Notes: generated by a model not told the origin, from the sequence alone. DNA of 64,000 bases from Betaproteobacteria bacterium (GCA_016125475.1 WGLR01000019.1:120746-184745), one strand, 5' to 3'; positions 1-64,000 are shown, numbered from the stretch's first letter. Program-made: numbers and translations.

Positions 1-3613
<3,613 letters not shown>

Positions 3614-3695
3614 CGCTCCAGTCCGCTAGAGAATGCTCCCGATCCGGCAGCCGTTTCGCCCGACGGAAGCATACAGCGGGAACGCGGACGCGCAA

Positions 3696-6600
3696 TCATG
3701 CGGCCTGCTCCTCTCGCATCTTCATGGCCTCGTCGATGTCCACCGCGACAATCCGGGAGACACCGAGCTCGGGCATGGTGACGCCCACCAGCTGCTCCGC
3801 CATTTCCATCGTTATCTTGTTGTGACTGATGAAGATGAACTGCGTCTGTTCAGACATCTTCCGCACGAGACCGCAGAAACGGCCCGTGTTCGAGTCGTCC
3901 AGGGGCGCGTCGACCTCGTCCAGCAGACAGAACGGCGCCGGATTGAGGCGAAACAGCGAAAAGACCAGCGACACCGCCGTGAGCGCCTTCTCGCCACCCG
4001 ACAGGAGGTGAATCGAGGTGTTCCGCTTGCCCGGAGGCCGTGCCACGATCTGTACGCCGGAATCGAGGATCTCCTCCCCCGTCATCACGAGTGTCGCCTC
4101 GCCACCGCCGAAGAGCTGGGGGAACATCTCCGACAGATTCGCGTTCACCGTGTCGAACGTCTCCTTCAGCCGTTCGCGGGTCTCGCGGTCGATGCGACGG
4201 ATCGCGTCCTCGAGCGTCGTCACGGCCGTCGTGAGATCTTCCGACTGCGCGTCGAGGTAGGACTTGCGCTCGGTCGTCTTGCCGAGTTCGTCGAGCGCGG
4301 CGAGGTTCACCGCTCCGAGGCCGGTGAGTTCCTCCTGCAGGCGGTTGATCTCGCCCTGCAGGGTACCGGGGCGCGGGGCGCCTTCCATCGCGCTCGCAAG
4401 CGCCGCCTCGTCCGCGTGCGCCTCCGCGAGCTGCTGCGCGAAATTCTCCTCGGCGAGGCGCGCTTCCTGCTCCTTCAGCCGAAGGTCGCCGAGCCGTGAC
4501 CGGAGCGGCTCGAGCTGGCGCTCGAGCGTGCTTCTCTTCTCGTCGGTGTCGCGGAGCACGCGCTCGGCTTCCGAAAGCGCGTCGCGGGCCTGCGCCAGCA
4601 CGCTCTCCCGCTCCCGCTTGCGGTCGAGGGCGGCGCCCACCTGTTCCTCGAGTGGTGTCTCGTCGAACGATTCCACTTCCTCTCCGGTCGTCGCGAGGGC
4701 GTCCCGCCCCCGCTCGATCTGGGTTCTCATCTCGTCACACGCGTGGCGGGCGTCCGCCAGTCGTGTCTCGAGGCCGCGGACCGCGAACTGCGCCTGCTGC
4801 AGGAGACGCTCCGTCTCCATCCGGCGCTCCCGGCATCTGCCCAGGTGCTCCTCGGCCGCGGCGAATGCCTGTTCGAACTGCTCCAGATCTGCCTGCAGCC
4901 CCCCGGAACGGGACTCCGCCTCGGCGATCCTGACGACGGTTTCCTCGTGGGCTTCGCGCTCGCGCATCTCCTCGGATTCGATTTCCGCCAGCTCTCCCTC
5001 GATCTGGGAACGGCGCTGTCGTGCGCGATCGGCGATTTCGGTGGCCCGCACCAGGGAGATCTCGACTTCGTGGCGTCGCTGACGCAGGCCGGAAAGCTCC
5101 TCCCGCATGCGGTCCCGCGATTCGCGCATTTCCTCGAGACGGAGTTCGAGGTCCTGCTGGCGCTCCCGCTGTCCGGAGAGTTCCGCGGTCATCGCCGCGA
5201 CTTCCCCTTCCAGCGAGTCGATCTCGCGCTTTCGTTCGAGCAGTCCGTGGATCTCGGAGTCCGAAGCGTGGAATCCGACGCTGTGCCCGGTGAACGCGTG
5301 ACCTTCGCGGGAAACGATGAGCTGTCCGGCGCCGAGTTCGCGCGAGGCTGCGAGCGCCGTCCCCGCTTCGTCCACGGCAAACACGCCCGCGAGCCACTCC
5401 GCGAGCACGCCTGCCACGGCGGGATCCGAGCACGAGACGTGGTCCGTCAGGCGCGTGCAGCCCGGCGGAGGTTCCGCACCGCCACCCGATGCGGCGCCCG
5501 CACGATAGGCGGTGAGCTTGCCGGGCGGGGACGCGCCGAACCAGTCGCCGAGCCGCCCGACGTCCTCGACGGCAATCGCGTTGAGTCGCTCGCGCAGCAC
5601 CGCCTCCACGGCGTCTTCCCATCCCGAGGCGACCTGGACCCGCTCCCACAGTCGGGACGCCCCGTCCAGACCGTGCTGGCCGAGCCACGACGCCATCTGT
5701 TCGCTCGACCCGACCTGATCCTGGAGGGCGATCAGTGCGTGACGACGCGCCTCAAGCGAGGCGAGCTGGTGCCGGAGGGATTCCACGGCAGCCGACGCTT
5801 CCCTGAACATGTCCTCGAGCGAGGGGATCTCCGACTCGACGACGGCCAGCCCCTCGCGCGCGGCGGCCAGTTCGTCGTCGATGCCTTCGCCCTCGGCACG
5901 AAGTCGTGCGAGCGCATCCTCGTCCGGCTCGCCGACGGTCTCGAGTTCCACCCGCAGGCGTTCCCGACGTGCCCGGAGCTGCTGGACGACTCGGTCCGTC
6001 TGCTCGCGACGTGCGACGGACACTTCCCGCTCACGCAGGACGACGCCGAGCGCCTGCCGCGCCTCGTCGAGGCGCATCCGCGACTCGCGATGGCTCTGTT
6101 CGGCCTCGGGCATGGCCTGACGAGCGTCGTCGCACTGCAGCTCATTTTCCGCAAGCGTCTCGGCCGCCGCCGCCAGTTCCGCACTCATCTCCGCGATCGA
6201 TATCTCGAGCTGGTCGACCCTGCTCTCGTCGCGTGCGATCTGCTCGTCCAGCTCCGTCTTGCGCGACATCGCGCGCTGCCGGTTGGAACGGAGGTACTGC
6301 AGCTGCTGCTCGATGCGCGCGAACTCCGCATTGGCCTCGTACAGTTCGCCCTGCGCACCGTGCACGCGGTCGCCGGCGGCAAAGTGATCCGAGCGCCGCT
6401 GCTCGAGAGACGCCTCCACCGCGCGCAGTTCGGTGGTGACCTTCTCCAGTTCGAGCACGCCGCGCTCGATGTCGTTCGCGAGACGCGCCCGCTGGTTTCC
6501 GGCATCCCGCCGGCGCAGCGCCCAGAGCAGGCACTGGTTGTGCCGGATGGAGGCTTCGAGGGCGCGATAGCGTTCGGCGGCGGCGGCCTGCTCCTCCAGG

Positions 6601-7220
6601 CGCGTGATCTGGCCTTCCAGTTCCCGGCGGATGTCCTCGACCCGCTGCAGGTTCTCCCGTGCATCGCCGAGCCGGTTCTCGGTCTCCTTGCGGCGCTCGC
6701 GATACTTGGAGATGCCGGCGGCCTCTTCGAGGAAGACACGGAGTTCCTCGGGCTTCGACTCCACGATGCGGGAGATCATGCCCTGCTCGATGATCGCGTA
6801 GGCACGCGCGCCGAGGCCCGTTCCGAGGAAGATGTCGGCAACGTCCCGCCGGCGCACCGCGATGTTGTTGATGTAGTAGCTGGAATCGCCGTGCCGCTCG
6901 AGCACGCGCTTGATGGAGATCTCGCCGTACTGGGACCAGGGGCCGGCCGCCTTCCCGAGGCTGTTGTCGAACACCAGTTCGACGCTGGCACGGTTCACCG
7001 GCTTGCGGTCGCCGGAGCCGTTGAAGATGACGTCCTGCATGGTCTCGCCGCGCAGGTGCCGCGCGGAGGACTCGCCGAGCACCCAGCGGACCGCGTCGAT
7101 GACGTTCGACTTTCCGCAGCCGTTGGGACCCACCACCCCGACGAGCTGCCCCGGAAGTGCAATGTGAGTCGGATCGACGAACGACTTGAAGCCTGCCAGC
7201 TTGATGTGAGTGAGACGCAC
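3696..7220 (-). CDS. smc: Chromosome segregation protein SMC
   Basis: 1174 aa, GTG start. Has N-terminal Walker A GPNGCGKSN, long coiled coils with a hinge, C-terminal signature LSGGEKALTAVSL and Walker B FCLLDEVDAPLD. Confidence 0.95.
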   Translation of the reverse strand: MRLTHIKLAGFKSFVDPTHIALPGQLVGVVGPNGCGKSNVIDAVRWVLGESSARHLRGETMQDVIFNGSGDRKPVNRASVELVFDNSLGKAAGPWSQYGEISIKRVLERHGDSSYYINNIAVRRRDVADIFLGTGLGARAYAIIEQGMISRIVESKPEELRVFLEEAAGISKYRERRKETENRLGDARENLQRVEDIRRELEGQITRLEEQAAAAERYRALEASIRHNQCLLWALRRRDAGNQRARLANDIERGVLELEKVTTELRAVEASLEQRRSDHFAAGDRVHGAQGELYEANAEFARIEQQLQYLRSNRQRAMSRKTELDEQIARDESRVDQLEISIAEMSAELAAAAETLAENELQCDDARQAMPEAEQSHRESRMRLDEARQALGVVLREREVSVARREQTDRVVQQLRARRERLRVELETVGEPDEDALARLRAEGEGIDDELAAAREGLAVVESEIPSLEDMFREASAAVESLRHQLASLEARRHALIALQDQVGSSEQMASWLGQHGLDGASRLWERVQVASGWEDAVEAVLRERLNAIAVEDVGRLGDWFGASPPGKLTAYRAGAASGGGAEPPPGCTRLTDHVSCSDPAVAGVLAEWLAGVFAVDEAGTALAASRELGAGQLIVSREGHAFTGHSVGFHASDSEIHGLLERKREIDSLEGEVAAMTAELSGQRERQQDLELRLEEMRESRDRMREELSGLRQRRHEVEISLVRATEIADRARQRRSQIEGELAEIESEEMREREAHEETVVRIAEAESRSGGLQADLEQFEQAFAAAEEHLGRCRERRMETERLLQQAQFAVRGLETRLADARHACDEMRTQIERGRDALATTGEEVESFDETPLEEQVGAALDRKRERESVLAQARDALSEAERVLRDTDEKRSTLERQLEPLRSRLGDLRLKEQEARLAEENFAQQLAEAHADEAALASAMEGAPRPGTLQGEINRLQEELTGLGAVNLAALDELGKTTERKSYLDAQSEDLTTAVTTLEDAIRRIDRETRERLKETFDTVNANLSEMFPQLFGGGEATLVMTGEEILDSGVQIVARPPGKRNTSIHLLSGGEKALTAVSLVFSLFRLNPAPFCLLDEVDAPLDDSNTGRFCGLVRKMSEQTQFIFISHNKITMEMAEQLVGVTMPELGVSRIVAVDIDEAMKMREEQAA

Positions 7221-7261
7221 CCGCTAACCCCGTGCCCGGTCTGGAGCAAACACAATTGCGT

Positions 7262-7303
7262 GATAAAAAACAACCGCCTGGCGGCTTTCTCCGGCCAGGC
7301 GGT
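7262..7303 (-). terminator. Rho-independent terminator-like hairpin (minus strand) just upstream of smc
   Basis: Perfect stem 7274-7282 (ccgcctggc) / 7294-7302 (gccaggcgg). On the minus strand it is followed by TTGTTTTTTAT (plus-strand A-run 7265-7270). Confidence 0.5.
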
Positions 7304-7405
7304 GGGTACGGCATTCCACACGTCGACAGCGCGGAGTCCGACGCGGGAAGGGATGCGGACGATTGTAACCGATTCGCCATGCGCGAAGGATGGCCTCCGC
7401 CTCTC

Positions 7406-7411
7406 TATAAT
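7406..7411 (+). promoter_or_regulatory. Candidate -10 box (TATAAT) for dapC
   Basis: Perfect TATAAT 48 nt upstream of the dapC ATG, in context cgcctctcTATAAT. That context resembles the one upstream of acs (21826). No convincing -35. Confidence 0.3.
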
Positions 7412-7458
7412 TTCGCGTCCGCGGTCTTCCGCACCTCCTCGTGTTCCCGACGCTTCAC

Positions 7459-8658
7459 ATGAACCCCGACCTGGCCCGCCTTCACCCGTACCCGTTCCAG
7501 AAACTCTCGCAGCTCGTCGCGACCGTGCGCGGCAATCCCGCACTTCCCCACGTGAATCTGTCGATCGGCGAGCCGAAACACCCGACTCCCGGCCTCGTGC
7601 TCGACGCGCTGAAGGCGCGCCTGGACGGACTCGCCACCTATCCGGCCACGATCGGCAGTGCGTCCCTGCGGGAGACCATCGCCGCCTGGCTCTCGCGCCG
7701 CTACGGCATTCCCGCACCGGATCCCGCGACCGAGGTGCTGCCGGTCAACGGCAGCCGGGAGGCGCTCTTCGCATTCGCACAGGCGGTCGTCGACCGCTCC
7801 GCCGGCGCGCCACCCGTCGTCGTCATGCCCAATCCGTTCTATCAGATCTACGAAGGCGCCGCGCTCCTCGCCGGAGCGCGCCCCGCCTTCCTGAACCAGC
7901 TCCCCGAGAACGGTTTCGGCCCGGACTTCGGTGCGCTTCCCGAGGAGTCCTGGTCCCGCACCCAGCTCGTGTACCTCTGCTCACCCGGCAACCCGACCGG
8001 ACGGGTGCTGACCCTCGACGAGTGGAAGACGCTGTTCGATCTGTCCGACCGGTTCGGGTTCGTGATCGCCTCGGACGAGTGCTACTCCGAGATCCATTTC
8101 GACGAAGCGAATCCCCCCCTCGGTGCCCTGCAGGCCGCCCACCGTCTCGGGCGGTCCGGCTTCCCGCGGCTCGTGGTGTTCAGCAGCCTGTCCAAGCGCT
8201 CCAACGTGCCCGGCATGCGATCCGGCTTCGTGGCGGGCGATCGTCAGGTACTGAAGTCCTTCCTGCTCTACCGGACCTATCACGGCAGCGCGATGAGCCC
8301 CAGCGTCCAGGCAGCGAGCGAGGCCGCGTGGCGTGACGAGACGCACGTGGTCGAGAACCGTCGCCAGTACGGCCAGAAGTTCTCCGCCGTCCTGGACATC
8401 CTGGACGGCGTACCCGGTGCCCGACGCCCGGAGGCCGGGTTCTACCTGTGGCTGCCGGTGCCCGGCGATGACACCGTATTCGCCCGGAATCTCCTCGAAC
8501 AATATAATGTGACCGTCCTGCCCGGCAGTTTCCTGGCACGCGACGCGAACGGCCTGAATCCCGGGAACGGGTTCGTCCGCATCGCGCTCGTCGCTCCACT
8601 CGACGAGTGCACCGAGGCCGCGCGCCGGCTTGCCGGGTGTTTCCGCGAACACCGATAA
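7459..8658 (+). CDS. dapC: Succinyldiaminopimelate transaminase (class I aminotransferase)
   Basis: [16 protein letters not shown]... with PLP-lysine region [17 protein letters not shown]. Directly upstream of dapD in a dapC-dapD-...-dapE arrangement. Start chosen at ATG 7459 rather than GTG 7441. Confidence 0.8.
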
Positions 8659-8672
8659 CAGAAGAGAAGCGA

Positions 8673-9494
8673 ATGTCCGATCTGCAAACCGTCATCGACC
8701 AGGCTTGGGAAAACCGTTCGACCCTGTCGCCTTCCGCCGCCTCTGCCGCCGTGCGCGAGGCCGTCAACGAGGTCGTCGCCGGCCTGGACGCCGGGCGCCT
8801 GCGCGTCTGCGAGAAGCGCGACGGAGACTGGCTGACCCACCAGTGGGTGAAGAAGGCCGTGCTGCTGTCTTTCCGGCTGGAGGACAACCACGTCGTCCGT
8901 GACGGGTACACGAACTATTTCGACAAGGTGCCCGCGAAGTTCGCGGACTACGGCGCGGCCGACTTCGCGGCAGGCGGATTCCGTGTCGTGCCGCCCGCGG
9001 CGGTCCGGCGCGGCTCGTACATCGCCCGCAACGTGGTCCTGATGCCCTCCTACGTGAACATCGGCGCGTACGTCGACGAAGGCACGATGGTGGACACTTG
9101 GGCAACCGTCGGATCCTGCGCACAGATCGGGAAGAACGTGCACCTGTCCGGCGGGGTGGGCATCGGCGGCGTGCTGGAGCCCCTCCAGGCGAACCCCACG
9201 ATCATCGAGGACAACTGTTTCATCGGCGCGCGCTCCGAGATCGTCGAAGGGGTGATCGTCGGCGAAGGGTCCGTCGTCTCCATGGGCGTCTACATCGGCC
9301 AGAGCACGCGCATCTACCATCGGGACACGGGGGAGATCACGTATGGTCGCATTCCGCCCGGCTCCGTCGTCGTTTCGGGCAATCTGCCCTCCGCCGACGG
9401 TAAATACAGCCTGTATTGCGCCGTTATCGTGAAGATGGTCGACGCCAAGACCCGCGCCAAGACGAGCATCAACGAACTGCTGCGCGGGGACTGA
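8673..9494 (+). CDS. dapD: 2,3,4,5-tetrahydropyridine-2,6-dicarboxylate N-succinyltransferase
   Basis: [15 protein letters not shown]... with a left-handed beta-helix hexapeptide region ([40 protein letters not shown]), typical DapD length and N-terminus. ATG 8673. Confidence 0.9.
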
Positions 9495-9541
9495 TTCCCC
9501 CGCCAGGCGTCAGGCGGGGAGCACGCAGGGAGCGCCATACC

Positions 9542-12826
<3,285 letters not shown>

Positions 12827-12836
12827 GACCGTCCGA

Positions 12837-14153
12837 ATGACGACGGCACTACGGTGTGTTTCCTGTCTGGCAGCGGTGTGTACCGTGCTCCTGTGCGGTC
12901 CGGTCGCGGCTGCGCCGGTGGACGAGCTCAAGCTGCTGCTCGCACGTGGCCAGGCCAAGGAAGCCTACGCCCGCGCCGCCAGGTATCCGGACCAGCTCGG
13001 GGAACCGCTGTTCGACTACTACTTCGGCATGGCGGCCATCGACGCCGGTCACCCGGCCGAAGGCACGCTGGCGCTGGAGCGCTACGTGATCACCTACCCT
13101 TCGGACCTCACTGCCCGCCTCGAGCTCGCACGCGGGTACTTCCTGATGGGCGACGATCGACGTGCGACCGAGGAATTCACCCGGGTCCGCCGAACGAATC
13201 CTCCCTCCGCGGTACGCACGAACATCGACACGTACCTCGCGGCCATCGACGCGCGCTCGAAACGCTACCGCCCCAGCCTCTCGCTGTTCGCGGAATTCGG
13301 GACCGGGTACGACTCGAACGTGAACGGCGGCGTCTCGAACGCGAACATCACGCTCCCCATCGGCCAGGTGATCGTGCAGGACGCCGGCGTGAAGACGGAC
13401 AACGGCTTCTACGTGGGTGCCGCCGCCTTCCAGGTGAACATCCCGTTCGCGCCCGGCTGGAGCGTGTTCGCGGGCGCCGCGGGCGACACGAAGAATCACT
13501 TCACCCAGGACCGCTTCGATCTGCGGAGCCTCACGGCGTCGGCGGGGCTGGCGCGCACCGACGACACGACGCTCGTCCGTGTCACGGGCGCGACGGGCAG
13601 TCTCTGGCTGGACGACGATCGCTACCGCGACGTCGGCAGCCTCACGGGCGAGTACTACCGGCAGATTCGGAAGGACCTCGTCGTCAGCACCTCGGCCCAG
13701 TGGGCCCAGCTCGCCTACACCGGGGGCAACGAAGCGCGCGACGCCGACCTGTTCGGCGTGACGGCCGGGCTACGCAGTCTCCGCGGCGGCAACTGGAAGT
13801 GGACCAATATCGCCTCGCTGGGCGTCGCGCAGGAACACAACCGGCGTGACCGCCGCGACCTCGGGCGCGACATCTATTCCGGCCGGCTCGGTCTCACCGC
13901 GACGCCGCACGACGGCCTCTCCCTGTACGCAACGGCGTCGGCCCAGGGCAGCTACTACAGGGAGGCGGACGCCTTTCTCGGCCAACGGCGACGCGACTGG
14001 TTCTTCGCGCTCGAAGCGGGAACGGTCCGCGCGCTCACCCGCTCGTGGAGCTTCCGGGTCGAGGTGATCGCTTCGCGCAATCGGTCCAGCATCGACCTGT
14101 ACGACTTCAACCGCAACGCGGCGAACCTGAAGCTGCGCTACGAACTCCAGTGA
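12837..14153 (+). CDS. TPR-containing outer-membrane beta-barrel protein, DUF560 / Slam-like (type XI secretion candidate)
   Basis: Signal peptide MTTALRCVSCLAAVCTVLLCGPVAAAP, then ~150 aa of TPR-like helices. The rest has alternating beta-strand pattern starting SLSLFAEFGTGYDSNVNGG, matching my recollection of the DUF560 barrel. The call is by motif recall only. Confidence 0.55.
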   Translation: MTTALRCVSCLAAVCTVLLCGPVAAAPVDELKLLLARGQAKEAYARAARYPDQLGEPLFDYYFGMAAIDAGHPAEGTLALERYVITYPSDLTARLELARGYFLMGDDRRATEEFTRVRRTNPPSAVRTNIDTYLAAIDARSKRYRPSLSLFAEFGTGYDSNVNGGVSNANITLPIGQVIVQDAGVKTDNGFYVGAAAFQVNIPFAPGWSVFAGAAGDTKNHFTQDRFDLRSLTASAGLARTDDTTLVRVTGATGSLWLDDDRYRDVGSLTGEYYRQIRKDLVVSTSAQWAQLAYTGGNEARDADLFGVTAGLRSLRGGNWKWTNIASLGVAQEHNRRDRRDLGRDIYSGRLGLTATPHDGLSLYATASAQGSYYREADAFLGQRRRDWFFALEAGTVRALTRSWSFRVEVIASRNRSSIDLYDFNRNAANLKLRYELQ

Positions 14154-14160
14154 GGAACGG

Positions 14161-15900
14161 ATGTTCATGCCACGTCTGCTCGGCACCGCCGTCCTGATCA
14201 TCGCCACGGTCATGGCGCCGGAAGCCATGGCCGCGGACGTCGCGGGCCGCGTGCTGCTGGCGGCAGGCGACGCGCTCGCGATCCGTTCGGGACGGGCCGT
14301 CCGGCTGACCCGCGGCGACGAGATCCGGGCTCACGACCTTCTGCGCACGGGCCGGAACAGCAACCTCCAGGTCCGCATGAGCGACTCGGGGATCATTTCC
14401 CTGCGTCCCGACTCCGCACTGTCGATCGAGGACTACGTCTACCACGGCCGGCCCGACGGTTCCGAGAACGCATTCTTTCGTCTGCTGAAGGGCGGGTTCC
14501 GGACGATCACGGGACTCATCGGACGTGTGAACAAGAGTGCCTACCACGTCCGGACCGGAGTCGCGACGATCGGCATCCGTGGAACCGCGTACGCCCTCGC
14601 ACTCTGCGATGCCGGCTCGTGTCAGTCCGCGCCCGGCAAACCGGCGGCAGACGGACTGTACGGCACGGTCACCGAGGGGCGTATCGTTGCAGCGAACAAG
14701 GCCACGCAGATCAGCCTCGCGGCGGGCCAGACTTTCTACGCCGCCAACCGTGATGCACCGTTCCAGCGGCTGCTGGCTCCCCCGCCGTTCCTGTCGGATC
14801 GCCTGCGGGGCGAGCACGGCGGCACGAGCAGACGGAGCGCCGACCACTCCGAACGGACAGGCGCGCCCGGGTCGGACAAAAGCGCGACGGAAGGGCGGGA
14901 AGAGCCGGACGACTCGACGCAGAACTCGGGTCACGCGCGCCGCCGTCCGCGAGATGCGCGACCCGGGGCGATCGTGCAGACCTCGCGGCCGCCGGAACCG
15001 CTTGCATCCGTCCCGGAGGCCGGTGACGCGGTTCCCCTGCCGTCGGAAGGCACCGACACGACCGCGCCCCTGACCGGGTCCGGCACCGCGTTGCCACCCG
15101 TGGTCTCGACCGAATCGCTGACGTCCTCCGGCGGACTGTCGGTCCTGCCGCCCGCCGACGGCTTCGTCGTGTCCTATCCGACTCCCGGTGCCGGAATCGA
15201 CGTCTTCTTCGGTGACAAGGACGAGGCCGTGTTCACCACCGCGAACTACGTCGTCCAGTTCATGACGTCCGCCGCCACGGGCGCACTGGGGCCGGGGACG
15301 GTCGTGGACAAGGGTCACTACGCCCTCGGCAATCAGGTCATCACGTGGGGACGGTGGAACGGTGGCGGCGCCGTCACGTCCGACGGCACCTACACCAATG
15401 TTCCCCTGCTGTTCGCAACAGCCAACGGCGTCAGCGGGACCAGCACGCTCACGTCGAACATGCCGCCCTCGACACTGGGTCTCGTGACCTACGTGGGCGG
15501 ACTCGGACCGCGACCCACAGCGTCGATGCCGGGCTTCACGCCGGACCAGATCGCCGGCTCCGTCGTGAACGAGTCGCTCGCCATCGACTTCACGCGGGCA
15601 AGCGCGCAACTCTCCATGGACCTCTCGTTCACGGCATCGAACACGAATGGAACGCTGACGCGCGCCTATGCGCTCTCGGGTACGGGCGGTCCGACCCAGG
15701 GACCCAACGGCGGCGACCTCGGCGGAACGCTCTCGGTCACGTGCACCGCAGGCTGCGCCGGCACCGGACCCGCGAGCGGAAAGTTCAGCATCGGTCTCAC
15801 GGGCCCCAACGGCTACGAACTGGCCGTGACGGCCGGGGGAATTCGCGACACCTCGTCGAATTTCAGCGCGTCGTTCCTGCGCATCTTCCACACCCCCTGA
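14161..15900 (+). CDS. Secreted FecR-domain protein with Pro/Ser/Arg-rich linker and Gly/Thr-rich C-terminal beta domain
   Basis: Sec signal (AMA/AD). FecR-like N-domain (GRVLLAAGDALAIRSGRAVRLTRGDEIRAHDLLRTGRNSNLQVRMSDSGIISLRPDSAL...IGIRGTAY). Disordered linker, then a C-terminal ~230 aa beta-rich domain ending ...ASGKFSIGLTGPNGYELAVTAGGI. Confidence 0.6.
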   Translation: MFMPRLLGTAVLIIATVMAPEAMAADVAGRVLLAAGDALAIRSGRAVRLTRGDEIRAHDLLRTGRNSNLQVRMSDSGIISLRPDSALSIEDYVYHGRPDGSENAFFRLLKGGFRTITGLIGRVNKSAYHVRTGVATIGIRGTAYALALCDAGSCQSAPGKPAADGLYGTVTEGRIVAANKATQISLAAGQTFYAANRDAPFQRLLAPPPFLSDRLRGEHGGTSRRSADHSERTGAPGSDKSATEGREEPDDSTQNSGHARRRPRDARPGAIVQTSRPPEPLASVPEAGDAVPLPSEGTDTTAPLTGSGTALPPVVSTESLTSSGGLSVLPPADGFVVSYPTPGAGIDVFFGDKDEAVFTTANYVVQFMTSAATGALGPGTVVDKGHYALGNQVITWGRWNGGGAVTSDGTYTNVPLLFATANGVSGTSTLTSNMPPSTLGLVTYVGGLGPRPTASMPGFTPDQIAGSVVNESLAIDFTRASAQLSMDLSFTASNTNGTLTRAYALSGTGGPTQGPNGGDLGGTLSVTCTAGCAGTGPASGKFSIGLTGPNGYELAVTAGGIRDTSSNFSASFLRIFHTP

Positions 15901-15919
15901 ACGCGGGACGACACCGCGT

Positions 15920-17122
15920 TCAGCGCCGCCTCGGCCCGGAGGGCTTCCGTGTTCTCGCTTGGGTCGAACCGGTGCGCGCGGGCCGCTCCGGCGTCCGTTC
16001 GGGCTCCTCCGTTTCGGCGGAAGCCTGCCCGCCGGAGGAGAGCCAGTCGAGCACACTTCTCGTCTGGGCTTCCGTGAGTTCAAGATGTTGTCCCCGCTTG
16101 AGTCGGGGCGGGAGGTTGACGATCCCGAAGCGCACGCGCATGAGCCGGCTGACCGTGAAGCCGAAGTGCTCGAACATGCGACGCACGAGCCTGTTGCGCC
16201 CCTCCTTCACGACCGCGCGGTACCACTGGTTGCGCCCGCGTCCGCCGTGCGACTCCAGGAGGTCGAAACGGGCGACGCCGTCGGCGAGTTCGACCCCCGC
16301 CAGCATCTTGCGCCCCTGCTCCTCCTCGAGCTCACCCATGATTCGCACCGCGTATTCACGCTCCACCTCGAAGCGGGGGTGCGTGAGCCGGTTCGCGAGC
16401 TCGCCCGAGGTCGTGAAGATGAGCAGGCCACAGGTGTTGAAATCGAGCCGGCCGATGGCCAGCCACTTGCCGCTCCGGATCACGGGCAGGCGATCGTAGA
16501 CGCTCGGACGCCCTTCGGGATCGCTGCGCGAGACGATCTCCCCCTCCGGCTTGTGGTAGATGATCACGCGCGGAAGCCGGGGCGAGAGCTTGAAGCGAAG
16601 CTGACGACGGCCGACCTTCACGAGATCGTCCGGATTCACGCGCATGCCGAGCGACGCCGCCGCCCCGTTCACGAGAACCTTGCCCCCGCGGATCAGTTCC
16701 TCCATCTCGCGGCGCGAACCCAGGCCCGCCTGGGCGAGCACCTTCTGAAGCTTCTGAGACTGCCCTGCGGTGGCGCCCTGGACGCCGGCGACACGGGGTG
16801 TCACCGAAGTTCCGCGTCTCACGACGGGAACGACGGGTGCCTCCCGCGCGGGCGGACGGGCGTTGTCGCCCGCCGGGCGCCGCCCGGAAGGCGTTCTGTC
16901 GACCCGTGCCGTTGCCCTACCGGCAGGACTGCGCGTTGCCGTACCGCCACGACCGTGCGCTGCCGTGCTACTGCTGCGCTCCGTACGTTCTCCCGACCTG
17001 CCGCTGCGCTCCGCACGTTCCCCCGACGCACGTCCCGCGGCAGGACGCCGTTGCGTGCGTCCGGCCGAGGCGCTACCCGGCTTGCCCCCTGCCCGTCTGT
17101 CCGACGATCCCCGCTTCGCCAT
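15920..17122 (-). CDS. rluB: 23S rRNA pseudouridine(2605) synthase with Arg-rich N- and C-terminal extensions
   Basis: S4 domain KLQKVLAQAGLGSRREMEELIRGGKVLVNG and catalytic GRLDFNTCGLLIFT. About 130-aa low-complexity R/S/G/E N-terminal extension. Start is 2 nt after the recR stop. Confidence 0.85.
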   Translation of the reverse strand: MAKRGSSDRRAGGKPGSASAGRTQRRPAAGRASGERAERSGRSGERTERSSSTAAHGRGGTATRSPAGRATARVDRTPSGRRPAGDNARPPAREAPVVPVVRRGTSVTPRVAGVQGATAGQSQKLQKVLAQAGLGSRREMEELIRGGKVLVNGAAASLGMRVNPDDLVKVGRRQLRFKLSPRLPRVIIYHKPEGEIVSRSDPEGRPSVYDRLPVIRSGKWLAIGRLDFNTCGLLIFTTSGELANRLTHPRFEVEREYAVRIMGELEEEQGRKMLAGVELADGVARFDLLESHGGRGRNQWYRAVVKEGRNRLVRRMFEHFGFTVSRLMRVRFGIVNLPPRLKRGQHLELTEAQTRSVLDWLSSGGQASAETEEPERTPERPARTGSTQARTRKPSGPRRR

Positions 17123-17124
17123 GG

Positions 17125-17724
17125 TCAGGCCACCGAACGGCGTTCGATGAACGCCTGTGCCAGGGTGCCGCTGTCCACGTACTCGAGTTCCCCGCCGACA
17201 GGAAGACCTCGCGCGATCCGGCTGACGCGCAGGCCGCGCTGCTTCAGGGTTTCACCGAGGTAGTGCGCGGTGGCCTCCCCTTCCGCCGTGAAGTTGGTCG
17301 CGAGGATCACCTCACGCACGGTACCGTTGTCTGCCCGCCGCACGACCCGCTCGAGGTGCAATTCCCGCGGCCCGACCCCGTCGAGTGGCGAAAGCCGCCC
17401 CAGCAACACGTAGTAGAGCCCCGCGTAAGCCTGGGTCTGTTCCATCCGCAGCTGGTCCGCGGGCGTCTCGACGACACACAGCAACGACGGATCGCGTCGC
17501 GACGATGCACACACTTCGCAAAGTGGTGTCTCCGTGAAGGTGTTGCACTGTTCGCAGTGGCGGATGTGCTCCAGGGCTCCGGACAGTGCGCCGGACAGCC
17601 GCGCGGCACCATCACGGTCGTGCTCGAGCAGGTAGAAGGCCATGCGCTGCGCGGACCGGGGTCCGACGCCGGGCAGCACCCGAAGTGCTTCGACGAGTGT
17701 CTGCAGGCTCGTGGGCGTCTTCAC
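17125..17724 (-). CDS. recR: Recombination protein RecR
   Basis: ORF 17125..18114 trimmed to GTG 17724 ([33 protein letters not shown], collinear with the E. coli RecR N-terminus). Has Cys4 finger [16 protein letters not shown] and a Toprim region. 199 aa. Confidence 0.9.
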
Positions 17725-17771
17725 GGGAGGTCTCGATCGATGGAGGGAGCCGGACGGCGATGTGCCGCCAC

Positions 17772-18101
17772 CTAGAAGGGCATCTTGAAGCCGGGAGGAA
17801 GCCCCATGCCGCCCGCCAGAGATCCCATCTTCTCCTGCGTGGTGGTCTCGACGCGCCGCACCGCGTCGTTGAACGCTGCGGCCACGAGGTCTTCCAGCAT
17901 TTCCTTGTCGTCGCCGAGAAGGCTCGGGTCGATCGTCACGCGCTTCACGTCGTGCCGGCAGGTCATCACGACCTTGACCATGCCGGCCCCGGCCTGGCCC
18001 TCGACCTCGACCTGCGCGAGTTCTTCCTGAACGCGCTTCATGTTCTCCTGCATCTGCTGGGCCTGCTTCATGAGCCCTGCGAGCTGTCCCTTGTTGATCA
18101 T
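17772..18101 (-). CDS. ybaB: Nucleoid-associated protein YbaB/EbfC
   Basis: 109 aa, [29 protein letters not shown]...; canonical position in dnaX-ybaB-recR. Confidence 0.9.
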
Positions 18102-18122
18102 GCGATCTCTCCATTCAAAACG

Positions 18123-19745
18123 TCATTGATCCGGCGGCTGGACCGGCTGGATCGAGCCATCCACGACTCGCGCGTCGAGACTTTCCATGAGTTCCTGCAC
18201 GAAGGGGTCGGAACTGATGGCGGCCTCCGCATTCTGCTGGCGTTCCGCCTGTTCCCGGGCATCCTTCACGGCGAGGGTGTGGTCGCCTCCGCTGCCGAGG
18301 CGGAAGTCCACCCTGAGTGCCGGAAAATGCGTTCGCAGCGCAGCCACGAACTTGTCGCGATAGGCCTGATCCAGCAGGTGCTTGTGTTCCTCGGCGACAC
18401 CCAGCACGAGGTGGTCGCCCTCGTGCTCGACGAGTTCGCAATGTTGCGCGAGCATGCGCGCCATTCCGCCGAGTTTCAGCCTGGCGAGCGTGTCCGGCCA
18501 GGAACGCCGGTCCAGGGGCGAGGAGGCATCACTCCCGCCCGCGGCGGCGGCGCCGGGCAACGCTTCACGCGGTACGCGTTCCCGCGGTGGGTCGCTCACC
18601 GGGCGGCTCTTGGTCGTCCCGCGCCCCTGCGGTGCGGGCGAAGGCGGGCGATCATCCTCCCGTGGCATGAACGCGAGCATCCTGAGCAGCGTCATCGCGA
18701 ACCCGGTGAATTCGTCCGGCGCCAGAGCCAGGTCCGCACGACCGCGAAGGGCGATCTGGTAGTGCAGCTGGACGTCCTCCGCCGTGAACCGGCGGGCCAG
18801 GTCCAGGAGCCGCTCGCGCTCCGGTTCGTCGTCCGGGATCGCGTCCGGCAGTACCTGCGCGAGGGCGAGGCGGTGCAGGAGACTCGCGAGGTCCTGCATC
18901 GCGGCCTCGAACGACAGCCCGCGCGCGGACATCGTTTCCGCCTGGGAAAGCGCCCCGGGGCCGTCACCGTTCGCCACGCACTCGAGCAGCACGAACAGGT
19001 AGGTGGTGTCGACGATCCCGAGCATGTCGCGCACACCGGCTTCCCGCACCTCGCCGGCGCCGTGCACGATCGCCTGGTCGAGCAGACTCAGGCTGTCACG
19101 CATGCTCCCCTGGGCGGCGCGCGCGAGCAGCGCCAGGGCACCCGCCTCGACCTGTTCCACGTTCTCGGCCGCGAGCACCTTCTCGAGCTGTCCGCGGATC
19201 TGGGCAGTTGTCAGCTGCTTGAGCCCGAACTGCAGACAGCGCGAGAGCACGGTTACGGGAATCTTCTGGGGGTCGGTGGTCGCGAGCACGAACTTGACGT
19301 GCTCCGGCGGCTCCTCGAGGGTCTTCAGCATGGCATTGAATGCACTGCGCGAGAGCATGTGCACCTCGTCGATGATGTAGACCTTGAAGCGCCCTGCCGT
19401 GGGGGCGTACAGCGCGTTCTCGAGCAGTTCGCGCATGTTGTCGACCTGGGTATTCGATGCGGCGTCCAGTTCGAGAAGATCGACGAATCGCCCGGCATCG
19501 ATCGCCCGGCACGTGTCGCACTGCCCGCAGGGCGTCGACGAAATCCCGGTCTCGCAGTTCAGCGCCTTCGCGATGATGCGCGCGATCGTGGTCTTCCCGA
19601 CCCCGCGTGTGCCCGTGAGCAGGTAGGCGTGGTGCAGGCGATTCTGGTCCAGCGCGTGCGCGAGCGCCTTGACCACGTGCTCCTGCCCGACGAGTTCGGC
19701 GAAGTTTCGCGGCCGGTACTTCCGCGCGAGCGCGAGTCTGCTCAT
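18123..19745 (-). CDS. dnaX: DNA polymerase III subunit gamma/tau
   Basis: MSRLALARKYRPRNFAELVGQEHVV, Walker A GTRGVGKTT, zinc module CGQCDTCRAI, Walker B IIDEVHMLS. Start taken at ATG 19745. Confidence 0.9.
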   Translation of the reverse strand: MSRLALARKYRPRNFAELVGQEHVVKALAHALDQNRLHHAYLLTGTRGVGKTTIARIIAKALNCETGISSTPCGQCDTCRAIDAGRFVDLLELDAASNTQVDNMRELLENALYAPTAGRFKVYIIDEVHMLSRSAFNAMLKTLEEPPEHVKFVLATTDPQKIPVTVLSRCLQFGLKQLTTAQIRGQLEKVLAAENVEQVEAGALALLARAAQGSMRDSLSLLDQAIVHGAGEVREAGVRDMLGIVDTTYLFVLLECVANGDGPGALSQAETMSARGLSFEAAMQDLASLLHRLALAQVLPDAIPDDEPERERLLDLARRFTAEDVQLHYQIALRGRADLALAPDEFTGFAMTLLRMLAFMPREDDRPPSPAPQGRGTTKSRPVSDPPRERVPREALPGAAAAGGSDASSPLDRRSWPDTLARLKLGGMARMLAQHCELVEHEGDHLVLGVAEEHKHLLDQAYRDKFVAALRTHFPALRVDFRLGSGGDHTLAVKDAREQAERQQNAEAAISSDPFVQELMESLDARVVDGSIQPVQPPDQ

Positions 19746-20000
19746 GGTCACCGCCCGGTCGGCACGCCCGGCGTGCACTGTCGCGATGAGGAAGGATGGT
19801 CAGTCATAGCGCTATCCCGCTGTCCCCGGTTGTCCGGCACCGCGCATACCGAATGTTTCCCGCACTGGATGGGACCCTCGGATGCACCGGGCGACCGGCC
19901 CGCGGCGGCAGCGGGACGATCCATCGGAGGATCGCCCCGGAACCGCGTTCGCCGGTACGCGCGCCGGCGTACACGCCGAGCACGCTACCGACGCTCGCAA

Positions 20001-20101
20001 GGGGTGGCGAGCCTGATCCCCGGCACTTGCAGAGAATAGCTGTGGCTGCTTCCTTCCGGACCTGACCAGGTTCGCTACCATGCAATGCGGGGAGGCCCGC
20101 C
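20001..20101 (-). ncRNA. ffs: Signal recognition particle RNA (4.5S, small bacterial type)
   Basis: Minus strand reads CCUGGUCAGGUCCGGAAGGAAGCAGCCAC, near-identical to the E. coli 4.5S domain IV core. Terminal helix GGCGGGCCU / AGGCUCGCC closes the molecule. Located upstream of dnaX, as in many bacteria. Ends are approximate by a few nt. Confidence 0.8.
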
Positions 20102-20195
20102 GTTGTCCATTAGGCCACAGACATCATGCACTGGGCAATGGCGAATGTCGCGCGATCCCTTTGCCCTTCCGTGCCGTGCCGCCGGCCACACGCCG

Positions 20196-21710
20196 TCACG
20201 CCGTGACGACGGGTATCTTGCCTATCCGGGCCTGCCACTCCTTCGGACCCGTCTGATGCACCGAAGTGCCCTGCGCGTCGACCGCGACCGTGACGGGCAT
20301 GTCGACGACGTCGAACTCGTAGATGGCTTCCATGCCCAGGTCCGCGAACGCGACCGTCCGGGCGGCCTTGATGGCCTTGGACACCAGATAGGCAGCCCCG
20401 CCGACGGCCATCAGGTAGACGGCCCGGTTGTCGCGGATTGCCTCGACGGCGGCCGGGCCGCGCTCGGCCTTGCCCACCATGCCCAGCAGCCCGGTCTGTT
20501 CGAGCATCGTGCGGGTGAACTTGTCCATGCGGGTCGACGTCGTCGGCCCCGCGGGCCCCACGACCTCGTCCCTGACCGGATCGACCGGTCCGACGTAGTA
20601 GATGAACCGATTCCGGAAGTCGACGGGCAGCTTCTCGCCTTTCGCGAGCATGTCCACGAGCCGCTTGTGGGCGGCATCGCGTCCGGTGAGCAGCTTGCCG
20701 TTCAGGAGCAGGACGTCGCCGGGCTTCCAGCTGGCGACCTCCTCCCTCGTCACGGTGTCGAGCTGCACGCGGCGCCCCTTGGACGCGTCGTAGGTGAGCT
20801 TCGGCCAGTCATCCAGCGAAGGTGCTGCGAGCTTCGCAGGCCCCGAGCCGTCCAGCACGAAGTGCACGTGGCGCGTCGCCGCGCAGTTCGGGATGATCGC
20901 GACGGGCAGGCTGGCCGCGTGCGTCGGATAGTCGCGGATCTTCACGTCGAGAACGGTCGTGAGCCCGCCCAGTCCCTGCGCACCGATCCCGAGCGCATTG
21001 ACCTTCTCGTAGAGTTCGATCCGCAGTTCCTCCACGCGGTTGCCCGGTCCGCGCGCGATGAGATCCTGCATGTCGATCGGGTCCATCAGGGACTCCTTGG
21101 CCATCAGCATCGCCTTCTCGGCCGTGCCGCCGATGCCGATTCCGAGGATGCCCGGCGGACACCAGCCCGCGCCCATGGTCGGCACGGTCTTCAGCACCCA
21201 GTCGACGATCGAGTCGGACGGGTTGAGCATGGTGAACTTCGACTTGTTCTCGGAGCCGCCGCCCTTGGCCGCGACTTCCACCTCGATCGTCTCGCCGGGC
21301 ACCAGCGAGACGTGGATCACGGCCGGCGTGTTGTCGCGCGTATTCCGGCGCGCGCCGGCGGGGTCCGTGAGCACGGAAGCCCGCAGCTTGTTGTCCGGAT
21401 TCGTGTAAGCCCGCCGGACGCCCTCGTTCACCATGTCGTCGAGACTCATGGTGGCGTCCCAGCGAACCTGCATGCCCACCTTCAGGAACACGTTGACGAT
21501 CCCGGTGTCCTGGCAGATGGGCCGGTGACCCTCGGCGCACATGCGCGAGTTGATCAGGATCTGCGCCATCGCGTCCTTCGCGGCCGGCGACTGCTCCAGC
21601 TCGTAGGCCCGCGCGAGGTTGCGGATGTAATCGGTGGGGTGATAGTACGAGATGAACTGCAGCGCGTCCGCGATGCTCTCGATCAGATCGTCCTGACGGA
21701 TGGTGGCCAT
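20196..21710 (-). CDS. fumA: Class I (Fe-S dependent) fumarate hydratase
   Basis: 504 aa single-chain class I fumarase. MATIRQDDLIESIADALQFISYYHPTDYI..., CQDTGIV motif, and a C-terminal beta-subunit-like domain. Confidence 0.85.
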   Translation of the reverse strand: MATIRQDDLIESIADALQFISYYHPTDYIRNLARAYELEQSPAAKDAMAQILINSRMCAEGHRPICQDTGIVNVFLKVGMQVRWDATMSLDDMVNEGVRRAYTNPDNKLRASVLTDPAGARRNTRDNTPAVIHVSLVPGETIEVEVAAKGGGSENKSKFTMLNPSDSIVDWVLKTVPTMGAGWCPPGILGIGIGGTAEKAMLMAKESLMDPIDMQDLIARGPGNRVEELRIELYEKVNALGIGAQGLGGLTTVLDVKIRDYPTHAASLPVAIIPNCAATRHVHFVLDGSGPAKLAAPSLDDWPKLTYDASKGRRVQLDTVTREEVASWKPGDVLLLNGKLLTGRDAAHKRLVDMLAKGEKLPVDFRNRFIYYVGPVDPVRDEVVGPAGPTTSTRMDKFTRTMLEQTGLLGMVGKAERGPAAVEAIRDNRAVYLMAVGGAAYLVSKAIKAARTVAFADLGMEAIYEFDVVDMPVTVAVDAQGTSVHQTGPKEWQARIGKIPVVTA

Positions 21711-21825
21711 GATGCTCGGCGTTTCGGGCTCGAACGGGAAAGCCGGTCAGTATACGCCATGCCACCAGTGCGGACCACGGCGTGCGGCGCCGGATCGAAT
21801 GTCGATCGGACGTCGGCCCCGCCTC

Positions 21826-21831
21826 TATAAT
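21826..21831 (+). promoter_or_regulatory. Candidate -10 box (TATAAT) for acs
   Basis: Perfect TATAAT 62 nt upstream of the acs ATG in context ccgcctcTATAAT. GGAGA Shine-Dalgarno sequence lies 7 nt before the ATG. Confidence 0.3.
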
Positions 21832-21892
21832 CGATGCAAATGCCGATGGGAGATGAGTCGGCCTCGTTCGTTACCAAGAAACGGAGACAGCC

Positions 21893-23872
21893 ATGTCCAC
21901 GATCGAATCCGTATTGCAGGAAAACCGGGTGTTCGAGCCGCCCGCGTCGTTCGTCGCCCAGGCGAACATCAGGGGTCTGGAGGCGTACCAGCGCCTCTGC
22001 GAGGAGGCGGAACGCGACTACACCGGATTCTGGGGCCGGCTCGCCCGCGAGAACCTGCTCTGGCACAAGCCCTTCACGCAGATCCTCGACGAGTCTGGCG
22101 CGCCATTCTTCAAGTGGTTCGCGGACGGCCAGTTGAACGTCTCCCACAACTGCCTCGATCGCCACCTCAAGACGCAGCCCGACAAGGTCGCCATCATCTT
22201 CGAGGCCGACGACGGCTCGGTCACCAAGGTGACGTACCGCCAGCTCCACCACCGTGTCTGCCAATTCTCGAACGGCCTGAAGAAGATCGGGATCCGCAAG
22301 GGCGACCGGGTGCTCGTCTACATGCCGATGTCGGTCGAGGCGATCGTCGCGATGCAGGCGTGCGCACGCATCGGCGCGACCCACTCGGTGGTCTTCGGCG
22401 GATTCTCCGCCAAGAGCCTCCAGGAACGCATCGTCGACGCCGGCGCGGTGGCCGTGATCACGGCCGACGGCCAGTATCGCGGCGGAAAGGAGATTCCCCT
22501 CAAGCCGGCCGTGGACGAAGCATTCTCGATGGGGGGATGCGACGTCGTGAAGCACGTGGTGATCTACAAGCGGACGGGCAGCGACATCCACGTGCACGCC
22601 CCGCGCGACAAGTGGTGGCACGACGTCGTCGCGAACGAACCCGAGACCTGCGAGCCGGAATGGGTCGACGCCGAGCACCCGCTCTTCATCCTCTACACCT
22701 CGGGTTCCACCGGCAAGCCGAAGGGCGTCCAGCACTCGAGCGCGGGGTACCTCCTCCACGCGATGCTCACGATGCAGTGGACCTTCGATCTCAAGCCCCA
22801 GGACATCTTCTGGTGCACGGCGGACGTGGGCTGGGTGACGGGTCACACCTACATCGCGTACGGCCCGCTCGCCTGCGGCGCGACCCAGATCGTGTTCGAG
22901 GGCGTGCCCACCTATCCCGACGCGGGTCGCTTCTGGAAGATGGTGGCGGAACACAACGTCTCCATCTTCTACACGGCCCCCACCGCGATCCGCTCCCTCA
23001 TCAAGGCTTCCGAAGCCAACGAGAAGGCACACCCCCGGAACCACGACCTGTCGAGCCTGCGCCTGCTCGGATCGGTGGGCGAGCCCATCAATCCGGAAGC
23101 GTGGATGTGGTATCACACCCACGTGGGGGGTGGCCGCTGCCCCATCGTCGACACCTGGTGGCAGACCGAGACAGGCGGTCACATGATCACCCCGCTCCCG
23201 GGCGCGACGCCGCTCAAGCCCGGCTCGTGCACCCTGCCCCTGCCCGGCGTGATGGCCGCGATCGTGGACGAGACGGGTCACGACGTCGAGAAGGGCAAGG
23301 GCGGGATCCTCGTCATCAAGCGTCCGTGGCCCTCGATGATCCGCACCATATGGGGTGATCCCGAACGGTTCCGCAAGAGCTACTACCCCGACGACTTCCA
23401 GGGTCGCTACTACCTCGCCGGCGACGGCGCCAACCGCGATATGGACGGCTACTTCTGGATCATGGGCCGCATCGACGACGTGCTGAACGTCTCGGGACAC
23501 CGTCTCGGCACGATGGAAATCGAGTCCGCGCTGGTCGCGAACTCCCTCGTCGCCGAAGCGGCCGTCGTCGGCAGGCCTCACGACGTGAAGGGCGAGGCCG
23601 TGGTCGCGTTCGTCGTGCTGAAGGGCGCGCGCCCCGACGGCGACGCGGCGAAGGAAATCGCAGCCACGCTGCGCAACTGGGTGGCCCAGGAGATCGGCCC
23701 GATCGCCAAGCCCGACGAGATCCGCTTCGGCGACAACCTGCCCAAGACCCGCTCCGGGAAGATCATGCGCCGGCTCCTGCGCTCGCTCGCGCGGGGCGAG
23801 GAGATCACCCAGGACGTCTCGACGCTCGAGAATCCGGCGATCCTCCAGCAGCTCGGTCAGGCCGTGAAGTAG
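21893..23872 (+). CDS. acs: Acetyl-CoA synthetase
   Basis: 659 aa. AMP-binding motif [13 protein letters not shown]-terminal SGKIMRR, and an N-terminus typical of Acs. Confidence 0.95.
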
Positions 23873-23880
23873 AGGCACGC

Positions 23881-23914
23881 GTGCGCAGGCGGCCGCACTC
23901 GACCGCCTGCGCAC
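23881..23914 (+). terminator. Strong hairpin downstream of acs (terminator-like, no U-tract)
   Basis: Perfect 12-bp inverted repeat gtgcgcaggcgg (23881-23892) / ccgcctgcgcac (23903-23914), 9 nt after the acs stop. Confidence 0.45.
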
Positions 23915-24094
23915 CCAACCCGACACACGCCGAAGCGGACGAATGCAGGAGCCGCCCCGATCTTTCTCGCGGGGGGCCATCTGCACCGGTGCCCCGGGTC
24001 AGGCCCCCGTACGGGATTCGCGAGGTCTCCCGGCGACATGGGGTCACCGCGCCCGTGGGTCAACTTCGCGGGCACCATCGTCGTTCCGTCACCG

Positions 24095-24116
24095 TTGTGC
24101 GATCATATTTGCACAA
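24095..24116. promoter_or_regulatory. Inverted repeat TTGTGC-N10-GCACAA in an AT-richer patch upstream of the T7-like operon
   Basis: ttgtgcgatcatatttgcacaa is the only AT-richer stretch in the 23.9-24.24 kb intergenic region. It lies 120-180 nt upstream of the first gene of the operon. Operator or promoter function is inferred only. Confidence 0.25.
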
Positions 24117-24238
24117 AGCGGAATCGAGCGAGACCTGCATGAAACGCCATATCCGTCACAACACCACCGTGCCGTCGTGCCCGGAACCAGAAACGACGTT
24201 CGTGCCTGCCGTCCCCCCGGACCCTGCGGCCGCCGTCG

Positions 24239-24721
24239 ATGCGTTCACGTACCGAGCCGGATCACGGGCACGCCATGGCACTCGATGAATCGGCGGCGGG
24301 TGCCGCCAAAGGCTCCCGCACCCGCCCGCTGATCGAGCCGGTCTCCATCGAGGAGGCGCTCGAGGCCGCACGCGTCTGGACCCGGGAGGACCGGGCGCTC
24401 ACCGACGGCCGCGGAGCCCTCAACCGGGCGATCAAGAGCCTGCGGGCCTCGCTCGAGAAGGTCGGACTCGACCCGTCCGAAACGGCGGGGGACGCGCTTC
24501 CCACACCTGATGCCGTGCTCGCCGCGATGGGGTCCGCCGACAAGCAGCTCTCCCGTGCCGTGTCCGCACGCGTGAACACCCGCCAGGCGTGCACGGACGC
24601 CCTGCTGCAGGCGGAAGCCGTGCTTCAGAACCTCTCCAACCTGCGTCTGGCCCGAGTCGTGACGATCCTGCTTGCCGTCCTGCTCGCCGGCGGCCTCGTA
24701 TTTCTGCTGATCCATGGCTGA
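24239..24721 (+). CDS. Tail-anchored membrane protein (helical N-domain, single C-terminal TM)
   Basis: 160 aa (or 148 aa from ATG 24275). C-terminal TM helix LARVVTILLAVLLAGGLVFLLI. 8-nt overlap with the downstream ATPase gene. No recognisable family. Confidence 0.55.
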   Translation: MRSRTEPDHGHAMALDESAAGAAKGSRTRPLIEPVSIEEALEAARVWTREDRALTDGRGALNRAIKSLRASLEKVGLDPSETAGDALPTPDAVLAAMGSADKQLSRAVSARVNTRQACTDALLQAEAVLQNLSNLRLARVVTILLAVLLAGGLVFLLIHG

Positions 24722-27530
24722 GTCGTCGCGCAACCGCTACGACGAGGCCCTCGAGCGCCTCGCGCGCGCCTCGCAGCTGCCCCAGGTCAAGGCCGCGCGC
24801 GCCGCGCTCGAAGACGCACTCGCACGGTTCCGGCAGGCCGGCGAGGAAGTCGACGCGGCGGGCAACGCAGCGGGCGCCCTGATCGGCGAGGCATTCCGCC
24901 ATCGCAAGCTGCTCGAGGACCAGCAGAAATCCCACCGCTTCGACGCCCCGGCGGATCACCTCATCAAGAAGTGCTACGGCGAACTGCCCACGCACCTCGT
25001 GCGCGCCTTCACGCGAGACTCGCACGTGGAATTCTCGCTGCCGCACACGAAGCGCTGGGAAAAATGGACGCCGCCCCAGACGCCGGTCGGACTCGTGGAG
25101 CCGGGCACGCCGGGCTTCCTGATGCGCTGGGGCTCGTACGACCCGGCGGGCAAGAGCCAGCTCCTCTTCACGGCGATGCCGCTCATCGGCGGTGGGCGGC
25201 CCTGGCTGATCCTGTCGGACGACGAGTCCGACGAGCGCGCGCGCGATCTCATGCGTGCACTCGCACTTCGCATCGCGTGCATGCTTCCCCAGCAGTCGCG
25301 CTTCACCTTCCTGGACCCGCTGCACTACGGGCAGACGTTCCCGCTGCAGCGATACCTGCCGGCCGTGAGGGAGACATCCGCGGATCCCGCGCTCGACCTG
25401 CAGCCGATCCAGGCCGACGTGCGCCGGATCATTCGCGACGTGGTCGCATTCAACCCGAGCTTCGACACGCTGCCGGCCGAACAGCAGGCTGCCGAACGGT
25501 ACGAATTCATCTTCGCGGCAGACTTTCCGACTGCGAAGGCCTACGACCGCCGCGTGACGGACATTCTCTTCGACATCGGGCGCGCAGGGCCCAAGGCGGG
25601 CCGCTACGTCATCCTGCACATGAACGAGGGTGCGGAACTGCCCCACGGCGTGGATCTCTCGCAACTCGGCAACGTCTGGACGATCGATCTCCGGAAGGGG
25701 GCCAACACCTTCGCCGACGTTCCACCCGAGCCGGAGATCCAGCAGTCCCTCCTGGAGCGCGTGCGCGGCGCCGTTCCCAGCCGCCGCTCCGCAGCGTTCA
25801 CGGACGTCCTGCCCGCGCGGGAGGCGTGGTGGACCGGCTCCTCGAGCCGCCGCATCGAGACCTCTCTCGATGGGCGCCCCGACGGCCTCGACATCGTGTT
25901 CGGCCAGCGGGACGACGGAACCGAACTGGTGCACGGCATCCTCGCCGCCGCGTCGGGGGCCGGCAAGTCGAACCTCCTGCATGCACTCATCCTCGGTCTC
26001 GCGACGCGGTACGCCCCCGACGAGCTCCATCTCTACCTCATGGATCTGAAGCAGGGGGTGGAATTCCAGCCCTACGGGCAGCTTCCCCACGCGGCGGTCG
26101 TCGCCTACAACACGGACCCCGCCCTCGCCCGCGCCGTGCTCGCGGAACTGCGCCGGGAGATGCAGCGACGCTACGAGGATCTGTTCCGGCGCGCGAACGT
26201 CCAGAAGCTCGAGGACTACCGCGACGCGGGTCAGCCTCACGGGTCCATCCCGCGTGTGCTCCTGATCGTCGACGAGTACCAGGCCCTGTTCCAGGGTGCC
26301 GACGCCCAGGAGGTCTCCGCCGACCTCCTCGCCCTCGCGACGCAGGGACGGGCCGCCGGCATCCACATGCTCCTCGGCTCGCAGGCGTTCCGGGCGGTCG
26401 GCATGCAGGCATCCGCGCAGATCCTCAACAACATCAACCTGCGCATGGCGATGCAGATGCCCGCCGCCGACGCGCAGGCCCTGACCGAACTGGAACGCGA
26501 GGCCAAGCAGCTCGTCGCGAAGTGCGACGCCCCCGGAAAGGTCGTCCTGAATACCGCGGCGGGTCGGGACGGTTCGAACCGTCTCGGACAGGTCGTGCTC
26601 GTGCCGGCCCGGGATCGCTCGGAGATCCTCTCGGGCATGGCGGAACTCGCCACGCAGTGGCCCCCCGAGCGACGCGCCCTCTGGCCGCGCACGCAGGTGT
26701 TCGACGGCAGCTCGGCACCGCCCGTCGCCGAAAACGGACTCGCCCGACAGGCTGCGCAGGCCGGTCACCCGCTCGGGGCGGACGATCTTGCACGCTGGGC
26801 AGCGCAGGCGCGGTCTGCCGGAGGTCTCGGACGCACCGACTGGCGTGCCGGCGACCATCCCGTGCCACTGCTGCTGGGTCGCGAGTACGCCGTGCACGGC
26901 GAAGCCTGCAGCGTGCTCCGGCGGCTGCCGAACCAGAATCTCCTCGTCCTCGGCGGCAGTGCCGCCGGGCGGCTCGGCATGCTGGCGGGGATCATGGCCA
27001 CGGTCACGGCGATCGCGCCCGAGCATCTTGCGTCCATTCGGGTGCTCGACCTGTCCGGCGACCCCAGCGTGGCCGAAGTCCTGGCGCGCGCAGGCGCCCG
27101 CGCATCGGTGTGCCAGGACCGGACCGAGGCGCTCTCCATGCTGGATCCCGCGTCGGCCACTGAAGCGGACCTGCTCGTGCTGATCGAACCGGACCGCGTG
27201 CCGGACCTCATGCGGCCGAGCGACCCTCTCGAACGTTCTCCGGGTGTGGAGGCGCTCGAGAAGCGCCTGCGCGAGGGCCCTCTCGCAGGCTTGCACACGG
27301 TGCTCGTGTGCACCGGGTTGCCCGCTCTCACCCGGGTGCTCGGTCGCCGGGCCGCCAACACGTTCGCGTGGCGTGCCATCACGCAGGTTTCGCAGGAGGA
27401 CAGCCAGGATCTCCTTGGCAACCGGATGGGATCGCAGCTGAGGCAGGAAGGCATGGGCGGGCCCGAACCCGCCCTGCTCGCGGACATGGACGGCAACCGC
27501 TTCACGCGGTTCATGCCCTACGGACTCTGA
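24714..27530 (+). CDS. FtsK/SpoIIIE-family ATPase, EssC/EccC-like, no TM or FHA domain
   Basis: 938 aa. Intact Walker A SGAGKSN (K at about codon 418, nt 25956-25970), Walker B RVLLIVDEYQALF (~26262-26280), and RAAGIHMLLGSQ. Flanked by two degenerate copies of the same module: N-terminal IGGGRPW / FIFAADF / GRYVILHMN and C-terminal LVLGGSAAGRLGM / DLLVLIEPD / GLHTVLVCTG. Confidence 0.85.
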   Translation: MAESSRNRYDEALERLARASQLPQVKAARAALEDALARFRQAGEEVDAAGNAAGALIGEAFRHRKLLEDQQKSHRFDAPADHLIKKCYGELPTHLVRAFTRDSHVEFSLPHTKRWEKWTPPQTPVGLVEPGTPGFLMRWGSYDPAGKSQLLFTAMPLIGGGRPWLILSDDESDERARDLMRALALRIACMLPQQSRFTFLDPLHYGQTFPLQRYLPAVRETSADPALDLQPIQADVRRIIRDVVAFNPSFDTLPAEQQAAERYEFIFAADFPTAKAYDRRVTDILFDIGRAGPKAGRYVILHMNEGAELPHGVDLSQLGNVWTIDLRKGANTFADVPPEPEIQQSLLERVRGAVPSRRSAAFTDVLPAREAWWTGSSSRRIETSLDGRPDGLDIVFGQRDDGTELVHGILAAASGAGKSNLLHALILGLATRYAPDELHLYLMDLKQGVEFQPYGQLPHAAVVAYNTDPALARAVLAELRREMQRRYEDLFRRANVQKLEDYRDAGQPHGSIPRVLLIVDEYQALFQGADAQEVSADLLALATQGRAAGIHMLLGSQAFRAVGMQASAQILNNINLRMAMQMPAADAQALTELEREAKQLVAKCDAPGKVVLNTAAGRDGSNRLGQVVLVPARDRSEILSGMAELATQWPPERRALWPRTQVFDGSSAPPVAENGLARQAAQAGHPLGADDLARWAAQARSAGGLGRTDWRAGDHPVPLLLGREYAVHGEACSVLRRLPNQNLLVLGGSAAGRLGMLAGIMATVTAIAPEHLASIRVLDLSGDPSVAEVLARAGARASVCQDRTEALSMLDPASATEADLLVLIEPDRVPDLMRPSDPLERSPGVEALEKRLREGPLAGLHTVLVCTGLPALTRVLGRRAANTFAWRAITQVSQEDSQDLLGNRMGSQLRQEGMGGPEPALLADMDGNRFTRFMPYGL

Positions 27531-27543
27531 CCGGAGGCAGGCG

Positions 27544-27819
27544 ATGTCGCTCGACGAGACCTTCGACCAGATGCGTACCTTCGCCGCCGCGCTCGAGCGA
27601 TTCGACGAAGCGCTGCGCGCGAGCCACCGGCAGCTCGCGGAGCGCCACGCAGCGGTCGAGGGACTCTGGCAGGATGCGTTCGCACGGGAGTATGCCGCTG
27701 CGTGGGAGCCGCTCGCCCGGGATCTCGAACGATGGGTCCAGCACGACGGGACCGAGTACCGGGACTTCGTCACGACCAGGCTGCGGGCGCTTGCGCAGTA
27801 CCTCGAGGACGGATCGTGA
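27544..27819 (+). CDS. WXG100-like small helical protein 1 (W-Q-D variant)
   Basis: 91 aa, all-helical composition, central turn motif EGLWQDAFAREY (W at 27667-27669). Paralogous to the next gene. 13-nt gap after the ATPase gene. Confidence 0.6.
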   Translation: MSLDETFDQMRTFAAALERFDEALRASHRQLAERHAAVEGLWQDAFAREYAAAWEPLARDLERWVQHDGTEYRDFVTTRLRALAQYLEDGS

Positions 27820-28097
27820 CGGACGCCGCTCGCCTCTCGGCGCTGCTCGAGGACTACGCCTCGGCCCTCGACGGCCATCTCGTTTCCGTGCGCGAGGAGT
27901 TCGCACACCTGGAGCGTGCGTGGGCCGGCCTGTCGGACGTCTACGCGGGAACGGCCGCCGACCAGTTCCGGAACGTCTTTCTTGCGTCGGCGGGACGCAT
28001 GCGCGACTACGAACGCGACGCGACGACCCTGGTCGCGGTCCTGCGACGACGGATCGAGGCGCTGCGCGACTTCGACACCCCCGACCCGAACATCTGA
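27816..28097 (+). CDS. WXG100-like small helical protein 2 (W-A-G)
   Basis: GTG start in a GTGA overlap with the upstream stop. 93 aa. Central LERAWAGLSDVYAGTAADQF contains a canonical W-x-G (27921-27929) at about the same relative position as in ESAT-6-type proteins. C-terminal RIEALRDFDTPDPNI. Confidence 0.65.
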   Translation: MTDAARLSALLEDYASALDGHLVSVREEFAHLERAWAGLSDVYAGTAADQFRNVFLASAGRMRDYERDATTLVAVLRRRIEALRDFDTPDPNI

Positions 28098-28104
28098 GTC
28101 GCCC

Positions 28105-29106
28105 ATGGCGCTGATCGATCCACGACAGCTCATACCGTTCCTCGAGGACTTCGAGGACGATCTCAAGCGCCCGCAGTACGCCCTGCAGGAAGCCGCCGAG
28201 GACACCCGGCGAAGTCAGGCCGCCGTTTCCGAGGAGTGCACGCACGTTCTCGCACGCCTGCACGGCACCGTTGCCGACGCTCGCCACGCCGTGAAGGATG
28301 CTGTCGCCGCCGGAAACGATGCACGGCAGGTGCTCGCGGACGCCTCCGCGGCGCTCAACGAAGCACAGGCAGCCGTAAGCAGTGCACGCTCGGCGCTGTC
28401 CGCCGCACAGAGTGCCGTCGCGCAATGGCAGGCGCGGCTCTCCGACGCGCGGCGCTGGCTCGCCTCGGCACAGGGGCAGCGTGCCGAGGCCGAAACCGCG
28501 CTGAACCGTGCGCGCTCGGCAGCGGCGGACGCCGAGCGCGAGGTGAACCGTGCCTCCCAGCAACTGGCCCAGTGTCAGGCCAACGTCACGCGTGACCAGC
28601 AGGGAAACGTGCGCCAGCCCGACTGCGGCTGGGCAATGGCGGCACTCAACAACGCGCGCGGAACGCTGGCGGAAGCCACACGCCGCGTCGGCGAGGCCCG
28701 GTCGGCACTCGATCATGCGATTCAGCAGTGCCATCTCGCCGAGGCCCGATGCGCGGAGTGCGAGGATCGGCTGGCCCGTGCGCAGGACGCCGTGTCCGAG
28801 GCCCATCGCGCGATCCAGACTGCCGAGCGCGCGGAAGCAGCATCCCGGCGCGCGGAGGACCTCTCGCGATCGTGCGTCGCCGAAGCCGAAGCCGCGCGCA
28901 CCGCCGCGGAACGTGCCCTGTCCACCGCCGAGGGTGGCATGGCCGCCGCCCAGGACGGTGTGCGGGCCGCCGAGGAAGCCGCGACACACTCGACCACCGC
29001 CCAGCGCGCCGCGGACGACGCCGGTGAACACGCCCGTCGCGCACGGAATGCCATCGGCGACCGCATCGACGCCCTGCGGGACTTCGACCGCGGGGCCCGG
29101 TTCTAA
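28105..29106 (+). CDS. Ala-rich coiled-coil protein (333 aa) with C-terminal IDALRDFD motif
   Basis: ATG 28105, 7 nt after the previous stop. Long A/Q/R/E-rich heptad-like helices with 6 Cys. The C-terminus GDRIDALRDFDRGARF echoes the C-terminus of the preceding WXG-like protein. Confidence 0.6.
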   Translation: MALIDPRQLIPFLEDFEDDLKRPQYALQEAAEDTRRSQAAVSEECTHVLARLHGTVADARHAVKDAVAAGNDARQVLADASAALNEAQAAVSSARSALSAAQSAVAQWQARLSDARRWLASAQGQRAEAETALNRARSAAADAEREVNRASQQLAQCQANVTRDQQGNVRQPDCGWAMAALNNARGTLAEATRRVGEARSALDHAIQQCHLAEARCAECEDRLARAQDAVSEAHRAIQTAERAEAASRRAEDLSRSCVAEAEAARTAAERALSTAEGGMAAAQDGVRAAEEAATHSTTAQRAADDAGEHARRARNAIGDRIDALRDFDRGARF

Positions 29107-29118
29107 AAGCGACCTGCG

Positions 29119-29547
29119 ATGCACGACGGAATCGTCCACGCCCGAACGCTGCTCACCAGCGCATCCGAAGCCGCGCAGCGCGTCACGCTCGCGGTTCGCC
29201 GGTGGGAGGAATCGACCGACCACGCCCGCTCGGCCTGGGACGATGCGGCCGGACGGGATGTCTTCAACCGGCATCTCGAGCCCCAGCGCAGCGCATTGCA
29301 GACTGCCCTGCCCGCTTTCGGCTCCGCGGTGGAAGGGCTGACCTATGCGATAGACCGCGCGTCCCTCGCGGAGGATGCCGTATCCGCCGCTGCCTCGGAC
29401 ATCTCGCTCGCCGCGGCGTCGATCGGTCGCGCGCGCAACGACGCGTCCCACGCCCGCGCCGAGGTCGCGACGGCGCGCAGCGAGGCAAGTTCGGCGACCG
29501 CGATCGCGCAGTCGGTGACGGGCAGGATCAACGCTCTCGGAGGATAG
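29119..29547 (+). CDS. Helical protein (142 aa) with W-D-D turn motif
   Basis: ARSAWDDAAGRDVFNRHL resembles the W-x-G/A...F turn of the two small proteins. The C-terminal half is Ala/Ser-rich helix ending GRINALGG. Confidence 0.55.
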   Translation: MHDGIVHARTLLTSASEAAQRVTLAVRRWEESTDHARSAWDDAAGRDVFNRHLEPQRSALQTALPAFGSAVEGLTYAIDRASLAEDAVSAAASDISLAAASIGRARNDASHARAEVATARSEASSATAIAQSVTGRINALGG

Positions 29548-29551
29548 GGGG

Positions 29552-30247
29552 ATGGCAGCCAGACAGGGCTTCGGAAAGCGGATTCGCGCGGGCTGGTGGT
29601 ACGGACTTCGGCAGCGCGATCCGGTCATCTGGATATCCACCCTCCTCATCGTCGTGCAGGTGCTGGTGGTTCCCTACCTGGGCTTGCGCAAGATCGCGAC
29701 GGGTCATGTCGTCGGCTCGGGCGACGACTTCAGCCTCGCCAACCTCTTCGTACGCAGCGCTCCGGATCCCGACGCCTCCGACCCTCCGTCAGTCGGGCAA
29801 TCGGGCTGGACGTACCGCCAGAGCACGGACATGAGCCCCGTGCCGCGATACAACCCTCGCAACCGTCGCCTCCCTGCCTATACGCCAGTCCGCGTGATCG
29901 GGGCCGCGTCCGACGGCAAATGGATGCGTGTGCAGGCCACCCTGCACGACGGGAGTCGTGTCTCGGGTTTCGTGATGACCGACCGCCTCATCTCGGCCGA
30001 CCCGACGAGCGACGCCGAACCCGAGACCGGAACGGTCATCGTCCGGGGCAGGGACGCCCCGCTGCTAGCGGCGCCCGCGATGGATGCCGTGATGGTCGGC
30101 ACGGCAGCGGTGGGCACGAAGCTCACGGTGCACGCACGTGTACGTCGCGGGGAACTGATGAAAGGTGTCCCGGGCGACTACCTGCTCGTAGACAGTGGCT
30201 CGAAGGGACAGGCGTGGATCCTGGCCAATCGGGTGAAGAAGCCCTGA
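29552..30247 (+). CDS. Membrane protein with one TM helix and two SH3b-like modules
   Basis: TM helix VIWISTLLIVVQVLVVPYLGL. Two repeats with SH3b-like pattern: YTPVRVIGAASDGKWMRVQATLHDGSRVSGFVMTDRL and GTAAVGTKLTVHARVRRGELMKGVPGDYLLVDSGSKGQAWILANRV. Confidence 0.6.
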   Translation: MAARQGFGKRIRAGWWYGLRQRDPVIWISTLLIVVQVLVVPYLGLRKIATGHVVGSGDDFSLANLFVRSAPDPDASDPPSVGQSGWTYRQSTDMSPVPRYNPRNRRLPAYTPVRVIGAASDGKWMRVQATLHDGSRVSGFVMTDRLISADPTSDAEPETGTVIVRGRDAPLLAAPAMDAVMVGTAAVGTKLTVHARVRRGELMKGVPGDYLLVDSGSKGQAWILANRVKKP

Positions 30248-30408
30248 GCCTTGCCGACGCCGGGAACCGGCGCTGCGGTCCGCGACGGGCTTTTCATCCT
30301 AGTGTCAGTCGGTTAGACTTCGCGCCCTTCGATCACCGTCGCGTTCAGGCATCCCGTGCTCGCAGTCACGTGCCCGGACAACTTCCGGCTGGTGGTCGGT
30401 GGGACAGC

Positions 30409-30445
30409 GGAGAGGTGGATGAGTGGTTCAAGTCGCACGCCTGGA
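30409..30445 (+). pseudogene. Truncated tRNA-Ser 5' half (acceptor to anticodon), duplicate of 30648-30684
   Basis: GGAGAGGTGGATGAGTGGTTCAAGTCGCACGCCTGGA is identical to the 5' 37 nt of the downstream tRNA-Ser except for one T/C. There is no matching anticodon-stem 3' strand, T-arm or acceptor 3' strand. About 30 nt of upstream leader is also duplicated at roughly 75% identity. Confidence 0.7.
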
Positions 30446-30480
30446 CAACTTGAGCGCCGCGGCGATCAAGTTGCGGCGAA

Positions 30481-30610
30481 GGCTCACCTGCTCTCCGAGC
30501 AGGTGAAGCAAAGCGTGCCGTAGCCACAACACGAACGCCCCGCGTTCCTGTTGCGGTGCAGGCTGACGTGCCTCTCGAGGCAGGTCAAGAAAAGCGTGCC
30601 GTAGCCAAAG
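30481..30610 (+). repeat. Two ~50-nt direct repeats (period 81 nt), each a hairpin plus AAAGCGTGCCGTAGCC
   Basis: ggctcacctgctctccgagcaggtgaagcaaagcgtgccgtagccacaa (30481-) versus ggctgacgtgcctctcgaggcaggtcaagaaaagcgtgccgtagccaaag (30562-). An 8-bp perfect hairpin caacttga/tcaagttg lies at 30446-30473. The AAAGCGTG core equals the tRNA-Ser sequence just 3' of the anticodon. Confidence 0.6.
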
Positions 30611-30647
30611 CGCAGCGTCGTATCGGCTGGCACGTCGGCAGTACAGC

Positions 30648-30738
30648 GGAGAGGTGGATGAGTGGTTTAAGTCGCACGCCTGGAAAGCGTGTTTAGGGTA
30701 ATACCCTAACGCGGGTTCGAATCCCGCCCTCTCCGCCA
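30648..30738 (+). tRNA. tRNA-Ser (anticodon GGA), encoded CCA
   Basis: Acceptor GGAGAGG/CCTCTCC, anticodon arm CACGC-CTGGAAA-GCGTG, long variable arm TTTAGGGTAATACCCTAAC, T-arm GCGGG-TTCGAAT-CCCGC, discriminator G then CCA. Confidence 0.9.
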
Positions 30739-31232
30739 CGAGAACACCTGATTCCGTACCCGGACGGGTCACCCTGCAGCCCGCTCCCCAGGCTCCTTTG
30801 CGAGCACCCTGCTTCATCGATCCGCACGGTTCCCAGTTGCGCGGTCGTCGCTCGTGCCGTGTGATAGAGTCGAATCGTGAAATGCGCGCGGGATGTCCGT
30901 ACATCGGATCGTCCGGCACAGCCGTCGTCGGGCACATCACCGCCATGGGCGCCGTCCATGCATTCGATACCCGCGTCGGGCGCGCCCCGCTCCCGGGTGA
31001 AGCAATCCAGCCAGCGCCTGTCGATGCGGGAAAGCCGGCCAGATGCTGCGGTCTCTTCCGGTACCGGCAAGTTGCCACGACGCGCAGGGACCGTCGCTGA
31101 GGATTCATTTCCGAAGCGAGTCTCGCGGGTCGGCCGGTCAGTGAGGCCGGCCAGCAAGACTGATCCCCGCCGCGCCCGATCTTCGGTTACTTCGCCCGCG
31201 TGGAGACGGGCCGCGCAAGTGGAATCGAAACA

Positions 31233-32054
31233 ATGCAAGCAGATCCCCTCGTCAGAAACAACGTGACGGTCGCCGGCAATCCGGACGCCCGCTCCACGAT
31301 CGTGTTCGTGTGCGGCCTGGGCACCGATCAGTCCGTCTGGAACCGCATCATCCCGTCCTTTCGCGACGACTACCGCGTGGTGACGTTCGACAACGTCGGC
31401 GCGATCCCCGCGAATCGCTCGACCTTCCTCACCCACAAGTACCGTTATCTCAACATCACGGGCTACGCGCAGGATCTCGTCGAGGTCTGTGACGCACTGA
31501 AGCTGCGCAGCCACACCGTGCTCGTCGGCCATTCGCTGGGCGCGCTCGCCTCCCTCGTCGCGTGTGTCCAGCGTCCCCAACTCTTCTCCCGGCTGGCCCT
31601 GATAGGCGCCTCCCCGCGCTACGTGAATTCCGGCGACTACCGGGGCGGCTTCACGAAGACCGACGTCGACATGGTCTACGAAGCCTTGATGAACGATTAC
31701 GAATCGTGGGCGCGCCACTTCGCGGGGCTCGCCATGGCGAACCCGCACCGCCCCGAGCTCGCGATGCGATTCGCCGAGACGCTCAAGGACACGCCGAAGG
31801 ACATGATGCTGACCATGCTCTGCTCGGCGCTGCAGACGGACCAGCGCGACAAGCTTCCCGGGATCATCCAGCCGACCCTCGTGATCTAGTCGCGCGATGA
31901 CTTTTTCGTCCCGATGGCCGTGGCGGAATATCTGCGCGACCACATACCGCGCAGTGAACTTCGCGTCGTGGACACATCTGGACATCTCCCGCACGTCACC
32001 GTGCCGGAGGCCGTGACCGCCGCCGTGCAGTTGTTCCTCCAGGGCGTGGCTTGA
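31233..32054 (+). pseudogene. RsbQ/D14/KAI2-like alpha/beta hydrolase interrupted by an in-frame TAG at 31887-31889
   Basis: Collinear with B. subtilis RsbQ as I recall it: LVRNNVTVAG..IVFVCGLGTDQSVWNRIIPSF, nucleophile GHSLGA. The ORF stops at LVI*. The same frame continues as SRDDFFVPMAVAEYLRDHIPRSELRVVDTSGHLPHVTVPE... to TGA 32052-32054, carrying the catalytic Asp and His. The TAG sits where RsbQ has Gln (LILQCADD). Confidence 0.75.
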
Positions 32055-32168
32055 AACAACGCCGGACTCGGGCGGTCCCCGGCGGATCTCCGACGTCCGT
32101 GATGCGTGCCCTTCCTCAAGCCCCCCCGGCGCCGGCGCACCACCGTGCCTCGCACCAGCCCTGTCCTC

Positions 32169-33215
32169 TCAGCGCCGTTCGTACCTGACGACCTGGCGGG
32201 GACCCACCTCTGCCCCGTAGACATTGCCTTGGCCATCCACGGCAACACCCTCCGCGCCACTCGTGAGCGAGTGGTCGGGGTCGGGCTCCGGATCGGGGAT
32301 GAAGGCGGTCACGAAGCCGTCCTTCGCGCTGCCGATATAGATGCCCCGCCGCCACCCCGGATTGCGCTGAGCGTTGGATTCGGAATCCGTCGCGTACAGC
32401 ACGTCGTTCCTGTCGATGAAGAGGCCGCTCGGCCGGCCGAACTGTGTCCACGTCGCGAGGTGCTTTCCGGACTGGTCGAAGATCTGGATGCGGCTGTTCT
32501 GCCGATCGGCGACGAACAGGCGCCCCTGCGAATCCATGGCCAGGGCGTGGGGTTCGTTGAACTCTTCCCGGCTGCTGCCCGGCATGCCGAATTCCATGAG
32601 ATACGTGCCGTCCGGCGCGTACTTCACGATGCGGTTGTTGGTCGGCTCGCCGGGATTCGACGCGTGGCCGTCCGCCACGAAGATGCTGCCGTCGGGTGCG
32701 ACCAGCACGTCATTGGGCTTGCGCAGCGTATGCCTGCCGTTGCCGGGAACACCTTTCGTTCCGAGCGTCATGAGCAGCCTGCCCTCCGGGCTGAACTTGT
32801 AGACCACGTGCCCCCAGCCCTTCGGCACCGGCGCGTAGCCCACGGCATCCGTGACCCACACGTTGTCCTGCGAATCCACGAAGATTCCGTGCGGCCACGC
32901 GAACATGCCCGCACCGAAGCTGCGGACGAGATTGCCCTGCAGATCGAACAGCAGGATGGGGTCGACGTCGCTCCCCGCGCACAGGTTCGCGCCGCAGCGC
33001 TCGGCCACCCAGATGTGCCTGCCATCGTTCGCGGGATAGATCGCGCTCGTCGCGCCCCACTTCCGCCCGTCGGGCAATCTGCCCCACCCGTCGTGACGTT
33101 CGTAAGGGTTCTTCGCCACACACGGATCGGCGCTGGCCGTCGACGACAGGGGCCCCGCAACCGTCACCAGTGCGAGTGCGGCCGCGACCGCGAGCTGCGC
33201 ACGAACGGTCCGCAT
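32169..33215 (-). CDS. Secreted NHL-repeat six-bladed beta-propeller protein
   Basis: Only the last ~348 codons of ORF 32169..35336 are plausible. Signal peptide MRTVRAQLAVAAALALVTVAG. Repeated NHL-like blades (PHGIFVDSQDNVWVTD, PNDVLVAPDGSIFVADG, PHALAMDSQGRLFVADRQNSRIQIFD, PSGLFIDRNDVLYATD). Alternative ATG at 33263. Confidence 0.75.
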   Translation of the reverse strand: MRTVRAQLAVAAALALVTVAGPLSSTASADPCVAKNPYERHDGWGRLPDGRKWGATSAIYPANDGRHIWVAERCGANLCAGSDVDPILLFDLQGNLVRSFGAGMFAWPHGIFVDSQDNVWVTDAVGYAPVPKGWGHVVYKFSPEGRLLMTLGTKGVPGNGRHTLRKPNDVLVAPDGSIFVADGHASNPGEPTNNRIVKYAPDGTYLMEFGMPGSSREEFNEPHALAMDSQGRLFVADRQNSRIQIFDQSGKHLATWTQFGRPSGLFIDRNDVLYATDSESNAQRNPGWRRGIYIGSAKDGFVTAFIPDPEPDPDHSLTSGAEGVAVDGQGNVYGAEVGPRQVVRYERR

Positions 33216-33548
33216 GCGGGACACGGGCCCGGCGACACGACGTGAATTCCTGCTCGGTGACATCGATGATCCTCCCGTAGGTATCCTGCCCCGAAGGGAC
33301 TGAACGCGCGCGAGTATAAGTCGACTGCCCGCGGCGTTCGCTGCCGACCGGGGGCTGACCCCGGCCTCATCCATTCGGATGATGTTCCCCCTGGCCCTTC
33401 CCTGACAATTTTCGGAGGCGCATCCTGTAGTCCGTCCCGAGACCCCCTCCCGTCGCGGTCCGGTGACGCCCGTGCTGCGGCGGCCGGGCGGTTCACCGGT
33501 GCCCGTCGAGCGAGTCACGACGGTTCGCGAACAGAGGAGGAAAAGAAC

Positions 33549-35345
33549 ATGACGACCGCTTCGCCCACGGAACGCGTCAGGAACTGGCTGTCGCGCTTCG
33601 ATACCGCCCTGCAGGCCGGTGCCATCCAGGATGCCGTCGGTCTCTTCGCCGAGGACAGCTACTGGCGGGACTTCGTGTCCTTCACCTGGAACCTCAGGAC
33701 CATGGAAGGACGCGACGGGATCGGCGACATGCTCGCTGCGACCCTCGCCACGGCACGCCCCTCGGGCTGGGCGCTGGACGGAGAAGCCTCCGAGGCCGGC
33801 GGCATCACCGAGGGGTGGATCCGCTTCGAAACCGCGGCCGGGCGCGGCGAAGGGCATCTCCGGCTCAACGCGAACGACGAAGCGTGGACGCTTCTCACCA
33901 CCCAGTACGAACTGAAGGGGCACGAGGAACGCAAGGGCACCACGCGCGAGAAGGGTGTCGAACACGGTGCGCGCAAGCATCGGGAGAGCTGGCTCGAAAG
34001 GAAACAGGCCGAGGAAGCGGCGCTCGGCTACACCAGGCAGCCTTACGTGGTGATCGTGGGCGGCGGCCAGGGCGGCATCGGCCTCGGCGCGAGACTGAAG
34101 CGCCTCGGCGTGCCCACGATCATTCTGGAGAAGAACGCGCGCGCCGGCGACAGCTGGCGCAACCGCTACAAGTCGCTGTGCCTGCACGATCCGGTCTGGT
34201 ACGACCACATGCCCTACCTGCCCTTTCCCGACCACTGGCCGGTCTTCTCGCCCAAGGACAAGATCGGCGACTGGCTCGAGATGTACACGAAGGTCATGGA
34301 GCTGGACTACTGGACGAGCACCGTCTGCAAGCGCGCGAGCTACGACGCTGCGGCCGGCGAGTGGACCGTCGTGGTCGACCGTGACGGCAAGGAAGTCGTC
34401 CTCAGACCGAAGCAGCTGGTTCTCGCGACCGGAATGTCGGCCGTACCGAACATCCCGGACATCCCGGGCATGGATCGGTTCAAGGGCGACATCCACCACT
34501 CCTCCCGTCACCCGGGTGCCCAGCGTTACGTGGGGAAGAAGGCGGTGGTCATCGGGTCGAACAACTCCGCCCACGACATCTGCGCCGATTTCTGGGAAAG
34601 CGACGTCGACGTCACGATGGTCCAGCGCTCGTCCACCCACGTCGCCCGTTCCGAAACGCTCATGGACATGGCCCTGGGTGCGCTGTACTCCGAGCAGGCC
34701 GTCGCGAACGGCGTCACCACGCACAAGGCGGATCTGATCTTCGCGTCGCTGCCGTACCGCATCCTGCCCGCGCTCCAGATCCCGCTTTATGCGCAGATCC
34801 GGGAACGCGACAAGGACTTCTACGATCGACTCGAGAAGGCCGGCTTCCTGCTCGACTTCGGCGAGGACGGAAGCGGCCTGTTCTGCAAGTATCTCCGCCG
34901 CGCCTCGGGCTACTACATCGACGTGGGCGCGTCCGATCTCATCGCGGACGGCAAGATCAAGCTGAAGACTGGCAAGACCGAGCGCATCACGGAACGCGGC
35001 GTCGTCATGGCCGACAGCACCGAACTGCCCGCCGACGTGATCGTCCTCGCGACCGGATACGGGTCCATGAACGGCTGGGCCGCACAGCTCATCAGCCAGG
35101 AGGTCGCGGACAGGGTCGGCAAGGTCTGGGGGATGGGGTCCGGCACGGAGAAGGACCCTGGCCCCTGGGAAGGCGAACTGCGGAACATGTGGAAGCCCAC
35201 GCAGCAGCCGGGCCTCTGGTTCCACGGCGGCAACCTGCACCAGTCCCGGCACTACTCCCTCTATCTCGCCCAGCAGCTGAAGGCGCGCATGGAGGGCATC
35301 CCGACCCCCGTCTACGGATTGCAGCCGTCGTTCCACAAGGCTTGA
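33549..35345 (+). CDS. Flavin-containing / Baeyer-Villiger-type monooxygenase (NAD(P)/FAD-dependent)
   Basis: 598 aa. FAD GxGxxG VVIVGGGQGGIGLG, second dinucleotide site KAVVIGSNNSAHD, DSWRNRYKSLCLHDP. About 160-aa N-terminal extension. Confidence 0.8.
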   Translation: MTTASPTERVRNWLSRFDTALQAGAIQDAVGLFAEDSYWRDFVSFTWNLRTMEGRDGIGDMLAATLATARPSGWALDGEASEAGGITEGWIRFETAAGRGEGHLRLNANDEAWTLLTTQYELKGHEERKGTTREKGVEHGARKHRESWLERKQAEEAALGYTRQPYVVIVGGGQGGIGLGARLKRLGVPTIILEKNARAGDSWRNRYKSLCLHDPVWYDHMPYLPFPDHWPVFSPKDKIGDWLEMYTKVMELDYWTSTVCKRASYDAAAGEWTVVVDRDGKEVVLRPKQLVLATGMSAVPNIPDIPGMDRFKGDIHHSSRHPGAQRYVGKKAVVIGSNNSAHDICADFWESDVDVTMVQRSSTHVARSETLMDMALGALYSEQAVANGVTTHKADLIFASLPYRILPALQIPLYAQIRERDKDFYDRLEKAGFLLDFGEDGSGLFCKYLRRASGYYIDVGASDLIADGKIKLKTGKTERITERGVVMADSTELPADVIVLATGYGSMNGWAAQLISQEVADRVGKVWGMGSGTEKDPGPWEGELRNMWKPTQQPGLWFHGGNLHQSRHYSLYLAQQLKARMEGIPTPVYGLQPSFHKA

Positions 35346-35420
35346 CGCGCGATGCGGACCGTACGGTGCGGACTGAGATAATGTTGCACGTCCGTACCGT
35401 ACTCACCGCACCGAGCGATC

Positions 35421-36617
35421 ATGCCCATGAAGATCACCGACGTCCGCGTCCTGCCCGTCAACCGCTTCCTGTTCGTCGAAGTCGAGACCGACACCGGCCT
35501 GGTCGGCCTCGGTGAATCGGGCGCCTGGGGATTCCTAGACGCCTCCGCCGAAGCCGTCCGGTCCTTCGCCACCTGCCTCGTCGGCCAGGATCCGCTGCGC
35601 ATCGAACACCACTGGCAGTACATGTACCGCGCGTTTCACTTCCGCGGCGCAGCCATCATGGGTGCCCTGAGTGCGATCGACATCGCGCTCTGGGACATCG
35701 CGGGCAAGCATTTCGGTGCACCCACCTACCAGTTGCTCGGTGGCCGCTGCAGGGACAGGGCGCGTGTCTACTATCACGTGGGCGGCAAGACCACCGAGGA
35801 GATCGTGCGCAGCATCGTCGACGCGAAAGCACGCGGCTACACGGCCGTCGGACACCTGACGCCCTTCCTCGACGAAGACCGGAGCGTCCCGTACTACGAG
35901 ACCCACGCCCAGAAGATCGGCCGGGCGATCGATCGCGTCCGGCAGTACCGCGAAGCGGTCGGTGACGACGTCGACCTCTGCATCGAGATCCACCGGCGCC
36001 TGAAACCCGCCGAGGCCATCGCGCTCGCACGCGGCATCGAGCCTTACCATCCCTTCTTCATCGAAGACCCGACTACCCCCGACAACTTCGACTCGATGGT
36101 GCACATCGCGGAACACATCGACATTCCCCTCGCGACGGGCGAGCGTTTTCACACACCCCAGGAGTTCGCGCTGCTCGTCAACAAGCGCGCCGTGGATTAC
36201 GTGCGCCCCGACGTCTGCCTGTGCGGCGGCATCACCGGCGCGAAGAAGATCGCGGCGCTTGCCGAAGCGAACGACATCATGGTGATCCCGCACAATCCCC
36301 TGAGCCCAGTCAGCACCGCCGCGTGCCTGCAGATCGCGGCTTCGATCCCCAACTTCGCCTTGCAGGAGTATCCGGGGGACGACCGCGCGTCAGCCACGGA
36401 GCGGTACATCGGCGGCAAGACCGAGGACACCGACAAGTCGTTCCGCCAGTCGGATGTCGTGAAGAACGCGCTGCGTGTCGTCGACGGATACATGCCGATC
36501 CCGGACCTGCCGGGCATCGGGGTCGAGCTCGCGCCCGACGCCGTAAACCGTTTTCCGTACGAGCGGCGTCCGGTCCGGACGCGACTGCACGTGGATGGGT
36601 CGGTCGTCGATCAGTGA
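35421..36617 (+). CDS. Enolase-superfamily dehydratase (D-mannonate / D-galactonate dehydratase-like)
   Basis: MKITDVRVLPVNRFLFVEVETDTGLVGLGES, ALWDIAGK, metal ligands in DLCIEIHRR / FIEDP / ATGER. 398 aa. Confidence 0.85.
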   Translation: MPMKITDVRVLPVNRFLFVEVETDTGLVGLGESGAWGFLDASAEAVRSFATCLVGQDPLRIEHHWQYMYRAFHFRGAAIMGALSAIDIALWDIAGKHFGAPTYQLLGGRCRDRARVYYHVGGKTTEEIVRSIVDAKARGYTAVGHLTPFLDEDRSVPYYETHAQKIGRAIDRVRQYREAVGDDVDLCIEIHRRLKPAEAIALARGIEPYHPFFIEDPTTPDNFDSMVHIAEHIDIPLATGERFHTPQEFALLVNKRAVDYVRPDVCLCGGITGAKKIAALAEANDIMVIPHNPLSPVSTAACLQIAASIPNFALQEYPGDDRASATERYIGGKTEDTDKSFRQSDVVKNALRVVDGYMPIPDLPGIGVELAPDAVNRFPYERRPVRTRLHVDGSVVDQ

Positions 36618-37282
36618 CGCCAGCACGGTGCCCGGGCGGTCGCTGTCCCGGGACCCGGTGACTCGTACGGTCGTCTCGACGTCGAAGGATTGCAGTTCAC
36701 CGCGTGCGCCCTGCGCACCCGGCCAACGGCATGCGTAGGGTGCGCACCGCGCACGCCGGCGGTATGTCGGGATTGCGATGATCGGTGGCGCGTGACACGC
36801 ATCCTGGTGCCCGGCTGCACCGCCAGCCTGACCGGCACGATGTCTTTGATGAGATCCGCAGATTCCGGATTGCATCCAGCCGTGTCGAAAAGACAGGAAC
36901 CTCAACCCCCTCCCCGGTCACCTCTGATCTTCCCCGGCTTGTTCGCGCGTCCCCGCTTCGTGCCGGTCTGTCCGCGTCAATGCTCCGTAACCGGCGCCGT
37001 TACAGAAGCGAACATGTCAGAACGTTCGCGGTAATGCCAGAGATCCGGAACGACCTCGGGGAAGCGACCGGTCATGACCGGAACCATTCATCACCGAGCG
37101 GGAGAGGATCACGCGCGGCTGGTCACCAACGGCAAGTCGACGTTCCATGGCCTCGAGGCGTCACGAAACTGCAAACACCGCAGAGCAGACTGACCGCGGT
37201 CAAGTCGCGAACCGCTCTCCGAGGGTATGGTGGGAACCACGGCCTTCCCGTCGTCCACCGACACACCGCCCGCGCCACGCGC

Positions 37283-39199
37283 ATGTCACTACCGCCAAGC
37301 AATCCCGGCCCCGAGCGCTCCACTGCCTGGAACGCACCCGACATTTCCTCGCTCATCGATGCCCTGACCGCGCTTCGGTCGGATCTCGTCGCGACCGAGT
37401 GCGCCATTCGACCCCGCCTGCAGGCCGTCCACCCGACGCACCGGTCCGGTGCCGTCAACCTGGTTCACTACGTCGCCCTGCGCCAGCACGATCTGCGCGA
37501 ACTGCAGGAGCGGCTCGCCTGGGTAGGCGTGTCTTCCCTCGGGCGGGCCGAGTCGCACGTGCTCGCGAATCTCGACAAGGTTCTCGGTCTGCTGCACGTG
37601 CTGGCCGGCCGGCCATGGGATGCTCGCTCCGGGGAGGAACCCGCAGGGTACCGGACCAGCGCCCGGCTGCTCGCCGACCACGCCGACGCGCTGCTCGGCC
37701 GCTGCCTGGACGGCCGACGGACGCGGATCATGGTCACCCTGCCGTCCGAAGCAGCGACGGACTACGGGCTCGTCCGCGGAATGATGGCTGCCGGCATGGA
37801 CTGCGCGCGGATCAACTGTGCGCACGACGACGCCGTGGCCTGGGAGTGCATGATCCTGCACGTGGACCGCGCACGCCGTGAACTCGGCAGGCCGTGCAAG
37901 GTGTTGATGGATCTCGCCGGCCCCAAGCTGCGGACGGGTGCGCTCGCGCCCGGTCCCCGCGTGCTGAAGTGGCGCCCCGTTCGCGACGCATTCGGGCGCG
38001 TCACGCGGCCGGCCCGCGTGTTCCTTGCACCGCGTGACGGCGCCGTCGTCGATGGGGCGGATGCCTGCCTGCACGTGGAAGCAGCCTGGCTCGCCCGACT
38101 CACGGAAGGCGCCGAGATCGCGTTCGTCGACGCGCGCGGCGCGCACCGCCGGCTGGTCGTACGCGATCCTGGCCCTCGGGGCGCGTGGTGCGACGCATCA
38201 CAGACGGCGTACGTGACCCCGGAGACGCTGTTCCGTATCGCGCGTCCATCCATCGAGGGCGCATCCGGCGAAACCCGACCCGTCGGCCTCCCCGAAAGAC
38301 CTCGCGACATCGTGCTGCATCGCGGCGACACCCTCGTGCTGACTCGGGAGACCATCCTCGGGCACGCCGCCGAGGTCGACGCATCGGGCCGCGTCACCGC
38401 GCCCGCCTCGATTCCGTGCACCCTGCCGGAAGTCTTCACGCGCGTGAAACCCGGGGAACGCATCCGCTTCGACGACGGCAGGATCGGCGGCGTGATCCGC
38501 AAGACCTCCGAACACGAAGTGCACGTCGAGATCACGGATGCGCGCGAGGGCGGCGACAGGCTCGGCGCGGACAAGGGCATCAACCTGCCGGACTCCGAAC
38601 TCGAGCTGCCCGCCCTGACTCAGAAGGACCGGCGTGACCTCGCGTTCGTGTCGAGGCACGCGGACCTCGTGGGGCTCTCGTTCGTCAATTCGCCCCACGA
38701 CGTCGAGGAGCTCCAGACGCTGCTCGCCGGAACGCCCGCACCCGTACCCGGCGTCGTGCTGAAGATCGAGCGGCGTTCCGCCTTTCAGAAGCTTCCCGAC
38801 ATCCTGCTCACCGCGATGCGCTGCGAGGGCGTCGGCGTCATGATCGCGCGCGGCGACCTCGGCGTGGAACTCGGTTTCGAACGCCTCGCCGAAGTCCAGG
38901 AGGAAATTCTCTGGCTGGCCGAGGCCGCGCATGTGCCTGTCGTCTGGGCGACGCAGGTGCTCGAAGGGCTCGCGAAGTTCGGCCAGCCTTCGCGCGCCGA
39001 GATCACGGATGCCGCGATGGGCGAACGCGCCGAATGCGTGATGCTGAACAAGGGCCCGCACGTCGTGGAGGCCATCGACGCACTGGCGGACATTCTCGGG
39101 CGCATGGCCGCCCACCAGCACAAGAAGCGCTCGATGCTGCGCAAGCTGCACTGGTGGCCGCAACCGTCGGTTCCGGCACCGCCACCCTCGAACAATTGA
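37283..39199 (+). CDS. Atypical long pyruvate kinase-family protein
   Basis: PK motifs RTRIMVTLPS, MDCARINCAHD, MDLAGPKLRTG, KGINLPDS, LKIERRSA, GVMIARGDLGVEL, ATQVLEGL, PSRAEITDAA. MLSGETA is replaced by MLNKGPH. About 150-aa N-terminal extension and an enlarged B-domain. ORF 36785.. trimmed to ATG 37283. Confidence 0.7.
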   Translation: MSLPPSNPGPERSTAWNAPDISSLIDALTALRSDLVATECAIRPRLQAVHPTHRSGAVNLVHYVALRQHDLRELQERLAWVGVSSLGRAESHVLANLDKVLGLLHVLAGRPWDARSGEEPAGYRTSARLLADHADALLGRCLDGRRTRIMVTLPSEAATDYGLVRGMMAAGMDCARINCAHDDAVAWECMILHVDRARRELGRPCKVLMDLAGPKLRTGALAPGPRVLKWRPVRDAFGRVTRPARVFLAPRDGAVVDGADACLHVEAAWLARLTEGAEIAFVDARGAHRRLVVRDPGPRGAWCDASQTAYVTPETLFRIARPSIEGASGETRPVGLPERPRDIVLHRGDTLVLTRETILGHAAEVDASGRVTAPASIPCTLPEVFTRVKPGERIRFDDGRIGGVIRKTSEHEVHVEITDAREGGDRLGADKGINLPDSELELPALTQKDRRDLAFVSRHADLVGLSFVNSPHDVEELQTLLAGTPAPVPGVVLKIERRSAFQKLPDILLTAMRCEGVGVMIARGDLGVELGFERLAEVQEEILWLAEAAHVPVVWATQVLEGLAKFGQPSRAEITDAAMGERAECVMLNKGPHVVEAIDALADILGRMAAHQHKKRSMLRKLHWWPQPSVPAPPPSNN

Positions 39200-39318
39200 A
39201 ACCTGACGCCATCACGATCTGATCTTCCCGCAGCCAGAGTCGGCCAAACGGGAATTTCCGGGAACTTTCGGAAGCCCCTACCGTCCATCGGTGCATTCGA
39301 ACAACACACGGAGCACGC

Positions 39319-39585
39319 ATGTCGTATCACTCAGCGCAGGTCCACTTTGCCGTCAAGCGCCTTCTCGCATCACGGGGCGCGGAGACGGTCATCCCGCACG
39401 TGGACTGCTCGACGATCGACATCGACGGCGCCGTGGCCTACCAGCTGTCTGCTTCCGGCGACGCACGCAGTTCACTGAGCGAGGCACTTCGGGAAGCGCT
39501 CGGAAATTCCGGGAACGCGGCACCCGAAGGCATGGTGCTGACGGTTCAGGACGCCGGCAGGCTGCTGCGCATGACCGCGCGCTAA
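39319..39585 (+). CDS. Hypothetical small protein (88 aa)
   Basis: ORF only. Moderately GC3-rich and in an otherwise empty intergenic region. No recognisable motif. Confidence 0.3.
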   Translation: MSYHSAQVHFAVKRLLASRGAETVIPHVDCSTIDIDGAVAYQLSASGDARSSLSEALREALGNSGNAAPEGMVLTVQDAGRLLRMTAR

Positions 39586-39624
39586 CTGCGCGACAACGCG
39601 TCCTCTGCGGCGCCCCCCTCCTCC

Positions 39625-40482
39625 TCACCCCGGCCACGCGCCGTTGTCCACCGGACGAAACGCGCGGGTCCGGTCCCGCAGTTCTCGTGGCAGCCGCGCA
39701 TCCAGGATGCCGTCCACCTCGGATGGCGAATAGATCTGCGACAGGTGCATGAGGACCAGATCCCCGTTCCGGAACCTGTCTGCGCGCTCGATGAGTTCGT
39801 CGAGGTGGACGTGACAGCCCGCCCGGGCAGCGGCCAGTGTTTTCCGGGCGTCGAGAAACGTCGATTCGAGCAGGAGGACCTTGCTCTCCAGCAGGGAAGG
39901 ACTGTGATCGAGTACCGACACGAGCGTGTCGGTGGCATAGGCGAACTCGAGGTGATCCAGTGTCGTGAACATGTCGTGATCGCCCGACTCCCGCCGGCGG
40001 GCGATCTCCGGACCGGGCAGGCCGCGAAATTCGGGGCGGAGCTTCCGCACGCGCCGGATCAGCTGGTAGGCCAGGCACGGGACGACGTGAAACGCCTGAT
40101 GCGCCCGCACGAGCAGATCGGGACGCAGCTCGAATTCGTCCCCGGCGCGCAGACCGACGGGCTCGATCACGAGCGGCCAGTGCTGCAGCGCACTCATCGC
40201 GTCGAGCGCAGCGACGACGTGGTCGACGATCTCGGCCGGCATCACGACGCGCAGGGGCGCGGGGTGGCCGTGCAGCGCACGAATTCCGAGCAGCGTGGAC
40301 AACGCGCCGGCATGGTCGACGTGCCCGTGCGTGAGCAGCAGCGTGCCGACGCCCGCGACGGAACGCAGCGCGATGCCCGCGTCCAGCGCGATGTCGTACT
40401 CGGGAACGTGCAGCGCGGTGTAGACGCCGCCCACGGACACGCCCCGGATCGTGACCTTCCCGGCTTTCAGTTCGGTCAGCAT
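39625..40482 (-). CDS. MBL-fold metallo-hydrolase (RNase Z-like)
   Basis: HxHxDH motif LLLTHGHVDHAG with downstream His/Asp ligands. Start taken at ATG 40482 (MLTELKAGKV). Confidence 0.75.
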   Translation of the reverse strand: MLTELKAGKVTIRGVSVGGVYTALHVPEYDIALDAGIALRSVAGVGTLLLTHGHVDHAGALSTLLGIRALHGHPAPLRVVMPAEIVDHVVAALDAMSALQHWPLVIEPVGLRAGDEFELRPDLLVRAHQAFHVVPCLAYQLIRRVRKLRPEFRGLPGPEIARRRESGDHDMFTTLDHLEFAYATDTLVSVLDHSPSLLESKVLLLESTFLDARKTLAAARAGCHVHLDELIERADRFRNGDLVLMHLSQIYSPSEVDGILDARLPRELRDRTRAFRPVDNGAWPG

Positions 40483-40581
40483 GACACGCGTCCCCGAGCG
40501 GCAAGGCGCCCACACGGGGTACCCTTCCCGGGAGCGGGATTCCCTGCGGGGTCTGACAGGACACGCGGCAGGGATCCGGCC

Positions 40582-41319
40582 TCAGCGCGCAAGGAACTGC
40601 CAACCATTCCTGAGGACGGGCGTGAAGGCCACCGTCGACCGCAACACGCAGTACTTCTCGTTCGGGAACCCGAGCTGCTCGACGAGGTTGGAGAAACAGC
40701 TGTCGATCAGCACGAGCTTCGACGCTCCTTCCAGCGTGTGGAGCCAGTCGAAGGGAGAATCGGTGCGCTCCCGGATCTCCACGATCCGATAGCGTGACAG
40801 CCAGTCCTCCGGCAGCGTGACTTCATAGTTCAGTTCCCGCCCGGTCTTGTGGACACAGATGTAGTCCCCGTCGATTCGCAGGGAATCGAACAGCGCGGTC
40901 TCGCGCCCGAGGTTTCGTTCGATGTCCAGATTCCACTTCTCGGAGAAGGGGACGCCCGCCACGGCGTACTTGTACTCGTCGAACTTGAGGCTGCGTGCCA
41001 GCGCTTCGTCGACGACGGACACGCCCGGCAGGTCGAGTCTCGAGTACAGGCAGACGACCAGGTCGCACCCGGCGCGTTCGAGCGCCGAAGACGGGGCACT
41101 CCAGAGATACGCGTAGGCGTCCGACGACCGCAACGCCGCCGGGACTCCGACGAATTCGATGCCCGGCGCCGCCTCGCGGAGGAACGGCACGAACGACTCG
41201 TTCACGGGCCACACCACACGGTGCCCCGCTCGCAGGAAGTAGCGGGCGATCGGCAGCGCGATCACCACGTCACCGATTCCCTCGGTCTGGACGATGCCCA
41301 CCGTCCCCGCCGCAGTCAT
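40582..41319 (-). CDS. Hypothetical protein (N-terminus reminiscent of GT9/GT-B Rossmann half)
   Basis: 245 aa. GIGDVVIALPIARYF resembles the heptosyltransferase N-terminal motif, but the protein is half-size. Visibly less GC-rich than its neighbours. Confidence 0.45.
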   Translation of the reverse strand: MTAAGTVGIVQTEGIGDVVIALPIARYFLRAGHRVVWPVNESFVPFLREAAPGIEFVGVPAALRSSDAYAYLWSAPSSALERAGCDLVVCLYSRLDLPGVSVVDEALARSLKFDEYKYAVAGVPFSEKWNLDIERNLGRETALFDSLRIDGDYICVHKTGRELNYEVTLPEDWLSRYRIVEIRERTDSPFDWLHTLEGASKLVLIDSCFSNLVEQLGFPNEKYCVLRSTVAFTPVLRNGWQFLAR

Positions 41320-41349
41320 TGCCGCCCTCTTTCGCGCGGGCAGGCCGCG

Positions 41350-42804
41350 CTATCCCAGCCCCACATAGATGCTCTTCGCCTGCTGATAGAGGCGCAGCCC
41401 CGTCAGCCCCTTTTCGCGGCCGATACCGCTCTCCTTGAAGCCGCCGAACGGCGCAGCGATCGACAGCTGCTTGTAGGTGTTGATCCAGACCGTGCCCGCC
41501 TCGAGACGCCTCGCGACCCGCCAGGCACGCGTGAAGTCTCTCGTCCAGATGCCTGCCGCGAGCCCGTAGACCGAGTCGTTCGCCTGGGCGATCAGGTCGT
41601 CCTCGCCGTCGAACGGCAACGCGCACAGCACCGGCCCGAAGATCTCTTCGCGGACGATGCGCGCATCCCGATCCGCCCCCGCGATGACCGTCGGCAGATA
41701 GTACGCACCCGACGCGAGCGCCGGTGCATCGGGAACCCGTCCACCGCAGACGACAGTCGCTCCGCCCGCGCGCGCCTCGTCGACGATTGCCGCGATGCGG
41801 TCCCGATGCCCGAACGACGCGATGGGACCCATCTGGGCACCGGGCGCGTCCGGCAGGTCCACGCGGAGCACCCGGGCGGCGGCCTCGACCGCCGCCACGA
41901 CACGGTCGAACACGGACCGCTGCACGAACAGCCGCGAGCCCGCAACGCAGGACTGCCCGCTGCCTTCGAAGATTCCGCCCACGACTCCGGCCACCGCCGC
42001 CTCGACATCGGCGTCGTCGAAAACGACGTGCGGCGACTTGCCTCCGAGTTCGAGCGCGACGGGCATGAGCTTGCCGGCCGCGACCTCGGCGATGCGTCGC
42101 CCGCTACCGGTACCGCCCGTGAAGGAAACCATGCCGACACCGGGATGCGCCACGAGCGCCGCGCCCGTGTCACCACGCCCGGGGAGCACGTTCAGCAGCC
42201 CCGGCGGCAAGCCGGCCTCCAGCGCGACGCGTCCGAGTTCGAGCGCCGGAGACGGTGTCAGTTCGGACGGTTTCAGCACCACGGCATTGCCGGCCGCGAG
42301 CGCGGGCGCGACCTTCTGCGCCTCCATCGTCATCGGCGAATTCCACGGCGTGATCGCGGCGACCACGCCGTAGGGTTCGAACACGGTCATCGAGAGATAG
42401 TTGCCACGCGGGGGCGTGACCTCCGAACCGAGGGTCTCGCACACACCCGCGTAGTACCGGAACGTCGCCGCGGCACTGCGCGCCTGCGCCACGCATTCCG
42501 GCCAGACCTTGCCGTTCTCGATCATCTGCAGGATCGCGAACTGCTCCGTGCGTTCCCCCATGGCATCGGCGATCCGGTGCAGCACCGCCGCACGCTGGTG
42601 CGGCAGCATGCCTGCCCAGGCGCGGTTCGTGGCAGCCCGTGTCGCCGCGGCGACGGCTGCGTCGACATCCTCCCGCGTCGCGGTGCTCACGCGATGATTC
42701 GGTGCGCCGGTTGCCGGATTCACCGATTCGACCGGGTCCCCGGAACGCCTGACCCATTGCCCGTCGATCAGCATCGGCTTGAGCCCGACATCGTCACCCG
42801 TCAT
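41350..42804 (-). CDS. NAD(P)-dependent aldehyde dehydrogenase
   Basis: 484 aa. ITPWNSP, VLKPSELTP, ELGGKSP, catalytic Cys in GQSCVAGSR. Confidence 0.9.
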   Translation of the reverse strand: MTGDDVGLKPMLIDGQWVRRSGDPVESVNPATGAPNHRVSTATREDVDAAVAAATRAATNRAWAGMLPHQRAAVLHRIADAMGERTEQFAILQMIENGKVWPECVAQARSAAATFRYYAGVCETLGSEVTPPRGNYLSMTVFEPYGVVAAITPWNSPMTMEAQKVAPALAAGNAVVLKPSELTPSPALELGRVALEAGLPPGLLNVLPGRGDTGAALVAHPGVGMVSFTGGTGSGRRIAEVAAGKLMPVALELGGKSPHVVFDDADVEAAVAGVVGGIFEGSGQSCVAGSRLFVQRSVFDRVVAAVEAAARVLRVDLPDAPGAQMGPIASFGHRDRIAAIVDEARAGGATVVCGGRVPDAPALASGAYYLPTVIAGADRDARIVREEIFGPVLCALPFDGEDDLIAQANDSVYGLAAGIWTRDFTRAWRVARRLEAGTVWINTYKQLSIAAPFGGFKESGIGREKGLTGLRLYQQAKSIYVGLG

Positions 42805-43648
42805 GGCGAATCTCCTCGAGGATCGGCAGCAGGTACCGCCGGAACTGCGCGGGGTTCTCGCTCATCGGAAAGTGTCCGACCTCCTTCATGATCTCCACGC
42901 GTGCGCCGGAAATGCCTTCCGCGGTGCGCAGCGTGTCTTCCGGCGTGCACGAGAAGTCGTACTCGCCCGTGAGCAGGTAGAGCGGGCAGCGCCCGGTGTC
43001 TATCGTGCCGAGTCGGCCGCGCAGATCGCCGTCGACGCGGTAGAAGTGGAGGTCTCCCCGGAACACCCCCGGCCCCCCCTGCTTGTACTGCCAGAGGGTC
43101 TCGTCCCGATGCTGCGCCGGACTCTGGGGCGCGACGAGCCCCGAGACCAGGGCCGCGCAGATTTCTCCTCCGTGCACGTCGGCCCGATGCAGCCAGGAAG
43201 TGTCGTACCAGGGCTTCTGGAAGTCCGCGGCCTCGAGACCGATCAGCGCACGGAACTCGCTGCCGTGCTCCGCCGCGAGCTGCAGCACGATTCGTCCGCC
43301 GATCGAGCACCCCATGACGACCGGGCGATCCAGTCCCAGCGCCGCACAGAACGCACGGACCGTCGCCACGTAGCGTTCCGTCGTGAGCAGGTATTCCTCG
43401 TCGTGGCAGCCCTCGGGCGGATAGGATTTGCCGTGCCACGGAAGATCGAACGCGAGCACGCGAAAGTGGTCCGTGACCGCCGCGTCACAGAGAATGTGAC
43501 GGAACTGCCGGGAATCCGCGCCGGCCGTGTGCAGGCACACGAGCGGAATCCCCTTCCCGGCCTCCTCGAAGTAGATGCGGCAGGTGTCGTCCGCGACGCG
43601 GGTCGTGAGGTAGCGTCCGACGATGGGTTCGAGGCTCGCCGGCGTCAT
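42794..43648 (-). CDS. Alpha/beta hydrolase
   Basis: ORF trimmed to ATG 43648 (MTPASLEPIVGRY). HTAGAD oxyanion region, nucleophile elbow GCSIGG, C-terminal EVGHFP. Overlaps the ALDH start by 11 nt. Confidence 0.8.
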   Translation of the reverse strand: MTPASLEPIVGRYLTTRVADDTCRIYFEEAGKGIPLVCLHTAGADSRQFRHILCDAAVTDHFRVLAFDLPWHGKSYPPEGCHDEEYLLTTERYVATVRAFCAALGLDRPVVMGCSIGGRIVLQLAAEHGSEFRALIGLEAADFQKPWYDTSWLHRADVHGGEICAALVSGLVAPQSPAQHRDETLWQYKQGGPGVFRGDLHFYRVDGDLRGRLGTIDTGRCPLYLLTGEYDFSCTPEDTLRTAEGISGARVEIMKEVGHFPMSENPAQFRRYLLPILEEIRHDG

Positions 43649-44073
43649 GCCGTACCTCGCGCGCGCGGAAGCGAGAGGAGATCCTTGAAGAACTGAAGAT
43701 GGGCCAGGAACGGGTGCAGGTGGCCCTCGAAGCGCATCTCGCCGCGCTTCGACAGCGCGAAGAGATCGTGCCAGCCGGGCTCGGGCACGGGTACCCAGAG
43801 CGCGGCCCACGCCGCGGCGCTGCCCCGAATCGCGAAGTCCCACGGATGGAGAAGCGGCACGTGCTCGCGCACGGTCACACGTCCCTGCGTGAAGTCGAGG
43901 TGCGTGTCCTCGGCGTCGACAGCGACGAGCGCCCGGGTCGTGAGCAGGGGCACGCGCCGCCCGAGCCGTTCCGCCGCGGGATGCCGGAGTGCGTTTCGCA
44001 GCCGTGCCGCGAGTTCGCGGGAGGCGAGGTCGGCCGGCGCATCGCCGTTCGCCCGGTCATTGCGGGTGTTCAT
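43645..44073 (-). CDS. SCP2 sterol-carrier-like domain protein
   Basis: 142 aa from ATG 44073. The C-terminal GEMRFEGHLHPFLAHLQFFKDLL resembles the SCP2 Gkl.i.Gd...a.kl motif. ATGA-type overlap with the hydrolase gene. Confidence 0.5.
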   Translation of the reverse strand: MNTRNDRANGDAPADLASRELAARLRNALRHPAAERLGRRVPLLTTRALVAVDAEDTHLDFTQGRVTVREHVPLLHPWDFAIRGSAAAWAALWVPVPEPGWHDLFALSKRGEMRFEGHLHPFLAHLQFFKDLLSLPRARGTA

Positions 44074-44140
44074 GTTCGCGGATACCAGTGGTGACGGACC
44101 CGGGGATTGTTGCACTTCGTCGCCGGACGCGCACCGGTCG

Positions 44141-46627
44141 TCACGCCGACGCGCCCGACGCCGCAGTCGCATCGACCGCAACGGCGCGATCGCGCCTCGA
44201 AGCGAATGCCAGAACGCCCGCGAGACCCGCGCCGACCAGCGCCGGCCACCAGTCGTGGCCGTGCAGCGGTGCGAGATGAAGCAGCCGGGCGAGTGGAGGT
44301 ATCTGCACGAGGACGAGCGCGGACGCGAGCGTCGCGCCCGCCATGCGCCAGCCCGCACGAGTGCGCGCCGCCGTGAGTCCGAGCGTGATCGCCGCACTCG
44401 ACAGCAGCAGCACCATGAGCGCCATCGCACGCGCGTGTTCCGTGTTCCCGTCCATGCCGAGGCTGCGGAGGTAGGACATCATGATCGTGGCCGTCACGGC
44501 CACTCCGGTCGCGACGATGAGTGCCCACTGGAACGCGGAGAAGAAGCGCGGACGGGACGTGCGCGCGAGAGGCATCAGCCGGGTCGCGCCGGGCGTCTCC
44601 TGAAAGACCAGGAGCGCCGTCGGGTGGATGATCAGTTCGAGCCAGACGATGTGCACCGGAAGATACAGCAGCGGATAGCCCGCGAGCGGGATCAGCGCGG
44701 CGGTGATCACGAGCGGCAGGTGGATCATGAGCAGATACAGGAAGCTCAGCCGCAGGTTCGCGAACAGCTGGCGTCCCTCTGCGATTGCGCGCACGACGTT
44801 GCTGAAGTTGTCGTCGAGCAGCACGATGGCCGCGACCTCGCGCGCGCTTCGCGTGCCTCGCTCGCCCATGGCGATCCCGATGTCGGCGGCCTGGAGCGCG
44901 GGAACGTCGTTCACGCCGTCTCCCGTCACCGCGACGATCTCGCCGCGTTCCTGGAGCGCGCGCACGATTCCGAGCTTCTGTCCCGGGACGGCCCGTGCCA
45001 CGACGTGCACGTTCGCGAGCACGCCCGTGTCACGCGCGTCGATGCGCGCGTGAACGGCGTCCGCCTCCATCACGCAGGGCTCGTCGCCCCCGAGCCCGAT
45101 TTCCCGGGCCACGGCCCGCGCCGTCGCCGGGTGATCACCGGTCACCATGATCACGTGAATGCCGGCGTCGCGACACACCCGCAACGCTTCCGGGACGCCT
45201 TCGCGTACCGGATCCTCGAAACACAGGAGGCCGTCGAACGTGAACCCGCGGTCGGGCTCGCCGCCCGACCAGGCGGTCTCGTCGATCACCCGCGACGCGC
45301 ACGCGATCACCTTGTGGCCACCCGCCGCGTATTCGTCGACGCGCTCGAGCCAGCGCGCGCGCCCGGCGGCGTCGATGTCGCACATCGGCAGCACGATCTC
45401 GGGCGCCCCCTTCGTCACGCACAGGAGCCCGCCGTGCTCGCGCACCACGCCGGTTTCGCGCTTGCGGTCCTCGGTGAACGGGAACGTCGTGACACGGGCG
45501 TGCGCCGCGCGCGAAGGCTCCCCGGACAGGATGGCCGCGTCGAGCGGATCGCCCGATTCCGTGCGTGCGGCCACGCACGCGAGCGCACGGAGTCCGTCCG
45601 CGTCGAGACCGTCCCGCGCGAGCACGTGCGTGAGTTCCAGGCGCCCTTCCGTCAGCGTGCCGGTCTTGTCCGAGCAGATGCTGGATACGCGGCCGATGTT
45701 CTCCACGACGACCGCGCGGCGCACGAGCGCGTGGCGCTTCGCGAGCCGGTAGACCCCTACCCCCAGAAAGAACGTCAGCACGACCGGAAACTCTTCCGGC
45801 AGTGCCGCCACGCCGAGCGTGACCGCACTCAGCAACGCGTCGACGAGCCCGTGTCCCTGCCGGAGACGGATCCAGGCCAGTGCGACGCAGACGATCGCCG
45901 CCGCGACGACCAGGACCGTGACGAGATTCGCGACCGCCGACTGGAGCGGGGTTCGCGCGTGCGAGCCCTGGATGGCGGATCGCACGATCTGTCCGTAAAC
46001 GGTTTCCGCACCCGTGTAGATCACCCGCAGCCGCACGTCGCCGGTCAGGAGTCGCGTGCCGGCGAATCCCCAGTGCTCTCCTTCCACGGGGCCCGGCACC
46101 GGGACACAGGCCGCCTTCCTGACGGGGAACGCCTCACCCGTGAGCGCGGACTCGTCGACTTGCGCGTTCCCGGCGTGAACGACGATGCCGTCCGCGGGAA
46201 AGGGTTCGCCCGCGCGAACGACCACGAGATCGCCCGGCACCAGGTCGATCGCGTCGATCCGCTCCGGGTGCGTCGCGCGCAGCACCGTCGCGTGCGTGGC
46301 GAGCCGGCTGCTCAGACCGGCCACGGATGCCTGGGTACGACGATGCAGCCAGGCGTCCATGCCGAGCAGGGGAACGAGGGCGCCCCCGAGCACCAGGGCC
46401 TCCCCGGTCTGACCGACGAACGCGAACACCCCTGCGGTTCCGACGAGGAACCAGACCATCGGATCGCGCACGGAATCCCGCAAGACCTGCAACCAGCGGC
46501 TGGGCGCCTCCTCGAGCACCCGGTTCGGACCATAGTGCGCGAAACGCAGCCGGACTTCCGACGGTGCCAGCCCCTGTCCGGCGTCCACGCCGCCGGGCAG
46601 ACGCTCGATCGGGACCTGCCTGAGCAT
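44141..46627 (-). CDS. Cation-translocating P-type ATPase (P2-like)
   Basis: LTGEAFPV, phosphorylation site CSDKTGTLT, hinge VTGDGVNDVPALQAADIGIAMG, multiple TM helices. Start at ATG 46627 (MLRQVPIERL). Confidence 0.9.
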   Translation of the reverse strand: MLRQVPIERLPGGVDAGQGLAPSEVRLRFAHYGPNRVLEEAPSRWLQVLRDSVRDPMVWFLVGTAGVFAFVGQTGEALVLGGALVPLLGMDAWLHRRTQASVAGLSSRLATHATVLRATHPERIDAIDLVPGDLVVVRAGEPFPADGIVVHAGNAQVDESALTGEAFPVRKAACVPVPGPVEGEHWGFAGTRLLTGDVRLRVIYTGAETVYGQIVRSAIQGSHARTPLQSAVANLVTVLVVAAAIVCVALAWIRLRQGHGLVDALLSAVTLGVAALPEEFPVVLTFFLGVGVYRLAKRHALVRRAVVVENIGRVSSICSDKTGTLTEGRLELTHVLARDGLDADGLRALACVAARTESGDPLDAAILSGEPSRAAHARVTTFPFTEDRKRETGVVREHGGLLCVTKGAPEIVLPMCDIDAAGRARWLERVDEYAAGGHKVIACASRVIDETAWSGGEPDRGFTFDGLLCFEDPVREGVPEALRVCRDAGIHVIMVTGDHPATARAVAREIGLGGDEPCVMEADAVHARIDARDTGVLANVHVVARAVPGQKLGIVRALQERGEIVAVTGDGVNDVPALQAADIGIAMGERGTRSAREVAAIVLLDDNFSNVVRAIAEGRQLFANLRLSFLYLLMIHLPLVITAALIPLAGYPLLYLPVHIVWLELIIHPTALLVFQETPGATRLMPLARTSRPRFFSAFQWALIVATGVAVTATIMMSYLRSLGMDGNTEHARAMALMVLLLSSAAITLGLTAARTRAGWRMAGATLASALVLVQIPPLARLLHLAPLHGHDWWPALVGAGLAGVLAFASRRDRAVAVDATAASGASA

Positions 46628-46931
46628 CCGTGCCTCCGCCTGGAAGTGACGCGTCGCACGGACGGACGATGGCCGGCCACGCACGCGAAGAGTGGGACAT
46701 TTTCCCGCATATCGGCAGGTTCGTGCTACGCTGCCCGACATGGCGGGAGGAACCGGGGTCCACCACGCGAACAGTTGACCGAACGCAAGCGAGTCCAGGT
46801 CTCCATGCGCCATATTCACGCTTCATGACCAAGCTGTCGCTGCGGCCGGGCGTGCGGTCGCGGTGGTGCCGCCGCGCGTTCTCGCGCGGGCGGCGAGGAC
46901 GACCTACGAATCCTGCCACTCAGGAGGCAAC

Positions 46932-48008
46932 ATGTTCAAGCCAGCGCTGATCGGTGCTGCAATACTCGTCGGCGGTGTACCCGCCATCGCTTCGGCCACG
47001 GCGACCTTCGGGTCGCTCGCGAACTTCGACGTGGTCAACGACACCGGTCACGAAGCCCACGGCTTCGAGATCGAACTCGAGGGCATTTCCCGGAGCGACG
47101 TGCTCGACGTCTTCGGACTGAACCGCAACTTCGGCACGCCTTCGCCGGGCGACGTCGAGCGCTACGGCATCCCCACCGTGGGGGATCTCACGGACGGCAC
47201 CGGCAGCGTGATCGGGGTGAAGATCACGTACGCGGCCTCCTTCGCGAATGGCGTCTGGAGCGCGGGCACGCCCTCCGGCGTCTTCAACACCCCGGGCGAG
47301 AGCTGCTGGGCGTTCGGTAACGTGGGATACCCCAACGTGCCGTGCGACCACTTCGGCGTGAGCACGCGCGGGACACCCACGAAGACCACCTACACCTGGC
47401 TCATCGATCCCACCAGTTCCGGCGCAACGATCGCAGCCCCCACTGCCATTCCGTCCGTGCAGTTCACCCCGCCCGCCGCACCCGCACAGCCCGTGAATGC
47501 GGTCATACAGGGGGTGGCCGTGAATCCTGCCGGCGGCGTGCAGGCCAACCAGGACAACGCCTTCTGGGTCAAGATCGTCCAGACGTCACTGCCCGAGCCG
47601 GCCGACCTCAACGAACTCATGGGGGGCGACAATCCGTTCGCGAACCAGGCGATCGCGGACCTCAACAACAAGACCGAGACCGAGATCGAGTGGCAGGTCC
47701 TGCAGCCCGGCAAGGTCGACGAGGTCTCGAAGGCGCTCGATCTCAAGCAGGGCGATCAGTCGGTCGTGGTGCGCTACCAGTTCTTCAAGTACCTCGGCAC
47801 GTTCGACGACGAAGGTCTCGTCGATCCCACCGTGGCCGAGACGCCCCACGGCGATGTCCTCACGGCGGCCGTCGGCAATTACGTCGGCGAGCAGATCGCG
47901 GGCTTCAATCCGCAGGCCATTGCCCCGATCCCGGAGCCTGCGACGTATGCGACGCTCCTGGCCGGCCTCGGAATCCTCGGCCTGGCGCAACGCCGTCGCC
48001 GGAGCTGA
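46932..48008 (+). CDS. PEP-CTERM sorting-domain secreted protein
   Basis: AGGAGG Shine-Dalgarno sequence 7 nt upstream. Signal peptide MFKPALIGAAILVGGVPAIASA. C-terminal PIPEPATYATLLAGLGILGLAQRRRRS (PEP motif, TM helix, Arg cluster). Confidence 0.75.
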   Translation: MFKPALIGAAILVGGVPAIASATATFGSLANFDVVNDTGHEAHGFEIELEGISRSDVLDVFGLNRNFGTPSPGDVERYGIPTVGDLTDGTGSVIGVKITYAASFANGVWSAGTPSGVFNTPGESCWAFGNVGYPNVPCDHFGVSTRGTPTKTTYTWLIDPTSSGATIAAPTAIPSVQFTPPAAPAQPVNAVIQGVAVNPAGGVQANQDNAFWVKIVQTSLPEPADLNELMGGDNPFANQAIADLNNKTETEIEWQVLQPGKVDEVSKALDLKQGDQSVVVRYQFFKYLGTFDDEGLVDPTVAETPHGDVLTAAVGNYVGEQIAGFNPQAIAPIPEPATYATLLAGLGILGLAQRRRRS

Positions 48009-48025
48009 CCCCGGTAACGCGCCAC

Positions 48026-48058
48026 GGAAGTATGGCGCCGCGAGGCGCCATACGTTCC
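48026..48058. terminator. Bidirectional terminator-like hairpin between convergent genes
   Basis: ggaagtatggcgcc (48026-48039) / ggcgccatacgttcc (48044-48058), a 14-bp stem with one bulge and a GCGA loop. Lies between the PEP-CTERM stop and the iclR stop. Confidence 0.45.
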
Positions 48059-48098
48059 GGTCCCGCCGAGGTAGTCACCCGGGAAAGCGCACGAAACC

Positions 48099-48935
48099 CT
48101 ATTCGGGTCGTCCGCCCAGGTCCCTCGAAAGTGCCTCTGCCGCCTTCGTGACGCGTGGACCGAGGTGTTCGAGCGCCTCCGGCGTCACGCGCCAGATCGG
48201 CCCGGAAATGCCGAGGGCCGCAACGGTCTGCTGCGTGAAATTTCGCACCGGCGCTGCCACGCAGCGCAGTTCCGCGTTGAATTCCATGTCGTCCACGGCC
48301 AGTCCCGAGGCGGACACCGCGGCGCACTCGGCCTTCACGCGCCCGGGGTCCGTACGCGTGTTCGCGGTGAAGGCCGCGAGGGAACCCGCGTGCAGCAGTG
48401 CGTCGAGTTCTTCCGGCGGCAGCGCCGCGAGCAGCACCTTCCCGATCGCCGTGCAGTGCGCGGGCCGGATGATCCCGAGCCGTTCGCTCGTGCGCACCGT
48501 CGAACGGGCCTCCACCTTCGCGATCACGGCGATGCCTGCGTCCGCCCGTACGCCGAGGTGCGCGGTTTCACCGGTGTCGTCGGCGAGGCGCCGCAGATGC
48601 GGCATCGCGAGATTCACGAGTTCGTTCTCCGTGAACGCGCCGGCTGCCTGCATGAAAAGGCGCGGTCCGACCCGATAGCGCTTTGCCTCGTCCTGCCGGA
48701 CGTAACCGAGCACGATGAGCGTGCGCACGAGATGGAACGCGGTGCTCGTGTGCAGGCCCGTCGCGCGGCTCAGTTCCGCAAGGCTGGGCGGTTCCTCCGC
48801 CACGGCGATGGCCTCGAGCAGTCCGAACGCGCGCTCGAGGGACTGAACGGTGCGCCCCCCGACCGTCGCTTCCGGCGTGCTGGCCTGCCTGCCGGCTGGT
48901 GCGCGGCCTGCGTCGCGTGTGCCGACCACTTTCAC
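48099..48935 (-). CDS. IclR-family transcriptional regulator
   Basis: wHTH region VQSLERAFGLLEAIAVAEEPPSLAELSRATGLHTSTAFHLVRTL plus a C-terminal IclR effector domain. GTG start in a GTGA overlap with the upstream FAD enzyme gene. Confidence 0.85.
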   Translation of the reverse strand: MKVVGTRDAGRAPAGRQASTPEATVGGRTVQSLERAFGLLEAIAVAEEPPSLAELSRATGLHTSTAFHLVRTLIVLGYVRQDEAKRYRVGPRLFMQAAGAFTENELVNLAMPHLRRLADDTGETAHLGVRADAGIAVIAKVEARSTVRTSERLGIIRPAHCTAIGKVLLAALPPEELDALLHAGSLAAFTANTRTDPGRVKAECAAVSASGLAVDDMEFNAELRCVAAPVRNFTQQTVAALGISGPIWRVTPEALEHLGPRVTKAAEALSRDLGGRPE

Positions 48936-50419
48936 GGCGCCTCCCCGGCCACCAGACGACCCGCCCGTCGCCCCGACACGAAGGCCCAGGCAAGGTGGTG
49001 GCCGTGCCCCTTGAGCAGCAGGCCGCCCTGCCCGGTCGAGCCGGCTGCGTAAAGACCGCCGATCGGCCGGTCGCCCGGTCCCAGCACCCGATGCTGGTCA
49101 TCCACCGCGAGGCCGCCTTCGTTGTGCACGAAGACCGCGCGCACCGGCCCGAGTGCGACGAACGGCGGCTCCCAGGCTGCCTGCTGCGCGCCGCGGTCCC
49201 GATTCGCGCGCGCGCGTGCGAGTTCCCGTGCGGACGCTTCGAACGACCCGGACGGCATTCCGAGTTTCGTCTCGAGCGCGGCGAGTGTCGGGGCCTCGAC
49301 GTGGACGTCGGGACGGTTGCGCCGGTAGTCCGGCACATAGGCGTAGGCGACGCCGGGTGCCGTCGACACGAAGTGCGGCCACGCCGAGAACCGGCGCGCG
49401 AGCGCCCCGTCGATCACGATGTAACCCACCTTGCCGGGCTGGTCAGGCAGCGCGTACGCGGGTCGGTCGCACTCGTCACAGAAGCGCCGCCCTTCGCGGT
49501 TCACGAGCATCGCACCCTGCGTGAACATCGACGGCGACGGGGCGAGCGCCGTGGTCACGAAACTCATCACGAACGGACGCAGCAGCGCAGGCGGCGCGTG
49601 GTTCAGCGCCCACTCCATCGTGCGTGCGAGCGCGCGCCACGGGGGCAGCCGACGCACGAGGGCCGCGCGGGACGGCGCGATGAACCGGATCTCGGGGCCC
49701 AGCGCGAGGTCCCCGTTCACGATGCGGGCCCCCAGCGCCAGCGCGAGCTTCTGCCCGTCCCCGGTCGCCGTGAGATTCACGCCCTCGACCTTGGCCTCCT
49801 GCTCGCCCATGTGATCGCGCTTCAGGTCGGGGTCGTTCGTGAAATCCCCCGCTGCGAGCACGACGCCGCGCGTGGCCGCGAAGCGTCTGCCGTCGACGCA
49901 CTCGACTGCCGTGACTCGTCCGTTCGCGACGACGAGGCGGCTCGCGCGCGCGGCGGTGACGATCCCGACCCCGACACGACGTGCGTGGCGTTCCAGGTGA
50001 TAGATGTACGAGCGCGAATTGGGCAGCACGTTGTGCATGCGCGGCTGCCGGTGCGGGGGCTCCGGCATCGGACCGTAGAACCGCACACCCAGATCGAGCA
50101 GCCAGCGGAACGCGTCGGGCACTTCCTCGCAGAGGATGCGACGCAGCGTGTCGTTGTCGCGCGGTGCAAGGTCGCCCGCGAATCCGGGCATGTCCGCGAA
50201 GTGGTCCTCGGGGCGATCGTCGATCCCGCGTGCGAGCTGGTGCGGGGTGCGGGTCGACGTGATCGAACCGATCGACCACGCCGTCGATCCCCCGAGCGCG
50301 GGATTCTTCTCGAGCAGCGCGACCCGTGCGCCGGCCGCGCGGGCCTCGATCGCGGCCGCGAGACCCGACCCGCCGCCCCCCACGACGACGACGTCGAAAC
50401 GTTCCTCGACCGGTCTCAC
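48932..50419 (-). CDS. FAD-dependent oxidoreductase (fumarate reductase/KstD-like flavoprotein)
   Basis: DVVVVGGGGSGLAAA dinucleotide fold and C-terminal GLYAAGSTGQGG. 495 aa. Confidence 0.8.
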   Translation of the reverse strand: MRPVEERFDVVVVGGGGSGLAAAIEARAAGARVALLEKNPALGGSTAWSIGSITSTRTPHQLARGIDDRPEDHFADMPGFAGDLAPRDNDTLRRILCEEVPDAFRWLLDLGVRFYGPMPEPPHRQPRMHNVLPNSRSYIYHLERHARRVGVGIVTAARASRLVVANGRVTAVECVDGRRFAATRGVVLAAGDFTNDPDLKRDHMGEQEAKVEGVNLTATGDGQKLALALGARIVNGDLALGPEIRFIAPSRAALVRRLPPWRALARTMEWALNHAPPALLRPFVMSFVTTALAPSPSMFTQGAMLVNREGRRFCDECDRPAYALPDQPGKVGYIVIDGALARRFSAWPHFVSTAPGVAYAYVPDYRRNRPDVHVEAPTLAALETKLGMPSGSFEASARELARARANRDRGAQQAAWEPPFVALGPVRAVFVHNEGGLAVDDQHRVLGPGDRPIGGLYAAGSTGQGGLLLKGHGHHLAWAFVSGRRAGRLVAGEAP

Positions 50420-51906
50420 GTGCCCGTCACGGCCCGTCCGGCGCTGGTCCCCGCGATGCGTCCGAACACCGCGCCCGACATGAGTCCCGTGCCTCCCGGG
50501 TAGTTGAAGTAGAACAGGCCGCCTACGAGTTCGCCCGCCGCGTAGAGCCCCGGAATCGGCAGGCCGTCCGTGTCCACGACCTGCGCGTCGGTCGTCACGC
50601 GCAGGCCGCCGAACGTGAACGTGATCCCGCAGGACACCGCGTACGCCTCGAACGGTGGCTCGTCGATCGTGTTCGCCCAGTTCGACTTCGGCACCGCCAG
50701 CCCGTCGGTGCGGCGACCGTCCTTGACGTTCGGATCGAACGGGATGTCCGTGCGCACGGCGTCGTTGTAGGCGCGGATCGTCGCGAGCGCGTTGTCCGCG
50801 TGAACGTCGTCGAGCTTGCGCACGAGTGCCTCGAGCGAGTCCGCGGTGACCTTCGTGACCTGGCGGATGCGGTACTCGTCACGCAGCAGGTGCGTGACCT
50901 TGCTGTCGAAGATCTGCCATGCGAACTGGCCCGGCTGTCTCAGGATCACGGCGCCGTACTTCGCGTACGTGTAGTTGCGGAAGTCGGCCCCTTCGTCGAC
51001 GAACCGCTCGCCGTTCGCGTTGAGCATGATGCCCCACGGGTACGAGTGCTTCTGGAAGCCGTCGCCCACCGCGAGATCGCCGAATTCGGGCGCGTTGCGG
51101 TCCCAGCCCACGGCGTGGCAGCCGGACCAGTTGCCGCACGGCGACGCGCCCGCGTCGAGGGCCATGCGAATGCCGTCGCCGGTGTTGAAGCGCGTGCCCC
51201 GCACCTTCGCGAGATCCCAGCCGGGACCGAGGTAGCGCGTGCGCCACTCGGGATTCGATTCGAACCCGCCCGAAGCGATCACGACCGCACGCGCGGCGAC
51301 CGTGCGCGTCCGGCCTTCGTGCCGCACGACCACTCCCTTCACGCCGTCGTCGTCGCGCACGAGCGACATCGCACGCGCCTGATAGAAGACCTGGATGCCC
51401 TGCCGGTCCGCGATGCGTTTCTGGGCATCCACGAGCCCGGGTCCGCCGCCCCAGGCCTCGACCGTGAGGCCGCCCCAGAACTTGAACCGCCCGTCCACGA
51501 GAAATGCCTGACGCCCGTAGATCGGCACGAAACGAACGCCGTGCCCGCGCAGCCACATGAGCGTCGCACGGCTCCGGCGCACGAGCAGTTCCACGAGGTC
51601 GGGATCCGTGCGGTTCTCGGTCACGCGCGCCATGTCGTCGAAGAACCGGTCCTCGGTATAGGTGCCGAAGTCCGTGCGCGCGACCTCGTCGTCCGTGAGG
51701 TCCGGCATGAGCTCGCGCAGGTCCTCGACGCCGCGGTAGGCGAAGCGGATGGCACCGGCCGTGAAACGCGTGTTGCCGCCGGACTCTTCCTCCGGTGCGC
51801 GTTCGAGAACGACGACCGACGCACCGGATTCCCGCGCCGCGATCGCGGCACACATGGCAGCGTTCCCGGCTCCGACGACGACGACATCACACTGCTCCGG
51901 GAGCAT
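50416..51906 (-). CDS. FAD-dependent tricarballylate dehydrogenase (TcuA)-like flavoprotein
   Basis: GGAGG Shine-Dalgarno sequence then ATG 51906. DVVVVGAGNAAMCAA, GGNTRFTAGA, C-terminal GLYAAGELVGG. ORF trimmed from 52020. Confidence 0.8.
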   Translation of the reverse strand: MLPEQCDVVVVGAGNAAMCAAIAARESGASVVVLERAPEEESGGNTRFTAGAIRFAYRGVEDLRELMPDLTDDEVARTDFGTYTEDRFFDDMARVTENRTDPDLVELLVRRSRATLMWLRGHGVRFVPIYGRQAFLVDGRFKFWGGLTVEAWGGGPGLVDAQKRIADRQGIQVFYQARAMSLVRDDDGVKGVVVRHEGRTRTVAARAVVIASGGFESNPEWRTRYLGPGWDLAKVRGTRFNTGDGIRMALDAGASPCGNWSGCHAVGWDRNAPEFGDLAVGDGFQKHSYPWGIMLNANGERFVDEGADFRNYTYAKYGAVILRQPGQFAWQIFDSKVTHLLRDEYRIRQVTKVTADSLEALVRKLDDVHADNALATIRAYNDAVRTDIPFDPNVKDGRRTDGLAVPKSNWANTIDEPPFEAYAVSCGITFTFGGLRVTTDAQVVDTDGLPIPGLYAAGELVGGLFYFNYPGGTGLMSGAVFGRIAGTSAGRAVTGT

Positions 51907-52013
51907 CAGGACCTCCGAAAGGATGAGATGGGTTGCGACATTGTAGAAACATGTTCTACAGTATCGCAACACCAGGCGCCTGCGAGGCGTGACCGCGGAG
52001 GAGGACGAATCAC

Positions 52014-53798
52014 ATGCCACGCATGAAAGGCGCGGATCTCATCGCCGACTTCCTGATCCGGGAAGAAGTGCCCTATGTCTTCGGCATCTGCGGTCACGGA
52101 AACGTCGGCATGCTGGACGCCCTGTACGAACGCCAGGACCGTATCAGGCTGATCTCGCCGCGTCACGAACAGACGGCCGGCCACATGGCCGATGCGTACT
52201 ACCGTATCGCGCACAAGCCGGTTGCCACCCTCACCTCCTGCGGCCCCGGTTCGTGCAACCTCGTGATGGCGACCGCGTGCGCGTCGACGGACTCCTCGGC
52301 CTTCTATGCGATCACCGCGAACGTGCCGACGTCGCAGTTCAATCGCGGCCCCTTCCAGGAAAGCTACCGGAACCAGGCCGCCGAGTTCCCCGTGGCACTT
52401 CGTCCGTACGTGAAGCGGACGTTCCAGCCCACCCGCGTGGACATGCTGCCGCTCGCGCTTCGCCAGAGCTACAACCTGATGCTCACGGGGCGTCCCGGAC
52501 CGGTGAACCTCGACGTGCCGTTCAACCTGTTCCAGGAAGAGGACGACGTCGAGATGCTCGCGTCCGACCGTGGCGCGGGTTTCGTGCGGCCCGGCGCCTC
52601 GCCCGAAGACGTGCGGCGCGTCGTCGACCTCATCGCCGCGTCGGAGCGCCCTGCCTTCTTCGTGAGCCACGGCGTCACGCTCGCGGAGGCGGGCCCGGAA
52701 CTCACGGCCGTCGCGGAGATGCTCGGCATCCCGGTCATCTCGTCACCCAACGGCATGGGAACGGTACCGATGCCGAACCCGCTCGCGCTCGGCTTCATCG
52801 GGCGCAACGGCACGTATCCAGCGAACCAGGCCGGGCGGCACTGCGATCTGCTGATCGCCGTGGGCGCGCGCTTCGACGACCGCTCGTCGTCGTCGTGGAT
52901 CCCCGGCTACTCCTGGAACATCCCGCCCACGCGCCTCGTGCACGTCGACATCGACCCGACGGAAATCGGCCGCAACTATCCCGTGGATCTCGGCATTCTC
53001 GCGGACGCGAAGGTCTTCCTCGCGCAGCTCGAGGAGGAAGCGAAACGCCGGAACCTCGCCAGGTCCGCCCGTGAGCGCTTCGCGCCCTGGCTCGAGCGGA
53101 TCCGCGGCTGGCGCGAGGAATGGGAGGCGTTCACGGCCCCCGGGTTCGGGATGAGCGGCTCGCCGCTGCGGCCGGAGCGCGTCGTGCGCGAAGTGCGGGC
53201 GGTGCTGCCGGACGACGCCATCATCTCCTGCGACAGCGGCGTGCACCACAACTGGTTCATGCAGTTCTGGGAGGCACGGCAACCCCAGGCCATGCTGAAC
53301 TCCTGGGGATTCTCCGCGATGGGTTTCGGCGTGAGCGGCATCCTGGGCGCCAAGCTCGCTGCGCCGGGCCGCCCCTGCATGGCCATCGTCGGTGACGGCG
53401 GCTTCACGATGACACCGCACGTGCTCGCGACGGCCGTCGAGTACGACATCCCCGCGATCTGGCTCGTCTGGAACAACTACTCCTGGGCAGCCATCCGCGA
53501 CATCCAGATCGGGATGTTCGGCGGCCGCGAGATCGGGACGGGGTTCTACTCCGGCCCGAAACACGAACCCTACAATCCGGACTTCGCGGCGATGGCGCGC
53601 AGCTACGGCGTGGAAGGCATCGCCGTGAAGCACTCCGACCAGCTCGGCGATGCGCTCCGACACGCGGTGTCGCTCGGGAAGCCCTGTGTGCTCGACGTGC
53701 ACGTGGACGACAAGGTAAAGCCCCCCGGCACGGGCACGTGGCAGCTCCCGCCCACACCCTATCGCGAACCGGTGTTCGGCGAGCGCGTCGTCCGGTAG
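52014..53798 (+). CDS. Thiamine-diphosphate-dependent enzyme (acetolactate synthase-like family)
   Basis: 594 aa. N-terminal Pyr domain with catalytic Glu (RHEQTAGHMADAY) and ThDP/Mg motif IVGDGGF...NN. Confidence 0.85.
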   Translation: MPRMKGADLIADFLIREEVPYVFGICGHGNVGMLDALYERQDRIRLISPRHEQTAGHMADAYYRIAHKPVATLTSCGPGSCNLVMATACASTDSSAFYAITANVPTSQFNRGPFQESYRNQAAEFPVALRPYVKRTFQPTRVDMLPLALRQSYNLMLTGRPGPVNLDVPFNLFQEEDDVEMLASDRGAGFVRPGASPEDVRRVVDLIAASERPAFFVSHGVTLAEAGPELTAVAEMLGIPVISSPNGMGTVPMPNPLALGFIGRNGTYPANQAGRHCDLLIAVGARFDDRSSSSWIPGYSWNIPPTRLVHVDIDPTEIGRNYPVDLGILADAKVFLAQLEEEAKRRNLARSARERFAPWLERIRGWREEWEAFTAPGFGMSGSPLRPERVVREVRAVLPDDAIISCDSGVHHNWFMQFWEARQPQAMLNSWGFSAMGFGVSGILGAKLAAPGRPCMAIVGDGGFTMTPHVLATAVEYDIPAIWLVWNNYSWAAIRDIQIGMFGGREIGTGFYSGPKHEPYNPDFAAMARSYGVEGIAVKHSDQLGDALRHAVSLGKPCVLDVHVDDKVKPPGTGTWQLPPTPYREPVFGERVVR

Positions 53799-53849
53799 CG
53801 TGGCAACCGGCCCGATGCGCGCACCGCCTTCCGCAGGGAATCACGTCGC

Positions 53850-55292
53850 ATGACCGCCCCGGACTCCTTCTCGCCCGTGCAGGCGCGCAACCTCTTCGAC
53901 GGTGCGTGGCAGGATCCCGCGCGCACGGCCGACGTCGTGGATCCGTACCGCGGCACGACGGTCGGCACGGCGCCGGTCTCCACGCCCGGCGACGTCGCAC
54001 GCGCCATCGCGACCGCAGTCGAAGCGCGGGCGGCGGCCGCTGCCATGCCCGGGTACGAGCGCGCCGCGCTGCTGCGCCGCATCGCAGGCCTCATCGAACG
54101 TGACGTGCACGCGCTCGCACTGCTCATGGCACGCGAGACGGGCAAGGCCATCCGGGACGCCGAGGCGGAAGTCCGCCGTTCGCTCGAGACCTTCGCACTC
54201 GCGGCCGAGGAGGCCATCCGCATCGAGGGACGCCACATACCGCTCGACGGCAGCGCGATGGGCGCCGGCAAGCTCGCGATGCTGCTTCGTTTCCCCGTGG
54301 GCGTGGTCGCCGCGATCACGCCGTTCAACGCGCCCTTCAACCTCGCCGCGCACAAGATCGCACCGTCCATCGCCGCCGGCAACGCGCTGGTGCTCAAACC
54401 TCCTCCCCAGACGCCGCTGATCGTGCATCGCCTCGCGGAACTCGTCGTCGAGGCCGGCGCACCGCGCGGCATGCTGAATGTCGTGCACGGCGGCGCGGAC
54501 GTCGGTGCGGCGCTCGTGGCCGACCCAAGGGTGGACTTCATCACGTTCACCGGGTCGAGCCGGGCAGGTGCGGCGATCAAGGCGGCCAGCGGTCTCAGAC
54601 GCGTCGCGCTCGAACTCGGTGGCAACGGTGCAACGATCGTCCACGAGGATGCCGATCTGCCGGCGGCCGCCACGGTGTGCGCGCGCAACTCGATGCGCCT
54701 CGCGGGCCAGAGCTGCATCTCCGTGCAGAGCGTGTACGTGCACGAGAGCCGGTTCCCGCAGTTTCTCGATCTCGTCGCGGACGAGGTGCGGAAGATGACA
54801 CTCGGTGATCCGCTCGATCCGGCCACGGACGTCGGCACGCTGATCGACGGGAATGCCGCGCAGCGCGTGGAAGCGTGGGTGCGGGAGGCCGTCGAGGCAG
54901 GTGCCCGGATCGTCACGGGCGGACAGCGGAACGGCGCGGCATTCGAGCCGACCGTGCTCGCCAAAGTGGACCCCACGATGCGCGTGGTGTGCGAGGAGGT
55001 CTTCGGCCCTGTCGTGAACGTGATCCCCTACGGCGACATTCGTGAGGCGTTCGACGCGATCAACGCGAGCCCCTACGGACTGCAGGCCGGCATCTTCACG
55101 AAGTCCAACGAAGTGTCCTTCGGCGCGATTCGCGCGCTGCGTGTGGGCGGTGTCATCGTGAACGGGACCTCGACCTGGCGCACGGACCAGCTCGCCTACG
55201 GCGGCGTGAAGGCGAGCGGCATCGGCCGCGAAGGCCCACGCTACGCGATCGAGGAAATGACCGAACAACGTCTCGTCGTCTTCAACCTCTAG
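53850..55292 (+). CDS. Aldehyde dehydrogenase
   Basis: 480 aa. ITPFNAP, VLKPPPQTP, ELGGNGA, catalytic Cys GQSCISVQ. Confidence 0.9.
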   Translation: MTAPDSFSPVQARNLFDGAWQDPARTADVVDPYRGTTVGTAPVSTPGDVARAIATAVEARAAAAAMPGYERAALLRRIAGLIERDVHALALLMARETGKAIRDAEAEVRRSLETFALAAEEAIRIEGRHIPLDGSAMGAGKLAMLLRFPVGVVAAITPFNAPFNLAAHKIAPSIAAGNALVLKPPPQTPLIVHRLAELVVEAGAPRGMLNVVHGGADVGAALVADPRVDFITFTGSSRAGAAIKAASGLRRVALELGGNGATIVHEDADLPAAATVCARNSMRLAGQSCISVQSVYVHESRFPQFLDLVADEVRKMTLGDPLDPATDVGTLIDGNAAQRVEAWVREAVEAGARIVTGGQRNGAAFEPTVLAKVDPTMRVVCEEVFGPVVNVIPYGDIREAFDAINASPYGLQAGIFTKSNEVSFGAIRALRVGGVIVNGTSTWRTDQLAYGGVKASGIGREGPRYAIEEMTEQRLVVFNL

Positions 55293-55308
55293 AGAGCCCG
55301 GATCACTC

Positions 55309-56241
55309 ATGAAGATTCTCGTCACGGGAGCAGGCGGATTCCTCGGCGCGGCAGCGGTGCGTGCGCTGGTGGCGCGCGGCGACCAGGTCATCGCACTCGA
55401 CACCCAGCTCGGCGCATTCGGCCCGGACGACGCTGCCCCCGGCCTCACCCTCGTGCCCGGCGACATCACCGACATGGCGAACGTCGCGCAGGCGATGGTC
55501 ACGCACCGACCCGATGCCGTCCTGCACTGTGCGGCGATCGTGGGGGTGCTCTCCTCGCTCGGCAGTCCGATCAACGTCGTGCGCGTGAACGTCGAGGGCT
55601 CCCTGAACGTCTTCGAATCCATGCGGCTCGCAGGCGTCACGCGATGCATCCACATCAGTTCGGAGGAGACCTACGGCGCGTTCCAGGCCGACCGGATCGA
55701 CGAGACGCACCCCCAGAACCCCGTCATGCCCTACGGCATCTGCAAGGTCGCGGTCGAGCATCTCGGCCGGACGTACCGTGACCTGCACGGGCTCGAGGTG
55801 ATCAACCTCAGGACATCGTGGGTCTACGGTCCGGGACTCCCGCGCAACCGCATTCCGAAGAACCTCGTGGACGCAGCCCTCGCGGGGCGCGAACTGCACG
55901 TGCCCTGGGGTGCCGACACGGCCATCGATCACACGTACGTGGACGACGCGGTCTCGGCGATGCTCTGCGCGCTCGACCGGGACGCATTCGCGCACGACGC
56001 CTACCACGTCGCGAGCGGAACGAGTGCTACCGTGCGGGAGATCGTCGAGATCGTGAAGTCGCTGGTGCCCGGTGCGAAGCTGACCGTGGGTGACGGGCCG
56101 CTGCGTTTCAACGACGGGCTCGTGATGGTGCGCAAGGGAGCGCTCGACGTCACGCGTGCCGGAAAGGAGTGGGGCTGGCACCCGAAGCACGACATGCGCA
56201 GCGGACTCGCGGCCTACGTCGCCGCGCTCCGGGCGCGCTGA
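55309..56241 (+). CDS. NAD-dependent epimerase/dehydratase (extended SDR)
   Basis: MKILVTGAGGFLGAA and the YxxxK motif in PYGICKVAVE. 310 aa. Confidence 0.85.
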   Translation: MKILVTGAGGFLGAAAVRALVARGDQVIALDTQLGAFGPDDAAPGLTLVPGDITDMANVAQAMVTHRPDAVLHCAAIVGVLSSLGSPINVVRVNVEGSLNVFESMRLAGVTRCIHISSEETYGAFQADRIDETHPQNPVMPYGICKVAVEHLGRTYRDLHGLEVINLRTSWVYGPGLPRNRIPKNLVDAALAGRELHVPWGADTAIDHTYVDDAVSAMLCALDRDAFAHDAYHVASGTSATVREIVEIVKSLVPGAKLTVGDGPLRFNDGLVMVRKGALDVTRAGKEWGWHPKHDMRSGLAAYVAALRAR

Positions 56242-56284
56242 CGCTCCGCCACGCCCGGCGGCAATCTCAGAGGAGAAGCACAGG

Positions 56285-56677
56285 ATGGCGAAGTCCAGGA
56301 CGAAGCAGAAACCGGCCAAACCCGCTGCGGTGATACGCCCCGCGGCCTCCGTCCTCTGGGACGAACCGCCCGCGCACTACGGCGGCGCGTTCTCGAAGAT
56401 GCTCGTGCGTCCGGAACCCTGCGGCGCGAAGGCTCTCGACTACCGCATATCGGTGTACCAGCCGCGGGCCTATGTCGCGCCGCACCGCCACAAGATCCAG
56501 GAACAGGTCTATCACGTGCTCGACGGCGAGGGCCTCATGGAGATCGAGGGCGAACGCACGGTCGTCCGCCGGGACGACATCGTCTTCATCCCGCCCGGCG
56601 TCGAGCACGCGATCTACAACACCGGGCTGACCGACCTGCGTTTCATCGTGGTCACCTCGCCACCCGACGACGCCTGA
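56285..56677 (+). CDS. Cupin-domain protein
   Basis: ATG 56285 preceded by a GAGGAG-containing stretch. Cupin motifs HRHKIQEQVYHVLDGEG and IPPGVEHAIYN. Confidence 0.75.
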   Translation: MAKSRTKQKPAKPAAVIRPAASVLWDEPPAHYGGAFSKMLVRPEPCGAKALDYRISVYQPRAYVAPHRHKIQEQVYHVLDGEGLMEIEGERTVVRRDDIVFIPPGVEHAIYNTGLTDLRFIVVTSPPDDA

Positions 56678-56697
56678 CCGGCCGGACGCACCGCACG

Positions 56698-57348
56698 ATG
56701 AAACCCGGTCAGGGGGTCCTGCTCGTCACCCACTCGATCACCCCCGAAGCGCGCGCGGAGTGCGACGAGTGGTACATGCGTCAGCATCTGCCGGAACGCG
56801 TCGGGCTGCCGGGCTTCCTGCGCGGCCGCCGCTTTCAGCACGTATCGGGTGAACCGCGCTATCTGGCCTGGTACGAGACGCACTCTCCCGGCGTGCTCCA
56901 CAGTCAGGCATACGAGGAACGGCTCGCGAACCCGACCTCGTGGACACGGCGCGTGATGCCGAACTTCCGGGACATGTCGCGCAGCGTCCTGCGTGTCGAA
57001 CTGTCACTCGGCGATCTCGACGGCGGGTTCCTCGGCCTGATCCCGCTCGCCGACAACGCGGGCGTACCCGACATTCCGCGCATCCACGCCGTGCTCGCAG
57101 CCGCCGCCCGCAAGGCGGACATCTGTGCCGCGCACCTGCTCACGGCGACCGAAGACGCACCCGCGCAGACCGTGGAATCGCACCTGCGCGGCGGCGAGGA
57201 CAGGTCCCTCCCCGCGGCGATTGTCATCGAAGGCACGTCCGAATCCGTTCTCGATCTGGCCACGGCCGATCTGCTGGTGTCCCTCGACTCGATCGGGTCA
57301 CCCATGGCCGAGAGCTATCGCCTGATGTTCTCGCAGTACTCGGGCTGA
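56698..57348 (+). CDS. Hypothetical protein (possible tandem ferredoxin-like/EthD-type fold)
   Basis: 216 aa with good coding-like composition and in operon context. N-terminus GVLLVTHSITPEARAECDEWYMRQHLPERVGLPGF is reminiscent of DUF4286/EthD-like proteins. Weak call. Confidence 0.45.
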   Translation: MKPGQGVLLVTHSITPEARAECDEWYMRQHLPERVGLPGFLRGRRFQHVSGEPRYLAWYETHSPGVLHSQAYEERLANPTSWTRRVMPNFRDMSRSVLRVELSLGDLDGGFLGLIPLADNAGVPDIPRIHAVLAAAARKADICAAHLLTATEDAPAQTVESHLRGGEDRSLPAAIVIEGTSESVLDLATADLLVSLDSIGSPMAESYRLMFSQYSG

Positions 57349-57420
57349 CGTCGCGTCCGCGGACGGGCCCTGCGCCCGGACCTGCGCGACACGGACACAC
57401 ACGACGGGAGGTGAATTGTC

Positions 57421-58704
57421 ATGACCATCGCTCGGCTGGCGGCTGCATTCCTCGCATTCGTCTCCATCCTTACTGCGTCCGTCCCGGCCGCTGCCGCGGG
57501 CGAACGCCCGATCCGTGTCGGCCTCGTGACCTTCCTGTCGGGGCCCGGCGCCGGTCCGTTCGGCATCCCCGCGAAGAATGCCGCCGATCTGATCTTCGAC
57601 GCCCTCGAGGCCGGCTCGGTGCCTGCGCCCTATCAGACGAAAGGCTTCGGCGGGAACCCGATCGAGGTCGTCACGATCGACGAATCGGGGGGCACCACGA
57701 ACGTCGTCGCGCAGTTCCGCGCACTCGTCCAGCAGCGCAAGGTGGACCTCGTGATCGGATACGTGTCGAGCGGGAGCTGCCTCGCGGTGGCGCCCACGGC
57801 GGAAGAACTCAGGACGCTCACCGTGTTCTTCGACTGCGGGACACCGCGGATCTTCGAGGAACACTCCTACCACTACGTCTTCCGGACCGCCGCACACGCG
57901 ACGATGGACAACGTGGGCGCTGCCCTATATGTGCGGGACCACCTTCCCGACGCCGTGCGAATTGCGGGCATCAACCAGAACTACGCCTGGGGCCAGGATT
58001 CGTGGCGCGACTTCGAGGCGTCGATCCGCAAGCTCGACCCGAAGGTCGAGATCGTGAACTCCCAGATGCCGAAGCTCTTCGCGGGCCAGTACGGCACCGA
58101 GATCTCGGCCCTGCTCGCATCCCGGCCGGATCTGCTCCACACGAGCCTGTGGGGCGGCGATCTCGAGGCATTCATCCTGCAGGCGGCACCGCGCGAGCTG
58201 TTCCGGAAGAGCCCGGTCGTGCTCACGGCGGGCGAGACCGAACTGCACAGGCTCGAGGGCAAGATTCCCGACGGCACGATCGTCGGTGCACGCGGGCCGC
58301 ATGCGGAGTTCGCCCCGGACAATGCCCTGAACCGCTGGTTCCGGGCGGCGTACGAGAAGCGCTTCCACATGTCTCCGGTCTTCACGTGCTACCACATGGC
58401 CCAGGCGATATTCGGCGTGAAGGCCGCCTACGAGCGCGCCCGCGCCGCTGCCGGTGGCGCCCGCCCCGACACGGAAGCGATCATCTCGGCTTTCGAGGGA
58501 CTCGCCTTCGAGACCCCGAGCGGCACGACACGGATGGCGCTCGGTCACGGCCACCAGGGCGTACAGCCGACGGCGTACGGGCGCACGAAGATGGTCGACG
58601 GGCACATGACGATCACCGACATCACGGTGTATCCCGCCGACGTGGTGAATCCCCCGGAAGGCGTGACGAGCGAGGACTGGATCCGGTCCGGGTTCGGACA
58701 CTAG
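57421..58704 (+). CDS. Periplasmic ABC-type substrate-binding protein (Leu/Ile/Val-binding family, type I PBP)
   Basis: Signal peptide ...ASVPAAAAG. IRVGLVTFLSGPGAG start typical of the LIVBP family. 427 aa. No permease or ATPase genes adjacent. Confidence 0.8.
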   Translation: MTIARLAAAFLAFVSILTASVPAAAAGERPIRVGLVTFLSGPGAGPFGIPAKNAADLIFDALEAGSVPAPYQTKGFGGNPIEVVTIDESGGTTNVVAQFRALVQQRKVDLVIGYVSSGSCLAVAPTAEELRTLTVFFDCGTPRIFEEHSYHYVFRTAAHATMDNVGAALYVRDHLPDAVRIAGINQNYAWGQDSWRDFEASIRKLDPKVEIVNSQMPKLFAGQYGTEISALLASRPDLLHTSLWGGDLEAFILQAAPRELFRKSPVVLTAGETELHRLEGKIPDGTIVGARGPHAEFAPDNALNRWFRAAYEKRFHMSPVFTCYHMAQAIFGVKAAYERARAAAGGARPDTEAIISAFEGLAFETPSGTTRMALGHGHQGVQPTAYGRTKMVDGHMTITDITVYPADVVNPPEGVTSEDWIRSGFGH

Positions 58705-58728
58705 CGGCGGCAGGAACACACTGCGGGA

Positions 58729-60384
58729 TCAGTCGATCCCCGGATGCTCCGGTGGCAGCGGCGCCCGCCCGCGGATCAGGTCGGCCGCCTTCTCGGCGAT
58801 CATCATTGTCGGCGCCCCCGTATTGCCCGAGGGCATCGTCGGCATGATCGACGCGTCCACGATCCGGAGTCCCTCGACGCCCCGCACGCGGAGCTCGTCG
58901 TCGACCACCGCCGACGGATCCGACGCCGGCCCCATCCGGCACGTGCCCATGGGATGCCAGGCCGTGCTGCACCGCTCGCGCGCGTAGTCCAGCAGTTCCT
59001 CGTCGGACTGCGCCGACGCCGGTGGCGCCTCGTCCCGGTCGTGGTAGGCCATGAGCGGTGCGGTGTGCAGGAGCGTGCGTGTGAGCCGCAGCGCGTCGAC
59101 CACGACGCGCCGGTCGCGCTCGTCGTCGAGATAGTTCGGCTGGATCGCGGGATCGTCGAAGGGATCCGCGGTCCGCGCGCGTACGAATCCGGTGCTCTCC
59201 GGGCGCAACTGATAGAAGCCCAGGGTCATGCCCGGAAACGAGTCCAGCATGCCCGTAAGGCCCGACGCATAGCTGCCGGGCGAGAAGTGGAACTGCAGGT
59301 CGGGACGCCCCACGGACTCGCGCGAGCGCCAGAAGGCATAGGCGACCGACGGACTGATCGCGAGGATGCTCGGCCGACCGAGAGACCACTTGACGATCTC
59401 GCGCACGAGACGCCAGCCGCGCGCCGTGCTGTTGATGGTCTCGACCCCCTTCACCCTCACGATCGAGCGCACCATCATGTGGTCGCGGTAGTTCTCGCCG
59501 ACACCCGCGAGCACGTGCACGGGTCGCACGCCCAGACGCTGCAGCAGCTCACCCGGTCCGACGCCCGAGAGCTGGAGCAGCTGCGGGGTGTGCGTGGCGC
59601 CCGCACAGACGATGACCTCGCGCGCGGCCTGCACGCTCAGTTCGTCGCCTCCCCTGCTCCGGACGTACCGGACACCCGTCGCGCGCCTGCCCTCGAACGT
59701 GATGCGGGTGGCGTGCGCGCCCGTGCGTACGCTCAGGTTCGCGCGGGACGTGGCAGGGTGCAGGAATGCCTTCGCGGCACTCACGCGACGTCCTTCATGG
59801 ATCCACCGCTGGTAGTAGCCGACGCCTTCCTGCCGAGGGCCGTTGTAGTCCGTGTCCCGCGGAATGCCCATCGCCGCGGCACCTTCGATGAACGCGTCGC
59901 ACAGCGGATGGCGCCAGTCGCAGTCGGTGATCGGCAGCGCGCCATCCTTTCCCCGGTAGCGGGAGTCGGCCTTCCCGACACGCCGCTCGGTGCGCCGGAA
60001 GTAGGGCAGCACGTCCGCGTACGACCAGCCCCGGTTGCCCAGAGCGGCCCACTCGTCGTAGTCCCCGGTCTGGCCGCGGGTGTAGTTGAACCCGTTGATC
60101 GAACTCGATCCGCCGAGCGTGCGCCCCTGCATCAGCAGGATGCGGCGTCCCGCGGTGCCCTCACCCGGTTCGGTGTGCAGCGGCCACGTGTACCGCGGGT
60201 TGTAGCCGATGCGGATGAAACCGGCCGGGATGTGGATGAACGGGTTCGTGTCCCGCGGGCCCGCCTCGAGCAGGCAGACCGTCGTACGGCCGTCGGCGGT
60301 GAGCCGGTTCGCGAGCAGGCACCCTGCCGCGCCGGCACCGACGATCACGTAGTCGAAGGTCTCCAATGGCTCTCGTGTCGTCAC
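58729..60384 (-). CDS. GMC-family oxidoreductase (choline dehydrogenase-like)
   Basis: FDYVIVGAGAAGCLLANRL, GGSSSINGFNY, C-terminal active-site His region WHPMGTCRMG. 551 aa. Confidence 0.9.
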   Translation of the reverse strand: MTTREPLETFDYVIVGAGAAGCLLANRLTADGRTTVCLLEAGPRDTNPFIHIPAGFIRIGYNPRYTWPLHTEPGEGTAGRRILLMQGRTLGGSSSINGFNYTRGQTGDYDEWAALGNRGWSYADVLPYFRRTERRVGKADSRYRGKDGALPITDCDWRHPLCDAFIEGAAAMGIPRDTDYNGPRQEGVGYYQRWIHEGRRVSAAKAFLHPATSRANLSVRTGAHATRITFEGRRATGVRYVRSRGGDELSVQAAREVIVCAGATHTPQLLQLSGVGPGELLQRLGVRPVHVLAGVGENYRDHMMVRSIVRVKGVETINSTARGWRLVREIVKWSLGRPSILAISPSVAYAFWRSRESVGRPDLQFHFSPGSYASGLTGMLDSFPGMTLGFYQLRPESTGFVRARTADPFDDPAIQPNYLDDERDRRVVVDALRLTRTLLHTAPLMAYHDRDEAPPASAQSDEELLDYARERCSTAWHPMGTCRMGPASDPSAVVDDELRVRGVEGLRIVDASIMPTMPSGNTGAPTMMIAEKAADLIRGRAPLPPEHPGID

Positions 60385-60534
60385 GATGAACGATGTCCGT
60401 GAAAAACTGGAAAGCGCCGGATTATGGCCGCATTCCTGCGCGACGCCAGGCCCGGGGGCGCCGGAACCGGCGGCCGCGCGATTCGTTCCCCGACGCGAGT
60501 GGCCGGACGAACACGCCGGACGCCGGGGCAGGAC

Positions 60535-62340
60535 TCAGGCGGACAGGGCGTCCGCGGATCCGGCTGGCGCTTCCGCAGGCGGAGCGAACTCGGCGAGCCA
60601 CCGCTCGATGCGCTGCACGCTCGGGCTTCGTGTCACGTCGACTTCGAGAGCCGGGGCGAAGAGACGGAATTTCTCCAGTGCGGCTGCCAGCAGCGCATGC
60701 AGCGATGCGAACCCCGGGTTCCGGTCCGGCGAGAGGGCTTCGGCCACTGCGAGAAGGCGCGCATGATCGGTATCCCGGTCGACGTCCACAGACACCAGTT
60801 CCCGCGCGAGACGGACGATTGCCCGAAGTTTCGGATCACGGGCGGGTGACTGCTCCGCATCGCGGCAGTCCATGCAGTCGAGCGCGACCTGCGGGAGCCC
60901 CCACACCCGGCCCACGGCCCACCCGATCTCGGCCAGGGTGATGCCGAGCACGGTACGCGCCGCCTCCTCTTCGTCCGCACCGCCGGCGACGAGTTCGCCG
61001 ATCTCCTCGGAGTCGTCCGCGAAATAGAACAGCACGAGCATGCGTCCGAGGCTGTAGAGCATCCCGGCGAGAAATGCCTCCTCGACGCCCGGCATCCGGC
61101 TCTGCGCCGCGAGGTGTCGTGCGATGAGACCGGTGACGAACGCGCAGATGGACTCCTCGCGCAGACGATGGTCCTGACGGCGGCCGGCAAAGTGCCCGAA
61201 GCAGGCGAGACCGTTGCAGGTCGTCCTGACCTGCTGCAGCCCGAGAAGGCTGATCGCGTCGCTCACGGTCTTCACTCTGCCCGAAGCGCGCGCGTGCAGC
61301 GACGAGTTCGCGATCTTGAGCAGGCGGTTCGTCAGGGCGTAGTCGCGCAGCACCACGTTCGTGAGGCGCGAGACCGGCGACGAAGAATCCGGGCTCGTCA
61401 GCTGGTTGACTTCGGCGAGGGTACGGGAGACCGCGGGAAAATCTCCCCGCCTCTCGATCCGTTTCAGCACGTAGGCGACGGTACCGTGCAGCGCAACCCT
61501 GTCCTGACCGGTGGAGACGTCCGTGCGCGCCCACGCCGCGAGCAGGGCCTCGTGCATCTCGCGCGCGTTCGCGTAGCGTTCGTCGACGTTCTTGTGAGTC
61601 GCCCGGCGGATCACCTCGGCGAAATGACCGCCGGGGTCGATCGCGGCCAGGGGGCCGAGATCCGTCTCGCAGTGCCGGATCTGCGCCACCATGACCTCGT
61701 TCGAGGTGAGGGGAATGGCCCGCCGGCCCGTCAGCAGTTCGTAGAAGATCTGCCCGAGCGCGTAGACGTCCGCCCGGGTGTCGACGTCGCCCGTCGTGAA
61801 GTACTCCGGCGCCATGTAGGAGACGGTACCCGCGATGAAGTCGGCCTTCTTCTCCGGCCTGCCGACGGTACGCGAGAGGTCGAAGTCCACGATCCGTGGC
61901 TTGCCCGTCCCGTCGCGCATGATGTTGTTCGGGTTGAGGTCGAGGTGCAGGATGCCCTTGGCGTGGGCATAGGCCATCGCGTCCGTGACCTGCACCATCG
62001 TGCTGTACGCCTCGGGCAGCGGAAGCGACCCGCGCGTCTCGAGTTCCCGCCGCAGCGCCGTGCCCTCGAGATACTCGAACACGAGATAGGTGAAGTTGTG
62101 GAGCCGCCCTGCCTCGTAGAGTGCGACGATGTTCGGATGCCGCAGCCGCGCGAGATTGCGCGCCTGGGGCGACACGGCCGCCGTGTCTGCCCCAGGCTGG
62201 CGAATTTCCGCGACGAGCTTGATCGCGACGAGCCTGTCGAGGTCGGGATCCTTGCCGAGATAGACGGCACCCTGCGATCCTCGTCCGAGCACCTTCAGGA
62301 TGGGGAAGCGTCCGATCTTCTGCGTGTTGGTTTCGGGCAT
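60535..62340 (-). CDS. Ser/Thr protein kinase-like domain fused to HDOD domain
   Basis: ORF trimmed to ATG 62340 (MPETNTQKIGRF). Kinase subdomains GRGSQGAVY, VAIK, HLDLNPNNIM, DFDLS, GTVSYMAPE, DVYALGQIFYELLTG. C-terminal HDOD-like region (DFPAVSRTLAEVNQL...RDYALTNRLLKIANSS...AISLLG). Confidence 0.8.
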   Translation of the reverse strand: MPETNTQKIGRFPILKVLGRGSQGAVYLGKDPDLDRLVAIKLVAEIRQPGADTAAVSPQARNLARLRHPNIVALYEAGRLHNFTYLVFEYLEGTALRRELETRGSLPLPEAYSTMVQVTDAMAYAHAKGILHLDLNPNNIMRDGTGKPRIVDFDLSRTVGRPEKKADFIAGTVSYMAPEYFTTGDVDTRADVYALGQIFYELLTGRRAIPLTSNEVMVAQIRHCETDLGPLAAIDPGGHFAEVIRRATHKNVDERYANAREMHEALLAAWARTDVSTGQDRVALHGTVAYVLKRIERRGDFPAVSRTLAEVNQLTSPDSSSPVSRLTNVVLRDYALTNRLLKIANSSLHARASGRVKTVSDAISLLGLQQVRTTCNGLACFGHFAGRRQDHRLREESICAFVTGLIARHLAAQSRMPGVEEAFLAGMLYSLGRMLVLFYFADDSEEIGELVAGGADEEEAARTVLGITLAEIGWAVGRVWGLPQVALDCMDCRDAEQSPARDPKLRAIVRLARELVSVDVDRDTDHARLLAVAEALSPDRNPGFASLHALLAAALEKFRLFAPALEVDVTRSPSVQRIERWLAEFAPPAEAPAGSADALSA

Positions 62341-62504
62341 CGGCTGGTGAGCGAAACGGTGTCGTGCGGCCACGACTGATGGTCGTCGACAGGCTATAAC
62401 GGCCACGCGCACGAAACCTTCACGGTTCTGCCGGTCGCGGCGCGACGCAATTGCGTGCGCGCCCGGGTTCCGGCCCCGGTACGCCCCCGTTCCCCGTGGG
62501 GACT

Positions 62505-63125
62505 TCAGCCGGGACGCACCATCCTGAACAGCGCCGCCTCGCCGATCTCGAAGTAGTCCGAAGGTCCGCCTCCCCTCACCACGGGATGTGCCGCGGCCGT
62601 CTGGTAGATCCCGTCGACGAGCAGCGAGCGGTCGATGTGGATGCCCACCACCTCGCCGAGCACGAGCCAGGTGTCGACTTCCCGGCCGTCGGCGCCCCGC
62701 AGCCGCAAGACCTGCGACAGCCGGCATTCGAAGGACACCGGGGTCTCGGCGACGCGCGGGACGGAAATCACGCGCGACGCAACCGGCGTGAGCCCCGCGA
62801 GCGCGAATTCGTCGACGTCGGGTGCAACCGTCGCGGACGTCGCGTTCATGCGTTCGGCGAGCGGGCGCGTCACGAGATTCCACGCGAACTCCCCGGTCTG
62901 CTCGATATTGCGGACGGTGTCCTTGTAGCTCGTGCTCGCGAAACCGATGATCGGCGGCCGGTAGTTGAACGCGTTGAAGAAGCTGTAGGGCGCCAGGTTC
63001 AGGGTCCCGGCGGGGTCACGAGACGAGATCCAGCCGATCGGCCGCGGGGCGATGATCGCGTTCAGGGGGTCGTGCGGCAGCCCGTGGCCGCGCGCGGGCT
63101 CGTAGAAGTAGGTCGAATCGGACAT
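62505..63125 (-). CDS. Flavin reductase-like (FMN-binding split-barrel) protein
   Basis: 206 aa. RPIGWISSRDPAGTLNLAPYSFFNAFNYRPPIIGFA is typical of the flavin reductase domain family. Confidence 0.85.
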   Translation of the reverse strand: MSDSTYFYEPARGHGLPHDPLNAIIAPRPIGWISSRDPAGTLNLAPYSFFNAFNYRPPIIGFASTSYKDTVRNIEQTGEFAWNLVTRPLAERMNATSATVAPDVDEFALAGLTPVASRVISVPRVAETPVSFECRLSQVLRLRGADGREVDTWLVLGEVVGIHIDRSLLVDGIYQTAAAHPVVRGGGPSDYFEIGEAALFRMVRPG

Positions 63126-63311
63126 CGGGTGTCTCCGTTCCTGGGGTGCGCAAGACTACCCGGTCCGCGGCGCGCCGGGGAGGTTCCGCGCATGCCCGCG
63201 ACCCTGCTGGCAGCCTTCGTGTCGCACGGTGCACAGGATGCGGTCGTGATCCCCGGGCGTGCATCACAGTCGATCCGTTCGATCCGCCGGAAAATGCGGG
63301 ACAATCGCCCG

Positions 63312-64000
63312 ATGGATCGTCGCCGCCCCATTCCTCCCGTGCCGGCCCTCCTCCGGAGAGTGACCGGACATCTGCTCGCGAGCATCATCGTCGTCCTCGC
63401 GGGATGTTCCGGCGGGTCCTCGCCACCGGACGCCGCGACCCCGACGCACGCGAAGGCCGCGATCCCGGTGCTGACCGCCCGCGTCGTCGTCAAGACGATG
63501 CCCGTGCGCGTGCGCACGTTCGGTACGGTCGAGCCCTCCAACACGGTCGCCGTCAAGTCCCGGATCGACGGTGAAGTGACCGCGGTGCACCTCGCGGACG
63601 GCCAGGACGTCGCGCGGGGTCAGCTGCTCTTCGAACTCGATGCCAGGGACCTGCGCGCCCAGGTTCGCCGCCTCGAGGCCGACCTCGCCCGGGACCGCGC
63701 GATACTCGAGAACGGCGAGGCGAAACGGGAGCGCTATCGGGACCTGCTCGCGAAGGGCTTCGTCTCCTCGGACGCGTACGACCAGATCCGGACGGACGCC
63801 GACGCCGCGCGCGCCACGGTGTCCGCGGACGAGGCCACGCTCGCCTCCGCACGCGTACAGCTTTCCTACACCCGCATCACGGCACCCACCCGCGGACGGG
63901 CGGGCAAGGTCGCCGCACAGCTCGGCAACACCGTGAAGGCGAACGACACGCAGCCGATGGTCACGATCAACACGATCGCGCCGGGCTTCGTGAGCTTCAC
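63312..64000 (+). CDS. RND efflux periplasmic adaptor (membrane fusion protein), lipoprotein, partial
   Basis: Frame runs off the right edge, so it is not in the ORF track. Lipobox VVLAGCSGG. My translation VVVKTMPVRVRTFGTVEPSNTVAVKSRIDGEVTAVHLADGQDVARGQLLFELD...LSYTRITAPTRGRAGK matches the AcrA/MexA family pattern. Confidence 0.8.
   Translation, partial: MDRRRPIPPVPALLRRVTGHLLASIIVVLAGCSGGSSPPDAATPTHAKAAIPVLTARVVVKTMPVRVRTFGTVEPSNTVAVKSRIDGEVTAVHLADGQDVARGQLLFELDARDLRAQVRRLEADLARDRAILENGEAKRERYRDLLAKGFVSSDAYDQIRTDADAARATVSADEATLASARVQLSYTRITAPTRGRAGKVAAQLGNTVKANDTQPMVTINTIAPGFVSF

What the first reader, a model, noticed from the sequence alone, without database searches (positions are those of the whole stretch)
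24239..30247. Type VII (ESX/Ess)-like secretion core in a diderm-type genome, lacking all canonical T7SS membrane components
Seven co-directional genes are packed with 4-13 nt gaps or 4-8 nt overlaps. They encode a tail-anchored TM protein, a 938-aa FtsK/SpoIIIE ATPase, two tandem ~92-aa helical paralogues with a central W-x-[G/D] turn (WQD, WAG), a 333-aa Ala-rich coiled coil, a 142-aa helical protein with AWDDAAG, and a TM protein with two SH3b-like modules. An FtsK/SpoIIIE ATPase encoded next to a pair of ~100-aa WXG100 proteins is the defining signature of type VII secretion in Actinobacteria and Firmicutes. Here it sits in a chromosome whose synteny (smc-zipA-ligA, dapC-dapD-dapE-prmB, PEP-CTERM, RND adaptor, DUF560 OMP) points to a Gram-negative proteobacterium. 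I see no EccB/D/E, MycP, EssA/EssB/EsaA equivalents and no outer-membrane conduit. Either this is a minimal or novel export or effector-delivery system, or the ATPase-WXG pairing has been co-opted for another function.
Basis: partly seen in the sequence, partly recalled or inferred. Interest (0 to 1): 0.9.

Follow-up and report, generated by a model that had tools for sequence, protein, structure and literature searches.

The report
Mobile type-VII-like cassette in Gram-negatives
This is a real, conserved six-gene mobile cassette, related to Gram-positive type VII secretion systems and found in double-membraned bacteria; its class was noted by computer analysis in 2012, and nobody has shown what it does.

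Summary
The seven genes are real and tightly packed, as described. Six of them (g1-g6) recur in the same order in 13 further loci. These come from Burkholderiales, Gemmatimonadota, Vibrio, Pseudidiomarina, a Deinococcus plasmid and metagenomes, always in different surroundings, so this is a mobile cassette. g7 is optional.

The 938-aa ATPase is EccC/EssC-like by sequence and by predicted fold. It has three tandem FtsK-type domains, and only the middle one keeps Walker A/B (K418, D520/E521). It has no transmembrane helix. g1 is a tail-anchored membrane protein. In some relatives a coiled coil plus a hydrophobic segment is fused to the ATPase, and the separate g1 gene is then absent.

The best solved-structure match of g3 and g4 is Helicobacter pylori HP0062, a WXG100-like hairpin. 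They fall below Pfam's WXG100 cutoff. g5 is predicted as a helical hairpin about 155 residues per arm. g6 carries an invariant W-x-D. No EccB/D/E, MycP, EssA/B or EsaA equivalents were found.

Zhang et al. (2012) already described this class as "mobile versions of T7SS": solo WXG proteins with a YueA-like ATPase that has three domains, only the middle one active. It is therefore a new member of a known but functionally untested kind. Export across the inner membrane is the likeliest function but is unproven. A cytoplasmic defence role is not excluded.

The parts
24239..24721 (+). g1: 160-aa tail-anchored membrane protein, with a helical N-terminal part and a single TM helix at the extreme C-terminus
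   Evidence: The hydrophobic segment at aa 140-158 has KD 3.02. Only 0-2 residues follow the TM and 2-6 K/R precede it in all 9 orthologues examined. It lies directly upstream of the ATPase in all loci whose ATPase lacks an N-terminal hydrophobic segment. It is absent in L062/L063, where the ATPase carries an N-terminal coiled coil plus hydrophobic segment.
24656..24712 (+). C-terminal TM helix of g1 (aa 140-158)
   Evidence: Kyte-Doolittle scan.
24714..27530 (+). g2: 938-aa soluble EccC/EssC (YueA)-like ATPase with an N-terminal helical region and three tandem FtsK-type domains
   Evidence: Pfam FtsK_SpoIIIE 1.7e-28. NCBIfam EccCb/EccCa about 1e-28 and EssC 7e-24, against FtsK 1e-5. Family profile against PDB: EccC 4nh0 2.5e-54. 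AF2 pLDDT 86. Foldseek top hit EccC cytoplasmic domain, 3.5e-28. No TM helix.
24714..25001 (+). g2 N-terminal helical (coiled-coil-like) region, aa 1-96
   Evidence: AF2 secondary structure: H2-18, H23-76, H78-90, H93-96.
25101..25703 (+). g2 domain 1 (aa ~130-330): degenerate alpha/beta P-loop-like domain without a Walker A motif
   Evidence: AF2 model. The family alignment shows 'GGRPW' in place of a P-loop. This region defines the family: 263 clusters at 50% identity with E<=1e-3.
25851..26603 (+). g2 domain 2 (aa ~380-630): the only catalytically intact ATPase domain
   Evidence: Walker A G415-x-G417-K418-S419 and Walker B D520-E521 are invariant in 27 family members. Best sequence match is EccC D1.
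25956..25970 (+). Walker A motif G-A-G-K-S (aa 415-419; K418)
   Evidence: Invariant columns in A6.
26271..26276 (+). Walker B acidic pair D520-E521
   Evidence: Invariant columns in A6.
26856..27518 (+). g2 domain 3 (aa ~715-935): degenerate ATPase-like domain, candidate substrate-binding domain
   Evidence: AF2 model. The P-loop position reads 'GGSAxARLG', with no K[ST]. Foldseek aligns it with EccC/EssC D2-D3 structures. The substrate-binding role is inferred by analogy with EccC D3.
27544..27819 (+). g3: 91-aa HP0062-like WXG100-superfamily hairpin protein with turn motif W42-Q43-D44 (27667-27675)
   Evidence: Pfam WXG100 3.2e-5, 24.5 bits, below the cutoff of 27.3. The family profile's best PDB hit is HP0062 (3fx7/2gts) at 1.9e-5, then the ESAT-6-like MAB_3112 at 0.0036. 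The C-terminal motif L-x-x-L-x-x-[YF]-L is conserved.
27816..28097 (+). g4: 93-aa WXG100-like paralogue. The conserved turn is Y43-A44-G45 (27942-27950), and W36 and G45 are invariant.
   Evidence: Pfam WXG100 7.3e-4 and TIGR03930 1.1e-3. Family profile against PDB: HP0062 0.042, then weak EsxA/EsxB hits. The C-terminal motif L-x-R-F-D is conserved.
28105..29106 (+). g5: 333-aa Ala-rich antiparallel helical hairpin, about 155 residues per arm. A short beta-hairpin loop at the exact midpoint is flanked by Cys157 and Cys174 (28573-28626).
   Evidence: Single-sequence AF2 pLDDT 88.8: H6-159, loop 160-174, H175-273, H278-332. Conserved N-terminal D-P-R-x-L-I-P-x-L-E and C-terminal L-R-x-F-D-R motifs. 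Cys positions. Foldseek gives only generic long-hairpin matches, none with E<=0.001.
29119..29547 (+). g6: 142-aa helical protein with invariant W40-x-D42 in 'W-D-D-A-A-G' (29236-29244)
   Evidence: Alignment A5. The WXG100_2 Pfam hit (E=0.11) is not significant. hhalign to the g3 family aligns the W-x-D motifs at E=0.044, which is not significant. Orthologues follow g5 in all complete loci.
29552..30247 (+). g7: optional 231-aa bitopic membrane protein, with a TM at aa 25-43 (29624-29680) and a C-terminal SH3b domain at aa 172-225 (30065-30226)
   Evidence: KD 2.37. SH3_3 8e-6. The L001 orthologue passes the SH3_3 cutoff. Found only in the window, L001, L011 and L060. Periplasmic placement of the SH3b part is inferred from the single N-terminal TM.

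Best explanation
The locus is a horizontally mobile, type-VII-related module of double-membraned bacteria. It belongs to the class that Zhang, Aravind and colleagues called 'mobile versions of T7SS', and its closest characterised relative is the H. pylori HP0062/HP0066 cluster.

Shown here:
- A tail-anchored membrane protein (g1) always encoded just upstream. In some relatives a coiled coil plus hydrophobic segment is fused to the ATPase N-terminus instead.
- Two tandem HP0062-like WXG100-type hairpin proteins (g3, g4).
- A very long helical hairpin (g5).
- A third W-x-D helical protein (g6).

Inferred mechanism:
- g2 forms a hexamer, as FtsK-family ATPases do. It is held at the cytoplasmic face of the inner membrane through coiled-coil contacts between its N-terminus and g1.
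- g3 and g4 form an ESAT-6/CFP-10-like four-helix heterodimer.
- The related C-terminal helix motifs (L-x-x-L-x-x-[YF]-L in g3; L-x-x-F-D in g4 and g5) are recognised by the non-catalytic third domain, as EsxB's tail is by EccC D3.
- ATP hydrolysis in domain 2 drives export of g3/g4, g5 and perhaps g6 across the inner membrane.
- Where present, g7 tethers the site to peptidoglycan through its SH3b domain.
- What happens beyond the inner membrane is unknown.
For: Class identity:
- ATPase profile and fold matches favour EccC/EssC over FtsK or TcpA.
- Three domains with only the middle one intact, across 27 homologues. This is exactly the published diagnostic (PMC3482391; PMC11090510).
- The g2 family profile matches a Helicobacter sp. 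plasmid ATPase encoded in an HP0062-like cluster across all three domains, 238 bits.
- The best solved-structure hit of g3 and g4 is HP0062.

Mobility:
- The same g1-g6 order occurs in 13 other loci with unrelated flanks. These include a Deinococcus plasmid between IS elements, a contig with relaxase, NikA and DUF932 genes, and one copy split by an IS.

Membrane association:
- g1 is tail-anchored in all 9 orthologues examined.
- Family members of about 1050-1110 aa carry an N-terminal coiled coil plus a hydrophobic segment. In L062/L063 such a fused ATPase is followed by g3-g6 equivalents with no separate g1.
- More distant ~1300-aa Planctomycete relatives have 1-2 TM helices at aa ~210-280, before the ATPase domains. 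EccC/EssC likewise carry TM helices ahead of their ATPase domains.

Export precedent in the clade:
- In the Helicobacter cluster, the gene after the WXG gene encodes a helical protein ending in a WHH/colicin-DNase toxin, followed by a SUKH immunity gene. That is a polymorphic-toxin layout, and such a toxin has to leave the cell.

Shared C-terminal motifs of g3, g4, g5 and HP0062.
Against: - The ATPase has no TM helix. The only membrane elements are single-pass helices (g1, g7), so no obvious channel exists. No polytopic partner and no outer-membrane component is encoded.
- The WXG100 hits are below the curated cutoffs.
- The known T7 export motifs were not found by eye in g3 or g4: YxxxD/E in both, HxxxD/ExxhxxxH (PMC3935865) in the g4 C-terminus.
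- No toxin/immunity pair or other evident cargo is present in this cassette.
- Related ATPase-WXG modules are embedded in CoCoNuT/TerY-P defence operons. Bell et al. note that without TM domains 'a different mechanism appears likely'.
- In single-TM fused variants, a true membrane span would put the N-terminal coiled coil on the opposite side from the ATPase. That conflicts with the N-in tail-anchor reading of g1. Charge flanks are mixed and several segments contain prolines.
- Sequence homology between g1 and the fused N-termini is not detectable (under 6 bits).
- No secretion data exist for any member, HP0062 included.
Confidence: 0.55

Rival explanations
1. A non-secretory conflict or defence module. 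The EssC-like ATPase and its helical partners act inside the cell at the membrane. They could, for example, sense or respond to invading DNA or phage by remodelling or assembling the long coiled-coil protein. No protein is exported.
For: - Homologous ATPase plus two-WXG modules sit inside CoCoNuT type III-A/TerY-P defence operons, and their ATPases also lack TM helices (PMC11090510; PMC4978471).
- The cassette travels on islands, plasmids and IS-flanked segments, sometimes next to helicases, a HerA-like ATPase or RhuM.
- No channel-forming or outer-membrane protein is encoded.
- g5 and g6 give weak coiled-coil matches to JetC, LmuB and SMC models.
Against: - PADLOC finds no defence-system match beyond the shared FtsK domain (SspH, mad8) and coiled-coil noise.
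- None of the seven cassette proteins shows a nuclease or other effector domain.
- A membrane anchor (g1 or a fused hydrophobic segment) is present in every complete locus examined.
- g7 carries an SH3b domain, predicted to be periplasmic.
- The Helicobacter relative has a toxin/immunity layout, which implies export.
- No close relative occurs in viral contigs.
Confidence: 0.25
2. A canonical type VII secretion system core, whose missing membrane components are encoded elsewhere in the genome.
For: EccC/EssC-like ATPase next to tandem WXG100-like genes.
Against: - The same self-contained six genes move between phyla and replicons with unrelated flanks, so they cannot depend on host-specific partners.
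- The ATPase lacks the TM helices and has no FHA hit in Pfam.
- There is no EccB/D/E, MycP, EssA/B, EsaA or YukD hit in any cassette gene, and none among the ten other window ORFs scanned at E<=1e-5.
- All named carriers are double-membraned lineages in which no T7SSa or T7SSb is known.
Confidence: 0.05
3. A DNA-translocating or conjugation-related FtsK/TraB/TcpA-type motor carried by a mobile element. The small helical proteins would be accessory DNA-binding or partition factors.
For: - The FtsK/SpoIIIE domain. Public annotation calls homologues 'DNA translocase FtsK' or 'DNA segregation ATPase'.
- One locus is adjacent to a relaxase.
Against: - Profile and fold matches to FtsK motor domains and TcpA are far weaker than those to EccC/EssC and cover one domain only.
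- No FtsK gamma or other DNA-binding domain was detected.
- Most loci have no relaxase or other conjugation genes.
- The partner proteins are WXG100-like.
Confidence: 0.05

Closest known systems
'Mobile versions of T7SS' of Zhang, de Souza, Anantharaman, Iyer & Aravind 2012 (Biol Direct 7:18, Table 1 footnote 6). The same operon type is mentioned again by Bell et al. 2024, citing Anantharaman et al. 2012.
   Same: Solo WXG-type small proteins next to a distinct YueA/EssC-like ATPase with three FtsK/HerA domains, only the middle one active. Found in beta-, gamma- and epsilon-proteobacteria, planctomycetes and others, and apparently mobile. All of these features were verified here.
   Different: The passages I could read do not describe the other conserved genes of this cassette: tail-anchored g1, the 333-aa hairpin g5 and the W-x-D protein g6. 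I could not read the 2012 Mol Biosyst paper by Anantharaman et al., so I cannot say whether they are described there. No experiment exists for any member.
Helicobacter pylori HP0059-HP0066 'WXG100 secretion system' cluster (HP0062 crystal structures 3FX7/2GTS; HP0066 ATPase). Examined here through a related cluster on the Helicobacter sp. NHP19-012 plasmid (L065).
   Same: - HP0062 is the best solved-structure match of g3 and g4, and its W-R-D turn resembles g3's W-Q-D.
- The 823-aa Helicobacter ATPase lacks TM helices by eye and matches the g2 family profile over all three domains, 238 bits.
   Different: - The Helicobacter cluster has one WXG gene, a helical protein ending in a WHH/colicin-DNase toxin, a SUKH-1 immunity gene and an Hsp70-like gene.
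- It has no g1, g5 or g6 equivalents detectable by profile.
- The window cassette has no toxin or immunity gene.
CoCoNuT type III-A associated EssC-like/WXG100 extension (Bell et al. 2024, eLife RP94800)
   Same: A TM-less EssC homologue with three ATPase domains, only the central one active, and an N-terminal coiled coil. Two WXG100 proteins, one lacking WxG, followed by a coiled-coil protein and a small protein.
   Different: There the coiled-coil protein is fused to a D-ExK nuclease and the module sits between VWA genes of a McrBC-type defence operon. Here the coiled-coil protein has no nuclease domain and the cassette stands alone with a membrane anchor. No sequence comparison was possible because no accessions were retrievable with these tools.
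Canonical T7SSa (ESX: EccB-E, MycP, EsxA/B) and T7SSb (EssA/B/C, EsaA/B, EsxA) of Actinomycetota and Bacillota
   Same: EccC/EssC-type multi-domain FtsK ATPase. Small helical-hairpin WXG100-superfamily proteins encoded in tandem alongside it. A non-catalytic C-terminal ATPase-like domain.
   Different: - The ATPase is not membrane-embedded, and only one domain has intact Walker motifs.
- All other core membrane components are absent.
- The WXG100 matches are sub-threshold, and the YxxxD/E and HxxxD/ExxhxxxH signals were not seen.
- The hosts are double-membraned.

Membership tests
Type VII secretion system (T7SSa/T7SSb) | EccC/EssC-type FtsK/SpoIIIE ATPase with tandem P-loop domains | tested here: met
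   NCBIfam EccCa/EccCb 1e-28 and EssC 7e-24 against FtsK 1e-5, all far below the equivalog cutoffs. PDB profile search: EccC 2.5e-54. AF2 plus Foldseek: three domains aligned to the EccC cytoplasmic domain, 3.5e-28. Only the middle domain has intact Walker A/B.
Type VII secretion system (T7SSa/T7SSb) | ATPase anchored in the membrane by its own N-terminal TM helices (with FHA or DUF domains) | tested here: not met
   No hydrophobic segment above KD 1.6 in g2 or in the ~940-aa homologues. No FHA hit. A separate tail-anchored protein (g1) or, in some relatives, a fused hydrophobic segment takes this place.
Type VII secretion system (T7SSa/T7SSb) | WXG100 family substrate(s) (PF06013 / TIGR03930) | tested here: inconclusive
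   g3 scores 24.5 bits and g4 20.2 bits against a cutoff of 27.3. TIGR03930 gives 15-19 bits against 44.85. Family profiles hit HP0062 (1.9e-5 and 0.042) and ESAT-6-like proteins more weakly. Turn motifs are WQD and YAG rather than WxG.
Type VII secretion system (T7SSa/T7SSb) | Conserved membrane/accessory core (EccB, EccD, EccE, MycP; or EssA, EssB, EsaA, EsaB/YukD) | tested here: not met
   No Pfam or NCBIfam hit to any of these in g1-g7 at E<=1. None in ten other window ORFs scanned at E<=1e-5. None in the precomputed Pfam lists of the other loci.
Type VII secretion system (T7SSa/T7SSb) | C-terminal export signal YxxxD/E or HxxxD/ExxhxxxH on substrates | tested here: not met
   By-eye inspection of the g3 and g4 sequences and alignments found neither pattern conserved. 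A different shared motif is present: L-x-x-L-x-x-[YF]-L in g3 and L-x-x-F-D in g4 and g5 (motif definition from PMC3935865).
Type VII secretion system (T7SSa/T7SSb) | ATPase-dependent secretion of the small proteins | not testable with these tools
   Needs fractionation or secretome experiments.
Diderm 'mobile T7SS version' (Zhang et al. 2012) / HP0062-HP0066-type module | YueA-like ATPase with three HerA/FtsK domains, only the middle one active | tested here: met
   AF2 model with three alpha/beta domains. Walker A/B only in domain 2 across 27 homologues. Definition from PMC3482391.
Diderm 'mobile T7SS version' (Zhang et al. 2012) / HP0062-HP0066-type module | Adjacent solo WXG-type small proteins not fused to toxins | tested here: met
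   g3 and g4 are 91 and 93 aa and lie immediately downstream. Their best structural relative is HP0062.
Diderm 'mobile T7SS version' (Zhang et al. 2012) / HP0062-HP0066-type module | Sporadic distribution in double-membraned lineages with signs of mobility | tested here: met
   Burkholderiales, Gemmatimonadaceae, Vibrio, Pseudidiomarina, Acetobacteraceae, Planctomycetota, Ca. Magnetoglobus and a Deinococcus plasmid. Flanks are unrelated, with IS elements and relaxase genes nearby.
Diderm 'mobile T7SS version' (Zhang et al. 2012) / HP0062-HP0066-type module | ATPase homologous to the Helicobacter cluster ATPase (HP0066 type) over its full three-domain length | tested here: met
   The A6 profile matches the Helicobacter sp. 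plasmid ATPase at 238 bits, covering profile positions 164-582 and 721-932. The E-value there refers to a 29-sequence set, so the bit score is the relevant number.
Known anti-phage defence systems (PADLOC-DB v2) | Match of the component proteins to a defined system's models | tested here: not met
   Only the generic FtsK domain of SspH/mad8 and coiled-coil noise (JetC, LmuB) matched. g1, g3, g4 and g7 gave no hits.

The most novel reading that the evidence does not exclude
The six-gene cassette could be a self-sufficient protein-export machine of a kind not yet characterised. A soluble EssC-like hexamer would dock onto a ring of single-pass tail-anchored g1 helices that form the inner-membrane conduit. 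It would export the roughly 23-nm g5 hairpin, capped or chaperoned by the three W-x-[DG] hairpin proteins, and g5 would bridge the periplasm. That would amount to a minimal type-VII-derived secretion or contact apparatus adapted to double-membraned cells.
Probability: 0.12. Interest if true: 0.85.

Novelty: new member of a known kind. Interest (0 to 1): 0.5.

Why it matters
Type VII secretion is treated in most of the literature as a Gram-positive and mycobacterial trait. This T7SS-related class in Gram-negative and other double-membraned bacteria has been noted only in footnotes and side remarks since 2012 and has never been tested.

This window gives a clean, compact example. The comparison made here defines:
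- a conserved six-gene core;
- a candidate membrane anchor, supported by gene-fusion evidence;
- candidate recognition motifs;
- a list of culturable carriers (Vibrio sp. 10N, Pseudidiomarina sediminum, Gluconacetobacter and Novacetimonas species, and a Deinococcus actinosclerus plasmid).

That makes one question directly testable: can an EssC-like ATPase without its own membrane domain, and without the usual T7SS partners, move proteins across a membrane? If so, what does it deliver? A negative answer, meaning a cytoplasmic defence role, would also be informative for the CoCoNuT/TerY-P systems that carry related modules.

Tried and rejected
- Defence system: the PADLOC scan gave only a generic FtsK domain and coiled-coil noise. 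I did not adopt this as the main reading but kept it as a rival.
- Phage origin: PHROGs gave only FtsK-like 'moron' families for g2 and one weak coiled-coil hit for g6. The scan of viral contigs found only distant single-domain matches at 24-35% identity. Rejected.
- DNA translocase or conjugation motor: FtsK and TcpA matches are much weaker than those to EccC/EssC. Rejected as the main reading.
- Homology among g3, g4 and g6 by hhalign: E = 0.004, 0.044 and 0.066. Suggestive only, and not used as proof.
- Sequence homology between g1 and the N-termini of fused ATPases: under 6 bits. The fusion argument rests on architecture and gene order only.
- g5 fold search: only generic long helical hairpins (chemoreceptor, AhlB/SmhB pore toxins, SMC arms), none with E<=0.001. 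No functional inference drawn.
- Homologue searches for g5 returned nothing, with the full length swamped by Ala-rich words and the N-terminal 55 aa giving no hits. g5 was therefore modelled from a single sequence.
- The 2012 Mol Biosyst paper by Anantharaman et al. is not held. Its content is cited only through papers that quote it.

Full report
**1. The observation**

The window carries seven co-directional ORFs between an acetyl-CoA-synthetase-like gene (21893-23872; only its 83%-identical counterpart in L001 was checked) and a tRNA-Ser(GGA) gene at 30648-30738.

| Gene | Coordinates | Length |
|---|---|---|
| g1 | 24239-24721 | 160 aa |
| g2 | 24714-27530 | 938 aa |
| g3 | 27544-27819 | 91 aa |
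| g4 | 27816-28097 | 93 aa (GTG start) |
| g5 | 28105-29106 | 333 aa |
| g6 | 29119-29547 | 142 aa |
| g7 | 29552-30247 | 231 aa |

High-GC DNA produces many spurious ORFs, for example a 1257-aa antisense ORF over g2. These seven are nevertheless real genes, because their order is conserved elsewhere (section 2).

**2. Conservation and mobility**

The ATPase has about 29 full-length relatives in the word-indexed protein search. An exhaustive search with its first 400 residues found more. This is the part that does not resemble ordinary FtsK domains. It matched 263 clusters at 50% identity with E<=1e-3 and 124 with E<=1e-10, mostly 920-1100 aa long.

Where a source names the organism, it is one of these:
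- Burkholderiales
- Gemmatimonadaceae
- Vibrio sp. 10N
- Pseudidiomarina sediminum
- Neokomagataea, Gluconacetobacter, Novacetimonas and Acetobacter
- Planctomycetota
- Candidatus Magnetoglobus
- Deinococcus actinosclerus (on a plasmid)

All of these are lineages with an outer membrane (established knowledge).

I examined 13 further loci: L001, L002, L005, L006, L009, L010, L011, L059, L060, L061, L062/L063, L064 and one JGI contig without DNA. Wherever the contig is long enough, the order is the same:
- a small membrane protein;
- an ATPase of about 940 aa;
- two proteins of roughly 85-105 aa;
- one protein of about 330 aa;
- one protein of about 142 aa.

Profile scores confirm homology of the divergent copies. 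For the Deinococcus copy, g3, g4, g5 and g6 score 70, 75, 125 and 37 bits. For L062 they score 19.5, 27, 113 and 33 bits.

The flanking genes differ in every case:
- The Deinococcus copy lies between IS701/IS4 transposases on a 188-kb plasmid.
- L060 lies beside relaxase, NikA-like, DUF932 and RhuM genes.
- In L010 an IS element has inserted between the g4 and g5 equivalents.
- L001, a Burkholderiales MAG, shares the acs flank with the window.

g7 occurs only in the window, L001 (after a 1.9-kb insertion that includes a secreted SNase-like gene), L011 and L060. Elsewhere other genes follow g6. In Vibrio these are a GDPD protein with a lipoprotein-like N-terminus and a 799-aa protein. The conserved unit is therefore six genes and it is mobile. 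No close relative was found in viral contigs.

**3. The ATPase (g2)**

- Pfam finds a single FtsK_SpoIIIE domain at aa 406-558.
- NCBIfam ranks EccCb and EccCa (about 1e-28) and EssC (7e-24) far above FtsK (1e-5). All are far below the equivalog cutoffs because only one domain matches.
- A 27-sequence family profile searched against PDB sequences gives Thermomonospora EccC 2.5e-54, EccC5 5e-45, YukB 2e-32, FtsK 1.5e-18 and TcpA 5e-16.
- The AlphaFold2 model has mean pLDDT 86. It shows an N-terminal helical region (aa 1-96) and three alpha/beta domains at about aa 130-330, 380-630 and 715-935.
- Foldseek's best match is the three-domain cytoplasmic part of EccC (3.5e-28, about 950 aligned columns). 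EccC and EssC D2-D3 structures follow. FtsK motor domains match only one domain.
- Only domain 2 has Walker A (G415-x-G-K418-S) and Walker B (D520-E521), and these are invariant across the family. Domain 1 reads 'GGRPW' at the P-loop position and domain 3 reads 'GGSAxARLG'.
- There is no transmembrane helix.
- By sequence the active domain is closest to EccC D1. I could not resolve whether domain 1 corresponds to EccC's 'DUF' pseudo-ATPase domain.

**4. The membrane anchor (g1)**

All nine g1 orthologues examined end in a hydrophobic helix. Zero to two residues follow it and 2-6 Lys/Arg precede it. This is the signature of a tail-anchored protein with a cytoplasmic N-terminus.

Three lines link g1 to the ATPase:
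- g1 always lies immediately upstream, and in the window it overlaps g2 by 8 nt.
- Family members of about 1050-1110 aa (P0154, P0176, P0182, P0190, P0191, P0203, P0256) have a different N-terminus. It reads: about 100-130 aa of coiled coil, then one or two hydrophobic segments, then another coiled coil, then the ATPase. That is the architecture of g1 joined to g2.
- In L062/L063 such a fused ATPase (P0154) is followed by g3-g6 equivalents, and no separate g1 gene is present.

More distant Planctomycete relatives of about 1300 aa have one or two TM helices at aa ~210-280. EccC and EssC likewise carry TM helices ahead of their ATPase domains.

Two caveats apply. g1 and the fused N-termini show no detectable sequence similarity. 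And a true single span in the fused forms would place the N-terminal coiled coil on the far side of the membrane. Charge flanks are mixed and several segments contain prolines, so a re-entrant anchor is possible. Membrane association of the family is well supported. The exact topology is not.

**5. The small proteins**

- g3 and g4 hit Pfam WXG100 at 3.2e-5 and 7.3e-4, both below the gathering score.
- A profile of eight g3 orthologues finds Helicobacter pylori HP0062 as the best solved structure (3fx7/2gts, 1.9e-5). The ESAT-6-like MAB_3112 (0.0036) and EsxA (0.05) follow.
- The g4 profile also ranks HP0062 first (0.042), with weak Esx hits behind it.
- HP0062 is a helix-hairpin-helix dimer with 'WRD' at the bend. 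It is encoded near an FtsK/SpoIIIE gene and was likened to ESAT-6 by its crystallographers (PMC3397514).
- g3 has W42-Q43-D44 at the equivalent place.
- In g4 the aligned position is Y43-A44-G45, with G45 and the upstream W36 invariant.
- g6 has an invariant W40-x-D42 inside 'W-D-D-A-A-G'. Its relation to WXG100 is only suggestive.
- g3, g4, g5 and HP0062 end in related amphipathic motifs. g3 and HP0062 have L-x-x-L-x-x-[YF]-L. g4 and g5 have L-x-x-F-D.
- The published T7 signals YxxxD/E and HxxxD/ExxhxxxH (PMC3935865) were not seen by eye: I looked for the first in g3 and g4 and for the second in the g4 C-terminus.

**6. g5 and g7**

g5 is modelled with pLDDT 88.8 from a single sequence. It forms one long antiparallel helical hairpin: helix 6-159, a short beta-hairpin loop, then helices 175-273 and 278-332. 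That is about 23 nm if fully extended (my estimate from 1.5 Å per residue). The loop sits at the exact midpoint and is flanked by Cys157 and Cys174. Cysteines appear at these two alignment positions in most of the orthologues aligned. The conserved N- and C-terminal motifs therefore lie together at the open end. The fold search returns only generic long hairpins.

g7 has one N-terminal TM helix. Its C-terminal SH3b domain is just under the Pfam cutoff in the window and over it in L001. A possible second SH3b module is weakly supported.

**7. What is known**

The decisive comparison is with the literature.
- Zhang et al. [quoted passage not shown] - Bell et al. 2024 describe the same kind of TM-less, middle-domain-active EssC homologue next to CoCoNuT type III-A systems. 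It comes with two WXG100 proteins and a coiled-coil protein. They note that it also occurs as a stand-alone mobile element (PMC11090510).
- Uchiyama et al. 2016 list a 'WXG100 secretion system' cluster in H. pylori that includes HP0062 and HP0066 (PMC4978471).
- Sutcliffe 2011 is cited for sporadic ESX homologues in Proteobacteria (PMC4010439).
- A 2024 survey of new T7SS variants covers only Gram-positives (PMC11217815).

I verified the relationship directly. A Helicobacter sp. plasmid cluster (L065) encodes these genes:
- a WXG100-like 89-aa protein (25 and 20 bits against the g3 and g4 profiles);
- a 340-aa helical protein ending in a WHH/colicin-DNase toxin;
- a SUKH-1 immunity protein;
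- an 823-aa ATPase with no evident TM helix, which matches the g2 family profile over all three domains (238 bits).

That layout is typical of an exported polymorphic toxin. It is the best indirect argument that this ATPase clade moves proteins out of the cytoplasm.

**8. Interpretation**

Class identity is well supported. This is a member of the diderm 'mobile T7SS-like' class, nearest to the HP0062/HP0066 type.

It is not a member of canonical T7SSa or T7SSb. The ATPase is not membrane-embedded, the other core membrane proteins are absent, and the WXG100 matches and export motifs fail the curated definitions.

The most likely mechanism is export of the hairpin proteins across the inner membrane, driven by a g1-tethered g2 hexamer. 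This is inference by homology, gene fusion and the Helicobacter toxin layout. I give it roughly even odds.

The main rival is an intracellular conflict or defence role, as suggested by the CoCoNuT/TerY-P associations. The absence of any polytopic channel or outer-membrane component weighs against a complete secretion pathway.

**9. Novelty and interest**

This is a new member of a known kind.

What this analysis adds:
- the conserved six-gene definition;
- the split and fused membrane anchor;
- the motif set;
- the g5 hairpin;
- culturable or plasmid-borne carriers.

No member has been tested experimentally, so the class remains a worthwhile and tractable target. Interest is moderate.

Noticed in passing
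window 30648-30738: tRNA-Ser(GGA) lies 400 nt downstream of g7, so the cassette sits between the acs gene and a tRNA gene. tRNA genes are common island insertion sites. The Burkholderiales MAG L001 shares the acs flank.
   Followed up: partly
window 9416-10729: A T2SSE-family (type II/IV secretion) ATPase ORF (Pfam 7e-38) sits between a class I/II aminotransferase gene (7441-8658) and an M20 peptidase (dapE-like) gene (10734-11903).
   Followed up: no
window 12798-14153 and 14161-15900: A 451-aa ORF with good coding statistics has no Pfam hit at E<=1e-5. The next gene has a FecR domain.
   Followed up: no
window 24432-28205 (- strand): A 1257-aa antisense ORF spans g1-g4. It is an artefact of the 70% GC content and not a gene. 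Similar long shadow ORFs occur across the window.
   Followed up: partly
window ~32169-33300 (- strand): The C-terminal part of the long minus-strand ORF reads, by eye, like a secreted repeat (beta-propeller-type) protein, for example 'GRLFVADRQNSRIQIFD'. No domain search was run.
   Followed up: no
L065 (Helicobacter sp. NHP19-012 plasmid) 4446-8848: An HP0062-like WXG gene is followed by a 340-aa helical protein with a WHH/colicin-DNase toxin domain, a SUKH-1 immunity gene, a 77-aa ORF and a TM-less three-domain ATPase. Upstream is a 628-aa protein that reads like an Hsp70-type ATPase by eye but has no Pfam hit.
   Followed up: partly
L062 10673-14537: In the locus with the fused anchor-ATPase, the cassette is followed by a 471-aa protein and an 814-aa DUF87/HerA-like ATPase with a TrwB-like domain. 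A second FtsK/HerA-superfamily motor therefore sits next to the first.
   Followed up: no
L010 1409-5936 and 13936-14841: This locus has a second FtsK/SpoIIIE protein (1057 aa) next to a PadR-like protein and a Ser/Thr kinase, upstream of the cassette. It also has an extra 109-aa ORF after the ATPase and an IS (DDE_Tnp_1) inserted between the g4 and g5 equivalents.
   Followed up: no
L001 7557-9178 and 10484-12336: In the Burkholderiales MAG, a 296-aa minus-strand ORF and a signal-peptide-bearing SNase (thermonuclease-like) gene are inserted between g6 and g7. The g6 equivalent there contains an in-frame stop. Two further ORFs of 304 and 322 aa downstream of g7 were not examined.
   Followed up: partly
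g5, window 28573-28626: A cysteine pair (Cys157, Cys174) brackets the hairpin-tip loop. Cysteines appear at these two alignment positions in most of the orthologues aligned. If they are disulfide-bonded, that would point to exposure outside the cytoplasm.
   Followed up: partly
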